A stretch of 64,000 nucleotides of DNA from a virus, in IMG/VR virus record IMGVR_UViG_3300025941_000001, positions 1-64,000 of that record. One strand, 5' to 3'. Below, in pieces: positions 1-64,000 of this stretch. How positions within the stretch are numbered: position 1 is the stretch's first letter; each line of letters opens with the position of its first letter. The notes under the pieces were generated by a model. That model was not told where the DNA came from and did not search any database. It worked only from the letters and a program-made list of their open reading frames with translations. Position numbers and translations under genes: made by a program.

Positions 1-1
1 C

Positions 2-1381
2 GTCATCGACAAAGCGCTCTATCAGTACGATCAAGGCAACATCGAAGGCGTAGTCGTCCTCGCGCCGAACGGCATTCACATCAACTGGGTCCTCAACGAA
101 ATTCCCCGCTGGACGTATCCACGCAATGACGTGATGGCGTTCGCGTGGGAAGCGCCCAAGCGCGCCGACTGGGACCGCATCGAGAAGCTCCGCGCGCTCG
201 AAGCGTTCGGCGGCATGAAGTGGTTGACCATCAACATGGAGGCGCTGACCGAAACCGGCAACCACGGCAAGGACTGCATTCAAACCATCAAGCGGTTCAA
301 GGCAGCGTGCCACGGGAAATTCATGCTCGCGATCTCCGAGGCCCATCACTTCGGCCGGGCTGGAGCGAAACGCACGCGGCTCGCGCGCAACCTCGGCAAG
401 GTCGCCAAGTTCGTCACGGTCGAGACCGGAACGCCGATCTTGAACTCGCCGCTCCGAGCGTATTCGATTTACAAAATCTTGGACGATCTCGCGCTCGGCC
501 CGGAGTACGCCGGAGACACCTACGAAAAGTTCGTCCGTCATTTCGCCGAATTTGAGATCGACCCGAACGCCCCGGCCTTCCGGGCGAAGCGCCGCGCCTA
601 CAAGAAGCTCAAGTGCTACAAGAACCTCGACGAACTCCGGGACAAGATGGCCCGGTGGTCGAGCGTCGTGACCCGGGACGATGTAGAGGGCATGCCTGAC
701 CTCTTGCGCACCGAGCGAATTATCGTTATGAGTGAGACCCAGCGGCGCGCGTATCTGGAGATGGTCTCCCGGCACCTCGTCGAGATCGGCGACAGCATGG
801 TCTCTGCCAAGGACGGCGGAGCACGCGTGCAGAAGCTCCAACAAATTCTAAACGGGTACTTGAAGGATGGCGACGCTATCATCGACATCGACCCCGAGGC
901 ACCTATCTATGATGCTCTCGTCGAAGAGGTTGTTGGAACTTATCCCGAGAACAGCATCGTTTGGTGCCGTTATCGAGAAGACATCCGACGCGTCTGCGCT
1001 CGACTTCTACGCGAGAAAATCCCCTTCCTCGAATTTCACGGCGGAGTGCCAGCCGGTCAACGTGAACCCGTGCGACTACAGTTTCAAAACAGTGATCGAC
1101 CAACGGTCCTTGTCGGACATCCCGGGGCTGGAGGCGAAGGCCGAGATTTTAGCCGAGCACATGCGATCATCTTTTTCTCGTCTACTCCAAACGCAATTCA
1201 TGTCAATCAGGGAGAAGAGCGAGGAACGGAGAAGTGGGGACATCCGGTCAGCGTGGTCCGATTTCGAACGCCGGGCACAGTCGATGACCGAAACTGGGCA
1301 ATCGTCGATGGAAAAGTCACCGTGGCTGACGACCTATCCGGGCGTGGGCTACGCGATCTCTTGATGAGGACCGATGTCTAG
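2..1381 (+). CDS. SNF2-like (SF2) helicase/ATPase, 5' truncated by window edge; degenerate motifs II and VI
   Basis: Frame open from nt 2 (VIDKAL...VVVLAPNGIHINW); motif II ISEAHH, motif III ETGTP, IVWCRY, motif V AGGEGRDFSRAH. Confidence 0.85.
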   Translation, partial: VIDKALYQYDQGNIEGVVVLAPNGIHINWVLNEIPRWTYPRNDVMAFAWEAPKRADWDRIEKLRALEAFGGMKWLTINMEALTETGNHGKDCIQTIKRFKAACHGKFMLAISEAHHFGRAGAKRTRLARNLGKVAKFVTVETGTPILNSPLRAYSIYKILDDLALGPEYAGDTYEKFVRHFAEFEIDPNAPAFRAKRRAYKKLKCYKNLDELRDKMARWSSVVTRDDVEGMPDLLRTERIIVMSETQRRAYLEMVSRHLVEIGDSMVSAKDGGARVQKLQQILNGYLKDGDAIIDIDPEAPIYDALVEEVVGTYPENSIVWCRYREDIRRVCARLLREKIPFLEFHGGVPAGQREPVRLQFQNSDRPTVLVGHPGAGGEGRDFSRAHAIIFFSSTPNAIHVNQGEERGTEKWGHPVSVVRFRTPGTVDDRNWAIVDGKVTVADDLSGRGLRDLLMRTDV

Positions 1382-1865
1382 GACCAAACGATACCCGGAG
1401 TTGTTGAAGGCCGATCTCCGCAACGGCGTCAGCTACGCGTGCGCGTACTTGCGGCTCGGGCTCGGCTGGCCGCTCGCGCGTGCTGTCAGTGAGCCTCCGC
1501 GCAAGATGAGGCCGAGGCTCGCGTCTGAGCAGCGAGTGATCCATAAACGGTTCACGACGCCCCCGGTGATCCATAGGCGGGTCACCGAGGACAAGTCCCC
1601 CGCTCGCATTCGCCGCCTTCGGGAAGCGTACTGCGATCACTTCATCAAGACCGGCATTCTCGACGAGAGCATGGCGGCGCAACTCAGGGCCTACGCAGAT
1701 GACAAACGAACATCTCTCACTGATCCTCAACGAGTATCGTCCCAGCATGCGTCTCGACATTATCGTGGAGCGCGAAAAGGTGATGGAGACCACGGTTCTC
1801 GATCTGATGTGCAAGTTGATCTCGGAACCGCCAAGCTCATCAGTGCATTTCTGCGGCCGAGGTGA
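1374..1865 (+). CDS. Hypothetical protein with HNH-endonuclease-type C-terminal DNA-binding-like motif (GVSYACAYLRLGLGWPLARAVSEP)
   Basis: Overlaps helicase stop; motif resembles G-I-S-Y..L..RL..GW..E.AL..P repeats; 3' end overlaps next ORF, so the end is uncertain. Confidence 0.45.
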   Translation: MSRTKRYPELLKADLRNGVSYACAYLRLGLGWPLARAVSEPPRKMRPRLASEQRVIHKRFTTPPVIHRRVTEDKSPARIRRLREAYCDHFIKTGILDESMAAQLRAYADDKRTSLTDPQRVSSQHASRHYRGARKGDGDHGSRSDVQVDLGTAKLISAFLRPR

Positions 1866-1953
1866 TTGCATCCTGCGTGAGCGCGGCGAGGCAACCGACG
1901 ATGTCGCGGGCGCTGCGCCCTATAGGACATGGCTTGAGATGGACATGAGGTGA
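1699..1953 (+). CDS. Hypothetical protein
   Basis: ORF packs against the next gene (1957). Confidence 0.45.
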   Translation: MTNEHLSLILNEYRPSMRLDIIVEREKVMETTVLDLMCKLISEPPSSSVHFCGRGDCILRERGEATDDVAGAAPYRTWLEMDMR

Positions 1954-1956
1954 CCT

Positions 1957-2217
1957 ATGACAAAACATCTGCCCCTGCTTACTCGACTGACGCGTCAGCT
2001 TGCGGCTGACAACGTCCCCGATGCGCGCGACGAAGCCATTGGCATCCTGCGCGAGCGCGGACACATGAAAAAGAACTCGACTGAATTAACGGTCGAGGGC
2101 AAGAAACGTGAGGCCCTCGGCCCCGCCGGTCGCGCCATCGACCGAGCCGCGAAGCAAAGCGGCCGACCGAAGAGCGACTACAAATACATCGGTGGCAGCC
2201 GGGCGGTGCTCAAGTGA
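1957..2217 (+). CDS. Hypothetical protein
   Basis: GAGGTG RBS; GTGA overlap with next ORF. Confidence 0.7.
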   Translation: MTKHLPLLTRLTRQLAADNVPDARDEAIGILRERGHMKKNSTELTVEGKKREALGPAGRAIDRAAKQSGRPKSDYKYIGGSRAVLK

Positions 2218-2450
2218 CGCTCGACGGTCCCGACACAAGATACATGATGTTCTGGCGCGGCGCGTGGAGGCCGGTCGTTCACATGCTCATGGCGAACAAC
2301 GCGCAGACGTTCAACGTGATGCAAGCTGGCAAGGCGGTGCTTTACGTCGCCGAGGCATTCGGTTGGGTTGCAGTGAGCATCAACCCGGGCGACCTTATCG
2401 AACGTGTGGACCGAGACCCGGCGAAACGAGAATGGGCATACATTGATTAA
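2214..2450 (+). CDS. Hypothetical protein
   Basis: Translationally coupled to upstream ORF. Confidence 0.65.
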   Translation: MTLDGPDTRYMMFWRGAWRPVVHMLMANNAQTFNVMQAGKAVLYVAEAFGWVAVSINPGDLIERVDRDPAKREWAYID

Positions 2451-2497
2451 CCACTTTCATTTTTCCGCTTGACGGCGTCTTCGACCGGGCGTAATGC
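2447..2497 (+). promoter_or_regulatory. sigma70-type promoter with upstream CtrA half-site
   Basis: TTAACCAC 2447; TTGACG(2469)-N17-TAATGC. Confidence 0.65.
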
Positions 2498-2547
2498 GGA
2501 CTGGCGAAAGCGCGAAGAGCGCACCAAACCCAAACCGGAGTTGTCCC

Positions 2548-3390
2548 ATGAGAGGCCTCGAAGAGATCAAGAAGATCAACGAAAATCCGCACGCATTCCA
2601 CGGCGAGAGCAATGACCGCGAGCAGTACGGCAACGCGCCGCGCTACCTCAGCGGCGATGATCGACCGTGGGACGGCACTGCATCCCACGCGAGGGTCAAG
2701 AACGCGGAAGGCCGTGTATCGCACGAGATCATCCAGCGCATTCTTGAAGACATCACGGGCGGCCGACCGAAGGCTGCGGCCGACACGACGACTGAAATCC
2801 TTCGCACGTTTCTGGACCCCCAGCTATCCGATAAGGACTTGACCGAGATGTTCGCCGTCGCGACTGTCTTCCAAAAGCTCGGCATCCCTGCGCCGCGCGA
2901 CTACGTCAAGGCGAAAAAGATCGCGGCCACTCTCGCGGCCACGGTCGTCGAAGGCCTTGATCGCACTCTCGCTGACCGCTCGCGTCTCAACGACAAGAGC
3001 GACCGGGTCGCGCGTGGTGAGCCCCTCGGCATGGAAGGCATCCTGTCGGCTATCGACGCCGAGCCGCCCTTTCTTAAGTTCTGGCAGAAGCTCAACGACG
3101 AGCGCGCTGCCCGGGGCGAACCGGAAGCCGGATACAAGACCGCACGTGAAGCGTTCACTGGCGGACCCACTCCGGCTGGCGCGCTGACGTTCATCGGCAA
3201 GAAGTGGGATGGCTTGCGTGCCGTCCCGGCCGGTATGAACTATTACGGCGAGTTTCGACAGGTGACCGAGGATGGCACTGTCTGGCACGTCGTTTCCGAC
3301 AAGAGTGGTCCTCGCGTCTATATGACGCCGGAAGCCGCTCTCGATGGAGCCGCTATCGCCAAGCGCCATTCGGAGGAACATAAGAGCTAG
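2548..3390 (+). CDS. Hypothetical protein
   Basis: GGAG RBS at 2537-2540, ATG 2548, phage-like codon usage. Confidence 0.75.
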   Translation: MRGLEEIKKINENPHAFHGESNDREQYGNAPRYLSGDDRPWDGTASHARVKNAEGRVSHEIIQRILEDITGGRPKAAADTTTEILRTFLDPQLSDKDLTEMFAVATVFQKLGIPAPRDYVKAKKIAATLAATVVEGLDRTLADRSRLNDKSDRVARGEPLGMEGILSAIDAEPPFLKFWQKLNDERAARGEPEAGYKTAREAFTGGPTPAGALTFIGKKWDGLRAVPAGMNYYGEFRQVTEDGTVWHVVSDKSGPRVYMTPEAALDGAAIAKRHSEEHKS

Positions 3391-3602
3391 GCCCGAGCCG
3401 GGCATTCGCGGTCGGCTTCGTCGGTCGGCTCCTACCAAGCAGGCATCCTGTGGGCGGCTCGTGCGCCTCAACGCTTTCCCCATCTAAGGGTGCTGTAGAC
3501 GCGGAGACCTCGGCCTAGCAACCGAGGGTGACGAGAAACAACGGCCCCGCTGAGCAATGGCTCGCGGGGCCGGAGTTATACTCAAATCGCGGAAGTAGTA
3601 TA

Positions 3603-3845
3603 ATGATGAGCAAGGCTCCCCAATTCGTTGCCGAAGAAGTCTGGCGCGTTGCCCAGTCGGTCGTCGAGAACGCGATCAGCGAGGTTGACTGCGGCCGAGG
3701 CGGCGCGTTCAACACGTGCCAGCACTGCTATGAGCGCGTATGGTGGCAAGAGCCATACGAGAAGATCGTGCACAAGCCCGATTGCTTGTTCCTAGTCGCC
3801 CGGGACCTTTTGACCGGAGCCCCGGACAGCATCACGAGGGGTTAA
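3603..3845 (+). CDS. Small hypothetical protein with CxxC...H..C putative Zn site
   Basis: CQHC...HKPDC. Confidence 0.55.
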   Translation: MMSKAPQFVAEEVWRVAQSVVENAISEVDCGRGGAFNTCQHCYERVWWQEPYEKIVHKPDCLFLVARDLLTGAPDSITRG

Positions 3846-3904
3846 CGGTTTATTAACCATCCCCCATCTTCCTGCTTGCATCCGGGATAGGCCCGCGCTA
3901 CATC
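3842..3904 (+). promoter_or_regulatory. Full CtrA box plus sigma70-type promoter
   Basis: TTAA-cggttta-TTAACCAT; TTGCAT(3876)-N17-TACATC. Confidence 0.75.
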
Positions 3905-3951
3905 GGTCTCGTCGGGGACAGAACCCCGGCCCTACAGCAACAGGACCTAAA

Positions 3952-5544
3952 ATGACCGCTCAGATTTCCAAAGGCCAAAAGACCGCGACGGACATCTCTT
4001 CCTTGCTCCGCGCTCGCAACCCGCTGATCCAAGTGATCAGCCGTGAAGAGGCTCGCGTCGAAGGTTTCCTCGCGGAAGCCGCTGCCGCCGCCGGTTACAA
4101 AATTCTCTTCTGGGATATCGCTCAGGGCGTCACCAATCTTGACGGCAAACCCGCCGCCTCGTTCCGTGACGCGCAGGACCCGGCGACCGCTTTCAGCTAC
4201 GTCCGCAATGAAGCGGACAAGGGCGAGAAGGGCGAGCGCTACGTGTGGGTCTTCCGCGACCTCTCGACTTGGCTCGAAGGCCAGTCCGGTGCTGCCCCGC
4301 GTCGTCAACTTCGCAACCTCGCGAAGTACCTGCCGAGCGTCGGCCGCAAGTCGGCTCAGGCTATCGTGATCCTGACCACCTCGGCGACCGTGCAGGACGA
4401 TCTCGCTGGCCACGCTACGGTCATCGACTTCCCGCTCCCGGACCGCTCCGAGATTGAGAAGGTGTTGCAGACTGCGCTTGACAGCCTGCCGGACGACCTC
4501 AAGGCCGACGCTGCGCCGAATGGCACGCGTGACCTCGCGATTGACGCCGCTGTCGGCCTGACCGCCGAGGAAGCCGCGTCATGCTACGCGAAGTCTCTCG
4601 TCCAGACGAAAAAGATCGACCCGGCGATTGTCGCCAACGAAAAGAAGCGCGTCATCTCTCGTGAGCGCGTGCTCGAATGGATTGAGCCGGTGAACGGTGG
4701 CCTCGACGCTGTCGGCGGGCTGGAGAACTTCAAGGCGTGGCTGTCGCCCCGCAAGAACGCCTACAGCGCGAAGGCTCGCGAGTATGGTCTCCCGGCTCCG
4801 AAGGGCGTCGTGCTGACCGGCATCCCGGGCTGCGGTAAGTCGCTCGCTGCGAAGTGCACGCCTACCTCGTGGGGCGTTCCGCTTCTCAGGCTCGACCCGG
4901 GCGCGCTCAAGGGCAAGTTCGTCGGCGACAGCGAGGGCAACGTTCGTAAAGCTCTCAAGGTCATCGAAGCTCTGGGTCGCTGCATCGTGTGGATTGACGA
5001 AATCGAGAAGGCCCTTCAAGGTTCGGATGGCAACTCGGCGGACGGTGGCGTCTCTTCGGATCAACTCGGCACGCTGTTGAATTGGTTTCAAGAGCGCAAG
5101 AGCGAGGCTTTCGTGATCGTCACGTCGAACGATCTGACCAAGCTCCCGCCGGAGCTTATCCGTAAGGGCCGGTTCGACGAAGTGTTCTTCGTTGATCTCC
5201 CGAACCACGATGAGCGCAAGTCGGTGTTGAAAGCCGCGCTCAAAGCCAACGGCCGGGGCTCGGTCTTGGTGGACTTCGAGAAGCTCGCCGACGCGACCGA
5301 GACGTTCTCGGGCGCTGAGATCGCCGAACTCGTTCCGACCGCGCTGTATGTCGCGTTCGAAGACGAGGCCCGCGAGATCACGACCGAGGACTTGATCGCC
5401 GCTGCCAAGGCTGTCACGCCGATGGCGAAGACCGATGAGAAGCGCATCGCCCTCATCCGGGAGAAAGCCGCTAACCTCCGCCCGGCGACCGCCGAGGCGA
5501 AGGTCGGGGCCTCGGGCTCCAAGGGTCGGAAGATCGACCTTTAA
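3952..5544 (+). CDS. AAA+ ATPase, Ycf46-like (degenerate N-terminal AAA plus active C-terminal AAA)
   Basis: Walker A GIPGCGKS, Walker B WIDEIEK, SRH LPPELIRKGRFDEVFFVDLP, VGGLENFK. Confidence 0.9.
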   Translation: MTAQISKGQKTATDISSLLRARNPLIQVISREEARVEGFLAEAAAAAGYKILFWDIAQGVTNLDGKPAASFRDAQDPATAFSYVRNEADKGEKGERYVWVFRDLSTWLEGQSGAAPRRQLRNLAKYLPSVGRKSAQAIVILTTSATVQDDLAGHATVIDFPLPDRSEIEKVLQTALDSLPDDLKADAAPNGTRDLAIDAAVGLTAEEAASCYAKSLVQTKKIDPAIVANEKKRVISRERVLEWIEPVNGGLDAVGGLENFKAWLSPRKNAYSAKAREYGLPAPKGVVLTGIPGCGKSLAAKCTPTSWGVPLLRLDPGALKGKFVGDSEGNVRKALKVIEALGRCIVWIDEIEKALQGSDGNSADGGVSSDQLGTLLNWFQERKSEAFVIVTSNDLTKLPPELIRKGRFDEVFFVDLPNHDERKSVLKAALKANGRGSVLVDFEKLADATETFSGAEIAELVPTALYVAFEDEAREITTEDLIAAAKAVTPMAKTDEKRIALIREKAANLRPATAEAKVGASGSKGRKIDL

Positions 5545-5603
5545 GACTTCGTTAACCATCCCCCGGGTTCGTCCGTGACAAGCCCGGGGAGATGGACTAC
5601 ATC
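5541..5603 (+). promoter_or_regulatory. Full CtrA box plus sigma70-type promoter
   Basis: TTAA-gacttcg-TTAACCAT; GTGACA(5575)-N17-TACATC. Confidence 0.7.
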
Positions 5604-5652
5604 ACGGACAAGCCCGGGGCGGTTCTCGGGCGCAGCAACAAAGGAACGCGAA

Positions 5653-6444
5653 ATGCCCATCTCAGTATCAACCCTCCGGCCCGGCCTGCTCGTTCACGTC
5701 TCGACGAGCATCAAGGGCAACGTCTCTTACGACAAGGGCGAAGAGAAAGTCTCGATTGGCGAAGACGGTGCCGAGGTCTCCGAATGGACGACCGAGCGGA
5801 CCATCCTCGACGCGAAGGAACAGAAGCTCGCGACCGAGGTGAAGTCCAAGGCGCGCAACCTCGTCGTCGGCGTCTGCATCGCGACCGAGCACGGGCTGCT
5901 CTGCCCGATCTCCAAGCGCGATGATCTGGACGCGGCTTTCGATACCGCCCGGGGCCTCGTCGCCGCGTTCAACGCGACCTCGAAGTTCACTCGCTTGAAG
6001 TTCAACGCGCTGGCCGGTTTCATCGCCGAGGACGATGTCAAGGCTGCGAAGGCTATCCGCAGCGAGATCAGCGACCTCATCGAAGAGATGAAGGTCGGCA
6101 TTGAAAACGTCGATGTCGAGCGCGTCCGTGACGCGGCCAGCCGTGCCAAGAAAATCGGCAACATGCTGACGCCGGAGTTGCAGGCCCGCGTTGACGACGC
6201 CGTCAAGGACGTTCGTGCTCAGGCCAAGAAGCTCGTGGAAGCGGGCGAGCAGGCGGCGACCGCCATTGACGCGGCGACGATCAACAAGCTCGCTGCCGCC
6301 CGCACGGCCTTCCTTGACCTCGACGACGCGGCCGACGTGCAGGCCCCGGCCGATAGCTCCGGCCGCGCCATCGACCTCGCCCCGTGCGAGACCGAGGCTC
6401 CGGCCCCGGCCGCCGCTCAGGCTCGGGAGATCGAAATCGCTTAA
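5653..6444 (+). CDS. Hypothetical protein in AAA operon (possibly DUF3150-like)
   Basis: AAGGA RBS, ATG 5653 (MPISVSTLRPG); helical C-half; family call is tentative. Confidence 0.75.
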   Translation: MPISVSTLRPGLLVHVSTSIKGNVSYDKGEEKVSIGEDGAEVSEWTTERTILDAKEQKLATEVKSKARNLVVGVCIATEHGLLCPISKRDDLDAAFDTARGLVAAFNATSKFTRLKFNALAGFIAEDDVKAAKAIRSEISDLIEEMKVGIENVDVERVRDAASRAKKIGNMLTPELQARVDDAVKDVRAQAKKLVEAGEQAATAIDAATINKLAAARTAFLDLDDAADVQAPADSSGRAIDLAPCETEAPAPAAAQAREIEIA

Positions 6445-6492
6445 CCATTCCCCGGGGCGGCTCTTGCGGGTCGCCCCGGACCCTGCTACAAC
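6441..6492 (+). promoter_or_regulatory. CtrA half-site plus sigma70-type promoter
   Basis: TTAACCAT 6441; TTGCGG(6464)-N17-TACAAC. Confidence 0.7.
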
Positions 6493-6522
6493 CCGGCATC
6501 CTTAGCAACGAGGAACAGGACC

Positions 6523-6870
6523 ATGGCTTGCGAGACCTACAGGCGGACCCCGAACCAAACGCTCAGCGAGCGTAAGGCCGAGGTCAAGAAAGTGATCTAT
6601 GACATCAACTCGCTGATCGCGACGGGCAAGGTGAAGCCCATCGTGGACAAGCTGACCGGCGCGATTGCGTTTCAAGGCTTCGACCCGAACCTCCGCGACG
6701 GCGTCACTGACGCGTGCGTGTATCGCCAACTGATGATCTCAGGCGGCGCGCTGACCAAGGCGAAGATCGCGCAGGCCGAAGCCATAGCTGGCCGCACGGT
6801 CAGCAAGCAGGCGCTCGGCGCAGGCGTGCACTCGCACGACGGGGGCCAGTCGTGGCACCACGGACATTGA
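6523..6870 (+). CDS. Hypothetical protein with His-rich C-terminus (HSHDGGQSWHHGH)
   Basis: AGGA RBS; own promoter. Confidence 0.75.
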   Translation: MACETYRRTPNQTLSERKAEVKKVIYDINSLIATGKVKPIVDKLTGAIAFQGFDPNLRDGVTDACVYRQLMISGGALTKAKIAQAEAIAGRTVSKQALGAGVHSHDGGQSWHHGH

Positions 6871-7109
6871 AGATCGTCGCCGAGGATGGGCGCGAAGTCG
6901 CCCACCTCAAGCGCGTTCGCAACGGCAGCCGGATCGATGTGTCGGTCTGGTACTCCGGCGATATGTATCATCCGACCGTTCGCGGTCGGACGCCGACGAC
7001 CCCTTGGCGGCTCAATGGCGCGACGCGCTACGATGAGCGCGAGGCCGGTCGGTGGCTCGGCTCCCTGACGCGGGCCGGGTATGTCGGGTTCAAGACCGTG
7101 ACGGCTTAA
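6867..7109 (+). CDS. Hypothetical protein
   Basis: TTG start overlapping upstream stop (TTGA). Confidence 0.5.
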   Translation: MKIVAEDGREVAHLKRVRNGSRIDVSVWYSGDMYHPTVRGRTPTTPWRLNGATRYDEREAGRWLGSLTRAGYVGFKTVTA

Positions 7110-7323
7110 CACGTCACGGACTACAGCTAGGTGCGGCCTTCCCCCGGGCCGTACCCTGCGCGGGACCGGCGGGGTGAGTTGCTGCACTCCGCCGGTCTTA
7201 ATTCTCTTCGGTGATGCGCGCGATAGCGACAGTCAGCGTTAGCCCGCTTCGTTGTGGGCAGCCCACGGACGGCGAGACCTTGCAAGGCTCGCGCGCATCT
7301 CCGAAGTGAACCGGAGAAGACCA

Positions 7324-8676
7324 ATGCCGCAACGTACCGACCCGCACCAAGCTCGCGCTCGTGAACTCTGCATCGCCGCCGGGCTCGACCCGGACGGCCG
7401 ACGCGGCGAGGGCCGAGGCCATCCCATCTGGACCGAGTACCGCGACGCGGCGCGCAAGGAAGCGAACGCGGTCGAGCAGGCTCGGCTCGCATCCGAGATA
7501 GCCGCGATGACGGTGCCGGTGCAGACGGCCGAGTTCGCCGACGCTCCGCTCACGATCATGGGCGAGCACGACGAGGGCACCATCGCCCAGATGCGCAATT
7601 GCATGAAGATCGGCAACGTGGTCGGCGGCGTGATCTGCGCTGACGGTCATCTGGGATACGCGCAGCCGGTCGGCGGCGTGATCGCCTACAAGGATCACAT
7701 CAGCGTTTCCGGTGTCGGCTTCGACATCGGCTGCGGCAACATGGCGGTACGCCTCGACGTGAAGCACGCCGAGATCGCCGAGCGTCTGCCGACGATCATC
7801 CATGACGTGCAAAAGGTGATCTCATTCGGCATCGGTCGCACGAACGACGAGAAGGTCGAGCACGCGTTGTTCGACGACGCCGCGCTCTGGGATCAATCCG
7901 ACATGCGCGACTATCGGCAGAAAGCCGCCGGGCAACTGGGCACGGTCGGCTCGGGCAACCATTATGTGGACATCCTTCGCGATCTCCACGACGATCACGT
8001 TTGGATTGGCGTGCACTTCGGTTCGCGAGGCCTCGGCCACACGTCGGCGACGAAGTACATCAAGCTGGCCGGTGGCAAGGACGGCATCAACGTCGCGCCG
8101 ACCGTGCTCGACGTGCACAGCGAGATCGGGCAACGCTATATCGCTGCCATGACGCTTGCGGGCTCCTACGCCTACGCCGGGCGCGAGTGGGTCGTCGAGC
8201 GCGTGCGCAAGATCATCGGCGGCGAGGTGACGAAGTCGGTGCACAATCATCACAACTACGCATGGCAGGAAGAGCACAACGGGCAGAAGCTCTGGGTCGT
8301 GCGCAAGGGCGCAACGCCTGCGTTCCCGGGGCAACTCGGTTTCGTCGGCGGCTCGATGGGCGACGATGCGAAGATCATCGAAGGCATCGACGGTGCCGAG
8401 GCGAAGGCCGCGCTCTACTCTACTGTCCACGGCGCGGGCCGGGTCTTCGGCCGCAACGAGGCCAAGCGTCGGTTCACGCGCGCCGAGATGGATCAGTGGT
8501 TGCAGGCTCGCAACGTGATCCTCGTGGGCGCTGACCTCGACGAAAGCCCAATGGCTTACCGACGCCTGCCCGAAGTTCTGACGCACCACGCGGGCTCTGT
8601 GCGCGTTGTGCACAACCTCCGGCCGACTGCGGTCGCCATGGCGGGCGCGGGAGAATTTGATCCGTTCAAGGACTGA
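7324..8676 (+). CDS. rtcB: RtcB-family RNA ligase with ~65-aa N-terminal extension
   Basis: DGHLGY.QPVGG, GFDIGCG, GTVGSGNHY, HFGSRG, HNHHNY, VRKGATPA, HGAGR, DESPMAYR; GGAG RBS before ATG 7324. Confidence 0.95.
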   Translation: MPQRTDPHQARARELCIAAGLDPDGRRGEGRGHPIWTEYRDAARKEANAVEQARLASEIAAMTVPVQTAEFADAPLTIMGEHDEGTIAQMRNCMKIGNVVGGVICADGHLGYAQPVGGVIAYKDHISVSGVGFDIGCGNMAVRLDVKHAEIAERLPTIIHDVQKVISFGIGRTNDEKVEHALFDDAALWDQSDMRDYRQKAAGQLGTVGSGNHYVDILRDLHDDHVWIGVHFGSRGLGHTSATKYIKLAGGKDGINVAPTVLDVHSEIGQRYIAAMTLAGSYAYAGREWVVERVRKIIGGEVTKSVHNHHNYAWQEEHNGQKLWVVRKGATPAFPGQLGFVGGSMGDDAKIIEGIDGAEAKAALYSTVHGAGRVFGRNEAKRRFTRAEMDQWLQARNVILVGADLDESPMAYRRLPEVLTHHAGSVRVVHNLRPTAVAMAGAGEFDPFKD

Positions 8677-8681
8677 GGGCC

Positions 8682-8710
8682 TTGACAGCTTTTCGCGGCT
8701 CGTGTATAAG
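8682..8710 (+). promoter_or_regulatory. Strong sigma70 promoter of the RNA/tRNA cluster
   Basis: TTGACA-N17-TATAAG. Confidence 0.8.
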
Positions 8711-8716
8711 CCGCCA

Positions 8717-8845
8717 CTCAATCGACGAGAGCCTGCGGGGCTCGCGTCTCTGACGCCCCCGGCCGACTAGGCCAGCCCTTAAATGGGCAAGGGGCTGCCC
8801 GCAGGAAACGAACGAGGCGACAGTGCGCGCCTACAACGTCGAACC
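8717..8845 (+). ncRNA. Candidate structured RNA at the 5' end of the tRNA transcript (unassigned)
   Basis: Nested stems 8722-27/8837-42, 8732-39/8798-805, 8755-59/8791-95 enclosing two small hairpins; possible pseudoknot 8745-50/8814-19. Confidence 0.45.
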
Positions 8846-8906
8846 GGAGTATGTGCTCGTGAACCGTTCCGCTGCCCACGCATCCCCGATGAACCCTCGC
8901 CCATCT

Positions 8907-8985
8907 CAGGGCGTGGGGGAGTTTGGCCGTCCCCGCGTGGCCCGGACCCACGAGATCGCAGGTTCAAATCCTGTCGCCCTGACCA
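8907..8985 (+). tRNA. tRNA-Pro(CGG), atypical C33/A37
   Basis: CAGGGCG/CGCCCTG-A-CCA; anticodon arm CGTGG-CCCGGAC-CCACG; T-loop TTCAAAT. Confidence 0.88.
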
Positions 8986-9021
8986 TTACCATCACATCGA
9001 CGACTACCCAACGCTAAGCCT

Positions 9022-9095
9022 GCGGGCTTGGTGTAGCGGTAGCACAACGGGCTCTGAACCCGTCAGTCTGGGTTCAAATCCTAGAGCCCGTGCCA
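9022..9095 (+). tRNA. tRNA-Gln(CTG)
   Basis: GCGGGCT/AGCCCGT-G-CCA; ACGGG-CTCTGAA-CCCGT. Confidence 0.9.
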
Positions 9096-9098
9096 TTC

Positions 9099-9174
9099 GT
9101 CGATGTAGCTCAGTGGTAGAGCAGTCCCCTCGTAACGGACAGGTCGAAGGTTCAATTCCATTCCATCGGCACCA
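9099..9174 (+). tRNA. tRNA-Thr(CGT), C31:C39 mismatch and bulged A in T-stem
   Basis: GTCGATG/CATCGGC-A-CCA; loop CTCGTAA; T-arm GAAGG-TTCAATT-CCATTC. Confidence 0.85.
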
Positions 9175-9180
9175 TTTCAC

Positions 9181-9258
9181 GACAGCGTAGCTCAGCCCGG
9201 TAGAGCGCCGGGCTCATAACCCGGATGTCATAGGTTCAAATCCTATCGTCTGTCACCA
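9181..9258 (+). tRNA. tRNA-Met(CAT), initiator-like GGG/CCC anticodon stem, bulged acceptor stem
   Basis: GACAGCG/CG(T)CTGTC-A-CCA; CCGGG-CTCATAA-CCCGG. Confidence 0.85.
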
Positions 9259-9260
9259 AT

Positions 9261-9337
9261 GCCCAGTGTAGCTCAGCGGGGAGAGCGCGCGACCGATAAT
9301 CGCGAGGTCGCCGGTTCGAACCCGGCCACTGGCACCA
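9261..9337 (+). tRNA. tRNA-Ile(GAT), C33 and extra C in 5' acceptor strand
   Basis: GCC(C)AGTG/CACTGGC-A-CCA; CGCGA-CCGATAA-TCGCG. Confidence 0.85.
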
Positions 9338-9342
9338 TTCCC

Positions 9343-9418
9343 GGGCCGCGTAGCTCAGCGGGAGAGCATCTGTTTTGCAAGCAGAGGGTCGTCGGTTCAA
9401 ATCCGACCCGGTCCACCA
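9343..9418 (+). tRNA. tRNA-Ala(TGC), G3:U70 retained, bulged C in acceptor stem
   Basis: GGGCCG(C)G/CCGGTCC-A-CCA; TCTGT-TTTGCAA-GCAGA. Confidence 0.88.
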
Positions 9419-9490
9419 TACTCTCGACATGGTCGAGTGCTAGATTGGTTTTCGTCGGAATAATCCGACACTGGAAAGGAAACTATCAAC

Positions 9491-9841
9491 ATGACACTCC
9501 CTGCAAATGTCTTGCGCGGCGCGGTTCCGTCCATTCCGACCTTCGAGATCACTGGCCTTGTAGGCTCCGGACCGAATAGGTTTGCTACATTCGATGGTGG
9601 TTTTAACGTCGGGTCTCCGGATGGAGATGTCGGTTTGGCGCTTGTATCAATCGCAATTTCCGGCTTCGTCTGGGCGAACGGAGATTTCCAACGAATGTTC
9701 TACTTCAACGGAGGCTCAAATCAGTCTCACGTGCCCGTCGTCAACACCTCGACGGACCCGGCCCTAGCGGGGGTCACTAGCATAACCATCACGCAATATA
9801 CCGCTGTGGCAGGCGTGGGGGACTTGACAACTCTCGTCTAG
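9491..9841 (+). CDS. Hypothetical beta-rich protein
   Basis: AAAGGA RBS; 116 aa ORF. Confidence 0.6.
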   Translation: MTLPANVLRGAVPSIPTFEITGLVGSGPNRFATFDGGFNVGSPDGDVGLALVSIAISGFVWANGDFQRMFYFNGGSNQSHVPVVNTSTDPALAGVTSITITQYTAVAGVGDLTTLV

Positions 9842-9857
9842 TATGAGACGACACTCG

Positions 9858-9952
9858 GACAGCGCTCGCACTGGCCTTCTTAAAGACCCACGGTGCGAGA
9901 CTAATCTTTGAGGGAGGTCCGTTATGAAGTAACCCCATCGCCGCTGTCACGC
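9858..9952 (+). ncRNA. Candidate small structured RNA (three-way junction with tRNA-acceptor-like closing stem)
   Basis: GACAGCG 9858-64/CGCTGTC 9942-48; CTCGCACTG/CGGTGCGAG; GTTAT/GTAAC; followed by a terminator. Confidence 0.4.
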
Positions 9953-9969
9953 ACGTTCGTCGTGCACAA

Positions 9970-10009
9970 CGCCGCCCCGGGCCGTAGGTCAGAGGCGGCG
10001 TTTTTATTT
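9970..10009 (+). terminator. Rho-independent terminator
   Basis: CGCCGCC...GGCGGCG followed by TTTTTATTT. Confidence 0.75.
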
Positions 10010-10079
10010 GTTAACCCTCTTGCAATCTCTCGCGGCATCATGTAGGCAACGGTCCTTGACATTCGCTCGGGAGCTTGCC

Positions 10080-10328
10080 ATGCGCCATCCGCCGATCATT
10101 CCTGCCCGTCATGCTCAGGGCCTCGCCGCGTATCGCGCAGGCCACTCCATCGCCGAGTTGATCGGGATCAACGAAGAGATCGACCGATTGCACGATCAGC
10201 CCGACCTCACGCACGAACAGCACAGCGAGATTGCGGCGGCCGGTCCCAGCCTCATCGCCGGTTTCGCTGATGGCTTGATCGAAGATATCCGTCTTCTCGC
10301 CGGAGCGCGACGCGGCCAGCGCGCGTAA
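10080..10328 (+). CDS. Hypothetical protein
   Basis: GGGAG RBS, ATG 10080. Confidence 0.65.
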   Translation: MRHPPIIPARHAQGLAAYRAGHSIAELIGINEEIDRLHDQPDLTHEQHSEIAAAGPSLIAGFADGLIEDIRLLAGARRGQRA

Positions 10329-10376
10329 GAAATTCGTCTCAAATTTCTGACAGTCCCCAGCCCAAAAGGATCACGC

Positions 10377-10868
10377 ATGTCAACTCCCAAAGAGAAACGC
10401 TACCTCGACCGTTTCGACAGCCCCGGCCGCAAACGCGTGCCGATGTTCTCCGGAGTGATGGCATACTTCCCCGACGCCATCGCCGCTCTCGCCGAGCACT
10501 CGTTCAACGGCAATGAGAAGCACAACCCGGGCGAACCGCTTCACCATGCGCGCGGCAAGAGCATGGATCACACGGACTGCATCATGCGCCATCTGGCCAA
10601 CTACGAAGGCATGGACGGCGAAGCTCTCGAAGCTGTCGCGCTGTTCTGGCGGGCCGGTGCGCTCTGTCAGGAAGTGTTGGAGCGCAAGTACGGACTGACG
10701 CTGCCCCGGGGTGTCGTTGACCCGCGTGCGTTCCCCGAAACCAATTCGCTCGTCGGACCGAACGGCGAGCAGGCACCACTTGAAGTACCCAAGGTCAGGG
10801 TCGTCAGCGGAACAAGTCGGCCGCTGATGCCGAACTCCGCCGAACGTCGGCACGAGAGCCAAGGCTGA
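10377..10868 (+). CDS. dATP/dGTP diphosphohydrolase (DUF5664-like) domain protein
   Basis: AIAALAEHSFNGNEKHNPGEPLHHARGKS.DH.DCIMRHL pattern. Confidence 0.75.
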   Translation: MSTPKEKRYLDRFDSPGRKRVPMFSGVMAYFPDAIAALAEHSFNGNEKHNPGEPLHHARGKSMDHTDCIMRHLANYEGMDGEALEAVALFWRAGALCQEVLERKYGLTLPRGVVDPRAFPETNSLVGPNGEQAPLEVPKVRVVSGTSRPLMPNSAERRHESQG

Positions 10869-10869
10869 G

Positions 10870-11307
10870 ATGGCGCGCGAGAGTTCGCTCTGGCAACGGT
10901 GCAAGACAGGCCTCAAGCATCTCAAAGCTTGCGGCCATGTCGTGCACTTCTGTCGGCTGGAGAACTCGGCGGGCGAAGGCAACCCGGATGTCGAAGGCGT
11001 CATCAACGGGGACCAATGCTGGATTGAATTGAAGTCGAATGACCGACCGGCGCGGCCGGGCACGATCATCCGGTCGAAGACGCGGGAGAGCCAATCGATC
11101 TGGCACCGCGAGCGCACGGAAGCGGGGAGCCGCATCCATTGGGTTCTGATACAGGTTGGCGAGGCACATGCTGCAAAACTCTACCTCATACCCGGCCAGA
11201 ACTACGACGACATCCTCGTCCCCGAGGCGGAGCTTGCGCGGCTATCCCTCGTCTCGCCCGACGCCACGCTCGCCGAAGTGCTCTTACGAGCATGTGAGGG
11301 CTGGTAA
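10870..11307 (+). CDS. PD-(D/E)XK nuclease, VRR-NUC/Holliday junction resolvase-like
   Basis: E-S-x-L-W, RLEN...GNPDV...WIELK. Confidence 0.85.
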   Translation: MARESSLWQRCKTGLKHLKACGHVVHFCRLENSAGEGNPDVEGVINGDQCWIELKSNDRPARPGTIIRSKTRESQSIWHRERTEAGSRIHWVLIQVGEAHAAKLYLIPGQNYDDILVPEAELARLSLVSPDATLAEVLLRACEGW

Positions 11308-11308
11308 G

Positions 11309-11710
11309 ATGCTTTCAAGGACACCACGGATGACGATCAAGCGGTTCGCGCACGACTACTTCATGCGCGTCAGCTTCGTTGACATCTATGGCCGCAACAT
11401 CGGTTACGACTACGACTTCATCCTCGCCGAGATCAGGGCCACGTTTCCGGGCGCACGAACATCCCGGCGGTGGCTCCAAGATATGGCTTACGTCCTCAAT
11501 CGCAGCGCGAAGCTCCCTGTCCGTCGCCGCTCGCGTCGTGCCCTGTCCGAGGACTACGCGATGGCATTGCTTCTGCGGCCCATCCAATACGGGTCGATCT
11601 GCAACGCGGTCCGCAACAAATTCCCCGACCACATTCAAACACTGAAATCGCTCCGGTCTCTTGAGGGTCGTCTCAAGAACCGGGGCTTTGTTGTTCCCGA
11701 GCGCAAATGA
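11309..11710 (+). CDS. Hypothetical basic protein
   Basis: Fills the gap between coupled ORFs. Confidence 0.6.
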   Translation: MLSRTPRMTIKRFAHDYFMRVSFVDIYGRNIGYDYDFILAEIRATFPGARTSRRWLQDMAYVLNRSAKLPVRRRSRRALSEDYAMALLLRPIQYGSICNAVRNKFPDHIQTLKSLRSLEGRLKNRGFVVPERK

Positions 11711-12099
11711 CATCGCTGGAGGCAAAGAGGCACGCGCGCTACAACCGATCTCCGAAGGGCAGGGAGCGTCGGCGCAAGTATCAAAGATCGCCCAAGTACC
11801 TCGACCGAAAACGTACCTATCAATCTTCGCCGAAGGGGCGAGCAACAGACAGGGAATATCGCACATGGTATCGAAAACAAAAACGGACGCCGAACGTCTC
11901 GCTGACGCCAACGACATCATCCGAGCCAAGCAAAACCAAATCAAAGCGCTCGAAAAAGAACTGCGCAATCGCGCAGCCGTCAACGACACGGCAGAGAGCC
12001 TCCGGGAAAGCATCTTCGGCCTCGATGCCTACACGCCCGAGCCGCCGAAGTGGCTCGTCGAGCCGCACAAGAAAGGCTCCATCACGGGCGTCCCGCTGA
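11707..12099 (+). CDS. Basic protein with Y-x-x-S-P-K repeats (3' half overlaps the next gene in another frame)
   Basis: RYNRSPKGR / KYQRSPKYL / TYQSSPKGR; ATGA coupling at 11707. Confidence 0.5.
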   Translation: MTSLEAKRHARYNRSPKGRERRRKYQRSPKYLDRKRTYQSSPKGRATDREYRTWYRKQKRTPNVSLTPTTSSEPSKTKSKRSKKNCAIAQPSTTRQRASGKASSASMPTRPSRRSGSSSRTRKAPSRASR

Positions 12100-12995
12100 T
12101 CCTCGCGTCGGACTGGCACTGGGGCGAGACCGTGGACCCCGATCAGGTTGGCGGCATGAACGCCTTCAACCGAGCCATCGCCAAGAAGCGCGTGGACATC
12201 TTCGGCAAGGCCGTGATCGATCTGTGCTTCAACCACATGACCTCGCCGACGTATCCGGGCGTCGTCTTCTGTGTCGGCGGTGACATGATCACGGGCGGCA
12301 TCCATGAGGACCTCCGGGAGACGAACGACGGTCCGGTGACGCTGTCCGTGATGGAGGTGCAAGAGAACCTCATCGGCTTCATCACGATGCTGGCCGACAG
12401 GTTCGGCAAGGTGTTCGTGCCGTGCGTGCCGGGCAATCACGGACGCACGACGCTCAAGCCTCGTGCGAAGAACCGCGTCTTCGACAGTTGGGAGTGGGTC
12501 ATCTATCAGAACCTTGAGAAGTGGTTCTCGAAGGACCCGCGCGTCACTATCCACGTCCCCAACGAGGTGGACGCCCACTTCGCGATCTATGGACACCGCT
12601 TCATGCTCACGCACGGGGACACGCTGGGCGTGAAGGGCGGCGACGGCATCATCGGTGCGCTCGGCCCCATCGCACGCGGCGCGATCAAGGTCGGCCGTTC
12701 CGAGGCGCAGTGCGGCCGAGACTTCGACACGCTGCTCATCGGGCACTATCACACGTATATCCCCCGGGGTGACGCTGTGCCGGTGCTGGCGAACGGCTCA
12801 CTCATCGGTTACAACGAGTACGCCCGGCTGTTGCTCCGTGCGGGGCCGACGCGTCCGACGCAAGCATTGGCTTTCATCCATCCCCGACGCGGGATCACGG
12901 CTCAGTGGCCGATCTATCTCGACGGCGACGAGCGCCGCAAGCCGGGCTCGACCGCGTGGTGCTCGTGGGATACGAACACTCCAAAAATCGTTTGA
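11865..12995 (+). CDS. Calcineurin-like metallophosphoesterase with N-terminal coiled coil
   Basis: SDWHWGE, GGDMITG, PGNHGR, THGD, GHYH. Confidence 0.9.
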   Translation: MVSKTKTDAERLADANDIIRAKQNQIKALEKELRNRAAVNDTAESLRESIFGLDAYTPEPPKWLVEPHKKGSITGVPLILASDWHWGETVDPDQVGGMNAFNRAIAKKRVDIFGKAVIDLCFNHMTSPTYPGVVFCVGGDMITGGIHEDLRETNDGPVTLSVMEVQENLIGFITMLADRFGKVFVPCVPGNHGRTTLKPRAKNRVFDSWEWVIYQNLEKWFSKDPRVTIHVPNEVDAHFAIYGHRFMLTHGDTLGVKGGDGIIGALGPIARGAIKVGRSEAQCGRDFDTLLIGHYHTYIPRGDAVPVLANGSLIGYNEYARLLLRAGPTRPTQALAFIHPRRGITAQWPIYLDGDERRKPGSTAWCSWDTNTPKIV

Positions 12996-13020
12996 CAAAC
13001 GCGCGGGCCGGGGCTACCAA
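12992..13020 (+). promoter_or_regulatory. sigma70-type promoter
   Basis: TTGACA-N17-TACCAA. Confidence 0.55.
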
Positions 13021-13051
13021 GCTCCGGCCCTTTTCATTGGAGGCAGTCCGT

Positions 13052-13180
13052 ATGAACATCTTTGATCCTCTGCTCGCGCCGTTCATCCTCTTGATGGTCG
13101 TCGTCTCGCAACCCATCGTCTACATCCCGCTCGGTGCGTTCGGCGCGTACTGGCTCGCCAAGAACTGGCGCAAGCTGTGA
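13052..13180 (+). CDS. Small membrane protein
   Basis: GGAGG RBS; hydrophobic 42 aa. Confidence 0.65.
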   Translation: MNIFDPLLAPFILLMVVVSQPIVYIPLGAFGAYWLAKNWRKL

Positions 13181-13311
13181 AGTTCGTTCTCCCATCGGTC
13201 ATGATCGCGCTCTCGCTCGGCTCCGCCGGGGTATACGCGTTCGAAGGGGATTGGCGTCGAGTGGTCTATTGGGCCGCTGCATCCGCGCTGACCGCGTCAG
13301 TGACGTTCTAG
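13177..13311 (+). CDS. Small membrane protein (not in ORF track): MKFVLPSVMIALSLGSAGVYAFEGDWRRVVYWAAASALTASVTF
   Basis: GTGA coupling; two hydrophobic segments. Confidence 0.6.
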   Translation: MKFVLPSVMIALSLGSAGVYAFEGDWRRVVYWAAASALTASVTF

Positions 13312-13320
13312 GAGGGTTAT

Positions 13321-13590
13321 ATGGACGACGCCCAGATTAAGCGTATGGTGAACCGCTTTCTCGTTTGGAGGCTCCCGGAAGATTTCAGCCCGGACGGCGG
13401 CATCAGCTTCAAGAAGACTTTCAATGATCACACAGCGCATCCGATGAAGCACGAGCCGACCGGAACGAACCTGTTCGATGCTCGACAGGCCGAAGCCATG
13501 GTGCGCTACATGATCGAAGGTGAGTTCATGGAGCCCGATCAATTCGGCGGCTTCCAACGGTCCCCGAGGTATCGCCATGCAGATAAGTGA
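13321..13590 (+). CDS. Hypothetical protein
   Basis: GGAGG RBS; MVNRFL.W.LP.DF.PD.GISF. Confidence 0.75.
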   Translation: MDDAQIKRMVNRFLVWRLPEDFSPDGGISFKKTFNDHTAHPMKHEPTGTNLFDARQAEAMVRYMIEGEFMEPDQFGGFQRSPRYRHADK

Positions 13591-14047
13591 GCCCTACGTC
13601 CACATCCGCAAGCCGCATTATCACGAGATGGCGCAGTGCTGCAAACTAGCGCGCGACAACTGGGGCAACGAAGCGGCCGACCGCTGTCGCGAGCAATTCA
13701 TCGAACATTGGAAAGGCGGTCGGTACGCGCCGACCTTTGTCGTCGCGGTCACCGCCGCTGACGACGGGCCAATCCTCGGCTTCGCCGCCTATCATCGCAC
13801 GATGCTGATGAAGGGCGCGTTCGATCTGATCTGGGTCGCGGTAGACCCGGAGTACCAAGGCTCGAATGTCGGCCGTGCGCTGACCAATTCTCGCTTGACC
13901 GCCATCGACGAGGACGGCGGCCAGATGATCCAGCTTGTGACCCAGAAGCCGGACTACTTCGCGAAGTTCGGGTTCTTCAAGCTCCATCATCTGGGCAACG
14001 AATGGTATCTGATGATTAAGCTTCTCACGAACGCCGTGGAGATGTAA
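13577..14047 (+). CDS. GNAT-family acetyltransferase
   Basis: VAVDPEYQGSNVGRAL (acetyl-CoA loop), YFAKFGF. Confidence 0.85.
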   Translation: MQISEPYVHIRKPHYHEMAQCCKLARDNWGNEAADRCREQFIEHWKGGRYAPTFVVAVTAADDGPILGFAAYHRTMLMKGAFDLIWVAVDPEYQGSNVGRALTNSRLTAIDEDGGQMIQLVTQKPDYFAKFGFFKLHHLGNEWYLMIKLLTNAVEM

Positions 14048-14048
14048 C

Positions 14049-14234
14049 GTGACTACGAACGTCAAGATCGTCGCGGACGCGGAGCCGAACGCTGACGGTG
14101 AATGGATCAACGTCCCTGCCAGCGTGCCGGTCGAGTTCGGGAGTAGCTGGATCAAGTCGGCGGAGTTTCTGACGCCGTTCATTCCCGAGGGCTTTCATAT
14201 CGTCGCGCTCGGCGGACGAACGGTGGACATTTGA
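14049..14234 (+). CDS. Hypothetical protein
   Basis: Tightly packed ORF. Confidence 0.6.
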   Translation: MTTNVKIVADAEPNADGEWINVPASVPVEFGSSWIKSAEFLTPFIPEGFHIVALGGRTVDI

Positions 14235-14235
14235 C

Positions 14236-14577
14236 ATGGCTGGAAAACCGGCGAGAGGGTTATCGCGTATGCCGACGTATGAAGGTGGCTTCGACCCCAA
14301 CGGCGATCTCGTGCAATGGCAGATGGACATCGAAACGTTCGATCAAGACCTTCGGATGATCAATGGCGAGGTAAGGACGATCCGCACGCGACAGCCCGAG
14401 GCGACGCTGACCCTGTACTCAGTCAACAGGGAAGAGAGCATCGCCGTCATCGGGCTGCTCAATCAGATGCGCGCCAACGGCACCAAGGACGATGACGGGC
14501 TCGTCGGTCAGCCGAGCACGGAAGAGGCGCGAACGCCGTCAATCGGCGACAGGTTCGGTGGACTGGAATTTGACTGA
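14236..14577 (+). CDS. Hypothetical protein ending RFGGLEFD
   Basis: ORF; start may be 14269. Confidence 0.6.
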   Translation: MAGKPARGLSRMPTYEGGFDPNGDLVQWQMDIETFDQDLRMINGEVRTIRTRQPEATLTLYSVNREESIAVIGLLNQMRANGTKDDDGLVGQPSTEEARTPSIGDRFGGLEFD

Positions 14578-14825
14578 GGATCACAAAGTCGTCAGCCGAA
14601 AATCATAGCGGTTGGCGAATGTGATCTGATCGATCTACACACGTCCGCCCCTACGTTTCCCGTGGCAAGCAAAATCTTTTCTTGATACAAACCGCTGATA
14701 CTACTGCGGCGACGATCAGCATTTTGTATCATTCGTCGATTTGACGACGGGTCGATATGCTAGTATGTCTCACGCGCTCGGGAATGGTCCCGGGAGCGGG
14801 CTGTTTGAAATTGTGGAGACTACTG

Positions 14826-15392
14826 ATGAGAGAACGTGACACTCAACGTGCGCGCGTCTACAAGTGCGATGCTGCCGTCAACAACCTCGCGAAGCCCCTG
14901 CCCTCGGTCAGGGATGTCGAGCGGTTCGTCAAGAAGGTCTTCGCCTCGAAGCGCGTGCAGGCTGCGTATCCGAAAGCCATGAGATGGACGTTGCCCCGCG
15001 TGGGCGACGGTCGCGGTCGGCGCAATGCGTGCGGCTGGCAGGGCGGGATCAAAATCCCGCTCTGGGCTCGGAACGAGGGCGTCGTCCTCCACGAACTGGC
15101 GCACACGATCTGTATGCGCGAGGGCGGGAACGAAGCCTTCCACGGCTGGCAGTTTTGTTCGATCTATCTGCGGCTCGTGCTCTACATGATGGGGCGCGAG
15201 GCGCACGACGCATTGAAGGCTGCCTTCAAAGTGAACCGGGTCCGGTTCACCAAGCCCCGGGCCTCGAAGCCGCTCGACCCGGTCCGCCGGGCTGCCATGA
15301 TCGCCCGGCTGGCCGAGTTCCGGGCCTCCCGGAGTTCATCCCGGATAGACCAAGGGGTGGCCGGGCGATTTGGCGGGCTGGAACTGACCTAA
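14826..15392 (+). CDS. SprT-like zinc metallopeptidase/hydrolase ending RFGGLELT
   Basis: RDTQRARVY, VVLHELAH, HGWQF; GGAG RBS; promoter TTGACG-N17-TATGTC at ~14740. Confidence 0.8.
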   Translation: MRERDTQRARVYKCDAAVNNLAKPLPSVRDVERFVKKVFASKRVQAAYPKAMRWTLPRVGDGRGRRNACGWQGGIKIPLWARNEGVVLHELAHTICMREGGNEAFHGWQFCSIYLRLVLYMMGREAHDALKAAFKVNRVRFTKPRASKPLDPVRRAAMIARLAEFRASRSSSRIDQGVAGRFGGLELT

Positions 15393-15434
15393 AAACGACG
15401 GCCCCGGGGGTGTTCCCTCCGGGGCCGCTTCTTT
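15391..15434. terminator. Bidirectional terminator between early (+) and late (-) blocks
   Basis: AAAAA..CGGCCCCGG..CCGGGGCCG..TTCTTT. Confidence 0.75.
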
Positions 15435-15528
15435 GTGGCCACGCCGGGCCAGCCGTAGGCAGGGATGAGGCGGCGGCCGGAGCCGGTGCTTGGACGCCCG
15501 GGAGCCGGGAGGCCTCTCTACGGGCTCC

Positions 15529-16008
15529 CTAGCGGATGATCACGTCGGCGTTTTTCCGGACCGTGGTGTAGGTATGCCCTTCCGGGCAGAGATCGACGAC
15601 CTCGGATGCATACTTGTACTCGCCCGGGGCGACGCTGGCCGGGACGTACCGGGGCGAGGCGGGAAGCTCGAAGGTGCCGATCTGGGCGGGCGGCTGCTTG
15701 ATAGGCTCAATGATCCGGACGATCTCGACGCCGTCCCCAGCCCGGATGAGAGACCATCGGACCTCGTAGGGGCAGAGCCGGTTGAGCGTGACGTTGATGT
15801 GGGCGGTGAACGGTTTCCCGGCCAGCAAGATCGACGGCTCGACCGTGATGCTGTTGACCACGCGCGGCGGTAGCTCGGCGTCTCGGGTCGAGAACAGGTT
15901 GTAGGAGAACCACGCCGCTGCGCTGAGCAGCGCTGCGCCGGAGACGACATTGAGGATCAGCGTTCCCCACGTGCCGGTGTTGTAGAACTTGGCGAACGGA
16001 TCAGCCAT
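15529..16008 (-). CDS. Membrane-anchored hypothetical protein, end of lysis cassette
   Basis: N-terminal TM segment then beta-rich periplasmic domain with two Cys. Confidence 0.7.
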   Translation of the reverse strand: MADPFAKFYNTGTWGTLILNVVSGAALLSAAAWFSYNLFSTRDAELPPRVVNSITVEPSILLAGKPFTAHINVTLNRLCPYEVRWSLIRAGDGVEIVRIIEPIKQPPAQIGTFELPASPRYVPASVAPGEYKYASEVVDLCPEGHTYTTVRKNADVIIR

Positions 16009-16214
16009 TAGGCGTGCCCTTTGAAAATCAGGTTGGTCGCCCAGCCGATGAAGCCGCCGAGCATGATCAGAATGGTGGTTGCGCCTTTCCAGCGGTTCGT
16101 CATAGCAACGACCGCGTCGAGCTTCTTCTCCATTTCGTCTTGCTTCTTCATGATGGCTTCGATGTTCGCGCTCATCGTGCCGATCAATCGCTGGGTCTCT
16201 GCATCGCCACTCAT
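16008..16214 (-). CDS. Coiled-coil plus C-terminal TM protein (XhlA/holin-accessory-like)
   Basis: IEAIMKKQDEMEKKLD...TTILIMLGGFIGW. Confidence 0.65.
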   Translation of the reverse strand: MSGDAETQRLIGTMSANIEAIMKKQDEMEKKLDAVVAMTNRWKGATTILIMLGGFIGWATNLIFKGHA

Positions 16215-16423
16215 TTCCCATCCCCCTCTGCCGCGAGCTTGTCCAAACAGACGAGAACGCGGTGTTGCTGCTTGACGGGGAATTGGGCGACCCAGTCGTC
16301 CCGCTTCACCGAACTATCATAGCCTTTGGTGAACCGCTCGCACGTCGAGTGCTTCGTCATGCTCCGATGTGGGGGCTGACAGAAGATAAACAAAAAGCAC
16401 GCGGCAAGAGCGATCAGTTTCAT
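16211..16423 (-). CDS. Small secreted/lipoprotein-like protein
   Basis: Signal-like MKLIALAACFLFIFC; ATGA overlaps both neighbours. Confidence 0.55.
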   Translation of the reverse strand: MKLIALAACFLFIFCQPPHRSMTKHSTCERFTKGYDSSVKRDDWVAQFPVKQQHRVLVCLDKLAAEGDGK

Positions 16424-16878
16424 TTGCTTCCGTTCTTAACGATGCGCGTCACGCCGACTGTCACTTCGCTGACGAAGTAGAAGCCGAGGACGATGGTGAT
16501 GACGGTCCACAAATTGGCGTCAAGCGTGTCAGTGGTGAAGATGCCACACGTTCCCTTGGGGGCCTGAGAGCAACCGACCAAAGAGCCGATGACCTTGTCC
16601 CAGAGGAACAGCTTGAGGATAACGCTCGCGGGGCCGACTGCGATGGCGGTCCGCATGAACAAATTTAAGCGAGAACCGGAACCGGCCTCGGCGATCAGGA
16701 CATCCCGGCGGGCCTGCAACGTCGAGACGCGCTCGTCCGCGATGATCTTCTCTTGCGCCGTGGTCGCGTTGATCTGTGCGATCTTCGCGTCGGCCAGCGC
16801 CTTGGTGATACCGTTGATCGTGCCGAACGCGCCGGAGATCAGGCCGGGCAATCCCAAGAGGGCGGTGAGGATACCCAT
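16420..16878 (-). CDS. Putative holin / lysis membrane protein
   Basis: Several hydrophobic segments; ends VITIVLGFYF; in lysis cassette. Confidence 0.65.
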   Translation of the reverse strand: MGILTALLGLPGLISGAFGTINGITKALADAKIAQINATTAQEKIIADERVSTLQARRDVLIAEAGSGSRLNLFMRTAIAVGPASVILKLFLWDKVIGSLVGCSQAPKGTCGIFTTDTLDANLWTVITIVLGFYFVSEVTVGVTRIVKNGSK

Positions 16879-16884
16879 GATGCG

Positions 16885-17391
16885 TTACTCCGTTTTCGCC
16901 GGGCCGAGAGGCGTCGGGGTCGGCGAGGGGACAGTCGAGATCGGGAGCCCGGGCGCGGGAGCGGCGAGCGGCTGACCGGCCTGCAACAGCGCGATGGCGT
17001 TCGCTTGCGCCTGCCTGTCGGCGAGGTTACGGAAATACTGCACAAGCCAAAGGATGGCGATGGTGAGCACGGGCCAAACCCATCCCGGCATCTTCGGGAG
17101 GAACTGCGACGGGTCCACGCCTGCTTGCGTCACGAGCGGTGCGATCTCGTCATGTGCCAGCACGAGCACGCTGCCCATCGAGATGATGAGCGTGACGAGC
17201 TTCTGCTTGACGCCGGAGAACTTGGCGTTGACGGCGTAGAGCCAACCGGCCTCGGCGTCGTAGACATCCTTGAAGCCGGGGGTTTGCTTCAAGATCGGGC
17301 GCAGTCCGACGAAGTAGCCGACGAACAGCGTGAAGACCACGAGAACCGGGAGAAGGTAGTTGGCGAGAACGTGAGGGTCGAGACTGGACAT
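16885..17391 (-). CDS. Putative holin (3 TM)
   Basis: Three hydrophobic segments directly downstream of endolysin. Confidence 0.6.
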   Translation of the reverse strand: MSSLDPHVLANYLLPVLVVFTLFVGYFVGLRPILKQTPGFKDVYDAEAGWLYAVNAKFSGVKQKLVTLIISMGSVLVLAHDEIAPLVTQAGVDPSQFLPKMPGWVWPVLTIAILWLVQYFRNLADRQAQANAIALLQAGQPLAAPAPGLPISTVPSPTPTPLGPAKTE

Positions 17392-17403
17392 TGTTGCTGA
17401 TCC

Positions 17404-18228
17404 TTATGCGGTGACGGCAGCCGGGGGCAGCACGACGGTCGCGTTGAGCATCGCGGCGTGCTGGTGTTTCCAGACGGCGTACCCGATACCGCCGACGATG
17501 ATGAAGCCGAGGCCAATCGCGAGCAACTCCGGCGGCACGCCTGCGGCCCAGCCCGAGGGGCCGGTCGTGAGAACGGTGCCGGTCGTGCCCTTGATGACGT
17601 TGCTGTTCGTCTTCGGGTCACCGTGCTGCGCCTTGGGCGTCGAAACGTTCGACAGGTCCGGCGGGATGGGCTCGGCGACAGCGCCGGGGGCCGCAGTGAG
17701 ATGGTGAGCATAGGCCTTGAGATCGGCCACACGCGCGCCCCAGCCTCCGCCAAAGGTCCGCCACGCGGAGCCGCCACGGATGGCATGCATGAACGCGAGC
17801 CGCTCAGCGGACATCGCGTCGATGAACTTGTCGGGGTCGGTCTTCTTGAGGGCGTCGAGCAATGGCTGATCCATTCTCGCGCCCGGCGGGAGCTTGAGTA
17901 TCGCGCGAGCGACGCGGAGCGGACGCGAGACGCCGGAGTTGACGCCATAGTCCATCATCTCCACGTCGATGCCTGCCGGAAGATCGTTGTAGCGAATGGC
18001 CGCCGCGTACTTCTTGGCATAGATTTGCTCGGCGGTGTCGAGTGTCATCGCCTTGACGATGGGAGCCCAGCGGGACATGCTGTCCATCTTCTGGCCCATA
18101 TGCTCGGCGAGATCGAAGCACGTCACGCCATACTTCGTCGGGCCGCCAGTATCGGCTTTATCCCAGCCGTAGCCGCCCTCGTACTTCTGGATCATACGAC
18201 CCACGAATGGTTTGTAGGTGTTCAACAT
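17404..18228 (-). CDS. Endolysin, glycoside hydrolase family 108, with C-terminal membrane segment
   Basis: EGGY...D.GG.TKYGVT, LPAGID...D.GVNSG, FGGGW..RV. Confidence 0.9.
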   Translation of the reverse strand: MLNTYKPFVGRMIQKYEGGYGWDKADTGGPTKYGVTCFDLAEHMGQKMDSMSRWAPIVKAMTLDTAEQIYAKKYAAAIRYNDLPAGIDVEMMDYGVNSGVSRPLRVARAILKLPPGARMDQPLLDALKKTDPDKFIDAMSAERLAFMHAIRGGSAWRTFGGGWGARVADLKAYAHHLTAAPGAVAEPIPPDLSNVSTPKAQHGDPKTNSNVIKGTTGTVLTTGPSGWAAGVPPELLAIGLGFIIVGGIGYAVWKHQHAAMLNATVVLPPAAVTA

Positions 18229-18296
18229 GGTTCGGCTCCGGGGACAGAGAGATACCCAGAGGTTGACGCCGAGGGGTCCAGCGTCAACCTACAGGT

Positions 18297-18563
18297 TTAC
18301 GCGGACGGGGCGAGCGGCTGTTCGGAAGGCTTGAGCGCAACCTTTGGCGCGGGAGCGGCCGGGGCGATCTGCGCGAGCACGTCGGCCTGAGCGCCGCGAA
18401 CCTTCGCGAGTGCATCGGCCTCAACGCTGTTGAGCGCAACGCGCAACTGCGACGGGATGCCCTTGAACCAATCCTTGATTTTGGTCGAGAACAAAACGCC
18501 TGCGATCAGCGCGACTGCGCCGACAATGATGTTGATTTCGAGATTGGTGACGAAGTCGAGCAT
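18297..18563 (-). CDS. Membrane-anchored hypothetical protein
   Basis: GAGG RBS; N-terminal TM segment. Confidence 0.7.
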   Translation of the reverse strand: MLDFVTNLEINIIVGAVALIAGVLFSTKIKDWFKGIPSQLRVALNSVEADALAKVRGAQADVLAQIAPAAPAPKVALKPSEQPLAPSA

Positions 18564-18598
18564 GGGGCGGCCTCACGGTTTTGGGGGAGTTCCCGCCA

Positions 18599-18634
18599 CC
18601 TTTAGCCGTTAACCATGTTCAAGTCAAGCCGGTT
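18599..18634 (-). promoter_or_regulatory. Promoter of lysis cassette with CtrA half-site in spacer
   Basis: (-) AACCGGC-TTGACT-tgaacatggttaacggc-TAAAGG; TTAACCAT at 18609-18616. Confidence 0.6.
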
Positions 18635-18654
18635 GCATCCCGGACGGGGCCAAA

Positions 18655-19578
18655 TTATGACCGCGTGTGCCTGACCGAGTACCAATCATAAGTCGAGCGC
18701 AAGCCATCAGCGAATGAGACTTTCGGCTGCCAGCCCAGCGCATGGAGCTTCGAGAGATCGGAGTAGCACTCCGGCCGTCCAGTCGGTTTGCTCGTGTCAA
18801 AGCGAACGTCCGACCAATCCACGCCGCTGATATCCGAGAGAAGCTTGGCGATGTCCCTGATCGCGACCGTCGTGCCGCTGCCGATGTTGATCGGCCCGGT
18901 GAAGTCGTTGCCCATAAAAAGGCTGGCGATGTCCGCGAGGTCCGCGCTGTGCAGGAAGTCGCGACGAGCGGAACCATCGCCCCAGATGTCCACGGCGTTC
19001 TTCGGCGGGACGGACGCCCACCAAAACTTGTGGATCAGGGACGGCAGAACATGGCCGGTCTTCTCGTTGAAGTTGTCGCGCGGTCCATAGAGATTGCCGG
19101 AGACGAGATAGGTGTAGTTCATCCCGGATGCTTCGAGCATCGCGAGCATGTGCCGCTTCGCATGTCCATACCCGGCCTCGCCATCGTGTGGCCGACCGTC
19201 GAAAATGTTCTCTTCACGGTAGGGCAAGATCGCGGGCCACGGATAGATCGCGTTCGTGCCCATGACGACAATCTTCTTGACGCCAACCCAGTGCGAAGCG
19301 TTGATGACGTTCGTGTTGATCATCGTGTTGTTCAAGATGGCTTTGTATTGGTTATCCATGTTGCCTTGAAGGCCATAGACCGTAGCGGCGGCATGGAAGA
19401 CGTATTCAGGCTGGACGCGCCCGAAGAAACGGCCAGTCCTGTCGGCGTCCATCAGGTCGGCGTCGTCGCGCGTGAGCGGCACAACGAACGTAAACCCGCG
19501 CTCGCGCAGATGCTCCACGACAGCCGAACCCGCGAGACCGTTTGCGCCTGTCACAACGATGCAGCTATTCTGTTTCAT
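18655..19578 (-). CDS. fcl: GDP-L-fucose synthase (GDP-4-keto-6-deoxymannose epimerase/reductase)
   Basis: TGANGLAGSA, VFHAAA.V.G, YGHAKR, NLYGPRDNF...GHVLPSLIHKF, WGDGSARRDFLH. Confidence 0.9.
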   Translation of the reverse strand: MKQNSCIVVTGANGLAGSAVVEHLRERGFTFVVPLTRDDADLMDADRTGRFFGRVQPEYVFHAAATVYGLQGNMDNQYKAILNNTMINTNVINASHWVGVKKIVVMGTNAIYPWPAILPYREENIFDGRPHDGEAGYGHAKRHMLAMLEASGMNYTYLVSGNLYGPRDNFNEKTGHVLPSLIHKFWWASVPPKNAVDIWGDGSARRDFLHSADLADIASLFMGNDFTGPINIGSGTTVAIRDIAKLLSDISGVDWSDVRFDTSKPTGRPECYSDLSKLHALGWQPKVSFADGLRSTYDWYSVRHTRS

Positions 19579-20450
19579 GCTTTTAGTCCTTGATTGTGCG
19601 GACCGGAGACAACGGCCCGACGTTGATTTTGCATCAGCCTGAGAGCGGCGCGATGCTGCGCGGACATCTGGCCGGGGATTTGAGGACGAAGGCGACCGCC
19701 CGGGGGAATGGCCGAGAGATAGGAGGCGATCTCTTCCGGGGTGAGAGCCGCCTCAAGCCATGGGGTCGATTTGAAGACGCTCGTGAGCTTGGTCGAGAGG
19801 TACTCGCTCTTGAGCATGATCTTCACGCGCTCGACGACCTCGTCCTTCGAAAGTACGGCATGCCAGTTGAACGCGCCATGGTATCCGAAATGATCCGGGT
19901 TGCGTGGCCCAAGCTCCCACGAGAAGGCCGACGCGAGATCGCGGTTCGGCCATTTGAAGCCTCGGGGCTCCAGAAAGCGTCGCTGCACGCGACAGAAATC
20001 CCAATCGGTAGTGACCGGGAACTGTCGGATGTTGTCCACGACGAAGTGTCCGAGCTTCTGCGACATCAGCGTGAAGCCGCCGTTGCCCACGTCGTAGGGG
20101 TCGCCGGGGCGAACTGTCCACGGTGCGCCGATGTAGTCGTAGTCGAAGAACTCGGGCTTCCACTTGGTCGCGTCGAAGATGCCGCCGTCCCATTCGAGCA
20201 TGAGCGCGAACTCGGTCTCGACGTGGCCCATGGCCCGGCCGTAGTAGAACTCGCCCGCCTGACGCTTGTCGGGGAAGTCGATGCACGGGAGCACGCGAGC
20301 GCCCGGGACCGGCAGAAGCTCCGGCTTGTCAGTGTAGAGCAGCACGTCGCCGAACGTCGCCTTGCTCAGGCAATCGTCGATGACGCGCTTGGTGATCTCG
20401 TGGGCTCGGGTTTCAACGAAGAGAAGAGTAACGCGGGACAGGTCGAGCAT
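19575..20450 (-). CDS. DUF5672-like putative glycosyltransferase
   Basis: EWDG...W..EFFDYDYIGAPW...VGNGGFTLMS...F..E...FGYHG. Confidence 0.75.
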   Translation of the reverse strand: MLDLSRVTLLFVETRAHEITKRVIDDCLSKATFGDVLLYTDKPELLPVPGARVLPCIDFPDKRQAGEFYYGRAMGHVETEFALMLEWDGGIFDATKWKPEFFDYDYIGAPWTVRPGDPYDVGNGGFTLMSQKLGHFVVDNIRQFPVTTDWDFCRVQRRFLEPRGFKWPNRDLASAFSWELGPRNPDHFGYHGAFNWHAVLSKDEVVERVKIMLKSEYLSTKLTSVFKSTPWLEAALTPEEIASYLSAIPPGGRLRPQIPGQMSAQHRAALRLMQNQRRAVVSGPHNQGLKA

Positions 20451-20453
20451 GGG

Positions 20454-21407
20454 TCAGGCTTTCAATCCGGGATGAGTGAGACGCTGTTGCTGGACGAGCA
20501 GAGCCCGGCGCTGCCGTTCGGCCGCGATGCGGTTTCCGGCCGCTGCCGCCGGGTGCCGGTTGTTCATGACCCGGCCGCGATTTTCGGGATTGCCGCCGAC
20601 CCACGGGGCCTCGGTCTCCGCCGGGACCCAGTTGGGATGGCCCGCGACGTAGTTGCGGCGAAGCGTGATGAGCTTCTCCATGGTCTCGCCGTCCTTGACG
20701 GAGTGCACGATGTTGGAGCCGCCGAGGCCGACCGCGCGCTGCGCCAGAGCGAAGCCGTGAGCATACATCTTGCGCTGATCGGCGTGCGGGTTCGGGTATT
20801 GCTTTTGGTTTATCGAGATCGGCCAACTGATCGCGTCCATCATCCGTTTCCACGGGAGCCCGCCAACCATCGTCAACTGCACCATGTAGAAGTCGATGAA
20901 GGGTCGAGACCCGGTCGCCTTGACGAGCGGATGATCGCTCTCGCCTACGGCAACCATTCTCTGCATCATGCTGCGCGACAGAAAGTAGGGCGGCTGGAAC
21001 GCGACCGGCGGCCAACCCTCGGGGAACGGCTCACGGTTCGGAACGCCGTCGAAAACCTGATTAGACCATACGACATCCTCATCGTAGAGGTACGCCGGAA
21101 TGATGGGGTCGAGCACAGCACTGTCGGCGTCGTTGAGAAGAAAGAAACCGTGGTCAGGATACGCTTCGAGCAGCGCCTTCATCTGCGCCAGTTGTCGGTC
21201 GAGCGAAACCTGCCCGGTGTAGCCGACGAGGCCCGCATGGATGTTGTCAACGCCCTCGACCACGACGGCGCTATCGGTCGGCGAGACGACGACGACCTTG
21301 CTCCCGGCATGATGGAGGTACGCGGGAAGGTTCCCTTGAACCTGATGGAGGTCGCCAGCGTAACAGTGGATGGCGACGACGGTCTCCCGATTGCGATCAT
21401 GTGCCAT
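20454..21407 (-). CDS. Putative GT-A-type glycosyltransferase (paralogue of 21397-22089)
   Basis: VAIHCYAGD, FFLLNDADS (DxD), AFQPPYF. Confidence 0.6.
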   Translation of the reverse strand: MAHDRNRETVVAIHCYAGDLHQVQGNLPAYLHHAGSKVVVVSPTDSAVVVEGVDNIHAGLVGYTGQVSLDRQLAQMKALLEAYPDHGFFLLNDADSAVLDPIIPAYLYDEDVVWSNQVFDGVPNREPFPEGWPPVAFQPPYFLSRSMMQRMVAVGESDHPLVKATGSRPFIDFYMVQLTMVGGLPWKRMMDAISWPISINQKQYPNPHADQRKMYAHGFALAQRAVGLGGSNIVHSVKDGETMEKLITLRRNYVAGHPNWVPAETEAPWVGGNPENRGRVMNNRHPAAAAGNRIAAERQRRALLVQQQRLTHPGLKA

Positions 21408-22089
21408 TGAACTGTTTCCTCGCTGTTCTCAAAAGGTCGCACGTCTCGTTCGTCTTGACCGAGTGGACGAACGTGGTGCCGTGATAGCGGACGGCATTCC
21501 ATGCCGCTCCGGCCCAGAAAGGATCATACGTGGGATAGCTGATCGCCCCCTCGACGTGCTTCCACGGTACGTCGGCCGCGATAGCCGCCTGCACGAACCA
21601 ATGGTCGATGAAGAGCATATCCGGATTGAAGGGGACATCGGTCGCGAGAAGCTTCTCGATCACTGAGCGAGATGTGAACCACGGGGGCTGGAACGCGACA
21701 TGCGGCATTCCCTCGGGATAGAAGGCTTGCTGCTGTGGTATCTCGTCGATGACGACGTTCGACCAAAGCACATCGGGCTCGACGTAGAGGTAGCCCGGGA
21801 GTTTGGCATCGAGCACGATGCTGTCGGCGTCGTGGATCAGAAAGAAAGTTTCGGGGGTCTCGTCGAGCAGGATGCGAAGCTGACGCTGCATCCGTAGGAT
21901 TGCGTCCTCGCCGATATAGCAGCGCTTGCCGCCTGCGCGGCAGTCGAGCCCGGGGATAAGTACCGGGCTGTCCTCGGGGGAGAGAATGGTGATCGGACAC
22001 TCGTGATGACGATAGATGTCCATCATGGAGACGACTTGATTGGCGTCTCCCTGATAGCAACAAATCGCGACCCGAGTGTCAATGTTCAT
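21397..22089 (-). CDS. Putative GT-A-type glycosyltransferase
   Basis: [30 protein letters not shown]. Confidence 0.6.
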
Positions 22090-23101
22090 CCGCCAATTCC
22101 TTCACGTCGGCCGAAACCATTTCCTTCACGAGCGCCCGAAACGTCGTCTTGGGTCGCCAGCCGAGCCGCTCCATAGCCTTCTTTGGGTCGCCGCGCAAGA
22201 CGTTTACCTCAGTTGGCCGAAAGTATTTTCGGTCGATCAGGACGACCTCTTCCCCGGTCTTCCGGTCGTACCCGGCCTCGACCTCGCCGCTGCCGCGCCA
22301 CGCGATGTCCATGCCGACCTCGTCAAAGGCGAGTTCGACGAACTCGCGCACGGTATGCGCTTCGCCGGTCGCGACGACGTAGTCATCGGGTTTGTCTTGC
22401 TGGAGCGCGAGCCACATCGCCTCGACGTAGTCCTTGGCGTGGCCCCAATCCCGGAGGGCGTCGAGGTTGCCGAGGTAGAGGCAGTCCTGCTTGCCCGCCG
22501 CTATCGCGGCGACAGCCTTGGTGATCTTGCGCGTGACGAACGTCGGGCCGCGCCGAGGGCTCTCATGATTGAAGAGAATGCCGTTGCTCGCGTGGATGCC
22601 ATAGGCTTCGCGGTAGTTCACCGTGATCCAGTACGCATAGAGCTTCGCAGCCGCATACGGGCTGCGCGGCATGAACGGCGTCTGCTCGTTCCGAAGATAA
22701 CCGCCGGAGTTGCCATAGAGTTCCGAGGTCGAGGCCTGATAGAAGGTCGGGGTGTGGCCCTTCTCATACTGTGCTTTCACCGCTTCAAGCAGCCGCATGG
22801 TGCCGAGCGCGTCCGAGTTCGCGGTGTACTCCGGCGTCTCGAAGCTGACTTGGACGTGCGACTGAGCGGCGAGATTGTAGACCTCGTGCGGGTCCACGGC
22901 ACTGACGATGCGCGAGAGGCTCGACCCGTCCGTCATGTCGCCGTAGTGCAGCTTGAGGGCGGAGAGGTGATCGACGCGCGAAGTGTTGTAGCTGGAGGCC
23001 CGGCGTTTGATACCGTGCACCTCGTAGCCCTTGCTGAGCAGAAGCTCCGCGAGGTAGCTGCCGTCTTGTCCGGTGACCCCGGTGATCAATGCTCTTTTCA
23101 T
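22079..23101 (-). CDS. gmd: GDP-mannose 4,6-dehydratase
   Basis: [67 protein letters not shown]. Confidence 0.97.
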
Positions 23102-23394
23102 AAACACTTCTCCGCTTTCCTGATGACCCAGCGTGGGAGCTTCAACTCCACGGCCTTGGCGCGAGCCTCGGCTTCGGAGTGCGATTGCAGATATGCCTTG
23201 AGCATCCCGCACATCTCGTTGCACGGAGGCCACGCGGAGGACATGGCTTCATATCGGCCGGAGCCGTAGCAAGCCCAGATGTCTTCCTCGGCGTGAACCT
23301 TCGTCGCCGCAAACGCGAGCAGCGCAGCGAGCACAAGAAAAAGCGCCCACGGGAAGAGCGCTTTGATCTTCGGGTCGATGTCGCGATGGTTCAT
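23098..23394 (-). CDS. Small membrane/secreted hypothetical protein
   Basis: Hydrophobic segment, several Cys; ATGA overlaps. Confidence 0.55.
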
Positions 23395-24023
23395 GCCTTC
23401 AATCCTCCAATACGTCCGTTGCGGTGCCTGTCCGTGATCTCTTCTCGAAGCCAATCTTCCGTGGGCTCTGTGAACTGTTCCTTCGTCCATCCGTTGAAGC
23501 TTCGAACGTAGGGCTTGAGTTCCTTGAGGCGCGGCGTCCATCCCCGACGAAACGCGAGCGCTGCGTTCCACGGCTCGTTGCGGACGAAGTGATTGGCCTC
23601 CACTGTCATCGGAACTCCGCACAGAATGATGTGGACGTATCCATTCTCCCTCGCAACCTTGACGCAAAAGAGGCCGGTCGAGCCGGACCAATCCCGGGTC
23701 CAGTTGGTGATCGACGAGGTCGAGCGATGAGCCCATACCTTCGGCGGGTCGTTGAAGCCATTGGCCCGACGACGGGGCATCCATAGCTGGAGTTTTTCCG
23801 GATGAAGCGTGAGCGCGTGGTCAATGTCATGCGGGAAGCGTTCTATCATATCGTTCCCGGCAAAAACACTAGCATGTTTGCCCGCTCGCTCGACGAGTGC
23901 ACGGGCCTGCTCGTACTCGGCGAACGGGTCGCCGCCGCCGCAGACAATGATCGCAATGTCTTGAGTGGTCGGGGCTTCAACGATGAGGGGCGCGACAGGG
24001 GGACGCATCACGTAAGCGATCAT
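23391..24023 (-). CDS. Maf/GT29-like nucleotide-sugar-dependent transferase candidate
   Basis: IIVCGGG ... SGSTGLFCVKVARENGYVHIILCGVPM. Confidence 0.55.
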   Translation of the reverse strand: MIAYVMRPPVAPLIVEAPTTQDIAIIVCGGGDPFAEYEQARALVERAGKHASVFAGNDMIERFPHDIDHALTLHPEKLQLWMPRRRANGFNDPPKVWAHRSTSSITNWTRDWSGSTGLFCVKVARENGYVHIILCGVPMTVEANHFVRNEPWNAALAFRRGWTPRLKELKPYVRSFNGWTKEQFTEPTEDWLREEITDRHRNGRIGGLKA

Positions 24024-24976
24024 GGAGTGTCCCCAATTTGTATACAGTTTTGGGACACGAAATCGGCGACGGCGAGCTTCGCCGCGTCGAGGTCGAGCGA
24101 TTTATCACAGACTTTCCGACACGCCGAGGTCCAGCATGAGCATGGAGCCCTCGGCCCAATTGCGAGGTAGGGGGCGAACCGGATGCCGCTGTCGTGGCAG
24201 CGCGGGTCCTCGTAGCCGCCGACGATGGACAGCGTGGGCGTGCCGACCGCTGGGCCGAGGATAGCCGGAAATCCGCTGGAGGTGTAGACGAGGCTCGCGC
24301 GCTTGAACAGGGCGGCCAGAGCTTCGAAGACGAGTTCGCCCTTGTGAAAAGTCAGGTCGGGTTTAGGGTCCGGTCCGACGATCCACTCTTTACCCGCTTC
24401 AAGGTCCGCGACCGACACGACGAAGAACTTATCCCGGATACTTTCGAATAGCGCTTCGTATGCCGCCGGGTCCGCGTTGCGAGCGCTGCCGCCGCTCCAC
24501 TCAGGTCGGGTGCAAAGCGGACGATACACGAGCCACGGCCTTCCCCTCGCGCCATCCGCGTTAGCTCCCAGCGCGGCGTCGAGCTTTTCATTCCAACTAT
24601 CAGGGACAGGGAGGCGATAATCCGCCTCCGCAAATGACGTGCGCGTCGCATTACACATAGCCTCTAAAATCGTTTTGCTCGGCGACGCGAGAACTTGCTG
24701 TCCCGTGTACGCCACGCGCATGTTCGCGCGCATGAGCGGATGAACTGGAGTGAACATGACGCTCTCGCTTTCGCGAGCCGCGTTCTTCGCTTGCGTCCGG
24801 AGGCCCGTGGGCCGCCGACAAACCATAAGACCTTCGGCGATGAGATCGTGATACATCGAAGGCCACGGGGTCTCTAACGTCACGGTGTAGCGTTCCATCA
24901 ACTGCCGAAGGACCGCTCGCTGATGCAAGCAGTCCCCCATGCCGAACATTCCCATGACGCGCAGAGCAGGCTTCAT
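24020..24976 (-). CDS. GT9 (heptosyltransferase-like) glycosyltransferase
   Basis: GMGDCL, FEALAALFKRASLVYTSSGFPAILGPAVGTPTL. Confidence 0.75.
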   Translation of the reverse strand: MKPALRVMGMFGMGDCLHQRAVLRQLMERYTVTLETPWPSMYHDLIAEGLMVCRRPTGLRTQAKNAARESESVMFTPVHPLMRANMRVAYTGQQVLASPSKTILEAMCNATRTSFAEADYRLPVPDSWNEKLDAALGANADGARGRPWLVYRPLCTRPEWSGGSARNADPAAYEALFESIRDKFFVVSVADLEAGKEWIVGPDPKPDLTFHKGELVFEALAALFKRASLVYTSSGFPAILGPAVGTPTLSIVGGYEDPRCHDSGIRFAPYLAIGPRAPCSCWTSACRKVCDKSLDLDAAKLAVADFVSQNCIQIGDTP

Positions 24977-24981
24977 TCGCC

Positions 24982-25350
24982 TTAGCCGTGCGTGATCGAC
25001 GCCGTGGTGATCGTGACCGGCTGCCCGGCGACGATGTTGGTGGACGACAGGACGATGTCGCCCGAGGTGCTCGACACGGTCAAGCCGGAGACGATCACGG
25101 TGCCGCCGCTGTCCGTGAGCGTGGCCGCCGCTGCCGTGCCGCTGGCAGCCGCCGAGCTATCGGTCAGCGGAGTGCCGGAGAACGTCAGCACGCCGCCAGA
25201 GACCGTGCCCGCCGGGTTGGCGAGGTTGATGGTCGAGAGCAGCGTCGCGAGCGCGGCGGTATAAATCTTGAGCTTACCGGCCGAACCGAGCGCCGTGACC
25301 ACGTCGGTCATACGGGTATTTTTCAGTGTGGTGTTGTAGACGACGGACAT
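24982..25350 (-). CDS. Virion structural protein (paralogue of 41598-42041)
   Basis: KLKIYT...LLSTINL...GTAAAA...DS.G...GL.V...DIVL..T.IV.G..V.IT. Confidence 0.75.
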   Translation of the reverse strand: MSVVYNTTLKNTRMTDVVTALGSAGKLKIYTAALATLLSTINLANPAGTVSGGVLTFSGTPLTDSSAAASGTAAAATLTDSGGTVIVSGLTVSSTSGDIVLSSTNIVAGQPVTITTASITHG

Positions 25351-25369
25351 GGTCTGTCCCTCCCTTCGA

Positions 25370-26548
25370 TCAGGTTACAAAACGACGACGACGGCGGCGA
25401 ACCTGAGTAACGCCTGCGCCGATGAACCGTGCACGATCAGCCGCCCCAGTGGCGGCCAATGTTCCTTGTGGAGGCACTGCGCCTACGGCCGAGAATATGT
25501 CCGGAGTGCCGACTGTAATGAGGACGCCGTCCTCGCCCAGCCCGATGCCGGTCGCGTGGAATTGGTCAGCGGCTCCGGTGGTGACAAACGTTCCGGTGAT
25601 GGGTTGGAAGCCGAATGCGGAGAAAGTGTCTACAGCTTCAACCGAGAATATAACGCCCGACGCCGCGACATGGCCCGCCGCCGCTAATGTATCTGGATTT
25701 TCGGTCGCTGTCAAATCCCCTCTAACCCCAGAGAAGAGATACCCAACCATGTGGGCGGTGTCTGCGGTCTCGGTAGCGGCGAGCGTGCCGGACGGGGAAG
25801 AGGCATCCGAAGTCAGGGCGAAACCGATGGCGTACCAATTGGTGCAGGACGTAGGCGCGGAATACGTGACGTTCGAATACGGCCCCGTGACGGCCGGACC
25901 GCCGCTGCCGATGCCAGACGCGTACTCCGCGTCGATAAACTCAGACGCGTTCTTCTGTTGAATAACCTGTTGGTTACGCGACACGCCGTTGAACGACACG
26001 TTCTGGGTAGCCCGGGTCGTTCCCCACGTTCCGAAAATCCAAATCGGATAGATGTGCGTCTGAGTGGTCGAAATACCCGTGATGGTCTCAGCGGTCGAAG
26101 TGGACGCTTGGACGATCTTCGGCAGTGACGCGTTGCCGTCGAACGGGTTGGCCGCGTCATACCCAAGAAGTTTCGGGCTTATGACCATAGCGGCGGCGTC
26201 AATTGTGCCGCTGTGGTTCACGGTTATATCAATCGAAGTTGCGGGAACGGTCGCCCCTTTAGTGTACCATACTTCTACCGCAAACGATTTCTGGGCTCCG
26301 TTAACCGTTGGTCCCGTGCTCCAGCCCGAATGCGCTTCGACGGCTGTATATTTAGACCACGTGTTACCTTGATTGTCCGTGATGGACGTGATTGGTTGTG
26401 GCGTTGTCGAAGTGGTCGTATAGATGATACCCATGACCAGCATGGCATTCGACTGGCTCGCGCCGCCGATAGCCAGCGTCTTCGCACCAGACGAGGATAC
26501 GCCATTGTACGTTGCCGATGCAGCGCTGCCAACTTCGGTAATGGCCAT
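25370..26548 (-). CDS. Ser/Thr-rich fibre/appendage protein (paralogue of 42072-44174)
   Basis: ITDNQGNTW...EVWY domain; C-terminal G.L.ATE..D repeats. Confidence 0.75.
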   Translation of the reverse strand: MAITEVGSAASATYNGVSSSGAKTLAIGGASQSNAMLVMGIIYTTTSTTPQPITSITDNQGNTWSKYTAVEAHSGWSTGPTVNGAQKSFAVEVWYTKGATVPATSIDITVNHSGTIDAAAMVISPKLLGYDAANPFDGNASLPKIVQASTSTAETITGISTTQTHIYPIWIFGTWGTTRATQNVSFNGVSRNQQVIQQKNASEFIDAEYASGIGSGGPAVTGPYSNVTYSAPTSCTNWYAIGFALTSDASSPSGTLAATETADTAHMVGYLFSGVRGDLTATENPDTLAAAGHVAASGVIFSVEAVDTFSAFGFQPITGTFVTTGAADQFHATGIGLGEDGVLITVGTPDIFSAVGAVPPQGTLAATGAADRARFIGAGVTQVRRRRRRFVT

Positions 26549-26555
26549 TTCAGGT

Positions 26556-27410
26556 TTATTCCGTCAGAAGAGTGACGATGGAGAACGAGATGTCCGATTG
26601 ATTGATGTCCGGCGTAGTCGGACCCACCATCGACAAAACGTCTCCGGGGAAGAGAACGGTCTCGGCCAGCGTGACCGTGATCGTCTCCGGCGAGCCGCCT
26701 GAGAAATTGATGCTGCCGATAGCGTCCCCATTCAAGAGAAGGTTGTAGGTGGTCGCGGAGTTCGCCGGGGTGCCCTCGAAGAACGCCGACCCGGTCAGGC
26801 TGACCGGCAGAACCGAATGATCGACGACCGCGTACTGCAACAGAAGCTCGCTCGGATCAGGATGCCCGTTGACTTGCACGAACAGCACGCGCTTGTCGCT
26901 GACCCACTCCGTCGTGAACGGGCTCGCGCGGGAGCGCACGAGACGCTGACCGATGGTGCCGTCAGCCGGGAGAGAGTTCGCGGGCGTCTCCAAGAGCAGC
27001 ATGTAGAGCGGATGACCGAGGCCGTCCGTTGCCAGCGGAGAGAACGTCGCCGCGCTCGTGTGAGCAATCGAGACGAGATACGTCGAGCCGTTATCACTCA
27101 CGACATCGAACGCCGCGTAGGCGGTGAGCGGCTTCCACTGGCCCTTGGGGTTCCACTGCGAAGTCGGAATGGTGAAAGGACCGAGCACGCGATGATCGGT
27201 CAAGTGGATGAAGAACTGATTTCCGCCGGTCACTTGCGAGATGAAATCGATGCCAGCGGCAGCGCCCGCGAGCAATTGATCTTCGAGCGCGGCGACCGCG
27301 ATGAACAGGCTCCAGAAGTTGAGATCGACGGTCGCGGCAGCGAGCGGCGAGCCTTGTCCGCCGCCCCAGCGCGTGCCGTCGTCTGTGCGGTACGTGAGAT
27401 TGTCAACCAT
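26556..27410 (-). CDS. Tail fibre/appendage adaptor protein
   Basis: G.PL.AA.VD.NF N-terminus, W....Y...DVV...G..Y module, C-terminal domain shared with 44174-44638. Confidence 0.75.
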   Translation of the reverse strand: MVDNLTYRTDDGTRWGGGQGSPLAAATVDLNFWSLFIAVAALEDQLLAGAAAGIDFISQVTGGNQFFIHLTDHRVLGPFTIPTSQWNPKGQWKPLTAYAAFDVVSDNGSTYLVSIAHTSAATFSPLATDGLGHPLYMLLLETPANSLPADGTIGQRLVRSRASPFTTEWVSDKRVLFVQVNGHPDPSELLLQYAVVDHSVLPVSLTGSAFFEGTPANSATTYNLLLNGDAIGSINFSGGSPETITVTLAETVLFPGDVLSMVGPTTPDINQSDISFSIVTLLTE

Positions 27411-27436
27411 GGAGGTGTCCTTTAAGGCTGGAGGGT

Positions 27437-27472
27437 CTATTAACCATGTTTTAGTGTGGCGTCAAGCCGGTT
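27437..27472 (-). promoter_or_regulatory. Promoter with overlapping CtrA-like site
   Basis: (-) AACCGGC-TTGACG-N17-TAATAG; (+) TTAA-ccatgtt-TTAG at 27440-27454. Confidence 0.6.
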
Positions 27473-29033
27473 AGAAGGGGGCGAAGTCGATAAGCAACAG
27501 CTTCGTCGTGCGAGGCGGGACAGGATCATCGGTGTCACGTGTGAGCGTCCACGTGAAGTGGCCCCCAGAGTTGGTTGTGGCCTCGCTGTCGAACGTGCCA
27601 TTGGTCCCGAGAATGGTCGGCGTGATCTGACCCGAGAATGGTTTCACCTTGCTGTAGACAATGCCGGTGCACGCCTTGGTCTCCCCGGTCAGGCCGATTT
27701 GGGTTTCCAATTTCATGCCCATTTTGACGATCACGTCTCGTATCCAAACCGTCGCGGGCTCGCCGCCTACAAGTTGATCGATATGCGGCCCCATGTCCCG
27801 CATAAAGAACGGGGGACACGGGTGAAGCGGATCAGTCGAACCCGAAAAGGTCTGATCATTGCTGATGAACGCCTGATATGCCTGTGCCTCGGTCAGAGTA
27901 CCGAACGTGAGTGAGGCCCGGTCAGTGTGATCGGCTGGGCTGTAGGGCGGCCAAAATTCGCCCTGTTGATTGATGACTTCACTAGTCCGACCGCCGCCGA
28001 ACGTGAGGCCTTTTTGAAACCCGTCCGGAAGGAGCGTGAGAGCATCTTGAAGAGACGAGATAGCGGGGACGATGGTCGGGCAGTCAAACTGATGCGGTCC
28101 GGAAGACGGCGGCGATTGGACAGCGTTGCTATACCATAAAATATAGTTTCCCGAGGTCGGCGGCAATCGGACGGTCGTCTGATCATAAAGAGGGACCAGC
28201 CCACTTGGAAAAGAGATCACGGGCGGAGAGCCATCCGACGAAAGACGAAAGTACACATAGAATGAACTCGCAACCTTCCTGATCCACCAAAGCGGTCCCA
28301 TCTTGATCTTGGTATCGCCGGTCAGGAAGTCGTCTGCACCCTTGACCGGCTTGACGTAGTTGTGTCCGTCCTTCGTTTCCGACAGAAGTGGCGGAGTGAC
28401 CGCATCATCACTGTCGTCGGTCGGATCATAGTCCGCTGGGGTCGTGAACGTCGAAGCTCGTCCAAAATTTACATTAACGGCCTTGGGGTCGTCACACGAC
28501 GGGATACTGAGGATGACTTCCTCATTGCGCACGCGACGGAAGGCAATGTTGTCGCTACGCTGAATTGTCAGGTAGTCAGTACCAGCCTCTTCCTTCGTTT
28601 TCCCGAACGGGACCGAGACGATTTCGTCGTGCGCCTTTCGCGTCGAAGACCTATCGCCAGTGCCGTCACTGATATCGAACTCGCTACTCCCTTGCATATC
28701 CAAAATCCACTCTTCACCACGTTGATCACGCGCGGCCCAGCTATCGACGACTTCGACATCGAGCTTGCCATTCGGTCCTTTGACCCGTTCCATGTGCGAG
28801 CGTTGGGTCGGCGTTGATGGTTTCTTCTCATGGCCGCCGCCCGTGTCGTCAACAATGAACGGCGACGCGCTGGCCGCTTCCAAACTCAGAATAACCTCTT
28901 TGTTGCCCTCGGTGCGAAACGCGATGGCATCGAGAACTTCCAAATCGATATACAGGCTCGGTTTCTCGCCCTTGGCGACCGGCGGGTCGTCCATCGGGAC
29001 ACGAACAATGTGAGTGCGTCGCGTGAAAGCCAT
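27471..29033 (-). CDS. Tail-associated protein with three N-terminal repeats
   Basis: TRRTH..RV..DLEVLD / TQRSH.ERV..DVEVVD / TRKAH.EIV..IQRSD; lower-GC C-terminal half. Confidence 0.7.
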   Translation of the reverse strand: MAFTRRTHIVRVPMDDPPVAKGEKPSLYIDLEVLDAIAFRTEGNKEVILSLEAASASPFIVDDTGGGHEKKPSTPTQRSHMERVKGPNGKLDVEVVDSWAARDQRGEEWILDMQGSSEFDISDGTGDRSSTRKAHDEIVSVPFGKTKEEAGTDYLTIQRSDNIAFRRVRNEEVILSIPSCDDPKAVNVNFGRASTFTTPADYDPTDDSDDAVTPPLLSETKDGHNYVKPVKGADDFLTGDTKIKMGPLWWIRKVASSFYVYFRLSSDGSPPVISFPSGLVPLYDQTTVRLPPTSGNYILWYSNAVQSPPSSGPHQFDCPTIVPAISSLQDALTLLPDGFQKGLTFGGGRTSEVINQQGEFWPPYSPADHTDRASLTFGTLTEAQAYQAFISNDQTFSGSTDPLHPCPPFFMRDMGPHIDQLVGGEPATVWIRDVIVKMGMKLETQIGLTGETKACTGIVYSKVKPFSGQITPTILGTNGTFDSEATTNSGGHFTWTLTRDTDDPVPPRTTKLLLIDFAPF

Positions 29034-29266
29034 TATCGCAACTTTCCGGTGGTCATGTCGAATGCGTCCGAAGCCTTTTCAGTGTGCACGGCGGCCATAT
29101 AGGATGACAGCGACGTGCTATAGCTCCACGCAAACGTCTTGTTGCCGCCGACGAGGCCGACAGACAGACGCGCGGGCGCGACGCCCGCCGTGCCCGGTTG
29201 AAAGAACTGCTTGGCGGTGACGCCCTCGCCCGCGAATGGGCGAATGATGCCCTCAAGGCCTGCCAT
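29033..29266 (-). CDS. Small tail protein
   Basis: GGAG RBS; MAGLEGIIRPF. Confidence 0.65.
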   Translation of the reverse strand: MAGLEGIIRPFAGEGVTAKQFFQPGTAGVAPARLSVGLVGGNKTFAWSYSTSLSSYMAAVHTEKASDAFDMTTGKLR

Positions 29267-29277
29267 GGTCTTCTCCG

Positions 29278-31830
29278 TTAGTTGTTTGAAGGTGCCGCGA
29301 GATCGATGCCGAGCGGCAGATGCATCGTGGATACGACGAGCGAATACGAACCGTTGAATGGCCCGTTGCCCGCGCACGGCTTCAAGACAGCCGTCGCCGA
29401 GATCGGATTGGCCGCCATGACCGCCGGGGTCGTTTGGTTCACAAGCGCAAGCTGGGCCTTCTCCAGCGTCCATGCAACATCCGGCGGCACTCCCGACTGT
29501 TGAATGCTGCCGTTGCCGCCGATGGAGCTACCGACCGATTGGAGATACTGCAACTGGACTTGCACGGCGAAACTGCTCTGGATTTTCGCTTTCTGTTCGG
29601 CGACCGTGCCCGTTTGAATGAACCCGTTCGTGATCTGCCTCCACGAGAGCGGGAAGCTGAGACCGTCGTCGAACGCGCTGTAGAGCGGGAGCGAATAGGT
29701 GAGATCGTTGCTGCCGTGCGCGACCATCTGTCCGATATAGCGCTGATAGTCGCTGCCGGTGTAGTCGGCGACACAATACTCCGGCGTCCCCTCGACCGGG
29801 TCAACATTATCCCCGAGGCCGACCGCAACGCCGATCTCGACCTTGCCGATGATCTTTCCGTCACCGCCCGCGATGAGCGAATACGAAATGATCTTGCCCG
29901 TGGCGGTGCCGCCGGGCAAGCGCTGATCGTTGAGCGTCGCGTTCTTGCGACACGAGAGACCGACCGCCTGTTCGAACGGGCAACTCCAACCAATCGTGAC
30001 AGCCCGAGCGCGGTAGCGCAGCCGGGCACGTGCCTTGCTGATGAGGTACTCAATCGAGCGCAGGCCCCGGGGCGTCGGAAAGAACGAGCGCGCCCGAACG
30101 TCATCGGCGGTGCCGCCAGCCGGAATAGACAGGCCCGGAGGATTGGGGCCGAGCACGGTCCATACCACGGACCCGTCGCTGATGTGCGAGCCGACGCTCG
30201 TCGAGAACGCGGGCGCGCGGATCAGCGCGACCTTACGCGGAGCCGGAGGTGCTTCAACGTTCGTCGTAGCCGGAGGCGTATACGTGATGACCTCGTAGGT
30301 ATCGTTCGTTCGGCCTTGTTGCGTGCAGATGTAGTAACTGACTTGCGTCGGCACGGGCTCGAAGTCGCCGATGTTGTCGTTGAAGACTTGGTTTTGCATG
30401 AGCACGATCTGCCCGAGCGGAATGGCCGACGCTGCCGACCAGCGCGGCGCAATCGTCGGCAAGCTCGTGCCCAAGCTGGCCCAATGCACGGTGCCGTCAA
30501 TCGTAACTGTGCCCGGGATGTCGCTGAATACCGGCTCGGTCGCGCCCGCCGTCCCTGCCTGAACGCAAATCTGGAAAGCCAAACCGCCCGGCGTCGTCGG
30601 GTTGTTCGGCGTGATGATCTGGGTCAGGCCGACCGGCTGGCTCGCGAAGTTCGTCCACGCCGAGATTTCGAGAAGAGGTTGCCCCACTTCCACGGCTTGG
30701 ATGGAGAGCAACTCGGTGTTCTGACTGACGGTCGGAGCCGCGAGGACCGACTGAGTATTCGCGATGAGATCGAACGCTAGCAACTCGGTGAAGTCGCGCT
30801 CGGCGTCGAAGCGGATTGTCATGTCCATGCTGACCGACCAAAGCGGCACAACGATGCCGCTGCTCGTCAGCGTCATCGGAATGTTCTGCGGCGGGTCGGA
30901 AGTCGGGAAGCAAAGCCCGCTCTGGAAATACCCGGCGAGCGCAACCGTCATCGGGTTCGGCGACATGAGCGCCGGGCCGCTGGAGTTGGTCGTCGCGGAC
31001 GAGTTCGAACACTGGCCCGGGTTCGGGTCGGTGTTCGTCCACGAGTAGCTATACGACGCGGTCGGGGTTTGCGTGACGAAGAACACGTCGGTCGTGAAGC
31101 TCGACTGGCACTTGTAGCCCGCGCCGATGCTCGTGCCCGGCTTTGGCCAATCGCTGAGCAGGCTGTCGCCCGTATAGCTCTGCATGTTGAGCGTCGGGAC
31201 TTCAAACGTCCCGGACGAGCGCTGGGTCCAGTGCGCGCCGGTCTCGACGCGGACGTTCGTCAGCGGCGGTTGTCCGAGATTGAGCGAGACGCTTTCGTAG
31301 AGCGCGTCCAGCACATCGAATACGACGGTGCCGTCTTCGCCGTTGAGCACATCCGACGCGGTGATGTCCAGCGTCGTGCGGTCAATATGCCAGAGCGCCG
31401 ACCAGCCTTCGAGAACCGTGTCCGGATCATCGCGCTTGGTCGCGTCGATCCAGAGCGGATCATAATAGGGCGCAGTCTTCATGGTTTCGGCGAGCCGCTG
31501 CTTGTTCGCGATGAACTGCGGCGAGCGCGCAACGAGTTGGATACTGACCTTCTCCCGGAACAGGTTCGTCGGCACGCCGACGAGGATGCCGAAGAAGAGC
31601 GGGACCAAGGTGCCGTTGTTGTCCCACGCAAGCCATGCCCACACATTGCGGCCGGGATTGAGCAGGCCGATGCGCGGGTTCCTGATGACCATGTCCAGCG
31701 ACGGGACTTGACCTTCCTCGTGCTTCAATTCGAACGAGACGATGTCCTCGTCGAACACGTTCATCGTGCTCGGGTTGAACGTCGTCGCGTTCTCAGGGAC
31801 CCACGCGAAGGTGAATGGGAGATTGGACAT
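29278..31830 (-). CDS. Tail tip / baseplate hub protein
   Basis: 850 aa, second gene after TMP; contains DGTVHW/DGSVVW insert modules. Confidence 0.8.
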   Translation of the reverse strand: MSNLPFTFAWVPENATTFNPSTMNVFDEDIVSFELKHEEGQVPSLDMVIRNPRIGLLNPGRNVWAWLAWDNNGTLVPLFFGILVGVPTNLFREKVSIQLVARSPQFIANKQRLAETMKTAPYYDPLWIDATKRDDPDTVLEGWSALWHIDRTTLDITASDVLNGEDGTVVFDVLDALYESVSLNLGQPPLTNVRVETGAHWTQRSSGTFEVPTLNMQSYTGDSLLSDWPKPGTSIGAGYKCQSSFTTDVFFVTQTPTASYSYSWTNTDPNPGQCSNSSATTNSSGPALMSPNPMTVALAGYFQSGLCFPTSDPPQNIPMTLTSSGIVVPLWSVSMDMTIRFDAERDFTELLAFDLIANTQSVLAAPTVSQNTELLSIQAVEVGQPLLEISAWTNFASQPVGLTQIITPNNPTTPGGLAFQICVQAGTAGATEPVFSDIPGTVTIDGTVHWASLGTSLPTIAPRWSAASAIPLGQIVLMQNQVFNDNIGDFEPVPTQVSYYICTQQGRTNDTYEVITYTPPATTNVEAPPAPRKVALIRAPAFSTSVGSHISDGSVVWTVLGPNPPGLSIPAGGTADDVRARSFFPTPRGLRSIEYLISKARARLRYRARAVTIGWSCPFEQAVGLSCRKNATLNDQRLPGGTATGKIISYSLIAGGDGKIIGKVEIGVAVGLGDNVDPVEGTPEYCVADYTGSDYQRYIGQMVAHGSNDLTYSLPLYSAFDDGLSFPLSWRQITNGFIQTGTVAEQKAKIQSSFAVQVQLQYLQSVGSSIGGNGSIQQSGVPPDVAWTLEKAQLALVNQTTPAVMAANPISATAVLKPCAGNGPFNGSYSLVVSTMHLPLGIDLAAPSNN

Positions 31831-32300
31831 TAGATTTCCTCGGCGTCAAGCGTCCAGCCAATGACGTTCTTCCATTCGTCGAAATGCTGTTCGTGTGTGA
31901 CGACACGCATCTCAAGAACCGGCCGGTAGAACGTATAGCCGCCCTCGACGTACTGAGAGCCGGAGACGGGGTTGCGTCCGTGCGGACCATTGCCGCCGGA
32001 CGTGAGGTAGCAGAACACGAGCGCGCACTCGACGGTGATGTGCATGCCGGGCCAAACGTTGTCGAGCGGCGGGGCGGTCGAGTTGTCCGGCGCGCTGATC
32101 TTCGTAGAATACTTTCGGAACTGCGGAGCCGACAGGTCAATGAGCGTGCCGTTGATCGTGCGCTCCAATTGCGACGCCGCGCCGATCACTTCGGCGGTCT
32201 GCGACAACCCGCGCGCCTGATAGAGCATGTTGCCAAAGCTGGAGATCGTCAACAGCGTGTCGCTGTCAGCCGGGAGAATGTTATGGAATTGCGCTGGCAT
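31830..32300 (-). CDS. Distal tail (Dit-like) protein
   Basis: Follows TMP; RTINGTLIDLS...W.L..EEI. Confidence 0.75.
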   Translation of the reverse strand: MPAQFHNILPADSDTLLTISSFGNMLYQARGLSQTAEVIGAASQLERTINGTLIDLSAPQFRKYSTKISAPDNSTAPPLDNVWPGMHITVECALVFCYLTSGGNGPHGRNPVSGSQYVEGGYTFYRPVLEMRVVTHEQHFDEWKNVIGWTLDAEEI

Positions 32301-32301
32301 G

Positions 32302-34596
32302 TTACCCTACCCATGAAGGCTTGGAGCCTGCGGCCGAAGTCTGGCGCGAGACTGCATAGTTGGCGAGGTCGTCAATCGTGCTCTTCGGCCCACGCAAACC
32401 ATTGAAGGTGCGCTCGCCGATTGTCAGGTTAAGCGTGCTCGTCGGCCCGTTGCTCAGGCCGCCCGTGAGGCGCGACGGCGCAGCGACGCCGCCGCCCTGC
32501 GCGAAGCCGGGAAGCTGCATGTTGTTCAAGGCATGGAACAGCCCGGTGCCGTACTGTTGGACCGCCGCCGCCTTGATGACGAACTCGCCGCGCGACAGAC
32601 GCGCGAGAATGCTGTCGCTCGTGGTCGTGCCCGGCCCGTCGATGGGACCGCCGGTCGCATGCCCCTTGACATCGCCGCCTTCGCTGGGCGTGTTCGCCTG
32701 CCCGCTGCTCGGCAGTTTGATCGCGGTCGCGCGATCAATTGCCGCGAGGCCCTTGATGATCTGCCCGATGATCTCGACCACGGTGGTCAGGAATTTGATG
32801 ATCGCGTTGTCCTTGACCTTCTCCCACGCCTTACCCGCGATATCGACGATCTTTTCCCAGTTGGCGCGAAGAAGACCGACAGCGGTGATGACGAGACCGA
32901 CAGCCACAACCATAACGCCGATTGGCCCGGTCGCGAGAGTGATGGCGACGCCAATGCCGATGATGATGCCCTTGAGGATCGTAGCCTGCTCTACGACGCC
33001 GCCGCCGAACAGCTTCGCGAACCACGTCGCGGTATCTGCCAATGCCTTGACAGCCGCAGACAGTCCGGCTCCGAGGGCCGAGAGGCCGTCGATGAAGCCG
33101 TGAAGCAACCCGGTGTTACTCTCTATGCTATCGCGGAGCCCGTTCAAGAACACGGTGAATGCGGGGGCGATAGCGAGCGCGAACCTCTGCGACAGGATGC
33201 TTATGGTCAAGTTGAGATTGGCCAGCGCGCCCCGGAAATGTTCTAGGTCATCGCGGGCTTTCTTGGTATCGAGTTCTTTGGTCGCGGCGTTGAGGTGCTC
33301 CAGCGCCCCGGTGTTGTGCTCCAACACGTGCAGAATTTCAGATGCCGAAGCTCCGAGCGCCTGCATCGACGTGCCAGCGAGACGATTGACGATGGCCAAT
33401 CGCTGTTGCCGAGTGATCAGGTGGTCGGTGTCCGCCGCAAAAGTGCGGCTCAGTTGGATGAGCGTCTCGTACCCAAGCTTGTCTGGGTTCTTGTTGCCCT
33501 CTTTTGCCTGAGCGATGATCGCGTTGGTCAAGTGCTGGACGGAAACCTCAGCCAGATTGACAGACTTGGCGGCCTCCTTGTTGCCCGCGACGATACCATC
33601 AAGCGCATCACGGATGCTGGCAATATTGGAAAGAGCGACCTTCTCCGCCCTTTGCTCCGCCTCAGCGCGTTGAATGATCGCTTCCTTGACGGCGTTCTGA
33701 TCTTTGATACGCTGCTCGATGTCTTCGCGCGCATTCTTCGCGGCGCGACGAGCGAGGTCCTCCACGTCTTGTTCAAGCTGACGCTGCTTGAGTGAAGCCT
33801 GCGCGGCCTTCTCTTGCTGGGCCAGACGAGCGTCGGCCTCGGCCTTGCGCGCGGTATCGACCGCTTGCTGGGCCTGAGCGATGGCGAGACTTTCCTTCTC
33901 GGAAGCCGAGGGAGGCGTGCCCTTGGCAGTGGCGAGAGCCTGCACGGCAGACAACACGCCCAACTCCGCGCCGCGCACGGACTGGGCCGCGCCGAGTTGT
34001 TCGGACGCGGCGTGCTGGGCGGCGAAGGTCAGCTTGATGTACGCGGCTTCGAGCGCGTTGCTGTCGCGCGACATCTGCGCGAAACGTTCGGACGAGTTCT
34101 CGCTCAGGGCGGTTTGCGCCTCGCGCACACGCTGGATAGCGGTCGAGACGCGCAGCGTCGCCGCGTCATTCTCGGTCGCGTAGGTCTTGATGCTCTCGGC
34201 GATCTGTGGCCACTCACGCGCGATGGTGATCGTGAGACGATTGGCGAACCGCTCAAACTGCTCGACCTTGACGCCTGCGCCTGCGAACGTGGCTTCGATA
34301 TCTTGAAGCTGGCCAGCGGTCACGCCGAATGCGTCGGCGAGCAACGCGGTCTTCTGGGTCAATTCGGTTTGCTCTTCGATGAACTGGGTCGTCGCGGCGG
34401 TCACGCCAGAGATGACTTTCTCCAGCCCACTAAGAGCAAGTCCGGCGAGCGCGAACGAGGTCGCGCCCTTCTCGAATGCCGAGGTGAGCTTCTCAAAGCT
34501 CTCAGCGCCTTCCTCGCCAATCTTCTTGATCGACGAGATGAACTCGGTGTCGCCTTTGAGCAGAATTTCTGCGATAAGTGGATCAAGCTCAGCCAT
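32302..34596 (-). CDS. Tape measure protein
   Basis: Ala-rich helical; C-terminal ATGG.IDGPGTTTSDSILARLSRGEFVIKAAAV. Confidence 0.92.
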   Translation of the reverse strand: MAELDPLIAEILLKGDTEFISSIKKIGEEGAESFEKLTSAFEKGATSFALAGLALSGLEKVISGVTAATTQFIEEQTELTQKTALLADAFGVTAGQLQDIEATFAGAGVKVEQFERFANRLTITIAREWPQIAESIKTYATENDAATLRVSTAIQRVREAQTALSENSSERFAQMSRDSNALEAAYIKLTFAAQHAASEQLGAAQSVRGAELGVLSAVQALATAKGTPPSASEKESLAIAQAQQAVDTARKAEADARLAQQEKAAQASLKQRQLEQDVEDLARRAAKNAREDIEQRIKDQNAVKEAIIQRAEAEQRAEKVALSNIASIRDALDGIVAGNKEAAKSVNLAEVSVQHLTNAIIAQAKEGNKNPDKLGYETLIQLSRTFAADTDHLITRQQRLAIVNRLAGTSMQALGASASEILHVLEHNTGALEHLNAATKELDTKKARDDLEHFRGALANLNLTISILSQRFALAIAPAFTVFLNGLRDSIESNTGLLHGFIDGLSALGAGLSAAVKALADTATWFAKLFGGGVVEQATILKGIIIGIGVAITLATGPIGVMVVAVGLVITAVGLLRANWEKIVDIAGKAWEKVKDNAIIKFLTTVVEIIGQIIKGLAAIDRATAIKLPSSGQANTPSEGGDVKGHATGGPIDGPGTTTSDSILARLSRGEFVIKAAAVQQYGTGLFHALNNMQLPGFAQGGGVAAPSRLTGGLSNGPTSTLNLTIGERTFNGLRGPKSTIDDLANYAVSRQTSAAGSKPSWVG

Positions 34597-35122
34597 TGCC
34601 GCCGCCCTTCAACTGCGCGTTCAAGATGTCCGGAAATTCCTCCATCACTCGCTTCTCGATTTCCGCGATGTGGAATTTCTTCGGAATGTTCACGCTGGGG
34701 ACGCCGAAGTATTTCGGTGCGCGATCTTTGATGGCAAACAAGAGCGGAGGTCCGCCCGCGTGCCGGTTGACAGAGAACAGTTTGTCGCCGTAGTCCTTCG
34801 GCTCGATGCCGACTGCATCGGTGCCGCTGATCGGAAGCCATAGGAGGGGCTTGCCGTGGATGGTGCCGCCGCTTTCGAAGATGTCCGCGCCGGGCGCATC
34901 GATCTTGGTCGTGATCGTGTGATCGCTGACCGTGACGCTCAAGCTGTTGAGGTACTGAGACCCGAAGTTGCCAGCGCCCGCGATGTCCGCCGAAATCTGT
35001 TGTTTCAGCATGGACGCGATCATGTTCTCCGCAGTCTTGAGCGCCGCGCTATACTTCTCGGCAGTCTCGTTGAGCCCCTTCTTGAACTCTTCGGTGTTGA
35101 TGCGGAATGAAAGCTCCACCAC
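34589..35122 (-). CDS. Putative tail completion/neck protein
   Basis: ADIFESGGTI.GKPLLWLP; position within the tail block. Confidence 0.6.
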   Translation of the reverse strand: MVELSFRINTEEFKKGLNETAEKYSAALKTAENMIASMLKQQISADIAGAGNFGSQYLNSLSVTVSDHTITTKIDAPGADIFESGGTIHGKPLLWLPISGTDAVGIEPKDYGDKLFSVNRHAGGPPLLFAIKDRAPKYFGVPSVNIPKKFHIAEIEKRVMEEFPDILNAQLKGGGNG

Positions 35123-35125
35123 GGT

Positions 35126-35760
35126 TCACAATTCCTTGTCCCATGTATCGAACTGTTTCTTGAGCGCCTTGTCATCCCCGCTGCTACCGAGGTTGAGCAG
35201 GCCGAGCATGTAGTAGAGATCTCGGAGCGCTCGCTTCTCAGCGAGGAAGGCATACGCCGCCATCTGTCGCGGCGTGTAGCCCCAGACTACGGCTGGGGGG
35301 TGACCGGCGGCGATGAGGGCCTCGATGTTTGCTGCAATTTCATATCCGGCACCTTTGAAGAGAGGTCGGAGTTTGCTGCGTTGGCGAGGGTCATAATCCT
35401 CTGGGCGAAAGGGGCGAAGCCTTTCGTGAAGGTCATACCTCCCACGGCTTCGAGAAGGTCCATCTGGTATTCGAACCCGATCTCGCTCGCGCGCTCTTCG
35501 GCTTCCTTATCGCCGAGTTGCCCGACCGCTGCCGCGATGATCGCGGCGACGGCGTCGGGGGCGACGGTGATGAATACGCCGAGGTCGAACTTTTCCCCGG
35601 TGACCATGCCCAAAATCTTCGGGAAGCGCTTGATGATTTCGAGGCCGGTCTTGGCACTGATGCCTTGAACGGTGAGGTAACTGTCCCCGACCGGGATATC
35701 CTTGGACATCGGGACGAGGTCGGTCAGGTTGAGACCGGGCTTCTTCTTGCTCATGATCAT
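35126..35760 (-). CDS. Tail assembly chaperone (35287-35760) with -1 frameshift extension to 35126
   Basis: Open -1 frame ...IEALIAAGHPPAVVWGYTPRQMAAY...KQFDTWDKEL*; candidate slip sites GCA-AAC or TCA-AAG at ~35353-35376. Confidence 0.75.
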
Positions 35761-35799
35761 TTCCTTGTATCAGCGGGGGAGACTGATGCGGTACGCTTA

Positions 35800-36054
35800 T
35801 CAGACGGTCCGAGGGTGCGGGGGCGGCCCGGCGGCGACGCCGCGCAGGGCGTTCGGATTGGTGACAGCGGCCTCGTCGTCGAACTCTTCTGCGGCGGCCT
35901 CGGGGGCGTCCTGCGGGGCCTCTGGAGCGGGGTCTTCCTCCGGGGCGACTTCCGGTGCCTTTTCCTGCGGCTCGCTCTGGACGCCTGCGCCAGCGTCGGC
36001 GGGGGCGGTTTCAGGGGCGATATCTTCCGGGGGCATTTCGGGGGCGTCGGTCAT
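35800..36054 (-). CDS. Acidic Pro/Ala/Glu-rich hypothetical protein
   Basis: AAAGGA RBS; low complexity. Confidence 0.6.
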   Translation of the reverse strand: MTDAPEMPPEDIAPETAPADAGAGVQSEPQEKAPEVAPEEDPAPEAPQDAPEAAAEEFDDEAAVTNPNALRGVAAGPPPHPRTV

Positions 36055-36188
36055 GGGGGGTATCCTTTTTCAGGGGGCGGGTTTATCCGTGATAGGTTTT
36101 CACGGTGCGGAACGGTATTTCACGTTCCCGGGGGACAAAACCATAAGGCCGGGGCCTGATCTCCCGGGCGGGAAATCAGGCCAGAGGC

Positions 36189-36758
36189 TTAGAAGGCAAC
36201 CGAGGGCGAGTTCGGCAGCGAGACGGTCGCCGTGCCGAAGGTTCCGGCCGCTTGGTCGAACAGAACGTCACCTTCGAGTTCGATGACGCCCCACGTGTTG
36301 GCGATCAGGCCGAGGGCCTTCGAGGGCGACAGCTTGACGAGCGGGAACTCCACGGTCCAGATGGGGCCGATGTCGTTGGTGCCGACGAACTTGACCGCCC
36401 CGTAAATGACCGGGTTGGAGAAGATGTCGATCACGTCCGGGGTCGGAGACGGCCCGCCGGTCGGAAGACCGAGCAGCGCGAAGCCCATGTTGCGCGCGGT
36501 CATCTCTTCGAGTTGCATGTTGAGCGTACCAGCGAGTTCGATGACGGCGGTGAAGTCCTTCACGCGCACGCCGGTCCGGCTGGAGAAGTGGTCGAGTTGC
36601 GTGACCTTCGCCAAGAACTCAAACTGCGGGACGTTGCCGCAATCGACGAAGGCGGTCTCGCCGAGCAACTTGATGCTGACGATGCCCTTGCCGATGTAAT
36701 AGTTGCCGATGTTCGGGCTAACAAGGGAGCCGGGGATGTGTTCGTTTCCAATGGGCAT
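36189..36758 (-). CDS. Major tail (tube) protein
   Basis: NYYIGKG...GNVPQFEF...LDHFSSR.G.R.KD...L.E.T..N. Confidence 0.88.
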   Translation of the reverse strand: MPIGNEHIPGSLVSPNIGNYYIGKGIVSIKLLGETAFVDCGNVPQFEFLAKVTQLDHFSSRTGVRVKDFTAVIELAGTLNMQLEEMTARNMGFALLGLPTGGPSPTPDVIDIFSNPVIYGAVKFVGTNDIGPIWTVEFPLVKLSPSKALGLIANTWGVIELEGDVLFDQAAGTFGTATVSLPNSPSVAF

Positions 36759-36769
36759 GGTTCTCTCCG

Positions 36770-37276
36770 TTAGGCATTCACGAGTTCATCGGGTATAAAC
36801 GGATAGCCGAACGTGATCGACAAACCCATCTGCCCTTTCATCTGGCGATTGCGCGCCAAGTCGGTGTAGCAACCGTCGAAAACAATTGACCCTGCGGAGC
36901 CGGTGAAGGTCGCGAGGTCCGGATCATGAAGGATCAAATTCAAGATCGCTGCACGAGCCAAATTCAAATCTTCTCCTACGTTCGTGTTCTGCGGCTTGCG
37001 CACATCGAGCACGACGTAAATCTCTGGCGTCATCTTCATCATGCCGGGTCCGGAGCGTTCGCTTCGTCCCGACATCTGGGGGAAGCGTGGGTCCTTGACT
37101 TCGTCGGCATCCAAGAGGATGATACCCGGAACCTTCTCTTTCGGAAGCTCATCGCGATTGTGCACGATGTTGCCCGCCGCGATATGGGTCCCGTCCGTAA
37201 GCGTAACGTCGAGGTTCGACAAAATCTCGAAGAGCCTCGCCAAGATCAGTGCTCGCCTATCCGCCTTTGCCGTCAT
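36770..37276 (-). CDS. Tail terminator protein
   Basis: R..IL..L...P.IILLD.DE; position upstream of tube gene. Confidence 0.7.
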   Translation of the reverse strand: MTAKADRRALILARLFEILSNLDVTLTDGTHIAAGNIVHNRDELPKEKVPGIILLDADEVKDPRFPQMSGRSERSGPGMMKMTPEIYVVLDVRKPQNTNVGEDLNLARAAILNLILHDPDLATFTGSAGSIVFDGCYTDLARNRQMKGQMGLSITFGYPFIPDELVNA

Positions 37277-37650
37277 TGACGCACCGTAAATTCCCAGAGT
37301 GCCGTTATCCCGGCGGGCGCAGTCTTCTTCGGCTTGCACGTCATCGGCAAGATTTCGTCGATCACTGGCGGGTCCGCTGGGGGTTGAACGAACGTCACCA
37401 ATTGATCCTGCTCGTTGTCAGGCGGCATCAGTTGCACTTCCGAGTTTTTCGCCGACATGATGACCTTGCGGTCGGTCGGGTTGGCGAGATCGGAAGGCTT
37501 CTCACGCGGGATGTACTCGATGATGACAACCCGACATGGGCGGTCCTCGGGGCTACTTCCTGCGCGACGGAGTACGGCGTCCATACCAAAGAAAGTGATA
37601 AGTTCGTCCGCGTCCGTAATCGCCTGATCATAGTCAAATTTCGTGGCCAT
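37273..37650 (-). CDS. Head-closure (stopper) protein
   Basis: A.ELI.FFG....LRR...DRKVI...PAG...LWE..VR. Confidence 0.75.
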   Translation of the reverse strand: MATKFDYDQAITDADELITFFGMDAVLRRAGSSPEDRPCRVVIIEYIPREKPSDLANPTDRKVIMSAKNSEVQLMPPDNEQDQLVTFVQPPADPPVIDEILPMTCKPKKTAPAGITALWEFTVRQ

Positions 37651-37684
37651 TCTATGTGATCCTATGGTGCCGAACAACTAGCAA
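37649..37684 (-). promoter_or_regulatory. CTAG-box late promoter candidate
   Basis: TTGCTAG-TTGTTC-N17-TAGAAT (the -10 overlaps the start codon at 37650). Confidence 0.45.
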
Positions 37685-37692
37685 CTTCGGGC

Positions 37693-38598
37693 TTACCGGA
37701 TGACCGTCCGGCTGCCGCCCTGACTGAGCAGTCCGGCCTTCGAGAGGATGCGGTCCACGTGCGGGAACGAAGCGAAGAAGCCGAGCCCGAACTTCGTATC
37801 GTAGGAGACGATGGTTTCGAGAGGGCCGACTTTCTTGGTGACAGACGAGGCCACGCCGCCATTGCCGACGAGGGCCGGGTCGTAGTCAGGCTGGAGATTG
37901 ACGCCGTTGAGCACGCGAATGGCAAGCTCCGAACACGCGGCTTTGAGCGCCCTCGGAATGCCGTTGACCGTGTTCCCGTTGAGGTCCACGAGACCCTGAC
38001 GCGGAAACTCGGTGCTCTGATTTGTCGTGCTGGAAACGAGGAACGGGCTGGAGATCAGCGCGTAGGGCGTAAGCCATCCTTCGAGGAAGTAGGCGTTCGC
38101 GCCGGGCAACACGCTGCCCATGCTCTGGAGACGCTTGACGCCGCCGAACCGATACTTCTGATCAAGGTAGTCGGTGCTTTGCACGATGGCGGCTTGGATG
38201 GCCGTGTCGGTCACAGCCGGGATGGAGTTGCCCCGGCTATCGTGATACTGCCGAAACTCGTCGATGGTCTCGTAGGCGTTGGCCGCGTTGATCTCGATGA
38301 CGAGCGACTGCTCGCCGACGTTCGCGCCGGTCTGCCATGTGATCGTGCCGTTCGCAGGCCAATCGGCCATATTGGCGTTCGGGGCTGTGACGGAAAATTC
38401 GCTCGCGCTGAGAACCTGACAGACGGTGAACGTCAACGACTGAAACGTCTCGTTGGAGAAGCCATCTTGATTGTTGAAGACGCCCTCATAGAGCCCGGTG
38501 TCTCCGACTTCAATGGGCGCGATGACCGGCGACGGCGACGGCAACAACGTGAGTTGCGCCACGGTGCCGGTTTCGTTTTGGACGGAGAAGACGGCCAT
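37693..38598 (-). CDS. Head-tail adaptor (DnaT-like domain)
   Basis: ANAY....F..YH..RG, A.VQ.TDYLD, Q...FPR, IP..LK.A..ELA, KKVGPLE...Y. Confidence 0.85.
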   Translation of the reverse strand: MAVFSVQNETGTVAQLTLLPSPSPVIAPIEVGDTGLYEGVFNNQDGFSNETFQSLTFTVCQVLSASEFSVTAPNANMADWPANGTITWQTGANVGEQSLVIEINAANAYETIDEFRQYHDSRGNSIPAVTDTAIQAAIVQSTDYLDQKYRFGGVKRLQSMGSVLPGANAYFLEGWLTPYALISSPFLVSSTTNQSTEFPRQGLVDLNGNTVNGIPRALKAACSELAIRVLNGVNLQPDYDPALVGNGGVASSVTKKVGPLETIVSYDTKFGLGFFASFPHVDRILSKAGLLSQGGSRTVIR

Positions 38599-38653
38599 TG
38601 AATATTCCCCAGCGTTAAAGCGCCGCCTGCACTATGCGGGCGGCGCTCTGTGA

Positions 38654-39373
38654 TCAGTAGTTGACCGCTGCTTTGCGGGGGAGGAACGCGGGAGCCGGAG
38701 TGTGGCCCCGGCCGTTTCGACCGTTGTCCCGCTTGCGGTCCATCAGCGTCGCATCGACCGGGTTCTGAGCCATGTTCGGCTCAAAGCGGCTGCCGGTGAT
38801 CCGCTCGCGCAGAACCTCTTGCTGACGCTCAAGATGCTGCTTGATGTTGGCGGCGACCGAGATCGCCGGATACTTCGAAGCGTAGAGCGTGAGCGCCCGG
38901 TTCAACCGAGCCTCGGCCGCGACGAGCAAACGCTGCGCGTCCGCGATCTTGTTCTTCGCATCAGTGACGCCAGCCTCGGCGTCATCGACACGGCCCTTGG
39001 CGATAAGTCGGAGCCGTTCGTATTCGTCCTTTGCGTCGAGCGGATCATCGCGGTCTTCATCCGGGTCCGGAGGTCCCATGATCTTCGCGGCTACAACTGC
39101 CGCCGGAGACACGCCGTTGGCCGCAGCCTCGGCATTGATGGCATCGAGCCCGCCGGTTTCATCGCCGGGTTGTTCGTCCTCGGCGACACTATCCGAGGTC
39201 TTGCGCGCGAAGCCCGGGAGGGCGTCGTTGATCTGCGCTCGGGTGATGTCCTTGTCGTTGCAGAGCCGTTGCACTTCGGCGACGAGCGGAGCGCCGTCAT
39301 CAGTCCAGAGCTTGTCGTCCTTGTGATCGAAAGATTGCAGGGCCTCTGCGATAGCTGCTTTGGGGGTCGTCAT
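38654..39373 (-). CDS. Virion-associated hypothetical protein
   Basis: L..FD...D..WT.DG.P....V......ITRA.I....PGF.R; between MCP and adaptor. Confidence 0.7.
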   Translation of the reverse strand: MTTPKAAIAEALQSFDHKDDKLWTDDGAPLVAEVQRLCNDKDITRAQINDALPGFARKTSDSVAEDEQPGDETGGLDAINAEAAANGVSPAAVVAAKIMGPPDPDEDRDDPLDAKDEYERLRLIAKGRVDDAEAGVTDAKNKIADAQRLLVAAEARLNRALTLYASKYPAISVAANIKQHLERQQEVLRERITGSRFEPNMAQNPVDATLMDRKRDNGRNGRGHTPAPAFLPRKAAVNY

Positions 39374-39493
39374 AGTTTCACCTCATGGTGCGGGGGACAA
39401 ATCGATGCCCGGGGCTCGAAAGCCCCGGGCCGGGAAGCGACAGCGCGAGCCGAAAGTGTCCCCCTCTTAGCCCGCTGCCGTCGCCGTCCCGTT

Positions 39494-40189
39494 TCACGGA
39501 ATGGCAGCGAGACTGGCGGCGGCGGAGACCGTTCGCGCGCCATACTTGGTGACCTTCGCGAAGATGACTGCGGCGGTGCTCGACAGGCGCGTTGCCTGCG
39601 CATCGAGATACGCGCCAAGCTGACCGCCGGTCGCGCCGCTGGAATTGCGCCTCTTCGCAAGCGAGGCATAACGCTGATGGAGGTTGTACTCGCGGGGCGA
39701 GGGACCAGTCTGACCGGATACGTTGCTTGGCATTGGAACAGTCTCCCTACTTTGCTGCGGCGAGAGCTTCCCGCCGGTCTTGAAACTCGCTCTGTCTTCG
39801 ACTTCGACCGAAACCCACTGACCCCAAAGACCGCGCACGGCCCTCGCAACCATTTGGTCCCGTGTCCCGGTTACCCGGAGCGGTCCCCACGAACCGCTGT
39901 ATCCTTTTCCTTTGGCCCTATCCGGCTTCTCCGTCGAAGCGAACTGGCCCGAGGTGCCGACTGATCCTTGAGCCGCTGCGGCGTCGCGCAACTCAGTGAC
40001 CTTGAGCGGTCCCCAAATCCCTGCCGAGCCTTTGAGCCTCGCAATGTCTGCCCGCTCGACTGGGCCGACACTTCCTTGCGCGCCGTCGTATCCGCGAAGC
40101 GCGGCCTGATCTCGCGTCTCGGTGACCTTGAGCGGTCCCCAGATGCCGACCGAGCCCCTGAGCCGCGCGATGTCGGCTCTCTCCGACAC
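39494..40189 (-). CDS. Basic repeat protein
   Basis: Repeats GIWGPLKVTETRD / GIWGPLKVTELRD / GSWGPLRVTGTRD; GAGG RBS. Confidence 0.6.
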   Translation of the reverse strand: MSERADIARLRGSVGIWGPLKVTETRDQAALRGYDGAQGSVGPVERADIARLKGSAGIWGPLKVTELRDAAAAQGSVGTSGQFASTEKPDRAKGKGYSGSWGPLRVTGTRDQMVARAVRGLWGQWVSVEVEDRASFKTGGKLSPQQSRETVPMPSNVSGQTGPSPREYNLHQRYASLAKRRNSSGATGGQLGAYLDAQATRLSSTAAVIFAKVTKYGARTVSAAASLAAIP

Positions 40190-40204
40190 GACATTCGACG
40201 CCTC

Positions 40205-40242
40205 AAAAAGAAAAGAGGCGGCGGTTTGTCCGCCGCCTCTTG
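40205..40242 (-). terminator. Rho-independent terminator after MCP
   Basis: (-) AAGAGGCGGCGG-acaaa-CCGCCGCCTCTT-TTCTTTTT. Confidence 0.85.
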
Positions 40243-40274
40243 GTTCACGCTAATTCACGCTATTCGCGGGAGCC

Positions 40275-41372
40275 TTAGCTCTCGCGGGTGATCAGGCGAG
40301 CCAGCTTGATCTGCTTGCGCTCCGGGAACACTCGGACCCACGAGTTGGAATGGGCGAGGTTGTTCGTGGTCGCGGCGTTGGTCGGGCCACCTTCGGTCGC
40401 CGGGCTGCCGACGTAGGCATGACCGACCGGATGGATACACCACTCGACGCGGTTGTAGAGCGTATCGCTGCCCGCGCCGTTACCACGGTCCGGGTTGCGG
40501 AAGACTTCGGTCGGGACGATGGGCGTACCCACGCCGAGACGGAACGAGGCAGGGCCGACCAGCCACGTATGGTAGATGCCTGCGGCGGTCTGCGCGCCGT
40601 TGGAAGCATCGCCCGCCGGGTTGGGCATACCGTCGTCCACGATCACGCGGCGGCCGAGGAAGGTCGGAATGTTGACCTTGCCTTCGCTATCCGGGATGAA
40701 GTCGATCAGGTTGTTCTTCTGGGCGGTGGAGTACACGATGGAGTGCATGAACACTGCCGTCACGTCCTCGGCCGCGTCGCCGAGCAGGGTCGCGGTGTCG
40801 ATGAACGCCGACGCCGAGAAGTTGGTCACGCCAGCCGTGAAGCTGGAGCCCTTGATATCGTGGGTCAGGTCGTTCTGATGACCGTAGGCGGCATTGATGC
40901 CAAGCTGGCCGGAGCGACCGAGGGTCGGGTCGGCAAGCGCGTTGTTGGCGAAGATGCCGTTGGCGACCGCGACGAACGCACGCTGCAACCGGCGGACCCA
41001 GTAGTCGGACACGCGGCTCGCGATGCTCTGCATCGGGTCGGACCCGGCCAGAGCGGTCGCCAGACGCATCGTGCTCCACGAGGCGTTACGGCTCAGACGA
41101 ACCGCGACTTCGGCGGAGGTCTGGGTGATGTTCGGGGTCGAAGACGTGTTCGGGTCATCGCTCGACACGTTCTCGGCGGGGTCGCCGATGTCCTGCCAAG
41201 ACGGGACCGTGAAGGTCAGGCCGCCGCCAGCGAGCAGGTTGTCGAGGAAGTCATCACGCGCGGCGACGCCGCTCTGGATGATCGCGGTCTTCTCCATCGT
41301 CAACTGTTGGGTATACGGCGTGAAGACGGCGGGGACGATAACGTCGCTGATCTGGGTGGACACGTTGACCAT
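40275..41372 (-). CDS. Major capsid protein
   Basis: TQISDVIVPAVF.PY, GSDPMQ.IA.RV..YW, FMHS.VY, TFLGRRVIVDDGMP; GGAG RBS. Confidence 0.92.
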   Translation of the reverse strand: MVNVSTQISDVIVPAVFTPYTQQLTMEKTAIIQSGVAARDDFLDNLLAGGGLTFTVPSWQDIGDPAENVSSDDPNTSSTPNITQTSAEVAVRLSRNASWSTMRLATALAGSDPMQSIASRVSDYWVRRLQRAFVAVANGIFANNALADPTLGRSGQLGINAAYGHQNDLTHDIKGSSFTAGVTNFSASAFIDTATLLGDAAEDVTAVFMHSIVYSTAQKNNLIDFIPDSEGKVNIPTFLGRRVIVDDGMPNPAGDASNGAQTAAGIYHTWLVGPASFRLGVGTPIVPTEVFRNPDRGNGAGSDTLYNRVEWCIHPVGHAYVGSPATEGGPTNAATTNNLAHSNSWVRVFPERKQIKLARLITRES

Positions 41373-41500
41373 GATAATCTCCGATGGCTTGTGGGGTGGA
41401 AGCTTTTTCAAGCACCTCCCCATGGAGGTATCTTGGCTGATGCTGATGGGGTCACGACTGCCCTGCATAGGGGCGCGAAGCCATTGCAAATTCTGGCGTG

Positions 41501-41536
41501 AGATTATCGCACTAAATTCCGGAAAACAACTAGTAA
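41501..41536 (-). promoter_or_regulatory. CTAG-box late promoter (MCP)
   Basis: TTACTAG-TTGTTT-N17-TAATCT. Confidence 0.65.
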
Positions 41537-41546
41537 GTTCTCGCGC

Positions 41547-41578
41547 AAAAACGCGCCCCGTTTTTGACAGGGCGCGCT
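41547..41578 (-). terminator. Rho-independent terminator
   Basis: (-) GCGCGCCC..GGGCGCG-TTTTT. Confidence 0.7.
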
Positions 41579-41597
41579 CTCATTCGTGAGGCAGATT

Positions 41598-42041
41598 TTA
41601 GTCTGCGCCGGAGCCGTCAGGCAGCGTCACAACCCAGCTTGTGATCGCAACAGTAGCGTGCTGCACGATGGAAGTCGTGTTGAGGATCATGTCGGCGGCA
41701 GAGGTGCCGACCGTACCCTGCACGATGCAGACGCCCGCACTGTCGTAAGCGCGGAAGTAGCCTGCGGTGCCGGTCGCCGCCGCATCGGTGTCCGACGTGA
41801 TGGCATTGGCCGTAGCAGTCGCGAGGCCATTCGAACCCGGATCAGTTGAGGCGGGAAACGCCGTTGTGCTGAGCGTGAGCGTCGAAAGCAGCGTGCCGCT
41901 GTCGGCGGTCTCGCACGTTGCTGGCATGGAGCCCGAGAAGATTTTGATGTGACCGGGGGTGCCGCCCACATTCAACTTCGCCAGCAACGCGTCCAGCGCA
42001 GCGCGAGCCGAAAGCATAGAGACCATAGGATTAGCAGCCAT
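41598..42041 (-). CDS. Virion structural protein (paralogue of 24982-25350)
   Basis: IKIFSG..P......GTLL.TL.L...AF...GTAGYFR..DS.G. Confidence 0.8.
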   Translation of the reverse strand: MAANPMVSMLSARAALDALLAKLNVGGTPGHIKIFSGSMPATCETADSGTLLSTLTLSTTAFPASTDPGSNGLATATANAITSDTDAAATGTAGYFRAYDSAGVCIVQGTVGTSAADMILNTTSIVQHATVAITSWVVTLPDGSGAD

Positions 42042-42071
42042 AGTTTTTCTCCCTCCTAGTAAGCTGGGCGT

Positions 42072-44174
42072 TTAACTGTCGAGGTAGCGGTACGAGTACC
42101 ACTTACCGCTACCCGGCGTGCCCAGTAAGCCGCCGAGAATTGATTGACCGAAGCCTTGAAGGTTCATCACGATTGGCCCTTCGATAATAAGCTCGGCGTC
42201 CACGATATTTCCGAAGCCGCCTTGCTCGGTCTGGCCGAGGTTCGTGACGATGGTGCCGGAGAAAGTCTCTTCTCCGACCGCCGCAAAACTGGCGGGCGAC
42301 AGGTTTGTGACAATAGGTCCGAAGATAGCTGCCTCAAACGCGTCCACGCGTTGCGAGATGCCGCTGAGCACGGTGTTGACCGAGCCGACGATGATCTCCG
42401 CTTCAACGGCCAACTGACTGATGCCGGACAACGCTGTCGTTACATTGCCCGAGACCGAATAGATCGACGAGCCGTTGAGCGTTTGACCGATACCCGACAG
42501 CGTAGTTTGGATCGTGCCAGTGAAACTCAGACTTGTCGATGAACCCGAAAGGCTTTGACTGATCTTGGTCAAGTTCGTCGCGATGGTGCCACTCGCGCCA
42601 GCCGTTTGCGTCCCGGACAGCGATTGACTTGCGCCTGTCAGTGTCGTCGTGATTGTGCCCGACGAGTTCTGCGAGAAGTTGGCCGTGCCATTGGTGTCGC
42701 CCGACAGCGCGTCCGTGGACAACGTCCATTCGAGCGTGCTGTTCGTAGCCCACGTTTGCGTGCCAGAGCCCGATTGCGGGGCGGTCGTCCAAGCCAGTGC
42801 GTTCTGGCATGGCCCCGTCGTGCTGTTGCCAGTGGTGATGTGAGCGCTGCCGAACGTGTACCCGGCCGGTGCGCTACTGACATTCGTATTGCCCGTGGCC
42901 CCGTATTGACAGAGAAGGCCGAGCACAAGATCGCTCGCCGACGAGAGCGCCCATGTCTTGCTCGGGAGCGTCGGAGTGAAGGCGTTGTCGTAGGTCGAAT
43001 AGAGCCCGAGCGCCGTGTTCACGTCCCATGGTGCAGTCGGGGTCATCGACCCGATGAACGTGGCCCATGTAGTAAGCGTTCCGGAGGCTTGGTTCGCGGT
43101 GTTGGACAGCGCGATGCTGACCGTCACGTTGGAGCCGTGCGCGGCAGTTACGTTGGCCCACCAAACTTCTTGCGTGACGAACTCGACCCCGTTGCTCAAA
43201 CCTTGGAATGGCGTGGCATCAAATTGGAGTGCGCTGCGCCTGTGCCACGTATGGCCCGCGCTATCTGTGACGCCCGTGATCGGAACGTAGCCGAGGCCCA
43301 CGCCGCCTTGCGTCAGGATATTAGCGACGATGATGCACGGGGCCGTATTCGTGAACGTGAACGTGGCGGGCGAGCCGGTGCCCGAGTTATTGTTGCCTGA
43401 CGACAGGTTGCGAAGGTTCGCGAGATCAATTGTCCCTGCGCTGGCCGACGAGCCGGTCGAAGTGCCGGAAAGCGCATCGCCCGTGAAGATGAACGATTGC
43501 TTCGTCTGAGTAGCCGCCAGCGTCGCAGTGCCCGCCGTGGCCTGCGTTTTGCTTTCGAAAAACATATGGAATTGGTTCGGCGACGTGCCGTTTGTTTGGT
43601 TGTTTTGCGCTGTCATACCCGTGCCAGCGGCGGATAAGGTCGAGTTGTTCGTCGAAGTCACTTCCGAGAGTAGCGCAATGAACTCGGAGTTGTTCTGAGA
43701 CGTAGTCGCGCTCAGCGTGATCGCCGCCAGTGTAGACACTGGGTCGCCATAAGTCTGAGCCGAAGTGAGCAGGCCGGAGTTCGTATCCCATGGCGCGGAG
43801 GGCGTCGTGCTGCCCGTGATGCATTGATAGAGGAACTGATACTCGACGCAAGCGCCATTGTTCGTGAGATTGAACGTGAGATTGCGGTTGGTCGAAGACA
43901 CATCGTTCTTCCACCAAATTTCCTGCACGATGTAGTTCGCGTTCGCCGTGCTGCCAGCGCCCAGCCATGCCGATTGGAAGCGCACGCGCTTGCGGAGGTT
44001 CCACGTGCCGCCCGACGCATCCGTGATGCTGGACGTAGACGTGAACGAGCCGTTCGAATAGTACGAGATGAACATGATCGACACGCCGTTGGCATTGTTG
44101 ACAATGCCTGCGGTGATCGTTGAGCCCGGAGTTGCGCCGGAGCCGTTCGAACTATTTGCATACGCGAGTGCCAT
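42072..44174 (-). CDS. Ser/Thr/Asn-rich fibre/appendage protein with tandem duplicated domain
   Basis: ITDASGGTW..QEIWW..PSAPWD / VTDSAGHTW..QEVWW..PTAPWD; C-terminal GTI.T.L...SQ repeats. Confidence 0.8.
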   Translation of the reverse strand: MALAYANSSNGSGATPGSTITAGIVNNANGVSIMFISYYSNGSFTSTSSITDASGGTWNLRKRVRFQSAWLGAGSTANANYIVQEIWWKNDVSSTNRNLTFNLTNNGACVEYQFLYQCITGSTTPSAPWDTNSGLLTSAQTYGDPVSTLAAITLSATTSQNNSEFIALLSEVTSTNNSTLSAAGTGMTAQNNQTNGTSPNQFHMFFESKTQATAGTATLAATQTKQSFIFTGDALSGTSTGSSASAGTIDLANLRNLSSGNNNSGTGSPATFTFTNTAPCIIVANILTQGGVGLGYVPITGVTDSAGHTWHRRSALQFDATPFQGLSNGVEFVTQEVWWANVTAAHGSNVTVSIALSNTANQASGTLTTWATFIGSMTPTAPWDVNTALGLYSTYDNAFTPTLPSKTWALSSASDLVLGLLCQYGATGNTNVSSAPAGYTFGSAHITTGNSTTGPCQNALAWTTAPQSGSGTQTWATNSTLEWTLSTDALSGDTNGTANFSQNSSGTITTTLTGASQSLSGTQTAGASGTIATNLTKISQSLSGSSTSLSFTGTIQTTLSGIGQTLNGSSIYSVSGNVTTALSGISQLAVEAEIIVGSVNTVLSGISQRVDAFEAAIFGPIVTNLSPASFAAVGEETFSGTIVTNLGQTEQGGFGNIVDAELIIEGPIVMNLQGFGQSILGGLLGTPGSGKWYSYRYLDS

Positions 44175-44638
44175 TACACGGGCTCACTGACAAAGAGACA
44201 TCGAAGACCGGCCATAGCCGCGTCTGGCACTTCGGGCATCACAAGCCATAGGGGCGTGTGAGCAGGGATGGTTCGGTCGGCAAAGTCCAGCGTCGCATGT
44301 TGAGTGACGCCTTCGAAGTGCGCGGTGCCGATCACGTTGGCTCCGGTGCCGAGAAAGCCCGCGAGATTGTCCGTGAGGACGATGTCGCATGACCCGGCCG
44401 TTGGAAACGTGCACGAGACCGAACTCAAGAGATCGCTCAGGCCGTTGAAGTAGTGCTCTCCGGTTTCGTTGAGCGCCAACTCGAAAGACTGAAACGACGT
44501 GAACGGGAACAGCGCCTCACTGTTGAGCCCGAGCACATGATATCGAACGAGCTTCCCCTTCTTGTTCCAGATATCGCTCTGGCGCAAATAGAAATCGTCG
44601 TTCAAGTCGTTGATGTAGAACTCGCCATTGACTGTCAT
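44174..44638 (-). CDS. Appendage adaptor protein (C-terminal domain shared with 26556-27410)
   Basis: NGEFYIND...Y....W; IGTA.F...L..V.P..PD. Confidence 0.7.
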   Translation of the reverse strand: MTVNGEFYINDLNDDFYLRQSDIWNKKGKLVRYHVLGLNSEALFPFTSFQSFELALNETGEHYFNGLSDLLSSVSCTFPTAGSCDIVLTDNLAGFLGTGANVIGTAHFEGVTQHATLDFADRTIPAHTPLWLVMPEVPDAAMAGLRCLFVSEPV

Positions 44639-44880
44639 TCTGGGGGTCCGTCTCCGCTTGAGCCCGCTCCGATAATACTCCCGCCGCCGCCTCCGCCCTT
44701 TTGGATGATCCAGTGACGTTCAAGGACGGTCGAGACGGGACGAGGTTTGAGCGCGCCGAGCGTAGCGCCCGCCTGTCGCGCCTTGCGCGCGGCGACAGAG
44801 ACGCCGTACTTTTTGACGTATTCGCCTTGCGCGGTGAGGTTCCAATTCTCCGGAGCCCAAGGATTGGCAACGTTCGTCAT
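44635..44880 (-). CDS. Small protein carrying a copy of the scaffold C-terminal motif plus Gly linker
   Basis: NPWAPENWNLTAQG vs scaffold NPWSKAGWNMTKQG; GAGG RBS. Confidence 0.7.
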   Translation of the reverse strand: MTNVANPWAPENWNLTAQGEYVKKYGVSVAARKARQAGATLGALKPRPVSTVLERHWIIQKGGGGGGSIIGAGSSGDGPPE

Positions 44881-44895
44881 CGGTGACTACCTCGC

Positions 44896-44932
44896 AAAGA
44901 AAAAGCGTGCCGCGATATTACTCGCGACACGC
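44896..44932 (-). terminator. Terminator after scaffold gene (loop overlaps a CTAG-box promoter -10)
   Basis: (-) GCGTGTCGCGA-gtaata-TCGCGGCACGC-TTTTTCTTT. Confidence 0.7.
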
Positions 44933-44956
44933 CGGGATTGATACTAGCAACTTCGC

Positions 44957-45820
44957 TTACGCCGCGTCAGCGGCGGGCTTAGTTGCGCCGATAAACGACC
45001 CGGCTTGCGCCGCGATCTCGCCAGCTTTCACTTCGCCAAGCTGACGCACGAGCGCGCCCTGCTTGGTCATGTTCCAGCCTGCCTTCGACCATGGGTTGTT
45101 CGACCCGCCGTAAGTGCCCTTCGGTCCGCCGCCTCCGCCGGAGCCGCCGCCGACCGATGCAGGCCACCAATGCGGTGCCTTCTCGACCATGTCGCGGAGC
45201 CATTCCTTGGGGGTCAGGCCCGGGACGGTGCCGGGGACATCCTTGGTGATGATGCGCCCGTCCTCGGTCTTCTCGAAGATGCGGGAGCCGCGCAGAACCA
45301 CGTCGTCGAGGGCGGTGACTTGCACCTTCTCGGCCACGGCAGCATCACGGACAGTGCGCTCGATGCTGTCCATGGTGATGGAGCCTTTGAGGTTGGTGAC
45401 TTCGCCATCCTTCTCCATGACGAGCTTTTTCTGTGCGTCGAGTTGACGCTCCAGATTGGACTTGTCGCGCTCCAGCGGAGCGACAGCCTGCTTGACGCGG
45501 GCCGCGATGATCGGCTCAAGCTTCTCTTGGTCGAGGTGACCATCCTTGTTGATGGCTTCGAGTTGAGCCTTCACAGTTTCAAGCTCGTTGGCCTGAGCGT
45601 GGAAAGCCTCGGCGTCAACGCCATCGAACGAAGCGAGTGCGGTCTTCGTCGCCTTGTGGTCGGCCTTTTCCTTGCGGAGGGCTTCCTGCACGCGCTCGAC
45701 ATCCGCTTGCGTCTTCACGCCTTGGATGCCGGTCAACTCCCACTTGCCGTTGCGTTCCGTATAGAGGTCCGCATAGCCCTCCGGAATGTCTTCGGCGGTA
45801 TCATAGATTGTCTTCAACAT
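44957..45820 (-). CDS. Capsid scaffolding protein
   Basis: IPE.Y..LY.E..GKW.L N-terminus, long coiled coil, PH.WP.S.GGG, NPW..WN.T.Q tail. Confidence 0.85.
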   Translation of the reverse strand: MLKTIYDTAEDIPEGYADLYTERNGKWELTGIQGVKTQADVERVQEALRKEKADHKATKTALASFDGVDAEAFHAQANELETVKAQLEAINKDGHLDQEKLEPIIAARVKQAVAPLERDKSNLERQLDAQKKLVMEKDGEVTNLKGSITMDSIERTVRDAAVAEKVQVTALDDVVLRGSRIFEKTEDGRIITKDVPGTVPGLTPKEWLRDMVEKAPHWWPASVGGGSGGGGGPKGTYGGSNNPWSKAGWNMTKQGALVRQLGEVKAGEIAAQAGSFIGATKPAADAA

Positions 45821-45849
45821 AGGATTTCTCCATTACTGCCAACATCGGA

Positions 45850-46191
45850 TCATTCCGATGAGGACCCGGCCATCCGGGATTTGCGTTTGTGGAGCAATCC
45901 TTTGCCGAGGCGAAGGATATGCTGCCGGGTGATCTCCGTCGCGCCGTTGGCTCCGTTCAAGCGACGAGAACCGATGACGCGATGGGCGATATCAGTGTTG
46001 TCCTCGCCAGCGGTGAGGCCAACACTAATTGCGGTATGGATGCGCTCGGCATCCTGAGCAGCGATGTTGCGCGCCCAGTGCGCAAGCTCGTGCCCGTGTA
46101 TCTTGAGCACCTTCTTTTTGCCGGTGCGGAAGCGATGCTTGTCCCACGCGCCGCCGTCGTGCTCGTGATCTCCAATCTCTGGGTCGCTCAT
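45850..46191 (-). CDS. Short/truncated MuF(gp7)-like head protein
   Basis: ERI..AI..G...GE....IA.RV.G.R resembles a MuF segment; only 113 aa. Confidence 0.5.
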   Translation of the reverse strand: MSDPEIGDHEHDGGAWDKHRFRTGKKKVLKIHGHELAHWARNIAAQDAERIHTAISVGLTAGEDNTDIAHRVIGSRRLNGANGATEITRQHILRLGKGLLHKRKSRMAGSSSE

Positions 46192-47177
46192 TTGCGTCCC
46201 TCATTCTCGGTCCAGTCCGGCATCAGCCCGATCTTCTGCGGCGCGAAGACCGTGTGCTCGGCGTCGGCGGTTCGGTTAGTTGCGCCGTGCGGGCCGTAGT
46301 TGACCCATGAGTTCTGTCCGCGCGTCTCCGATGTCATCGCTTTGCGCGCGAGGTCCGAATACATCGAGGCGTGAGAGCGCCAAGCGTTCTCTTCTCCCTC
46401 GGCGCGAAAACCATTGCCTTCTTTCAAGTGCCCCATCATGTCGTGCACGATGCGGAAAACGTCGTTGACGACCACGTGCCTGCCGTCGATCACTTCGCCG
46501 GTCGGCCGGAGCATCGGGTTCGTCTCGGCCTTGTCGTTGCTCTTGTCGGTCTTGTTGCCGTAGCCGAGGTCCGTGGGAAAGCCCCACCAATGATTGTTCT
46601 CGCTCACATCCATCGCCGCGAGACGCGGCGAGAGCGCATAGGGGTCCTTCTGTCCGGGCTTGACCCACTCGACCTTGAGCCCGGTCTGCTTGATCACGTC
46701 CCACTGAGCGAGCGTCTCTTTCGCCATCGCCTCGTAGCTGGCCTTGACCTCGGGGTTGTTCGGGTCATCCTTCATCTTGTCGTATTCGTCGGCGATCTTC
46801 GCGGCGCGCTCTTTGTCGAGCTTCGCGTACTCGGTCGGCGGCGAGTACGGCATCCCGGCCTTGTCCATGTAGGCCTTCGCCGCGTCGCGGAGCCGACCGA
46901 TGGGACCGGGGACGTACCACTGATCGCCCAGTTGAATAGGCTTTTGCGGCAGTCCGACGAGCGGCTTCGCGCCCGCTGCAACTTTCTCCGCCTGCGCCTG
47001 CGCTTCCTCGGGCGTGCTCGCGCCCGCGTGCGCGGCCGGACCGATGGGTCGCTGTTCCGGCGGGTGCATCGGCTGTTGCGTGACAGCCGCGCTCGCTGCC
47101 GCTACGCCCTTGAGCGGAACGTCTTGCGTGCCGAACTCGCCGTGGTTGTTGCGAGCCTGTGCGGGGTTATATGTCAC
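46188..47177 (-). CDS. Head-region protein with zincin-like HDxxGH...E motif
   Basis: NDVFRIVHDMMGH...GEENAW..H..MYS..A..A..SETRGQNSW; N-terminal YNPAQARNNHGEF. Confidence 0.7.
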   Translation of the reverse strand: MTYNPAQARNNHGEFGTQDVPLKGVAAASAAVTQQPMHPPEQRPIGPAAHAGASTPEEAQAQAEKVAAGAKPLVGLPQKPIQLGDQWYVPGPIGRLRDAAKAYMDKAGMPYSPPTEYAKLDKERAAKIADEYDKMKDDPNNPEVKASYEAMAKETLAQWDVIKQTGLKVEWVKPGQKDPYALSPRLAAMDVSENNHWWGFPTDLGYGNKTDKSNDKAETNPMLRPTGEVIDGRHVVVNDVFRIVHDMMGHLKEGNGFRAEGEENAWRSHASMYSDLARKAMTSETRGQNSWVNYGPHGATNRTADAEHTVFAPQKIGLMPDWTENEGRK

Positions 47178-47418
47178 TGGGCAGATGCTCTCTCAAATGG
47201 CGAAACGCCGCCTTGATGTGATGATGGCGGAGCGCAACGATCTTTTTCGTCAACTCGTCTCGGGTCAGCATGGCATCGCTGACCTTTGTTCGATTGACGC
47301 CCGCCACGTCCATCAAGTTCGTCTCGATGAGGTCGCGAATTTGCGGTTCGCAACCATCAAGGATGTCGATGGCCTCGTGAAAGGTCTTTACGATGTGCGC
47401 TCCGGCCGGATCACTCAT
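47167..47418 (-). CDS. Hypothetical protein
   Basis: ATGA coupling to portal. Confidence 0.6.
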   Translation of the reverse strand: MSDPAGAHIVKTFHEAIDILDGCEPQIRDLIETNLMDVAGVNRTKVSDAMLTRDELTKKIVALRHHHIKAAFRHLREHLPSDI

Positions 47419-49130
47419 GCGCCGCCTTTGGTCTTCCCGGCCGACGCGCCCTTCTTGCCGACCTTGCGCTTCAACGGAACAGGTGACCCACGCGTATGGC
47501 CCTTTGGACTTTGACTGTTCGGTTTGATCGGAACGTTCGAATTGGGAGGCGCAGTCGATGCAGGCCCAGCCGGAGGTGCAGTACCGGCGGGAGGTGCAGT
47601 GGCTCCGGGCGTGCCCGCAGCCGGATCAGAGATAGGGTCGTTGCCCTCATCCAAGAATGTATCATCGGTGACAGACTGTTGGAACGGCCCAACCATCGTG
47701 CCGAGCATCGACGCGGCTTCCTCTTCGATCTGTGCGTTCTCTTCTTCAAAATCCATCTCCGTCATGTCGTTAAGCTTCATCATGCGGTGCATAGAACGAA
47801 GAGACAGGGGCAGGCCCAGTTGCTTCGCTTGCATGAAGGCAAGCAGAGCAGCGCCAGCGACAGTCTGATCGGCGAAGTCGGTCGTCGGTTTGACACTGAC
47901 TTCATCCGGGTCTTCTCCAACCCACTCGGCCGCGTACTTGAGCGCTCGCTCAAGCCCGGCTCCGGCGGCCTTCGCCACGGACGAGATCGTGGTCGTGCGC
48001 GCCGCCAGTCGAATGCGGAGCGCCTCGCCGCTCTGGCCAGTGTCAGTGCCGACATCCAAAAACGCGTTGCCCTCTTGGGCCGCGCGCATCTTGTCGTTCT
48101 CCAGCGATTGACGCATCTCGCCGAGACCGGCGGCCGAAACGCCGATGTACTTCGCGTCGCCGCCGATGCGGAGGTCGATCACGCCCTTGTTGCCGACGCG
48201 CAGAGTGTTGGGCGCGGCTTCATCGACGTTGCCGCCGATGATGACGAGGGTGTTCTGGCCCTGCAAGTAGAGCGTCTGCCGGTAGTCGGCTTCGCCGCGA
48301 TAGATCGCGAGCGACAGGTTCGACAGGCCGAGCAATGGGGAAATCTCGGGCTCGGGCACGAGATCGTTCGCGCCGATGAAGACGAACGGGATTTCGTCGA
48401 GCGTCTTGCCCGCGATGCTAGGATAGATGAAATCCGTGAGTTGCGGCATGTTCGTGTCATTGACCTTTACGGCGACGCCGAACGGCGCGCCCGGGGGCGG
48501 ACGCTCCCATCCGCTATCAAGCTCCGCCTGTCCGCCACGAGTGAGGACGCGGTACTTGCGCTCGGTCTTCCACGTGAAGCCCTCACGCCGATAGCCGCTC
48601 TCGTCGAGCACGACGAGTTCAAGCTCTTGCATGCCTTCGTCCAGTTTCCCCGCGTCCCAGTTGATGATGCGCTCGGGATTGTAGAACGAAATGTAGGGAG
48701 TTGCCTTGTCGGCATCGACGCCCTGCGGCGTATCGACAAGCAGGCCGCAGCGCCCGTAGACGAGTTGCGCGACGTTGATCCTGCGGAGCAACGCTTGCAA
48801 ACCTTCGCCCTGCACGGTCGCCTTCGTCATCATGTCTTCGAGTTTCTTCGGCAGCACGATCTCGGCGGGCTTGTTGTGCATGATGCCGACCATGGCTTTG
48901 ACGGCATCCTTGACCACGTCATGGTAGTAGGCGCGCAACAGATACGCCTCGTAGTCTTTCCAGCCGGGGGAGGTCGGCGTCGTCATCCCGTCCTGCACCA
49001 TGCCCTCGGTCGCCGGGAGATAATCGAGACGCTTCGATTTCACCGCGCGCTCGCCCGCGTAGGTGTCGCTCATCTGTATCCATTCGCCGAGCCGCTCGAC
49101 GTATTCGGGATGCTTGTCCGGGAGTGCCAT
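47415..49130 (-). CDS. Portal protein (DUF4055-type)
   Basis: HPEY...W....D.Y.GE..VK.....YLP, Y.AYL.RA, YGR.GLLVD, E.IINW, IPFVF.G, SGEALRIR. Confidence 0.9.
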   Translation of the reverse strand: MALPDKHPEYVERLGEWIQMSDTYAGERAVKSKRLDYLPATEGMVQDGMTTPTSPGWKDYEAYLLRAYYHDVVKDAVKAMVGIMHNKPAEIVLPKKLEDMMTKATVQGEGLQALLRRINVAQLVYGRCGLLVDTPQGVDADKATPYISFYNPERIINWDAGKLDEGMQELELVVLDESGYRREGFTWKTERKYRVLTRGGQAELDSGWERPPPGAPFGVAVKVNDTNMPQLTDFIYPSIAGKTLDEIPFVFIGANDLVPEPEISPLLGLSNLSLAIYRGEADYRQTLYLQGQNTLVIIGGNVDEAAPNTLRVGNKGVIDLRIGGDAKYIGVSAAGLGEMRQSLENDKMRAAQEGNAFLDVGTDTGQSGEALRIRLAARTTTISSVAKAAGAGLERALKYAAEWVGEDPDEVSVKPTTDFADQTVAGAALLAFMQAKQLGLPLSLRSMHRMMKLNDMTEMDFEEENAQIEEEAASMLGTMVGPFQQSVTDDTFLDEGNDPISDPAAGTPGATAPPAGTAPPAGPASTAPPNSNVPIKPNSQSPKGHTRGSPVPLKRKVGKKGASAGKTKGGA

Positions 49131-49155
49131 GGTTGATCCTATCTGGGGGCGATGC

Positions 49156-49184
49156 GGTCTAGCACCGTTAACCCTGTTTGTAAA
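49156..49184 (-). promoter_or_regulatory. Portal promoter candidate with CtrA-like half-site in spacer
   Basis: (-) TTTACA-aacagggttaacggtgc-TAGACC. Confidence 0.5.
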
Positions 49185-49199
49185 TAGCCCTTGACAGAA

Positions 49200-50795
49200 T
49201 TAAGCGCCTGTGCGTCCGGACTTCATAGTCCGAACCTCGAAGCGGAGCATGTATCGCGTTTCGTCGCCGTTATGATCTTCGCTCTCGTCGTCAACGTCGT
49301 CGATCTTCAACTCGTCACGCGGGAGGACAGGGACGCAACGAAGCCATTGAGGGCATTCGGTGGTGATGAACAGGCCGGGCGTTTCCCGGAAGCCGCCCGG
49401 GGGCCGCTTGGTCGCCTTGAGGGCTTTACGGATTTGCTCCCATCCCTGCTCACGCGAGCCCGCGCCCTTGTCGGCGCGTTCCCAGAAAATGCCGCGATGC
49501 TTGACGCCGTTGATCGTGACCGGCTTCTCGAAGTCGTTCGCGATGGTGACCTCGGAGCCGTTCGTGTTGTCGTCGAAGATTTGCGTGTCGGCCGGGCCGC
49601 GCGAGACGCGGGTCCACGATGCATCGGCTGCGCGCAGGCCCCACTTGATCTCGCGCTCGATGATGCCCTTCGCGATGTCGGGGATGAGCATGCGCGAGCC
49701 TTCGTTCGCGACGCCGCGCCAGCCGTACCATTCCTTGAACCGAAACTTGTCGCCGCGCAGGGTCGAGCGCACGCGTCCATCGCGAAGCTTGAGATCGGTG
49801 CCGTCGCTGACAGCGTACCAGCCGACCGAGAACGGCTTCGACGAACCGTGGTCGTATGCGCGATAGATTTTCCAGCCCGCCGGAATGTCGAACGGCTCCA
49901 TGACGACCGTGTCGCGATATTCATACCAGATGTCGTCGAACATGCCGCCCGCGACGATGTCCCACGACCCATCGAGCCACGCTGCCTTTTCCGATGCGTT
50001 GCGCGCAGCGGCGGCGATACGGCCTTTGTACTCGGGGTCGGCGTGCAAGAGCAATTGGTTCTCGTCGAGATACCCGTGGATGGCGCGACGCGGCGGTTCC
50101 TTGTTGCCCTCGGCGTCAATATCTCCGACGATGAGCGGACCGACGCACGGACGCGTGCCGTTCGGCCCCATCTCGCCGTTGATCGGCAGCCGCCAGCGCG
50201 CCTTGACCCAGTTGTGGCCGACGCCGTATGGGTTCGTCGTCGCACGGATTTTGCGCGGCATGCCCTTGATGGTCGAACGCGAGCACGAGAACATGCTCTT
50301 GTAGCAATCCGGGTTCGGCCAGTTGGTCAACTCTTCCCAACCAATCCACGGATAAGCGTGGCCGTGGTAGTTGTCGTAGTCGCTGCGAACGTTGAAGTGC
50401 GCGAAGTAGAGACGCTCGCCCGTGGGCCACTCCCACATCGTCTTCACTTCGTTGTAAATCGCATCGGGCCAGATGCGCTTGATCCATTTCTTCGACTTCT
50501 CGATGATGTCGCGCAACTGCGGATGGGTCTGACGGAAGAGGATGCCTTTCCATTCCGCGCCGTGGCCTTTACCGATCTCTTGACAGAAATCCATGATGAG
50601 CGCGTCGGTCTTGCCCGGGCCGCGCGTACCCTCGTAGAGAACCTCGACAGTCGGATCAGCGAGAAAGAACGTTTGCGAGCCGGGTTGGGGAGCCCAAGCG
50701 ACTTGCTTCAACACGCCGTTAGCGTCCCGCACATACGGGACGTACTCGCCGTTGATCGACTTGAAAGTCTCGACTGATCCGGTAAGCTCAAACAT
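49200..50795 (-). CDS. terL: Terminase large subunit
   Basis: PQPGSQ..FL, EGTRGPGKT, IGWEELT, RATTNP.GVGH.WVK, RAYDHG, DH..DE.RY. Confidence 0.95.
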   Translation of the reverse strand: MFELTGSVETFKSINGEYVPYVRDANGVLKQVAWAPQPGSQTFFLADPTVEVLYEGTRGPGKTDALIMDFCQEIGKGHGAEWKGILFRQTHPQLRDIIEKSKKWIKRIWPDAIYNEVKTMWEWPTGERLYFAHFNVRSDYDNYHGHAYPWIGWEELTNWPNPDCYKSMFSCSRSTIKGMPRKIRATTNPYGVGHNWVKARWRLPINGEMGPNGTRPCVGPLIVGDIDAEGNKEPPRRAIHGYLDENQLLLHADPEYKGRIAAAARNASEKAAWLDGSWDIVAGGMFDDIWYEYRDTVVMEPFDIPAGWKIYRAYDHGSSKPFSVGWYAVSDGTDLKLRDGRVRSTLRGDKFRFKEWYGWRGVANEGSRMLIPDIAKGIIEREIKWGLRAADASWTRVSRGPADTQIFDDNTNGSEVTIANDFEKPVTINGVKHRGIFWERADKGAGSREQGWEQIRKALKATKRPPGGFRETPGLFITTECPQWLRCVPVLPRDELKIDDVDDESEDHNGDETRYMLRFEVRTMKSGRTGA

Positions 50796-51588
50796 CGTCG
50801 TCGCCGCCCTCTTCGAATGTCACGGTCGGACGCCCGGTCTTGCGGTAGTTGCTCTCGATTTCGTTGAGGTCGGTAGCCGCAATCGTTCGCATCGGGACCA
50901 CGAGCACGCCGCCGCGCACGTTGACATCGACGCTGGCCTTGTTGCCATAGGTCTTCGACATGCGGGTCTTGAGGATGAACATCGCAAGGTCCGGGTCCAT
51001 CTTGTAGACAGTCTCCGGAACGGGAGCGCCGAACTCGTCGGTGAGATAGTTATCCGGGACAAGCTCGGGCAAGCCGAGATCGCGCGCATCCGCGAGCTTC
51101 TTTGGGTCGTACTTGTATTGCACACGTCCCTGATAGACGAGCGTCTCGTCGTAGCCGGTCGCGCGCTTGATCGTCGCAGCCTCGACCTTCTGGACGCCCG
51201 CCTCCATGGCGATGTCCCACGCTTCATGGAAGCGCACGGTGTTGTCGTCGGTGCCATTCTCGTCGTCGTCGCCCATGACGATGTCGAAGCCATCCCCCGG
51301 TGCGCCTTCGAATGATTTCTGGAGCCAATATTTCAACGTCGTGTAGTTGATGCCGAGCCGACGCGCGACATCAGCGCCGACCGGCATTTCGGTCGCGTAG
51401 CTCAGCGCACGGTTGAGGCGTTCGGGGGTGTTCTTGCGGGCTGCGCGATTGACAGGGTAAGATCGCGAGCGCTCTAGGACGGCTTTGCCTGATCGGTCGA
51501 GGGGCACTGCGCCGTCAAGTAGGTTCTCTTCGGGCTCGGCGACCGGGTCGGGGCCAAGCATCTCATCAAGCTCTTTGTCGCCGCTCAT
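50788..51588 (-). CDS. terS: Terminase small subunit
   Basis: HTH (VARRLGINYTTLKYW), F.EAW..A.E.G...VE.....RA.G, D..L.MF.LK.R....YG. Confidence 0.8.
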   Translation of the reverse strand: MSGDKELDEMLGPDPVAEPEENLLDGAVPLDRSGKAVLERSRSYPVNRAARKNTPERLNRALSYATEMPVGADVARRLGINYTTLKYWLQKSFEGAPGDGFDIVMGDDDENGTDDNTVRFHEAWDIAMEAGVQKVEAATIKRATGYDETLVYQGRVQYKYDPKKLADARDLGLPELVPDNYLTDEFGAPVPETVYKMDPDLAMFILKTRMSKTYGNKASVDVNVRGGVLVVPMRTIAATDLNEIESNYRKTGRPTVTFEEGGDDDV

Positions 51589-51660
51589 GCGGTGGTTCCT
51601 CTCAGTATTCACCGCACAAGCGATGGAGCGCGCACATGCGCGCCTCGTCCTATACGGGTT

Positions 51661-51685
51661 CGCGCATAATCTCAGATTATGCGCG
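51661..51685. repeat. Perfect palindrome with 12-bp arms upstream of terS
   Basis: CGCGCATAATCT-C-AGATTATGCGCG. Confidence 0.85.
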
Positions 51686-51704
51686 TTCGCGTATCATTCG
51701 GTCG

Positions 51705-52082
51705 TCAGATTGATCCGTCTTCGAGAATGGACGGATAGAGGCGGGCCGGAAGCGCGCCGTAGTTCATCGCGCAGCCTTTGACAAAGCGCACGACCAAAAT
51801 CATCGGGCTGTCTTCTTTCATGCGATAGAACATGAAGGTCGTATCGTCGGGCAACTTGAAGTCCGCGCCCATATAGTTCTTGGCGAAGTTCTTGGCCTCG
51901 TCGCCCTCGACTTTCTTGAGAGCGATGCCCTGTTTGCCGACCTTGTCTTCGAGCGACTTGGTGACGCTCTCATACGAGAAGCATGTAGCCTCCGCCGGTT
52001 TCGCCGCCGACTTGGGCGGGGTCTTGGCGAAGGCTGGAGTGATGGCGAGCAGCGCAACGAGGGACAACGATGCGAGCTTCAT
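51705..52082 (-). CDS. Secreted hypothetical protein
   Basis: Signal peptide MKLASLSLVALLAITPAFA; GAGGTG RBS. Confidence 0.75.
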   Translation of the reverse strand: MKLASLSLVALLAITPAFAKTPPKSAAKPAEATCFSYESVTKSLEDKVGKQGIALKKVEGDEAKNFAKNYMGADFKLPDDTTFMFYRMKEDSPMILVVRFVKGCAMNYGALPARLYPSILEDGSI

Positions 52083-52085
52083 GGT

Positions 52086-52406
52086 TCACCTCTGATAGTT
52101 GCCGCCCATGGCGCGCTTGGTCGCGGCCCTGACGTTGTTCGTCGGGAAACTGATCTTGCTGTCGCGCGCCTTCATGCCGGGGTGCGTCGTGATCGGCGTC
52201 TGATCGACCTTGCGGGTCTGCCAGTCGCCAGCATCGGCACTCGGGTCCGCCGGGAGACCATAGTCGCGATCCATGCGCGTGCTCTGGCCGGGAAGGTCGC
52301 TCGACGGTCCCTGATAGCCGTTCTGGCCGTAGCCATTCTTGGCCTTCTGCTTGGAACCTATGAGGGCGTCGGAGCCCGCAGCTTGAGCGTCAATTGGGTC
52401 GGTCAT
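52086..52406 (-). CDS. Disordered Gly/Asp/Gln-rich late protein
   Basis: AAGGA RBS; NGYGQNGYQG. Confidence 0.7.
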   Translation of the reverse strand: MTDPIDAQAAGSDALIGSKQKAKNGYGQNGYQGPSSDLPGQSTRMDRDYGLPADPSADAGDWQTRKVDQTPITTHPGMKARDSKISFPTNNVRAATKRAMGGNYQR

Positions 52407-52424
52407 TGGTCAAATCCTTCGGGG

Positions 52425-52769
52425 TTAGCGGCCGAGGTTCGACGCCTCGGTGAGCACAGCATGGCCGAGGTTGCCGTTGACCGACTGGCCGTTGGCGTCC
52501 TTCATGCCCCACTTCGCGGGCGCGTCCGGAAACTTCTTGAGCTTCGGCGACGGGCTCAGCGGGTTCGCCGGGTCCGCGTCGGGGCCGACGCCGGGATTGG
52601 CCGGGCTCACGCCCGCCATCTCAGCGGTGCGGTCGCGCATGCCATACGTGGTCGGGAATTTCGTCTGGGGCCGCTTTGCAGCGCCATCGCGCGCAATGTT
52701 GGTGTTGGTCAGGTCCTTCATGCCTTGCTTGGCAGGGGCCGCAGTGCCGCCGTTCGTCTGATACGCCAT
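52425..52769 (-). CDS. Disordered late protein with three GM(K/R)D repeats
   Basis: AKQGMKDLT, TTYGMRDRT, AKWGMKDAN; GAGGA RBS. Confidence 0.75.
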   Translation of the reverse strand: MAYQTNGGTAAPAKQGMKDLTNTNIARDGAAKRPQTKFPTTYGMRDRTAEMAGVSPANPGVGPDADPANPLSPSPKLKKFPDAPAKWGMKDANGQSVNGNLGHAVLTEASNLGR

Positions 52770-52808
52770 GATGAGGTCCTCGCGTGCGCAGATGTGATTT
52801 CGCCGCCA

Positions 52809-52844
52809 AGCTTACTAGGCTTGACGGCGACAAACAACTAGCAT
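52809..52844 (-). promoter_or_regulatory. CTAG-box late promoter
   Basis: ATGCTAG-TTGTTT-N17-TAAGCT. Confidence 0.6.
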
Positions 52845-52848
52845 GTTC

Positions 52849-53046
52849 TCAGCACGCGCTTATCGGGGATGTCGGCCCCATCGGGCCTGTCGTAGGCGGT
52901 CCGTTCGCTCCCGGAGCCGCTCCCGTGCCCGGGCTGCCCGGAAGGACCGGAGCAGGGTCGCGAAGGGGCGCACGCTGGCTTTTAGGATGGCCATTGGCCA
53001 GCGCTCGCGCCGCGTCGTCGTTGTCAACAGTGATCGGGTTTGCCAT
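52849..53046 (-). CDS. Small Pro/Gly-rich hypothetical protein
   Basis: GGAG RBS. Confidence 0.6.
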   Translation of the reverse strand: MANPITVDNDDAARALANGHPKSQRAPLRDPAPVLPGSPGTGAAPGANGPPTTGPMGPTSPISAC

Positions 53047-53049
53047 CGG

Positions 53050-53499
53050 TTACTCCCCCGTGCCGCCTGTCCGGATTTCTTTTCCATGCTTGACATCCCA
53101 GATGGCGATTTGGTTGTGCTTGCGGCCAGTGTTGACGGCCTCACGCTTGCTTCTGATGTTGTGGGATACGTCGAGATATGTTTTGCCGGTTTCCTTGTCG
53201 GTCCAGCCGCCGATGTGCGCTCGTGGATCACGCAACACGTCGGCGTGCGCGTTGGCATATTGCGAGATGATTTCGTGGCCCTGCGGACCGCTCAGCGCCT
53301 TCTCGGAAACGATTTGCGTGTGGCCGGGTATCGAAACCATAAAGCCGTTCGACGGCATGCGCCCGTTCGTCGGTCGAACCGAGAAGCCGCCGGGGTTGCC
53401 GGTGACAGTCTTGATCACGCTGGGATGGAGCGGGAGCTTGCCGATTTTGGCGACGCCCGAGTTGTGGGCGTTGGAGCCGTGGCCGAGTGCGTCTTTCAT
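53050..53499 (-). CDS. MKDALGHGSN-leader protein 8; possible SAM-lyase/DUF3293-like fold
   Basis: Leader; GGFSV..GFMVS..IGGW.D..G..YLDVS..EAV..G...NQ.AIWD. Confidence 0.8.
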   Translation of the reverse strand: MKDALGHGSNAHNSGVAKIGKLPLHPSVIKTVTGNPGGFSVRPTNGRMPSNGFMVSIPGHTQIVSEKALSGPQGHEIISQYANAHADVLRDPRAHIGGWTDKETGKTYLDVSHNIRSKREAVNTGRKHNQIAIWDVKHGKEIRTGGTGE

Positions 53500-53500
53500 G

Positions 53501-53833
53501 TCAGAGCCATTTCGATTTCTTGATGGGATGTTCGTTGCCTTGGTAACGTTTGCGCGCCTCGCGCTCGTCGATCAGCGAGCGGAGGTGCGCGGTATTGGCG
53601 CGATACTCATCGAAGATCGGATGGCCGGTCATTTGCATGATCTCGTTGCCCTTGACCATGCCGTGACCCATGTCGATGAGCTTGCTGTTGATCTCGCTGC
53701 TCTTCGCCTGCGCCTTCTCATACGCCTTGAGCAGGGCAGCACGCGGCAACTCCGAAATAGGTTTCGGCTTGCGCGGCAACGTCTCGATGCCAGTGTTGTG
53801 CGCGTTGGAGCCGTGACCGAGCGCGTCCTTCAT
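53501..53833 (-). CDS. MKDALGHGSN-leader protein 7
   Basis: MKDALGHGSNAHNTG. Confidence 0.8.
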   Translation of the reverse strand: MKDALGHGSNAHNTGIETLPRKPKPISELPRAALLKAYEKAQAKSSEINSKLIDMGHGMVKGNEIMQMTGHPIFDEYRANTAHLRSLIDEREARKRYQGNEHPIKKSKWL

Positions 53834-54120
53834 TTGAACCCCCGACGAGCGTCGCGATCTGTCTTCATCTCTTTCTTGAAATTCTTGACCATGAACCCAT
53901 TGTGATCTCGGAGCGCGGAGACAGCCCGATCAAGATTGGCCTTCTCCATCCGGTATTCGGTTGAGGTTCTGATGTGCTCCGGCGGCAGCCCCAAGGGGCC
54001 TCTTGGGTACTTATCCATGGCACGAGCATGCTGCTCAACGGTCGCGGTCAGGCCCGCGTTGTGCGCGCGATGGAATGCATAGTCATGGGCATTGCTGCCG
54101 TGGCCGAGAGCGTCCTTCAT
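53830..54120 (-). CDS. MKDALGHGSN-leader protein 6
   Basis: MKDALGHGSNAHDY; YPRGPLGLPPEHIR. Confidence 0.8.
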   Translation of the reverse strand: MKDALGHGSNAHDYAFHRAHNAGLTATVEQHARAMDKYPRGPLGLPPEHIRTSTEYRMEKANLDRAVSALRDHNGFMVKNFKKEMKTDRDARRGFK

Positions 54121-54353
54121 TTGATCCTCACACGCGAGTTGGGATTGTCAACGCGATGAAACTGGGCGATCTTCTCGGCGACAGCGCGACGGCGCGAGCC
54201 GCCGACCTTCTGCCAGATGTTGCCCGAGGTCGTGACCTTCTGCCCGGCCGCCGTGACGCCGTGGAAAGCGATGTGCTTCTCGACCTTGAACTGATGGCGC
54301 GGCGACTTGAAAGCTCCGCGTCCGTTGCTGCCGTGTCCGAGTGGGTCTTTCAT
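54117..54353 (-). CDS. MKDALGHGSN-leader protein 5
   Basis: MKDPLGHGSNGRG. Confidence 0.8.
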   Translation of the reverse strand: MKDPLGHGSNGRGAFKSPRHQFKVEKHIAFHGVTAAGQKVTTSGNIWQKVGGSRRRAVAEKIAQFHRVDNPNSRVRIK

Positions 54354-54589
54354 GGCGTCCTCTTCATGCTGTTATAGCCCCGCTCCCACTCCGCCGCAAG
54401 TGCCCCGTCATTTGGGGTTAACAATTCGTTGTGCGGGTTCTCCGCCGGACGCCCGAGCCGCCGGGCCTCGCGTCCCTTGTAGAAGGCGATCTCCAGCGGG
54501 GACATGGACGGCGTCGGCGTGAACTTCGAATGCGGCACCAAAATGGAAACGCCGACCGAGTGGGTCGGCTTTGGAAATCGTTGGGCCAT
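54350..54589 (-). CDS. Hypothetical protein without leader inside the array
   Basis: AFYKGREA...NPH....W.RGY; coupled on both sides. Confidence 0.65.
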   Translation of the reverse strand: MAQRFPKPTHSVGVSILVPHSKFTPTPSMSPLEIAFYKGREARRLGRPAENPHNELLTPNDGALAAEWERGYNSMKRTP

Positions 54590-55077
54590 TAGCGCCCCTT
54601 GAGCAGCCGGTGGATTGCACTTGCTTCCTTACCGCCGATACGCCGCCCGCTGCGGTTCGACGAAGCAATGGCCTTGTTGACCGCGTCGGGGCTGTAACCA
54701 TGACGACCGAGCGTGCTGTCCGGAGACGGGTTGCTCGGCCGCATGGTCGGGCCTGTGCCCTTCGACGCACCGTAATCGTGCATGCTGTCGTGGATTGGGG
54801 CCGGTGCCGACTTCGGTCCGCTCGCGAGCGAGGCCTTTGCGTCCTGATCGGCGTAGCGCTGCAACTGGAACTGGGCGGTCGCGTGAGCGTCGGCGATGTC
54901 GTCCGTGTGACTGTCGGCCTTCGATTGATAGACGCCGTTGTGGAAAAATTTAACGACCTTCTCGCCCCACTCCGGGTTGTTGTAGACCTTCGCCGAGTGC
55001 GGTCCGTTGACATGCGTCTTGATCAGACGCATTCCCCTCGTGCCCGTGTCGCTGCCGTGGCCCTTTGCGTCCTTCAT
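54589..55077 (-). CDS. MKDALGHGSN-leader protein 4
   Basis: MKDAKGHGSDTG; AKVY.N.EW.E.VVKF..NG...AD.HTDD..DA..TA. Confidence 0.8.
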   Translation of the reverse strand: MKDAKGHGSDTGTRGMRLIKTHVNGPHSAKVYNNPEWGEKVVKFFHNGVYQSKADSHTDDIADAHATAQFQLQRYADQDAKASLASGPKSAPAPIHDSMHDYGASKGTGPTMRPSNPSPDSTLGRHGYSPDAVNKAIASSNRSGRRIGGKEASAIHRLLKGR

Positions 55078-55146
55078 GATCAGTCCTCGTTGTTGAGATC
55101 GCCCGCAGACAACGAGCCATGGTAGCGTGTAGCCGCTGCGCTCTTG

Positions 55147-55620
55147 TCACTTGTTGTGATACCGGATATCGAACCCGTGTTGGTATGAGGTGGACACGCT
55201 CCGAGCTTTTGGATGCTTCGCGAAAGCCTCGGCTGCCGCCGCTTCGCGAGTGGCGTGCGGGCCGTACTCGCCGAGCTTGGAGCCGTTCTTCGACGAGACC
55301 CGAGCATATAGCGGGCGAACGCCGCTCGCTACCATGCTGTCGTGCGTCGGAGCCGGGTCCGATTTCGGGGTGCCGCTGTGAAGCTGATCCGCTGGCGCGT
55401 CCGACTTGCCGCCGCGCGCCCGATACGCGAGCACGGTCGAGGCGTCGTTGACTTGGTCCGCGTACTTGTTGATGCCGCGCTGATCGCCCATCTCTTGCGC
55501 GTTGCGACCGGCCTCGTGAGCATCCCGTTGGATGTAACGAAGCTCATCGTTCGTCTTCGCGTGATAGGCGTGACCCGGAATTGGTCGCGCGTTGGAGCCG
55601 TGTCCCAGTGCGTCCTTCAT
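55147..55620 (-). CDS. MKDALGHGSN-leader protein 3
   Basis: MKDALGHGSNAR; ELRYI.RDA.EA...KYADQV.DA..VL..R. Confidence 0.8.
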   Translation of the reverse strand: MKDALGHGSNARPIPGHAYHAKTNDELRYIQRDAHEAGRNAQEMGDQRGINKYADQVNDASTVLAYRARGGKSDAPADQLHSGTPKSDPAPTHDSMVASGVRPLYARVSSKNGSKLGEYGPHATREAAAAEAFAKHPKARSVSTSYQHGFDIRYHNK

Positions 55621-56027
55621 GACTTGAACTTTCCAAGACCGCCTGCGAAGTGTCCGCCATTGAACCGAGGCGCGGGCGACTTCTTGGTGCTCATGGTCAT
55701 CCCGGTGTTGGATGACGCTGCACGATACTTGCCCAGTTGCTTCGAGGTGTTGATTTTGGTGATCTCGCGCGTGGACTTGTTCTTGTAGCTCGTGTTCGGC
55801 TGCGATGCCTTCACGAACAGGTCGCGTCGAAATCCCGGATTGGTCGTTGCAAGGTGATTGGCCATGGCCTCGACGCGAGCGTCGTGCCCGGCCGGATCAT
55901 TGACAGCCTTGGAGCGGAGGTCGGCGGCGATCTGCTCGAAGTGACGCCGACCGAGCTTGGCCGGGAGCGCCTTGATCATCGCCGAATGAACTCCGGCGTC
56001 GGAGCCGTGGCCGAGTGCGTCTTTCAT
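55617..56027 (-). CDS. MKDALGHGSN-leader protein 2
   Basis: MKDALGHGSDAG; RRHFEQIA..L...NP.F.R..F..A. Confidence 0.8.
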   Translation of the reverse strand: MKDALGHGSDAGVHSAMIKALPAKLGRRHFEQIAADLRSKAVNDPAGHDARVEAMANHLATTNPGFRRDLFVKASQPNTSYKNKSTREITKINTSKQLGKYRAASSNTGMTMSTKKSPAPRFNGGHFAGGLGKFKS

Positions 56028-56030
56028 GGT

Positions 56031-56306
56031 TCACATTCCTTTGCGGCCGACTTCGCCATTGCGAATGCGCGTGACGAGGTTGCGATTGTACTCGCGTTCT
56101 GGAGATCGATCATTCCACGTCTGGAGCGGGGCCTTGATCATCGTTTTGCCCATCGCGCTCATGAGCGCTGCGCTTGCCGAGGCGTTCGACGACTGCGGGA
56201 TGCCGCCGCCCTTGAGCGAGGTCACGTGCGTCAATCGCGCCCTGAGCGCATCGAGCATTGCGCCGTCGCCGGAGCCGTTGCTCCCGTGGCCGAGTGCATC
56301 CTTCAT
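56031..56306 (-). CDS. MKDALGHGSN-leader protein 1
   Basis: MKDALGHGSNGS; GGAG RBS. Confidence 0.8.
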   Translation of the reverse strand: MKDALGHGSNGSGDGAMLDALRARLTHVTSLKGGGIPQSSNASASAALMSAMGKTMIKAPLQTWNDRSPEREYNRNLVTRIRNGEVGRKGM

Positions 56307-56318
56307 CGGAGGGCTCCG

Positions 56319-56558
56319 TCAGACGTTGTGGTAGGTGCTGTCGTGCTTGCCGAGAACGGCGTCGGCCTTGTGCCTGATCTTCGCGGCCTGCTCGGGGGAC
56401 AGCTTGCCTTTCGCGACCATCTGGGTCGCACGGGCCTTGGCGTTCGCGGCATGCGATGGGTCGTTGACCGGGTACTTCCCGGGCTGGCCCTTCTTGCCGG
56501 GCAGCGCGAATTTTCCCTTGGGCAGCGCGTTGCGTTTCTTGGCTGTGAGTTTGGCCAT
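56319..56558 (-). CDS. Small basic protein (DUF6582-like pattern), first gene of the late transcript
   Basis: LTAKKRNALP...FALP...KYPVND.SHA.NA.AR; GGAGG RBS. Confidence 0.75.
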   Translation of the reverse strand: MAKLTAKKRNALPKGKFALPGKKGQPGKYPVNDPSHAANAKARATQMVAKGKLSPEQAAKIRHKADAVLGKHDSTYHNV

Positions 56559-56590
56559 GGCGGCCTCCGGATGTCTCGATCTGGGGCGAG

Positions 56591-56626
56591 AGATTATCCC
56601 AGACGAGACCCCGGGGCAACTAGCAA
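56591..56626 (-). promoter_or_regulatory. CTAG-box late promoter driving the leader-protein array
   Basis: TTGCTAG-TTGCCC-N17-TAATCT. Confidence 0.65.
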
Positions 56627-56944
56627 TTACATCAGGTCCGCGAACTCGTCGGTCGCCGGGTTGGCGTCGGCTGTCTCTTGCGGGATGGAGCCGGTGCTCC
56701 GAGCCTCGGCCGCATCGGTGTCCCGCTTCGTCGGGGGCCGAGCTTTCACGCTGCCGGTCGTCATCGCGAGCATCAATGCCTTGACCGGGTCCACGTCTTC
56801 GGCGAACGAGACGCCGAACTTCGAGGACATCGCGTAGGAGCCGCGCCACTTCGTTCCGTTCTGCGATGGCGTCAGACTGATGTGGCTGATCTCGCCGCGC
56901 GCAGCGAGGTTGCGGATTGCATCTTCAAGCGTGAGGGTCGTCAT
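56627..56944 (-). CDS. Hypothetical protein
   Basis: GGAG RBS; MTTLTLEDAIR. Confidence 0.65.
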   Translation of the reverse strand: MTTLTLEDAIRNLAARGEISHISLTPSQNGTKWRGSYAMSSKFGVSFAEDVDPVKALMLAMTTGSVKARPPTKRDTDAAEARSTGSIPQETADANPATDEFADLM

Positions 56945-57092
56945 CGGGCGCGTCTCCAGTGATGGGCCGGTAGGGCTTCGGCTCAGGGGTTGCAGGTTTG
57001 GGCTTGGCACGGAAGTCCTCCCACGCCTTCCGACGTTCCTCTTGCGAGATGATCAGGAACGTCGGGATGCCGTCATTTGTTGCGTTCGGCAT
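56925..57092 (-). CDS. Small hypothetical protein (not in ORF track), MPNATNDGIPTFLIISQEERRKAW...
   Basis: Fills the 56944-57073 gap. Confidence 0.5.
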   Translation of the reverse strand: MPNATNDGIPTFLIISQEERRKAWEDFRAKPKPATPEPKPYRPITGDAPDDDPHA

Positions 57093-57345
57093 ACTCGCGT
57101 GCCTTCTGTTGTCGCTCGCGACGGAGATCGGAAAACTTCGCGAGCAAATCGCTTAACAGGTCGAGCGCCTCGTCTTCTGAGAAGTGCGCGACGTAGTCAG
57201 CGATGGTGACCGTGATCTCAGTCCCTATCGCCTTGACGAAGCCGCCTTGCGGCGGAGCCCAGACGATGTGAGTGCCGACCGAAGGTTGACCCTCGGCGAT
57301 GACACGCTTGACCGTTCGAATAGACCGTTTGCGGATTTCAGCCAT
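57073..57345 (-). CDS. Hypothetical protein
   Basis: GGAG RBS. Confidence 0.65.
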   Translation of the reverse strand: MAEIRKRSIRTVKRVIAEGQPSVGTHIVWAPPQGGFVKAIGTEITVTIADYVAHFSEDEALDLLSDLLAKFSDLRRERQQKAREYAERNK

Positions 57346-57649
57346 TGCCGTCTGTCTCCGGGTTGTAGTTTTGCCAGCCCGCGTCATACGCGCATTTGAC
57401 GTACTCGTCAAACACTTCGTCGGCCTCGGGCTTGAACTTGCACAGTCGGTGAAACTCCGGCCATGTCTTCGGCGTGTCGCCGGGCGAGCACTCTTCGACG
57501 CCCGGAACGAACATGCAAACCTTGACCGCTCGGTCGCTCAGCCATTGGATGCGAACGTCGCCAAGCTCCATCGCCTTCCCGTGCCCACGCTTGAGCATCA
57601 GTATGCGAACGGCGTCGCCCGGGTACTGTGGCTCGGTCCACAAACTCAT
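57338..57649 (-). CDS. Hypothetical protein
   Basis: GAGG RBS. Confidence 0.65.
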   Translation of the reverse strand: MSLWTEPQYPGDAVRILMLKRGHGKAMELGDVRIQWLSDRAVKVCMFVPGVEECSPGDTPKTWPEFHRLCKFKPEADEVFDEYVKCAYDAGWQNYNPETDGNG

Positions 57650-57933
57650 TTGTTCGCCTCGGTGTTGATCCACTCTCGCGCTATTTCGAGGGTGTCAGCT
57701 TTCAATTCAGCATCGCCTCCACCATGAACGAAAAACGGTCCAGTGTAAACTCCGTCTACGGTTCGCCCGTTCTCGAAGGTCGAGATCGTGAAGCCGCGAT
57801 AGAGAAGCTGATCGTAGTCGCCCGGGTATTGATGCGTTGCGGTGTATAGGATCATGTCGGCGGGTTTTTGGACCCGCCAACCATTGACGCTGACTAGGTC
57901 CGTGTCGATCTTCACGCGGCCATCTGCACTCAT
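57646..57933 (-). CDS. Hypothetical protein
   Basis: ATGA coupling. Confidence 0.6.
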   Translation of the reverse strand: MSADGRVKIDTDLVSVNGWRVQKPADMILYTATHQYPGDYDQLLYRGFTISTFENGRTVDGVYTGPFFVHGGGDAELKADTLEIAREWINTEANK

Positions 57934-58199
57934 CGCCGACATCCCATGGCAGGATGCACGATGCGGCCTTCGTCGGTCCACATGACGACCGGCGAGCAGA
58001 CGCGCTGCTCGTGGCGGGCTTTGCCGATCTCCGATTGCGTCGCCGGAGGTCCGACGATAATCATCCCGGAGTTGGTGCCGAGGTTCCAGCCGTAGTAGTG
58101 GTGATTGACGCTAAAGCCGGAACGGTTCCAGTCGTCGTATGCCTTCGCGGGGGACACGACGCTGACCGCGACGAGCGCGGCCAATATCAACTTCTTCAT
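57930..58199 (-). CDS. Secreted hypothetical protein
   Basis: Signal peptide MKKLILAALVAVSVVSPAKA. Confidence 0.7.
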   Translation of the reverse strand: MKKLILAALVAVSVVSPAKAYDDWNRSGFSVNHHYYGWNLGTNSGMIIVGPPATQSEIGKARHEQRVCSPVVMWTDEGRIVHPAMGCRR

Positions 58200-58471
58200 T
58201 TGAGGTCCTTTCGTTGCCAGACTTTGAATTTGTAGTGTCCCTTCGTGCTGGCGAGAAGGTACTTGCAAACTTCGTTGCCGACAGAGTACGGGACGCCGCC
58301 GGTGTAACTGAAATCTCCCGTCACGCCGTAGGGGCGATGCGTGATGACTTCGGTGTCGGTGATCTGGGTCACGACGGCGGTGCCGAACGGACCATCGAAA
58401 ACTTCGATGACATCCGCGAGCCGAAGCTCAGTGAGATCGACCGTGATCGGAAACTTGATCTTGTCAGCCAT
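58196..58471 (-). CDS. Hypothetical protein
   Basis: GGAG RBS. Confidence 0.65.
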   Translation of the reverse strand: MADKIKFPITVDLTELRLADVIEVFDGPFGTAVVTQITDTEVITHRPYGVTGDFSYTGGVPYSVGNEVCKYLLASTKGHYKFKVWQRKDLK

Positions 58472-58679
58472 GTTCAACTCCCATCATGCGCGCGGCGAAT
58501 TGCTTGCCCTCATCGACCCATTGCGCGAGCGAAAGGTCGTTGAGCCTCGCCACCATGACTGACAGCGTATCATAACGCTTGCCGTCATCGAAGACGAAGT
58601 AGAGATAGCCCTTGCCCTTGACAAGCTCCAAAGGGAGCTTGCTGGCGGAGAACACGTTGTTGACGGTTCGCAGTTGCAC
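58464..58679 (-). CDS. Hypothetical protein
   Basis: GAGG RBS, GTG start; LVKGKGYLYFVFDDG. Confidence 0.65.
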   Translation of the reverse strand: MQLRTVNNVFSASKLPLELVKGKGYLYFVFDDGKRYDTLSVMVARLNDLSLAQWVDEGKQFAARMMGVEHG

Positions 58680-58680
58680 G

Positions 58681-59037
58681 TCACGCCTCGGCTTTCGCTT
58701 TGCCGCAGTATTTCTGAGAAGCGACCGCCTCGGCGACGCTCCAGCTAAACGCATCCGGCGCGACGAGCTTGCGCCATTCGAAGTTGTCCGGCCCGAACCA
58801 AATCTTGACGGCGACCGGATGGTCGAAGTCGGCAGCGGTGACCCGCTTCTCGCCGACGACCTTCGAGAGCGAACCGTAAGAGCAGAAGCCGACTTCGGTG
58901 GTCGTGCCCTGCACATACTTGCGGTTCTTGTTGAGAACCATGCCGCCGGTTCCGAGCCATGTTTTGCCGTTGCCCTCGTAGTCGGTCATTTCCTTGCGGG
59001 TTTCAAGGTTGAAAAAGTAAACGCGAAATTGTGACAT
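58681..59037 (-). CDS. Hypothetical protein, first gene of leftward early unit
   Basis: GAGG RBS downstream of promoter. Confidence 0.7.
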   Translation of the reverse strand: MSQFRVYFFNLETRKEMTDYEGNGKTWLGTGGMVLNKNRKYVQGTTTEVGFCSYGSLSKVVGEKRVTAADFDHPVAVKIWFGPDNFEWRKLVAPDAFSWSVAEAVASQKYCGKAKAEA

Positions 59038-59066
59038 CTGTCTGGCCTCTCGTTGCTGATGACCCG

Positions 59067-59211
59067 GATGTAGCGCATCCCGGATGAGCCCGCAAGCCGA
59101 ACCGTGTGACGTGGTTAACACTTCGATAACGCCCGGCTGGCCGGGGTTTTAACCGTGCGTAAACCATAGGCCGAGGTGTCGCTTGCGGGTCCATCCGGGA
59201 TGCGCTACGTC
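59067..59211. promoter_or_regulatory. Divergent promoter pair forming an inverted repeat around two CtrA-like boxes
   Basis: (-) TTGCGG-gctcatccgggatgcgc-TACATC and (+) TTGCGG-gtccatccgggatgcgc-TACGTC; TTAT-N7-TTAACCAC (-) and TTAA-N7-TAAACCAT (+). Confidence 0.75.
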
Positions 59212-59246
59212 ATGGTCATGCCCAATCCCGGGCTGGAGCGCAAGCG

Positions 59247-59513
59247 ATGCCGAAATTCTCTGCCACTTCTATCGCCGACCTCTTCACCGCTGAGCGCGAC
59301 GCGGGTCGCGTCGCTCGCCGGGTCGAGTACATCGTCGCCTGCGAAGCGAGCGATGGCTCTTGGTGCGAGTTCGATGGCGACGACTACTTCCATGCGAAGC
59401 GTCTCGCCGACAACGCGGTCGATGTTCTCGGCGCGCGTGGCTGCTCGGTCTGGCGCGTGCGCCTGATGGACGGCGAAGTCGTGAAGCCGAAATGCTATGA
59501 GGTGTTCGCGTGA
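59247..59513 (+). CDS. Hypothetical protein
   Basis: GGAG RBS after rightward promoter. Confidence 0.7.
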   Translation: MPKFSATSIADLFTAERDAGRVARRVEYIVACEASDGSWCEFDGDDYFHAKRLADNAVDVLGARGCSVWRVRLMDGEVVKPKCYEVFA

Positions 59514-59683
59514 CACAAGCTGTTCCTTTCTGTGCCGACCGTTGGCTCGCCTTCTACGTCGGCCGTGATGGCAAGATGCGCGTCGCTCGCGACGCGCGTG
59601 GCCTGCCAATCGAATGTGAAACCGAGCAACTCGCGCTCTCGGTCGCACGATATCGCCGCAAGCGCATGAGGATTTGGAAATGA
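59510..59683 (+). CDS. Small hypothetical protein (not in ORF track)
   Basis: GAGGTG RBS, GTGA and ATGA couplings. Confidence 0.55.
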   Translation: MTQAVPFCADRWLAFYVGRDGKMRVARDARGLPIECETEQLALSVARYRRKRMRIWK

Positions 59684-60018
59684 CCACGTATCCGGCCCTC
59701 TGTCGGCGCAAGCCAAAGGCCCATTGGGAGGTCGTCGCCGGGCTGGAGTGGACGCGCAAGCGCGACGGCTTCGACAACTCAGGGCGGCCGATGTATGACT
59801 ACGAGGCCCACCACGGAAGCGTGCACTTCCACATCACGCGCGCCACGGACGCGGGCTTCGGTATCAGCGTGCACGATAGCGACGCGAAGCAATATCTGAC
59901 CCATCACTTCGGCTTCGAGTGGCGACGCACGCTCAAAGCCTGCCATGCTCGCGCCGTCGAGATCATGGACGCAATTCGAAGGAAAGAACATGACGCACGT
60001 GGAAAAGCTGGTAGCTGA
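59680..60018 (+). CDS. Hypothetical protein
   Basis: GAGGA RBS. Confidence 0.65.
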   Translation: MTTYPALCRRKPKAHWEVVAGLEWTRKRDGFDNSGRPMYDYEAHHGSVHFHITRATDAGFGISVHDSDAKQYLTHHFGFEWRRTLKACHARAVEIMDAIRRKEHDARGKAGS

Positions 60019-60307
60019 CGGCGTCGTCGAGGTTCGCGACGGCAGGGTCTATCTGACCCGACAAGCGTGGAACGATGCAGTGAAGGGCACGCCCTACGAA
60101 GAGCGCGGTCTGTATCACTTCGTCGGCTTCAAGGATGATCGATACCTGACGGCGGTGAAGACATTCGGCAAGCCGGATTTCGTTCACCGCTTTTGGGACC
60201 GAAGAGCCCGGGACGAGGTCGCCCCGGGAGACGTGGTCTTCTTCGCCGAGGGAGACGAGACCCAGCCCGTGCGCGAGTTCGCGTTCGACGACAGCGCCAA
60301 CTTTTGA
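59990..60307 (+). CDS. Hypothetical protein
   Basis: AAGGA RBS; HFVGF..D.Y..AV..FG.PDF.HR.WD.RA. Confidence 0.7.
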   Translation: MTHVEKLVADGVVEVRDGRVYLTRQAWNDAVKGTPYEERGLYHFVGFKDDRYLTAVKTFGKPDFVHRFWDRRARDEVAPGDVVFFAEGDETQPVREFAFDDSANF

Positions 60308-60315
60308 GGACCGTC

Positions 60316-60498
60316 ATGGAAAACGAGATGTTCACGTTCGTCGTGCTCACGACCGAAAGTCATCGGGTCGAGCATCGTTATCACTCACGCGAACAGGCCG
60401 ACCGGCTCTTCGACCGGCTGACCCTTGAGCCCGGCGCAATCTCCGTCGCGTTCTACTGCGCGTCGGTCGGGGGTTGCGTCAATGCTTGGCACGCTTGA
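60316..60498 (+). CDS. Hypothetical protein
   Basis: GAGGA RBS. Confidence 0.6.
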   Translation: MENEMFTFVVLTTESHRVEHRYHSREQADRLFDRLTLEPGAISVAFYCASVGGCVNAWHA

Positions 60499-60521
60499 AG
60501 ACGAGATCACGCTGGAGCTTG

Positions 60522-60914
60522 CTAGGCTCCGGCGTGCGGCCCTCGCGCGAGCGCGCGAGCGCGCAGCTTCCCAGCAACTGGGCGAGGCATGGATTGGGCT
60601 CGAAGCGCCTTCCGCGCCGCCTCCAGAGACCGCCGGTAGTCGGCGAGCATCTGATCGAACATCATGTTCGACGGAGCGGCCCTAGCTGCGCCCGGGGTCC
60701 GCTCCAGAAGCGAGATCGCCGCAGCTAGACTAGCTGTCACCGCGACGAACGGGTCCCGTGTCTTTTCGCGGGTCTTATTTTCGGAATTTACGAAATGTGT
60801 CATCTCGGTCCGGAACCGGCGGAGACGCCGGGCTTGACCGAGCAAGCCCGAGACTGTGATGTCTCGGGCTATCTCGTCCATCGAGCGCAGGATTTGCTCG
60901 GGGGTCCGTCTCAC
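60522..60914 (-). CDS. Hypothetical protein
   Basis: GTGA coupling. Confidence 0.5.
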   Translation of the reverse strand: MRRTPEQILRSMDEIARDITVSGLLGQARRLRRFRTEMTHFVNSENKTREKTRDPFVAVTASLAAAISLLERTPGAARAAPSNMMFDQMLADYRRSLEAARKALRAQSMPRPVAGKLRARALARGPHAGA

Positions 60915-61309
60915 GCCGACTGTTCCCCGGTTACCACCTTCTTGAGCCGTTTGCCGACGCTGGCGAGCCCGCCCAGAAGCCCGACAGGGGCCGGGGCCGG
61001 GACAGCGCCCCGCTTGACCGAGCGATACGGGTAGGGCTTGCTGCGCGGCACGCCGGTATACTGGCGGCCGACGAAGATCGGGGTCGGCCTCCGGTCGCCG
61101 ACCGGCTTCGCCGGAACCTGCGGCAGCGTCTCGGTGAGCCGCACGGTGTTGAGCCGCTTGCCGCTCTCATCCGTGATGCGCTTGACGAGGGTCCGGCCTC
61201 GGACGCCCTTGGTCGTGATCATGTCGCCCTTATCCGCGACGAACGCCTTGGCGTTGCGGTACGGCCTGAGCGGCGACTTGTTGATTTTCTTCCGACGTGT
61301 CTTGGCCAT
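60911..61309 (-). CDS. Basic hypothetical protein
   Basis: GGAGG RBS. Confidence 0.7.
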   Translation of the reverse strand: MAKTRRKKINKSPLRPYRNAKAFVADKGDMITTKGVRGRTLVKRITDESGKRLNTVRLTETLPQVPAKPVGDRRPTPIFVGRQYTGVPRSKPYPYRSVKRGAVPAPAPVGLLGGLASVGKRLKKVVTGEQSA

Positions 61310-61336
61310 TGGCCGACCCTCCGTTGCTGATGAAGC

Positions 61337-61567
61337 TTACTGTTGAATGCCGCCCGACCCGTGATCCGGCGTCTCCGGCGGCAGCGTGAGCGTGAAGTCC
61401 ACTGCGGGCTTCGCGATCTCGTCGGCGTAGTCCTTCAACCATGGGCCGACTGCGTTCTGGAGCGCCATGAAATGCTTCGCTTGCGCCGCCGGTTCATTCG
61501 GCGAAAAGCTCGCGAGGATCATCAGGTGAAGTCCGCGCAGGATCAGTTGTTCGGCTGACGTGGCCAT
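61337..61567 (-). CDS. Hypothetical protein
   Basis: AGGA RBS. Confidence 0.65.
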   Translation of the reverse strand: MATSAEQLILRGLHLMILASFSPNEPAAQAKHFMALQNAVGPWLKDYADEIAKPAVDFTLTLPPETPDHGSGGIQQ

Positions 61568-61696
61568 GTGGGTTCTTCCTTCGTTGGACGGTGCAATAGA
61601 TTGAGCCGGGCTCGACGCGAGCGTAGGTGATCTCTACTAGACCCGCATCGACGATGAGGTCAAGAAGTTTTTCACGGTCGCTCGCGTCGAGGCATT

Positions 61697-61984
61697 TCAT
61701 AGGTCGTCGTACTTTCCCTGTTCGATCTCTGTGACGCGCCCGGAGCCGATGTTGTGTCGGCGTCCCATCTTCGCGCGGCTCAGCCCTGCGTATCGCGGGT
61801 CGGCGAGATCGCGTAGAACCGCGTCTCGAATTTCCTTGTTGACCCGATTGCACTCGACACGGGCATGACGAATAGACTTGTCTCGCTTCATCAGCACGAG
61901 TGCTTCCGCTAGATCATCTAGCGGCCGGAGACCGGTGAGAACTTCGTCAACGATCTCCCGCGCTTTGGGGACATCACTGGGCAT
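61697..61984 (-). CDS. Putative HTH DNA-binding protein
   Basis: LSRAKMGRRHNIGSGRVTEI. Confidence 0.65.
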   Translation of the reverse strand: MPSDVPKAREIVDEVLTGLRPLDDLAEALVLMKRDKSIRHARVECNRVNKEIRDAVLRDLADPRYAGLSRAKMGRRHNIGSGRVTEIEQGKYDDL

Positions 61985-62811
61985 CAGTCGCCTCCGCCTC
62001 CGCCGCCGCCGCCGCCGCTGTCGCCTCCGCCGGAGGACGATGAGCCGCTGTCGTAGCTCGATGAGCTATAGGACGACGAGCTATCGCTCACGCTCGGTGC
62101 GCTCGGGGCCGTGTAACTCGGTGCAGGCTCCGGCATCGGTTCACTGCGCGCGGCATAGCCGCCGACCGTGTCGCCGGGCTGATACTTCGGGTCCTGATCC
62201 GACGAACCCTTAAAGCTCGCCGGATCACTGAGCGGATCAGCACTCGCGCTGGCCACGATACCGACAGCAACAGCCGTGGCGACCGGGTCGTTCGTCCACG
62301 AGCCCGAGGCTCCAGCGCCCGCATACTCGCCGCCCTGTCCGTTGTAGGGCTTCTCGGGGTCGATGGCGATGCCGCTGGAGACGTGACAGTACGACGACTG
62401 ATGGTCAGCAAAAAGGACCTCGTAAAGGATCAGGTACGTGATCCAATCCGTGCCATTGTCCGGCTGCTTGCGGGGTTGGTCCCACGCATGAGCAACTGCG
62501 TTCTGGATACCCGCGATGTTGAGCGCGGGCTTACCGAGCCATCGGCGTTCGATGTTGACGCGCTCCAGTTGACGCGGCGTCAGATAGATGGTCGATGGCA
62601 CATACGGCGCGGCAAGCGTCGGGCTCTTGCGCATCGGACGCATCCTGCGACGATGACCAAACGTTCCGGGGCTCCGCTCTTCGCGCTTGATCTGGGCGAA
62701 GGTGGTGACGTGTCCGTCAACCTTCGGCTTGGCGAGCGGCGACCGAGGGCGCGTCAAGACCATGATCACGATGGCGACAGCGAAAACTAAGAACACGAGA
62801 AGTAACTCCAT
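61984..62811 (-). CDS. Membrane-anchored protein with Gly/Ser-rich C-terminal tail
   Basis: N-terminal TM; GQGGEYAGAGASGSW; SSSYSSSSYDSGSSSSGGGDSGGGGGGGGGD. Confidence 0.75.
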   Translation of the reverse strand: MELLLVFLVFAVAIVIMVLTRPRSPLAKPKVDGHVTTFAQIKREERSPGTFGHRRRMRPMRKSPTLAAPYVPSTIYLTPRQLERVNIERRWLGKPALNIAGIQNAVAHAWDQPRKQPDNGTDWITYLILYEVLFADHQSSYCHVSSGIAIDPEKPYNGQGGEYAGAGASGSWTNDPVATAVAVGIVASASADPLSDPASFKGSSDQDPKYQPGDTVGGYAARSEPMPEPAPSYTAPSAPSVSDSSSSYSSSSYDSGSSSSGGGDSGGGGGGGGGD

Positions 62812-62813
62812 AG

Positions 62814-63020
62814 CTAGGTCCCTTCGATGATCTTCCATTGATAGGATGCGCGCTGAGCGTCGTGAAACGCAACCCGATGTGCGCGCTCGCCCTTCGGGTT
62901 GAAGTAGTAGAGCAGTTTGTCTTCCTTCACATACCGCATTGTCCAGCCGACCGTCATCGTCGCGTCGTCACGGACGGCGACGCCACTCTCGGCCGCTTTG
63001 ATCGCCGCGTTCAAGTCCAT
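62814..63020 (-). CDS. Hypothetical protein
   Basis: Packed ORF. Confidence 0.65.
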   Translation of the reverse strand: MDLNAAIKAAESGVAVRDDATMTVGWTMRYVKEDKLLYYFNPKGERAHRVAFHDAQRASYQWKIIEGT

Positions 63021-63166
63021 GAGTGCACAAGGCTCCAGACAAGCAAGATCGTCGGGCCGACGATGGTCACGGCGTAGGTTCGTAGCTGCATTTCGGTCAT
63101 CGGATCATCCAGTATGAGACCGCACCGCCGACGATGACGAGCGCGAAGATGATCGCGATAGCTGTT

Positions 63167-63412
63167 TCAAATGGCATCGTCAAGTCCTTTCGCGCGAGCG
63201 TCCCATCCGGCCGCGAAGCCATCCTTGATCGCTGCGACCACGACCGAGTTGTATCGGTTGGCGTAGTGAGCCTCGACGATGAACCGGCTACAGGCCTCGT
63301 CCCGAGCGCTACGCACGGGGACGGGAGTGCGGCCGGGCTGTTCGGGGAGCGGCGGCACGGGCATGCGCCACGGTTCGTTTCTGGGGGCTGGCGGGCCTAC
63401 TCGGTCTGACAT
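63167..63412 (-). CDS. Hypothetical protein
   Basis: F.AGWDA motif. Confidence 0.5.
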   Translation of the reverse strand: MSDRVGPPAPRNEPWRMPVPPLPEQPGRTPVPVRSARDEACSRFIVEAHYANRYNSVVVAAIKDGFAAGWDARAKGLDDAI

Positions 63413-63629
63413 GGTTTGCATCCACGGTTAGGAGGTGACGACACTTGACGCACGTGATCATGTCCGACTGCGTCGAGCAGAAAAATTGATTTCCGTTTCG
63501 CGCGATGAGATCGTAGCGCGTCGGACCGGCGGCCGAGACTACGGGATGATCGATGGTCCGGCCGCAGCGTGTTCGTACCGTTGGCACCTCGCCAGTCGGG
63601 ACTGGGTCGATGACCATGTGCACGATCAT
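63309..63629 (-). CDS. Hypothetical Zn-finger-like protein
   Basis: H...TRCG...ITCVKC. Confidence 0.5.
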   Translation of the reverse strand: MIVHMVIDPVPTGEVPTVRTRCGRTIDHPVVSAAGPTRYDLIARNGNQFFCSTQSDMITCVKCRHLLTVDANHVRPSRPASPQKRTVAHARAAAPRTARPHSRPRA

Positions 63630-63642
63630 GGCGCGCTTAGGT

Positions 63643-63927
63643 TTATTCGGGTGCGTTGTCACGATGACACTCCTGACATTCCCACTGAGCGCCGTCAGGC
63701 GTCGCGTTCTCGCGTTGGCGTTTCCACCAATTGCAAGTGACGCAACAGAAGACCATGCTGTCGAGCGCCTGCAAAAATCTTTGATCGTCCACGACAGCGG
63801 CGACGGTCTCGTCGTTGTCGGCGAGGTCCTCAAGGCTGTCGGTAGTGTATTCGAGCTTCTGCGCCGCCTTAGCCGCGAGCGCGATCACGTCGGACACGTC
63901 GAGCCTCCGATGTTCATGCACGTGCAC
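63643..63927 (-). CDS. Hypothetical Zn-ribbon protein
   Basis: CVTC.WW...CQEC. Confidence 0.6.
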   Translation of the reverse strand: MHVHEHRRLDVSDVIALAAKAAQKLEYTTDSLEDLADNDETVAAVVDDQRFLQALDSMVFCCVTCNWWKRQRENATPDGAQWECQECHRDNAPE

Positions 63928-64000
63928 TTGGGATAGCGACAGGGATCATTCGTGTTGCGCTCTCCGCACTTCGAGACGTTCGGCGGGATGACCCGGCCGT

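Follow-up and report, generated by a model that had tools for sequence, protein, structure and literature searches.

A conserved N-terminal peptide on small basic late proteins of a soil phage is a candidate label for internal virion cargo

Introduction

One close counterpart of the peptide reported here is the capsid targeting sequence (CTS) of phage T4, a short conserved N-terminal peptide on the late proteins IPI, IPII, IPIII and Alt, most of them small and basic, which have nothing else in common (PMC3012670, PMC5694885). The T4 protease gp21 cuts off CTS propeptides of 10-20 residues at sites such as ITE and LTE (PMC5694885). In the head maturation of giant phages (phiKZ gp175, SPN3US gp245; S/A/G-x-E sites), a short code near the N-terminus or at the joints of many inner-head and ejection proteins is read by the prohead protease (PMC5694885).

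Polyvalent proteins, as presented in the passages of Iyer et al. (2017; PMC5512222) considered here, unite 2-15 effector domains in one polypeptide and are predicted to be packaged and co-injected with the DNA. In MuF-anchored polymorphic toxins and SPP1 gp7-type head proteins, effectors are brought into the capsid by a head-associated module encoded beside the portal gene. Encapsulin cargo-loading peptides, which are short, Gly/Ser-rich and usually C-terminal, bind a pocket in the shell and direct cargo of many kinds into the interior of an HK97-fold shell. Here we describe a decapeptide that opens eight late proteins of an uncultured soil phage and compare it with these systems.

Results

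The genome of the phage is complete at 93,824 bp (~94 kb), and the window analyzed here is its first 64,000 nucleotides. Between 53050 and 56306, eight minus-strand ORFs with starts at 56306, 56027, 55620, 55077, 54353, 54120, 53833 and 53499 begin with the tag MKD(A/P)(L/K)GHGS(N/D), as a first-pass annotation of this DNA had reported. Seven read MKDALGHGS or MKDPLGHGS and one reads MKDAKGHGS, with N or D next in each. In a six-frame translation of the whole genome, the pattern K[DE]..GHG[ST] occurs exactly eight times, each time immediately after a start Met; the chance expectation is 0.008 from residue frequencies and 0.02 from 100 shuffles. The array is laid out as follows.

56031..56306, minus strand: tagged ORF 1, 91 aa, pI 10.6, no Cys
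55617..56027, minus strand: tagged ORF 2, 136 aa, pI 10.6, no Cys
55147..55620, minus strand: tagged ORF 3, 157 aa, with a second motif (SGTPKSDPAPTHDSM)
54589..55077, minus strand: tagged ORF 4, 162 aa, MKDAKGHGSD, with the second motif; phrog_7884 (E 2.6e-14), alignment from residue 21, past the tag
54350..54589, minus strand: untagged RMF-like ORF, 79 aa; Pfam RMF (E 8.8e-7; score 29.3 bits, cut-off 27.9)
54117..54353, minus strand: tagged ORF 5, 78 aa, pI 11.8, MKDPLGHGSN; family of 11 members in related arrays
53830..54120, minus strand: tagged ORF 6, 96 aa; phrog_7560 (E 1.1e-9), alignment from residue 28
53501..53833, minus strand: tagged ORF 7, 110 aa
53050..53499, minus strand: tagged ORF 8, 149 aa; disordered tag (residues 1-17) and a compact alpha/beta domain
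52849..53046, minus strand: untagged small ORF, 65 aa, with a copy of the second motif (ALANGHPKSQRAP)

The tag is under selection at the protein level. Lys is encoded by AAA or AAG, Ala by GCA, GCG or GCT, and Gly by all four of its codons, whereas Ser is AGC in four ORFs (56306, 55077, 54353, 54120) and TCC in four (56027, 55620, 53833, 53499); the codon usage claimed earlier is thus correct throughout. A set of 129 non-redundant tagged ORFs makes use of every synonymous codon (Ser AGY 112, TCN 17), and K2, D3, G6, H7, G8 and S9 are invariant in their proteins. In 97 of the 129, K comes right after Met; in the other 32, A, P or G stands between the two. Since A, P or G after Met permits Met removal, one residue always precedes K.

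The tag has no hydrophobic stretch and is disordered in the AlphaFold model, in agreement with the earlier view that it is not a Sec peptide. We also considered Tat. A Sec or Tat signal would show a hydrophobic core after a basic N-region, with twin Arg for Tat, and was rejected, as the tag and the next ~10 residues are polar, Gly-rich and disordered in the model.

Junction gaps across the array block are, in order, 3, -4, 69, -1, -4, -4, -4, 1 and 3 nt, with ATGA overlaps at four of the nine junctions. The untagged RMF-like ORF breaks up the array and is kept within the arrays of many relatives. The bodies behind the tag had been described as unrelated, which holds for most of them but not for ORFs 3 and 4 (starts 55620 and 55077), which have a central segment in common (BLASTP E 4e-7); its core is the second motif, L-x-S-G-x-PKS-x-PAP-x-HDSM. 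ORF 6 has untagged homologues in RB43-like and jumbo phages, which align from residue 11-18.

The genes that flank the array and the head genes beyond it are given below.

56319..56558, minus strand: untagged upstream anchor, 79 aa, basic, phrog_16160 (E 2.9e-22), DUF6582-like
52425..52769, minus strand: downstream anchor d114, conserved, apparently disordered, with three G-M-(K/R)-D repeats, the last being GMKDANGQSVNG
52086..52406, minus strand: anchor d106, conserved, with an NGYGQNGY..SSDLPG motif
50788..51612, minus strand: small terminase subunit (terS), phrog_4044 (E 6.2e-10)
49200..50795, minus strand: large terminase subunit (terL), phrog_979 (E 9.5e-28)
47415..49130, minus strand: portal protein, phrog_145 (E 2e-108), DUF4055
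46188..47177, minus strand: post-portal protein p329, matching the N-terminal part of phrog_3170 (E 2.9e-14)
44957..45820, minus strand: head scaffolding protein, phrog_206 (E 1.7e-37)
40275..41372, minus strand: major capsid protein, phrog_247 (E 1.7e-100), starting MVNVST and without a delta domain; this start is kept in relatives

The location of the array upstream of terS, terL and portal, with four small ORFs in between, is as first annotated. The phrog_16160 anchor lies directly 5' of the array in all relatives, and a phrog_16160-like module (E 1.4e-5) also occurs within a head polyprotein of another phage (L069) that is led by a DUF2213 domain, alongside a KDALGHGS joint. No prohead protease was found in the complete genome with five Pfam models (DUF2213, S78, S49, ClpP and S77 (Peptidase_S77)), a search that a divergent protease could have escaped.

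A late promoter had been proposed at 56591-56626. A sigma-70 consensus scan gave no match at this site, but the architecture there, TT(G/A)CTAGTTG-N17-GATAATCTC(T/A)CGCC, is matched by a site just upstream of the capsid gene (41536).

56585..56632, minus strand: promoter-like box 5' of the array operon, TTGCTAGTTG-N17-GATAATCTCTCGCC

The window contains the TTGCTAGTTG core four times, each time between genes on the minus strand. Because the box architecture is common to the array and the capsid gene, it is plausible that the two are co-regulated.

All eight tagged ORFs are basic (pI 9.45-11.8), where the first annotation had said mostly so, and the pI exceeds 8 in 97% of the 129 non-redundant tagged proteins. 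These proteins contain one Cys in 16,470 residues, versus 1.45% in the rest of the genome, a background set that may contain some spurious ORFs. Virion proteins of the source phage, annotated internal virion proteins of P60 and the T4-like carriers are similarly Cys-poor.

Recognizable payload domains among tagged relatives are ART-PolyVal in three proteins (E 8.7e-14) and ParB_N in one. The AlphaFold2 model of ORF 8 has a mean pLDDT of 84.8, with residues 1-17 below 50. Its domain shows homology with a segment of Synechococcus phage P60 gp34, an ‘internal virion protein’ (E 7e-9), and recurs as a module in phage proteins of 767-1102 aa in BFVD, one of them named XkdF-like. ORF 8 also matches the C-terminal part of phrog_3170 (E 5.8e-11), the profile whose N-terminal part matches p329, and in gp102 of Bxz1-type mycobacteriophages a p329 homologue is fused to the ORF 8 payload domain as its C-terminal part. 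A Foldseek search of solved structures in the PDB gave no match for ORF 8 with an E of 0.001 or better. A SAM lyase or DUF3293 fold was tried and rejected (Foldseek E values in BFVD of 0.11 for DUF3293 and 0.4 for SAM hydrolase).

Scanning viral, metagenome and genome collections with DNA patterns turned up the tag in 316 distinct contexts, 256 of them N-terminal; no cultured phage was found to carry the tag. The motif is spread over at least three phage lineages and is not confined to this phage; the earlier idea that the system is independent is not supported. It occurs in three settings. Related soil siphophages have arrays of small tagged ORFs in the same place. T4-like phages have the motif one residue past a gp21-type L-x-E site that closes a CTS-like leader; the leader context, where present, is (L/I/F/V)-x-E-x-KDA, and full records of leader-carrying phages encode a T4 gp21-type protease (Peptidase_S77, E 1e-38). 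In head polyproteins, the motif follows a DUF2213 protease domain (position 232 in L055), lies within a DUF2213-led polyprotein (position 910 in L069) or follows the portal C-terminus (L043). The L069 polyprotein has three N-GGPGSGP joints, all with Asn before, as in its N-E-KDALGHGS joint. We rejected a prohead-protease junction code for the window itself, where no protease was found and all copies are at ORF starts; joints of that kind do occur in other phages (L055, L069 and L043).

Relatives retain the anchor genes and exchange between them 2 to at least 8 tagged cassettes. Together with the occurrence of the same payload domains untagged elsewhere, this swapping bears out the expandable design of tag plus payload proposed at the outset. 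Every tagged gene of the clade belongs to a late operon and is found ahead of terS, past the portal gene or past the tape measure gene. The N-terminal restriction and late or structural context expected of tag homologues were both observed.

Discussion

Like the T4 CTS, the tag is a short conserved N-terminal peptide on unrelated late proteins, namely all eight ORFs of the array and 129 non-redundant relatives. Both sets carry diverse, fast-evolving payloads that include an ADP-ribosyltransferase (Alt in T4, tagged ART-PolyVal in relatives), and encapsidation and injection would be the common outcome, with packaging shown for T4 and proposed for the tag. The two peptides have no sequence likeness, however. 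A gp21 site closes the CTS, which is cut off; the tag, in contrast, lacks L/I-x-E and the source phage has no detectable protease. In the T4-like carriers the motif is an additional element behind a CTS-like leader and its cut site, so it would persist as the mature N-terminus rather than act as a removed address. The equivalence with the CTS that had been suggested is thus unsupported and probably does not hold.

With polyvalent proteins, the tagged set shares ART-PolyVal and ParB-like domains and a portal/terminase neighborhood, as far as the passages of Iyer et al. considered here describe them: ART-PolyVal and ParB_N occur in tagged relatives, and the array sits directly before terS, terL and portal. 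Large multi-domain phage proteins likewise contain the ORF 8 domain as a module. The array does not consist of polyvalent proteins in the sense of those passages, since its ORFs are separate (78-162 aa) and have their own starts and stops. Unlike in polyvalent proteins, each tagged module has a gene to itself (61-205 aa) and carries an individual copy of the conserved N-terminal peptide; the same passages describe no comparable tag or joint motif (PMC5512222).

The codes of giant phages are lineage-specific cut sites made of P-side residues, whereas our tag is identical across lineages with different proteases or none and would be on the P' side. Encapsulin peptides and the tag are alike as short Gly/Ser-rich cargo peptides and, compared by inspection, differ in consensus. 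The parallel to MuF proteins lies in the Bxz1-type fusion of the ORF 8 domain to a p329 homologue encoded among head genes. Searches of p329 against Pfam and PHROGs gave no MuF/gp7 match, and p329 is not an obligate carrier, because in some relatives that bear the tag a p329 homologue is missing from the stretch between portal and scaffold.

Because the same peptide is found on hundreds of basic, Cys-free proteins and at polyprotein joints of unrelated phages, we consider it most likely, going by sequence, that the tag is a previously undescribed label of proteins carried within the virus particle. A place inside the virion has circumstantial support from the near-absence of Cys, the polyvalent and internal-virion payload domains and the motif at head-polyprotein joints. 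The fuller reading, in which the decapeptide serves as a portable tag for injected cargo from inside the virion and the array represents a polyprotein broken up into individual genes, seems to us about evenly balanced between right and wrong.

Under this fuller reading, the working form would be a free N-terminus, X-K-D-A-x-G-H-G-S-(N/D/E), marking small basic Cys-free late proteins as internal cargo. The array between the phrog_16160 (p16160) and d114 anchors would be a head-cargo polyprotein split into individual genes, whose counterparts in other phages would be the same modules strung behind the maturation protease or portal with the motif at their joints. The source phage has a separate scaffold and no recognizable prohead protease, so each module would be translated alone with the tag as its native N-terminus. 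The modules, often ATGA-coupled, are probably expressed from the late promoter type of the capsid gene. We infer that the tag docks cargo to a conserved internal partner at procapsid assembly, or to DNA or the exit channel, and that the payloads, which in relatives include a polyvalent-type ADP-ribosyltransferase, a ParB-like domain and a cyanophage internal-virion-protein domain, exit with the DNA and then act in the next host cell. Some observations fit this model less readily. A strictly conserved 9-mer across divergent scaffold, capsid and portal lineages is hard to reconcile with binding to a lineage-specific structural protein, and Cys depletion and basic charge are also compatible with other kinds of protein, for example disordered or nucleic-acid-binding ones.

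We weighed several other explanations. The near-identity of the motif over very different hosts and architectures suggests a universal partner such as a host protein, metal or nucleic acid, and the tag may act within the infected cell, unrelated to packaging, as a host-factor-binding short linear motif, a site (His or Ser) that binds metal or is covalently modified, or a stability signal at the N-terminus common to late host-takeover proteins. D, H and S, which never vary, can react chemically or serve as ligands, the second motif (PKS..AP.HDSM) suggests that these proteins are rich in short linear motifs, and the array holds an RMF-like, host-directed gene. We nonetheless regard an intracellular role as doubtful: it leaves unexplained the motif in protease-led or portal-linked head polyproteins and behind CTS-like leaders, the restriction of tagged genes to structural operons and a Cys avoidance that matches virion proteins, and a single His and a single Asp would make a weak metal site.

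The joints past the DUF2213 domain and portal C-terminus, the Asn common to all joint types in L069 and the L-x-E site immediately upstream in T4-like phages could instead mean that the motif does no more than mark where polyprotein modules are joined or processed, as the P' side of a protease site, which in the source phage would be cut by an unrecognized phage or host protease or be a relic of the polyprotein-to-gene split. We think this quite improbable. A motif at the very start of a protein (M-KDA or M-A-KDA) has no preceding part to free, no prohead protease is detectable in the genome, the capsid protein lacks a delta domain, and upstream contexts with E, N or K at -2 would need three protease specificities for one P' motif. 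Nor is the motif a relic: its codons have turned over fully at synonymous positions, yet K, D, G, H, G and S never change in the 129 non-redundant proteins. The codon data also largely refute a role of the common start at the nucleic-acid or translation level, be it a sequence that loads ribosomes or restarts translation at ATGA-coupled genes, or a cassette recombination site. The ATGA overlaps and the shuffling of cassettes among relatives would suit such a role, but synonymous variation at every position, including AGY/TCN serine switches, the peptide within polyproteins and behind leaders, and the coupling of the untagged RMF-like gene in the same operon make it exceedingly unlikely.

Returning to the cargo label, the T4-like arrangement makes the motif dispensable as an address beside a CTS-like leader, and its role could fall after packaging or outside it. 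On a bolder and rather unlikely version of this idea, X-K-D-A-x-G-H-G-S would be a pan-phage code for the mature cargo N-terminus, separate from targeting propeptide and protease type: phages with proteases cutting after E, N or K, or without any, would all place K as residue 2 of the finished protein, and the exposed peptide would act post-assembly, for example by priming N-terminus-first exit via the portal/tail channel or by holding cargo on DNA. If true, it would be an injection signal akin in logic to secretion-system signals.

If the tag directs proteins into or out of the particle, the T4 family would no longer be alone in having a portable cargo signal, and this one would also function in protease-free siphophages. 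It would explain the interconversion of head polyproteins and gene arrays, supply a sequence rule to find injected effectors for anti-defense or host takeover in metagenomic phages, and offer a nine-residue handle to load foreign proteins into phage particles. The near-absence of Cys in hundreds of tagged proteins is a separate, readily testable signature of virion cargo.

The tag in this genome

The eight minus-strand ORFs proposed in the first-pass annotation are real, with starts at 56306, 56027, 55620, 55077, 54353, 54120, 53833 and 53499 (ORFs 1 to 8 in transcription order), and all eight open with M-K-D-(A/P)-(L/K)-G-H-G-S-(N/D). The 93,824-bp virus record is complete, with direct terminal repeats, and the window covers its first 64 kb. 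When the whole genome is translated in six frames, the pattern K[DE]..GHG[ST] occurs eight times, always right behind the start methionine, compared with 0.008 occurrences expected from residue frequencies and 0.02 from shuffles. The codon usage reported for the tag is correct, with serine written as AGC in four copies and TCC in four and several codons in use for lysine, alanine and glycine; the reported ATGA coupling is seen as overlaps at four of the nine junctions of the block.

The bodies behind the tag had been called unrelated. This holds for most of them, but ORFs 3 and 4 have a central segment in common (E 4e-7), centred on a second motif, L-x-S-G-x-PKS-x-PAP-x-HDSM, whose general form is (A)xxL-x-x-G-x-(P/S)KS-x-x-(A/V)P-x-HD(S)M. 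A strict pattern, which misses ORF 4's own copy, finds this motif in at least 11 of 129 tagged relatives, about a tenth. The array also includes an untagged homologue of ribosome modulation factor (RMF), which is ATGA-coupled within it and sits in the same place in many related phages.

Second-motif carriers and the RMF-like ORF
55147-55620, minus strand: ORF 3, second motif
54589-55077, minus strand: ORF 4, second motif
54350-54589, minus strand: RMF-like ORF, untagged (Pfam RMF, E 8.8e-7, above the gathering score)
52849-53046, minus strand: untagged 65-aa ORF, weaker form of the second motif

Late gene order and a shared box

The array lies among late structural genes, in the following order.

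Minus-strand gene order
1st: promoter-like box, 56585-56632
2nd: p16160, a 79-aa basic protein (phrog_16160, DUF6582-like)
3rd: tagged array, broken by the RMF-like ORF
4th: small conserved ORFs d65, d114 and d106, and a signal-peptide protein
5th: terS, terL, portal
6th: p329 (329 aa), scaffold, 700-aa Ser/Thr-rich protein, capsid protein
7th: adaptor, major tail protein, tape measure

A late promoter had been proposed upstream of the array. A consensus scan of 51500-58000 found no sigma-70 promoter, but the box itself, TTGCTAGTTG-N17-GATAATCTCTCGCC, has a near-exact repeat upstream of the capsid gene. The TTGCTAGTTG core has four copies in the window, every one on the minus strand and between late genes, and four matches were reached in just 3 of 100 shuffles. 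Two copies, the one preceding the array and the one preceding the capsid gene, continue as N17-GATAATCTCxCGCC. The core may be a phage late-promoter box, and because the same box precedes both, late co-expression of the array with the capsid gene is plausible.

Matches to TTGCTAGTTG (at most one mismatch)
56617-56626, minus strand
52835-52844, minus strand
41527-41536, minus strand
37675-37684, minus strand

Three further proteins of this region are built from repeats or are of biased composition. The downstream anchors d114 and d106 appear disordered; d114 has three G-M-(K/R)-D repeats, the last of which, GMKDANGQSVNG, is tag-like, and d106 carries NGYGQNGY..SSDLPG. The 700-aa protein, whose C-terminal third has T-x-LSGI(S/G)Q repeats, has no counterpart among known families or solved structures and is a possible decoration or fibre protein.

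Further proteins of the late region
52425-52769, minus strand: d114, repeat-built
52086-52406, minus strand: d106, repeat-built
42072-44174, minus strand: 700-aa Ser/Thr/Asn/Gly-rich protein, between the scaffold and capsid genes
46188-47177, minus strand: p329, behind the portal; starts YNPAQARNNHGEFG (MYSPEEQRDDHGRW in a relative)

The capsid protein has no delta domain, its start being MVNVST, and the scaffold is a separate protein. Searches of the complete genome for Peptidase_S77, S78, S49, ClpP and DUF2213 were negative, and head assembly in this phage appears to proceed without a maturation protease. The start of p329 resembles an R-D-x-x-G-R-W-type peptide found at ends and joints of phage head-associated proteins, and is perhaps a further tag of this general sort. 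The AlphaFold2 model of p329 (mean pLDDT 46.5) is too poor for a fold search, its ESM Atlas matches are unnamed viral clusters only, and neither p329 nor the 700-aa protein nor the scaffold had a useful match in PDB sequence searches.

Two candidate partners for the tag were rejected. Between portal and scaffold, several relatives that carry the tag lack a p329 homologue, which argues against p329 as an obligate receptor, and a phrog_16160-like sequence occurs in just one of five other records, as a polyprotein module, which argues against p16160 as a common reader. Co-folding of the capsid protein, the scaffold and residues 1-40 of a tagged protein, with alignments, scored 0.00 and is neutral on binding.

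Three settings across phages

A degenerate DNA pattern for the peptide, applied first with the ATG and then without it, matched 88 viral-contig stretches, 80 metagenome-contig stretches and a few bacterial MAGs and genomes (L-numbers denote retrieved stretches). Collapsing duplicates left 316 distinct contexts in three settings; in 256 the peptide stands at an ORF start.

Setting A comprises high-GC soil siphophages related to this phage (terL 63-97% identical). The order p16160, array, d114, d106, terS, terL, portal, scaffold, capsid is kept, and the sets of tagged cassettes between the anchors differ, from 2 to at least 8 per phage. Extra tagged genes directly follow either the tape measure gene or the portal (L001).

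In setting B, AT-rich T4-like myophages, the motif is carried by a DUF6267 protein of about 400 aa and a cytidyltransferase-like protein of about 1,130 aa, which are candidates for packaged nucleotide-handling enzymes. Homologues of the DUF6267 protein have a putative K-x-DG motif resembling the one in nucleotidyl-transferring ligases. Both carriers start with a short amphipathic leader, presumably akin to the T4 capsid targeting sequence (CTS), followed by (L/I/F/V)-x-E, one residue and KDA(L/G)GHGS. The full records encode a gp21-type prohead protease (Peptidase_S77, E 1e-38). In T4, gp21 cuts off CTS propeptides of 10-20 residues at sites such as ITE and LTE (PMC5694885).

Setting C is made up of head polyproteins. 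L055 has the motif 7 residues past its DUF2213 protease domain; L069, a polyprotein led by DUF2213 that measures 1,328 aa in the full record, has it at residue 910. In the same 94-kb phage it also follows the C-terminus of the portal (L043), and a 197-kb phage has it between zinc-ribbon modules (L033, L044). The L043 portal has a 90-residue C-terminal tail behind its KDALGHGS motif. The L069 polyprotein, which contains a zinc ribbon, has three N-GGPGSGP joints and one N-E-KDALGHGS joint, with Asn preceding the latter as it does the others; its residues 688-731 are a p16160-like module. The 197-kb phage, with K-A-KDA joints, was negative for S77, S78 and DUF2213.

Representative carriers outside this genome
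L082:2197-6842, minus strand, and about 40 similar loci: T4-like DUF6267 and cytidyltransferase-like carriers
L069:521-4108, plus strand: DUF2213-protease-led polyprotein on a 94-kb viral contig
L041:8486-9100, plus strand: tagged protein, about 205 aa, MPKDALGHGSNP...; counterparts in L022, L070, L086, L074, L081 and L087

The motif is missing from the cultured carrier homologues Syn9, S-PM2, XG4, Rizal gp102 and P60 gp34. A tblastn search of GenBank phages with a 25-aa tag segment returned nothing at E<=10, which is no proof of absence because a 9-mer cannot reach that threshold. A word-based protein search with residues 1-40 of ORF 7 found just 5 close relatives, because its index requires several words in common. 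No description of the motif came up in full-text searches of the literature.

Shared features of the tagged proteins

The alignment takes in 129 non-redundant proteins with the tag at their N-terminus. Their K, D, G, H, G and S never vary, and the consensus runs on to GHGS-(N/D/E)-x-(R/H)-G. The invariant positions use every synonymous codon (for serine, AGY in 112 and TCN in 17), and therefore selection acts on the peptide, not on DNA or RNA. The lysine directly follows Met in 97 of the 129; in the other 32 a single A, P or G stands between them. Met is normally removed ahead of A, P or G, so that exactly one residue precedes the lysine in the finished protein. The cuts predicted in settings B and C would give the same one-residue spacing. 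That this lysine is residue 2 across protease types is a point added by this analysis.

A second is the near-total exclusion of cysteine, with one in 16,470 tagged residues compared with 1.45% in other ORFs and 1.95% in other small ORFs of the genome, a background set that may contain some spurious ORFs. The T4-like carriers are cysteine-free (0/1,133 and 0/416 residues). Among this phage's own virion proteins, the tape measure has 0/764, the scaffold 0/287 and the portal 1/571; the annotated internal virion proteins of cyanophage P60 have 0/1,000 and 1/1,639. The terminase subunit terL has six. The tagged proteins are 61-205 aa long and basic (pI above 8 in 97%, median 9.9).

The tag is separable from its payload, the body that follows it: untagged homologues of the ORF 6 body in RB43-like and jumbo phages align from residue 11-18, and the PHROG profiles of ORFs 4 and 6 start downstream of the tag. 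In the AlphaFold2 model of ORF 8 (pLDDT 84.8), residues 1-17 are disordered and the remainder is a compact alpha/beta domain. This domain matches part of P60 gp34, named 'internal virion protein' (E 7e-9, 34.5% identity), and the C-terminal part of Bxz1-type gp102, a protein encoded among head genes and homologous to p329 over its N-terminal part. Phage proteins of 767-1,102 aa in BFVD have the ORF 8 domain as a module, including one named with a Zeta-toxin domain and one named XkdF-like; it matched no solved structure, and the BFVD comparison did not support a SAM-lyase/DUF3293 assignment.

By Pfam, three tagged proteins carry ART-PolyVal (E 8.7e-14) and one carries ParB_N. Judging from size and N-terminal sequence, the ART-PolyVal proteins are probably the family of about 205 aa, which relatives encode directly behind the tape measure and which this genome lacks. 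No other tagged family contains a cysteine.

A model for the tagged array

The first-pass annotation rightly set aside a Sec peptide, since the tag is without a hydrophobic core, and a Tat signal is excluded too. Equivalence to the T4 CTS is not supported: in T4-like phages the motif follows a CTS-like leader and cut site, and would therefore be retained. A nucleic-acid feature is ruled out by codon turnover and the internal copies, and the codon data likewise largely refute a translation or recombination feature, which we consider scarcely credible.

A motif serving purely as a protease-junction signal would account for the polyproteins of setting C, but would leave unexplained why it is so strictly conserved at true N-termini in a protease-free phage, and we regard it as improbable. 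In this phage itself a prohead-protease site is rejected, as no protease was detected and nothing lies upstream to release. Somewhat less improbable, though still unlikely, is a role in the cytoplasm unrelated to packaging, as a short linear motif or as a site of metal binding or of modification; invariance across lineages would suit it, whereas the head-polyprotein and CTS contexts and the cysteine signature would not.

In the model we favor, a head-cargo polyprotein has been split into modules that are translated separately, giving the array, and each module retains the peptide that marks module starts in fused versions. This is the most likely mechanism, and we give it an even chance. The functional element would be an exposed X-KDAxGHGS N-terminus, by which cargo would be docked to a conserved internal partner while the procapsid assembles, or else to DNA or to the exit channel. 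The payloads, basic and free of cysteine, would then be released along with the DNA to act in the cell infected next. What the sequences show directly is the motif with its position rule and its distribution, the make-up of the tagged proteins, their modular build and their setting among late structural genes, whereas packaging, the docking partner and injection are inferred.

The T4 CTS, with IPI-III and Alt, is the closest known system in logic, but the tag differs from it in sequence and in the defining cleavage feature, and does not belong to it. Polyvalent proteins (PMC5512222) overlap with the tagged array in payload repertoire and genomic position, but form a single chain rather than separate genes. 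On the favored model the tag would serve a known kind of function, virion cargo addressing.
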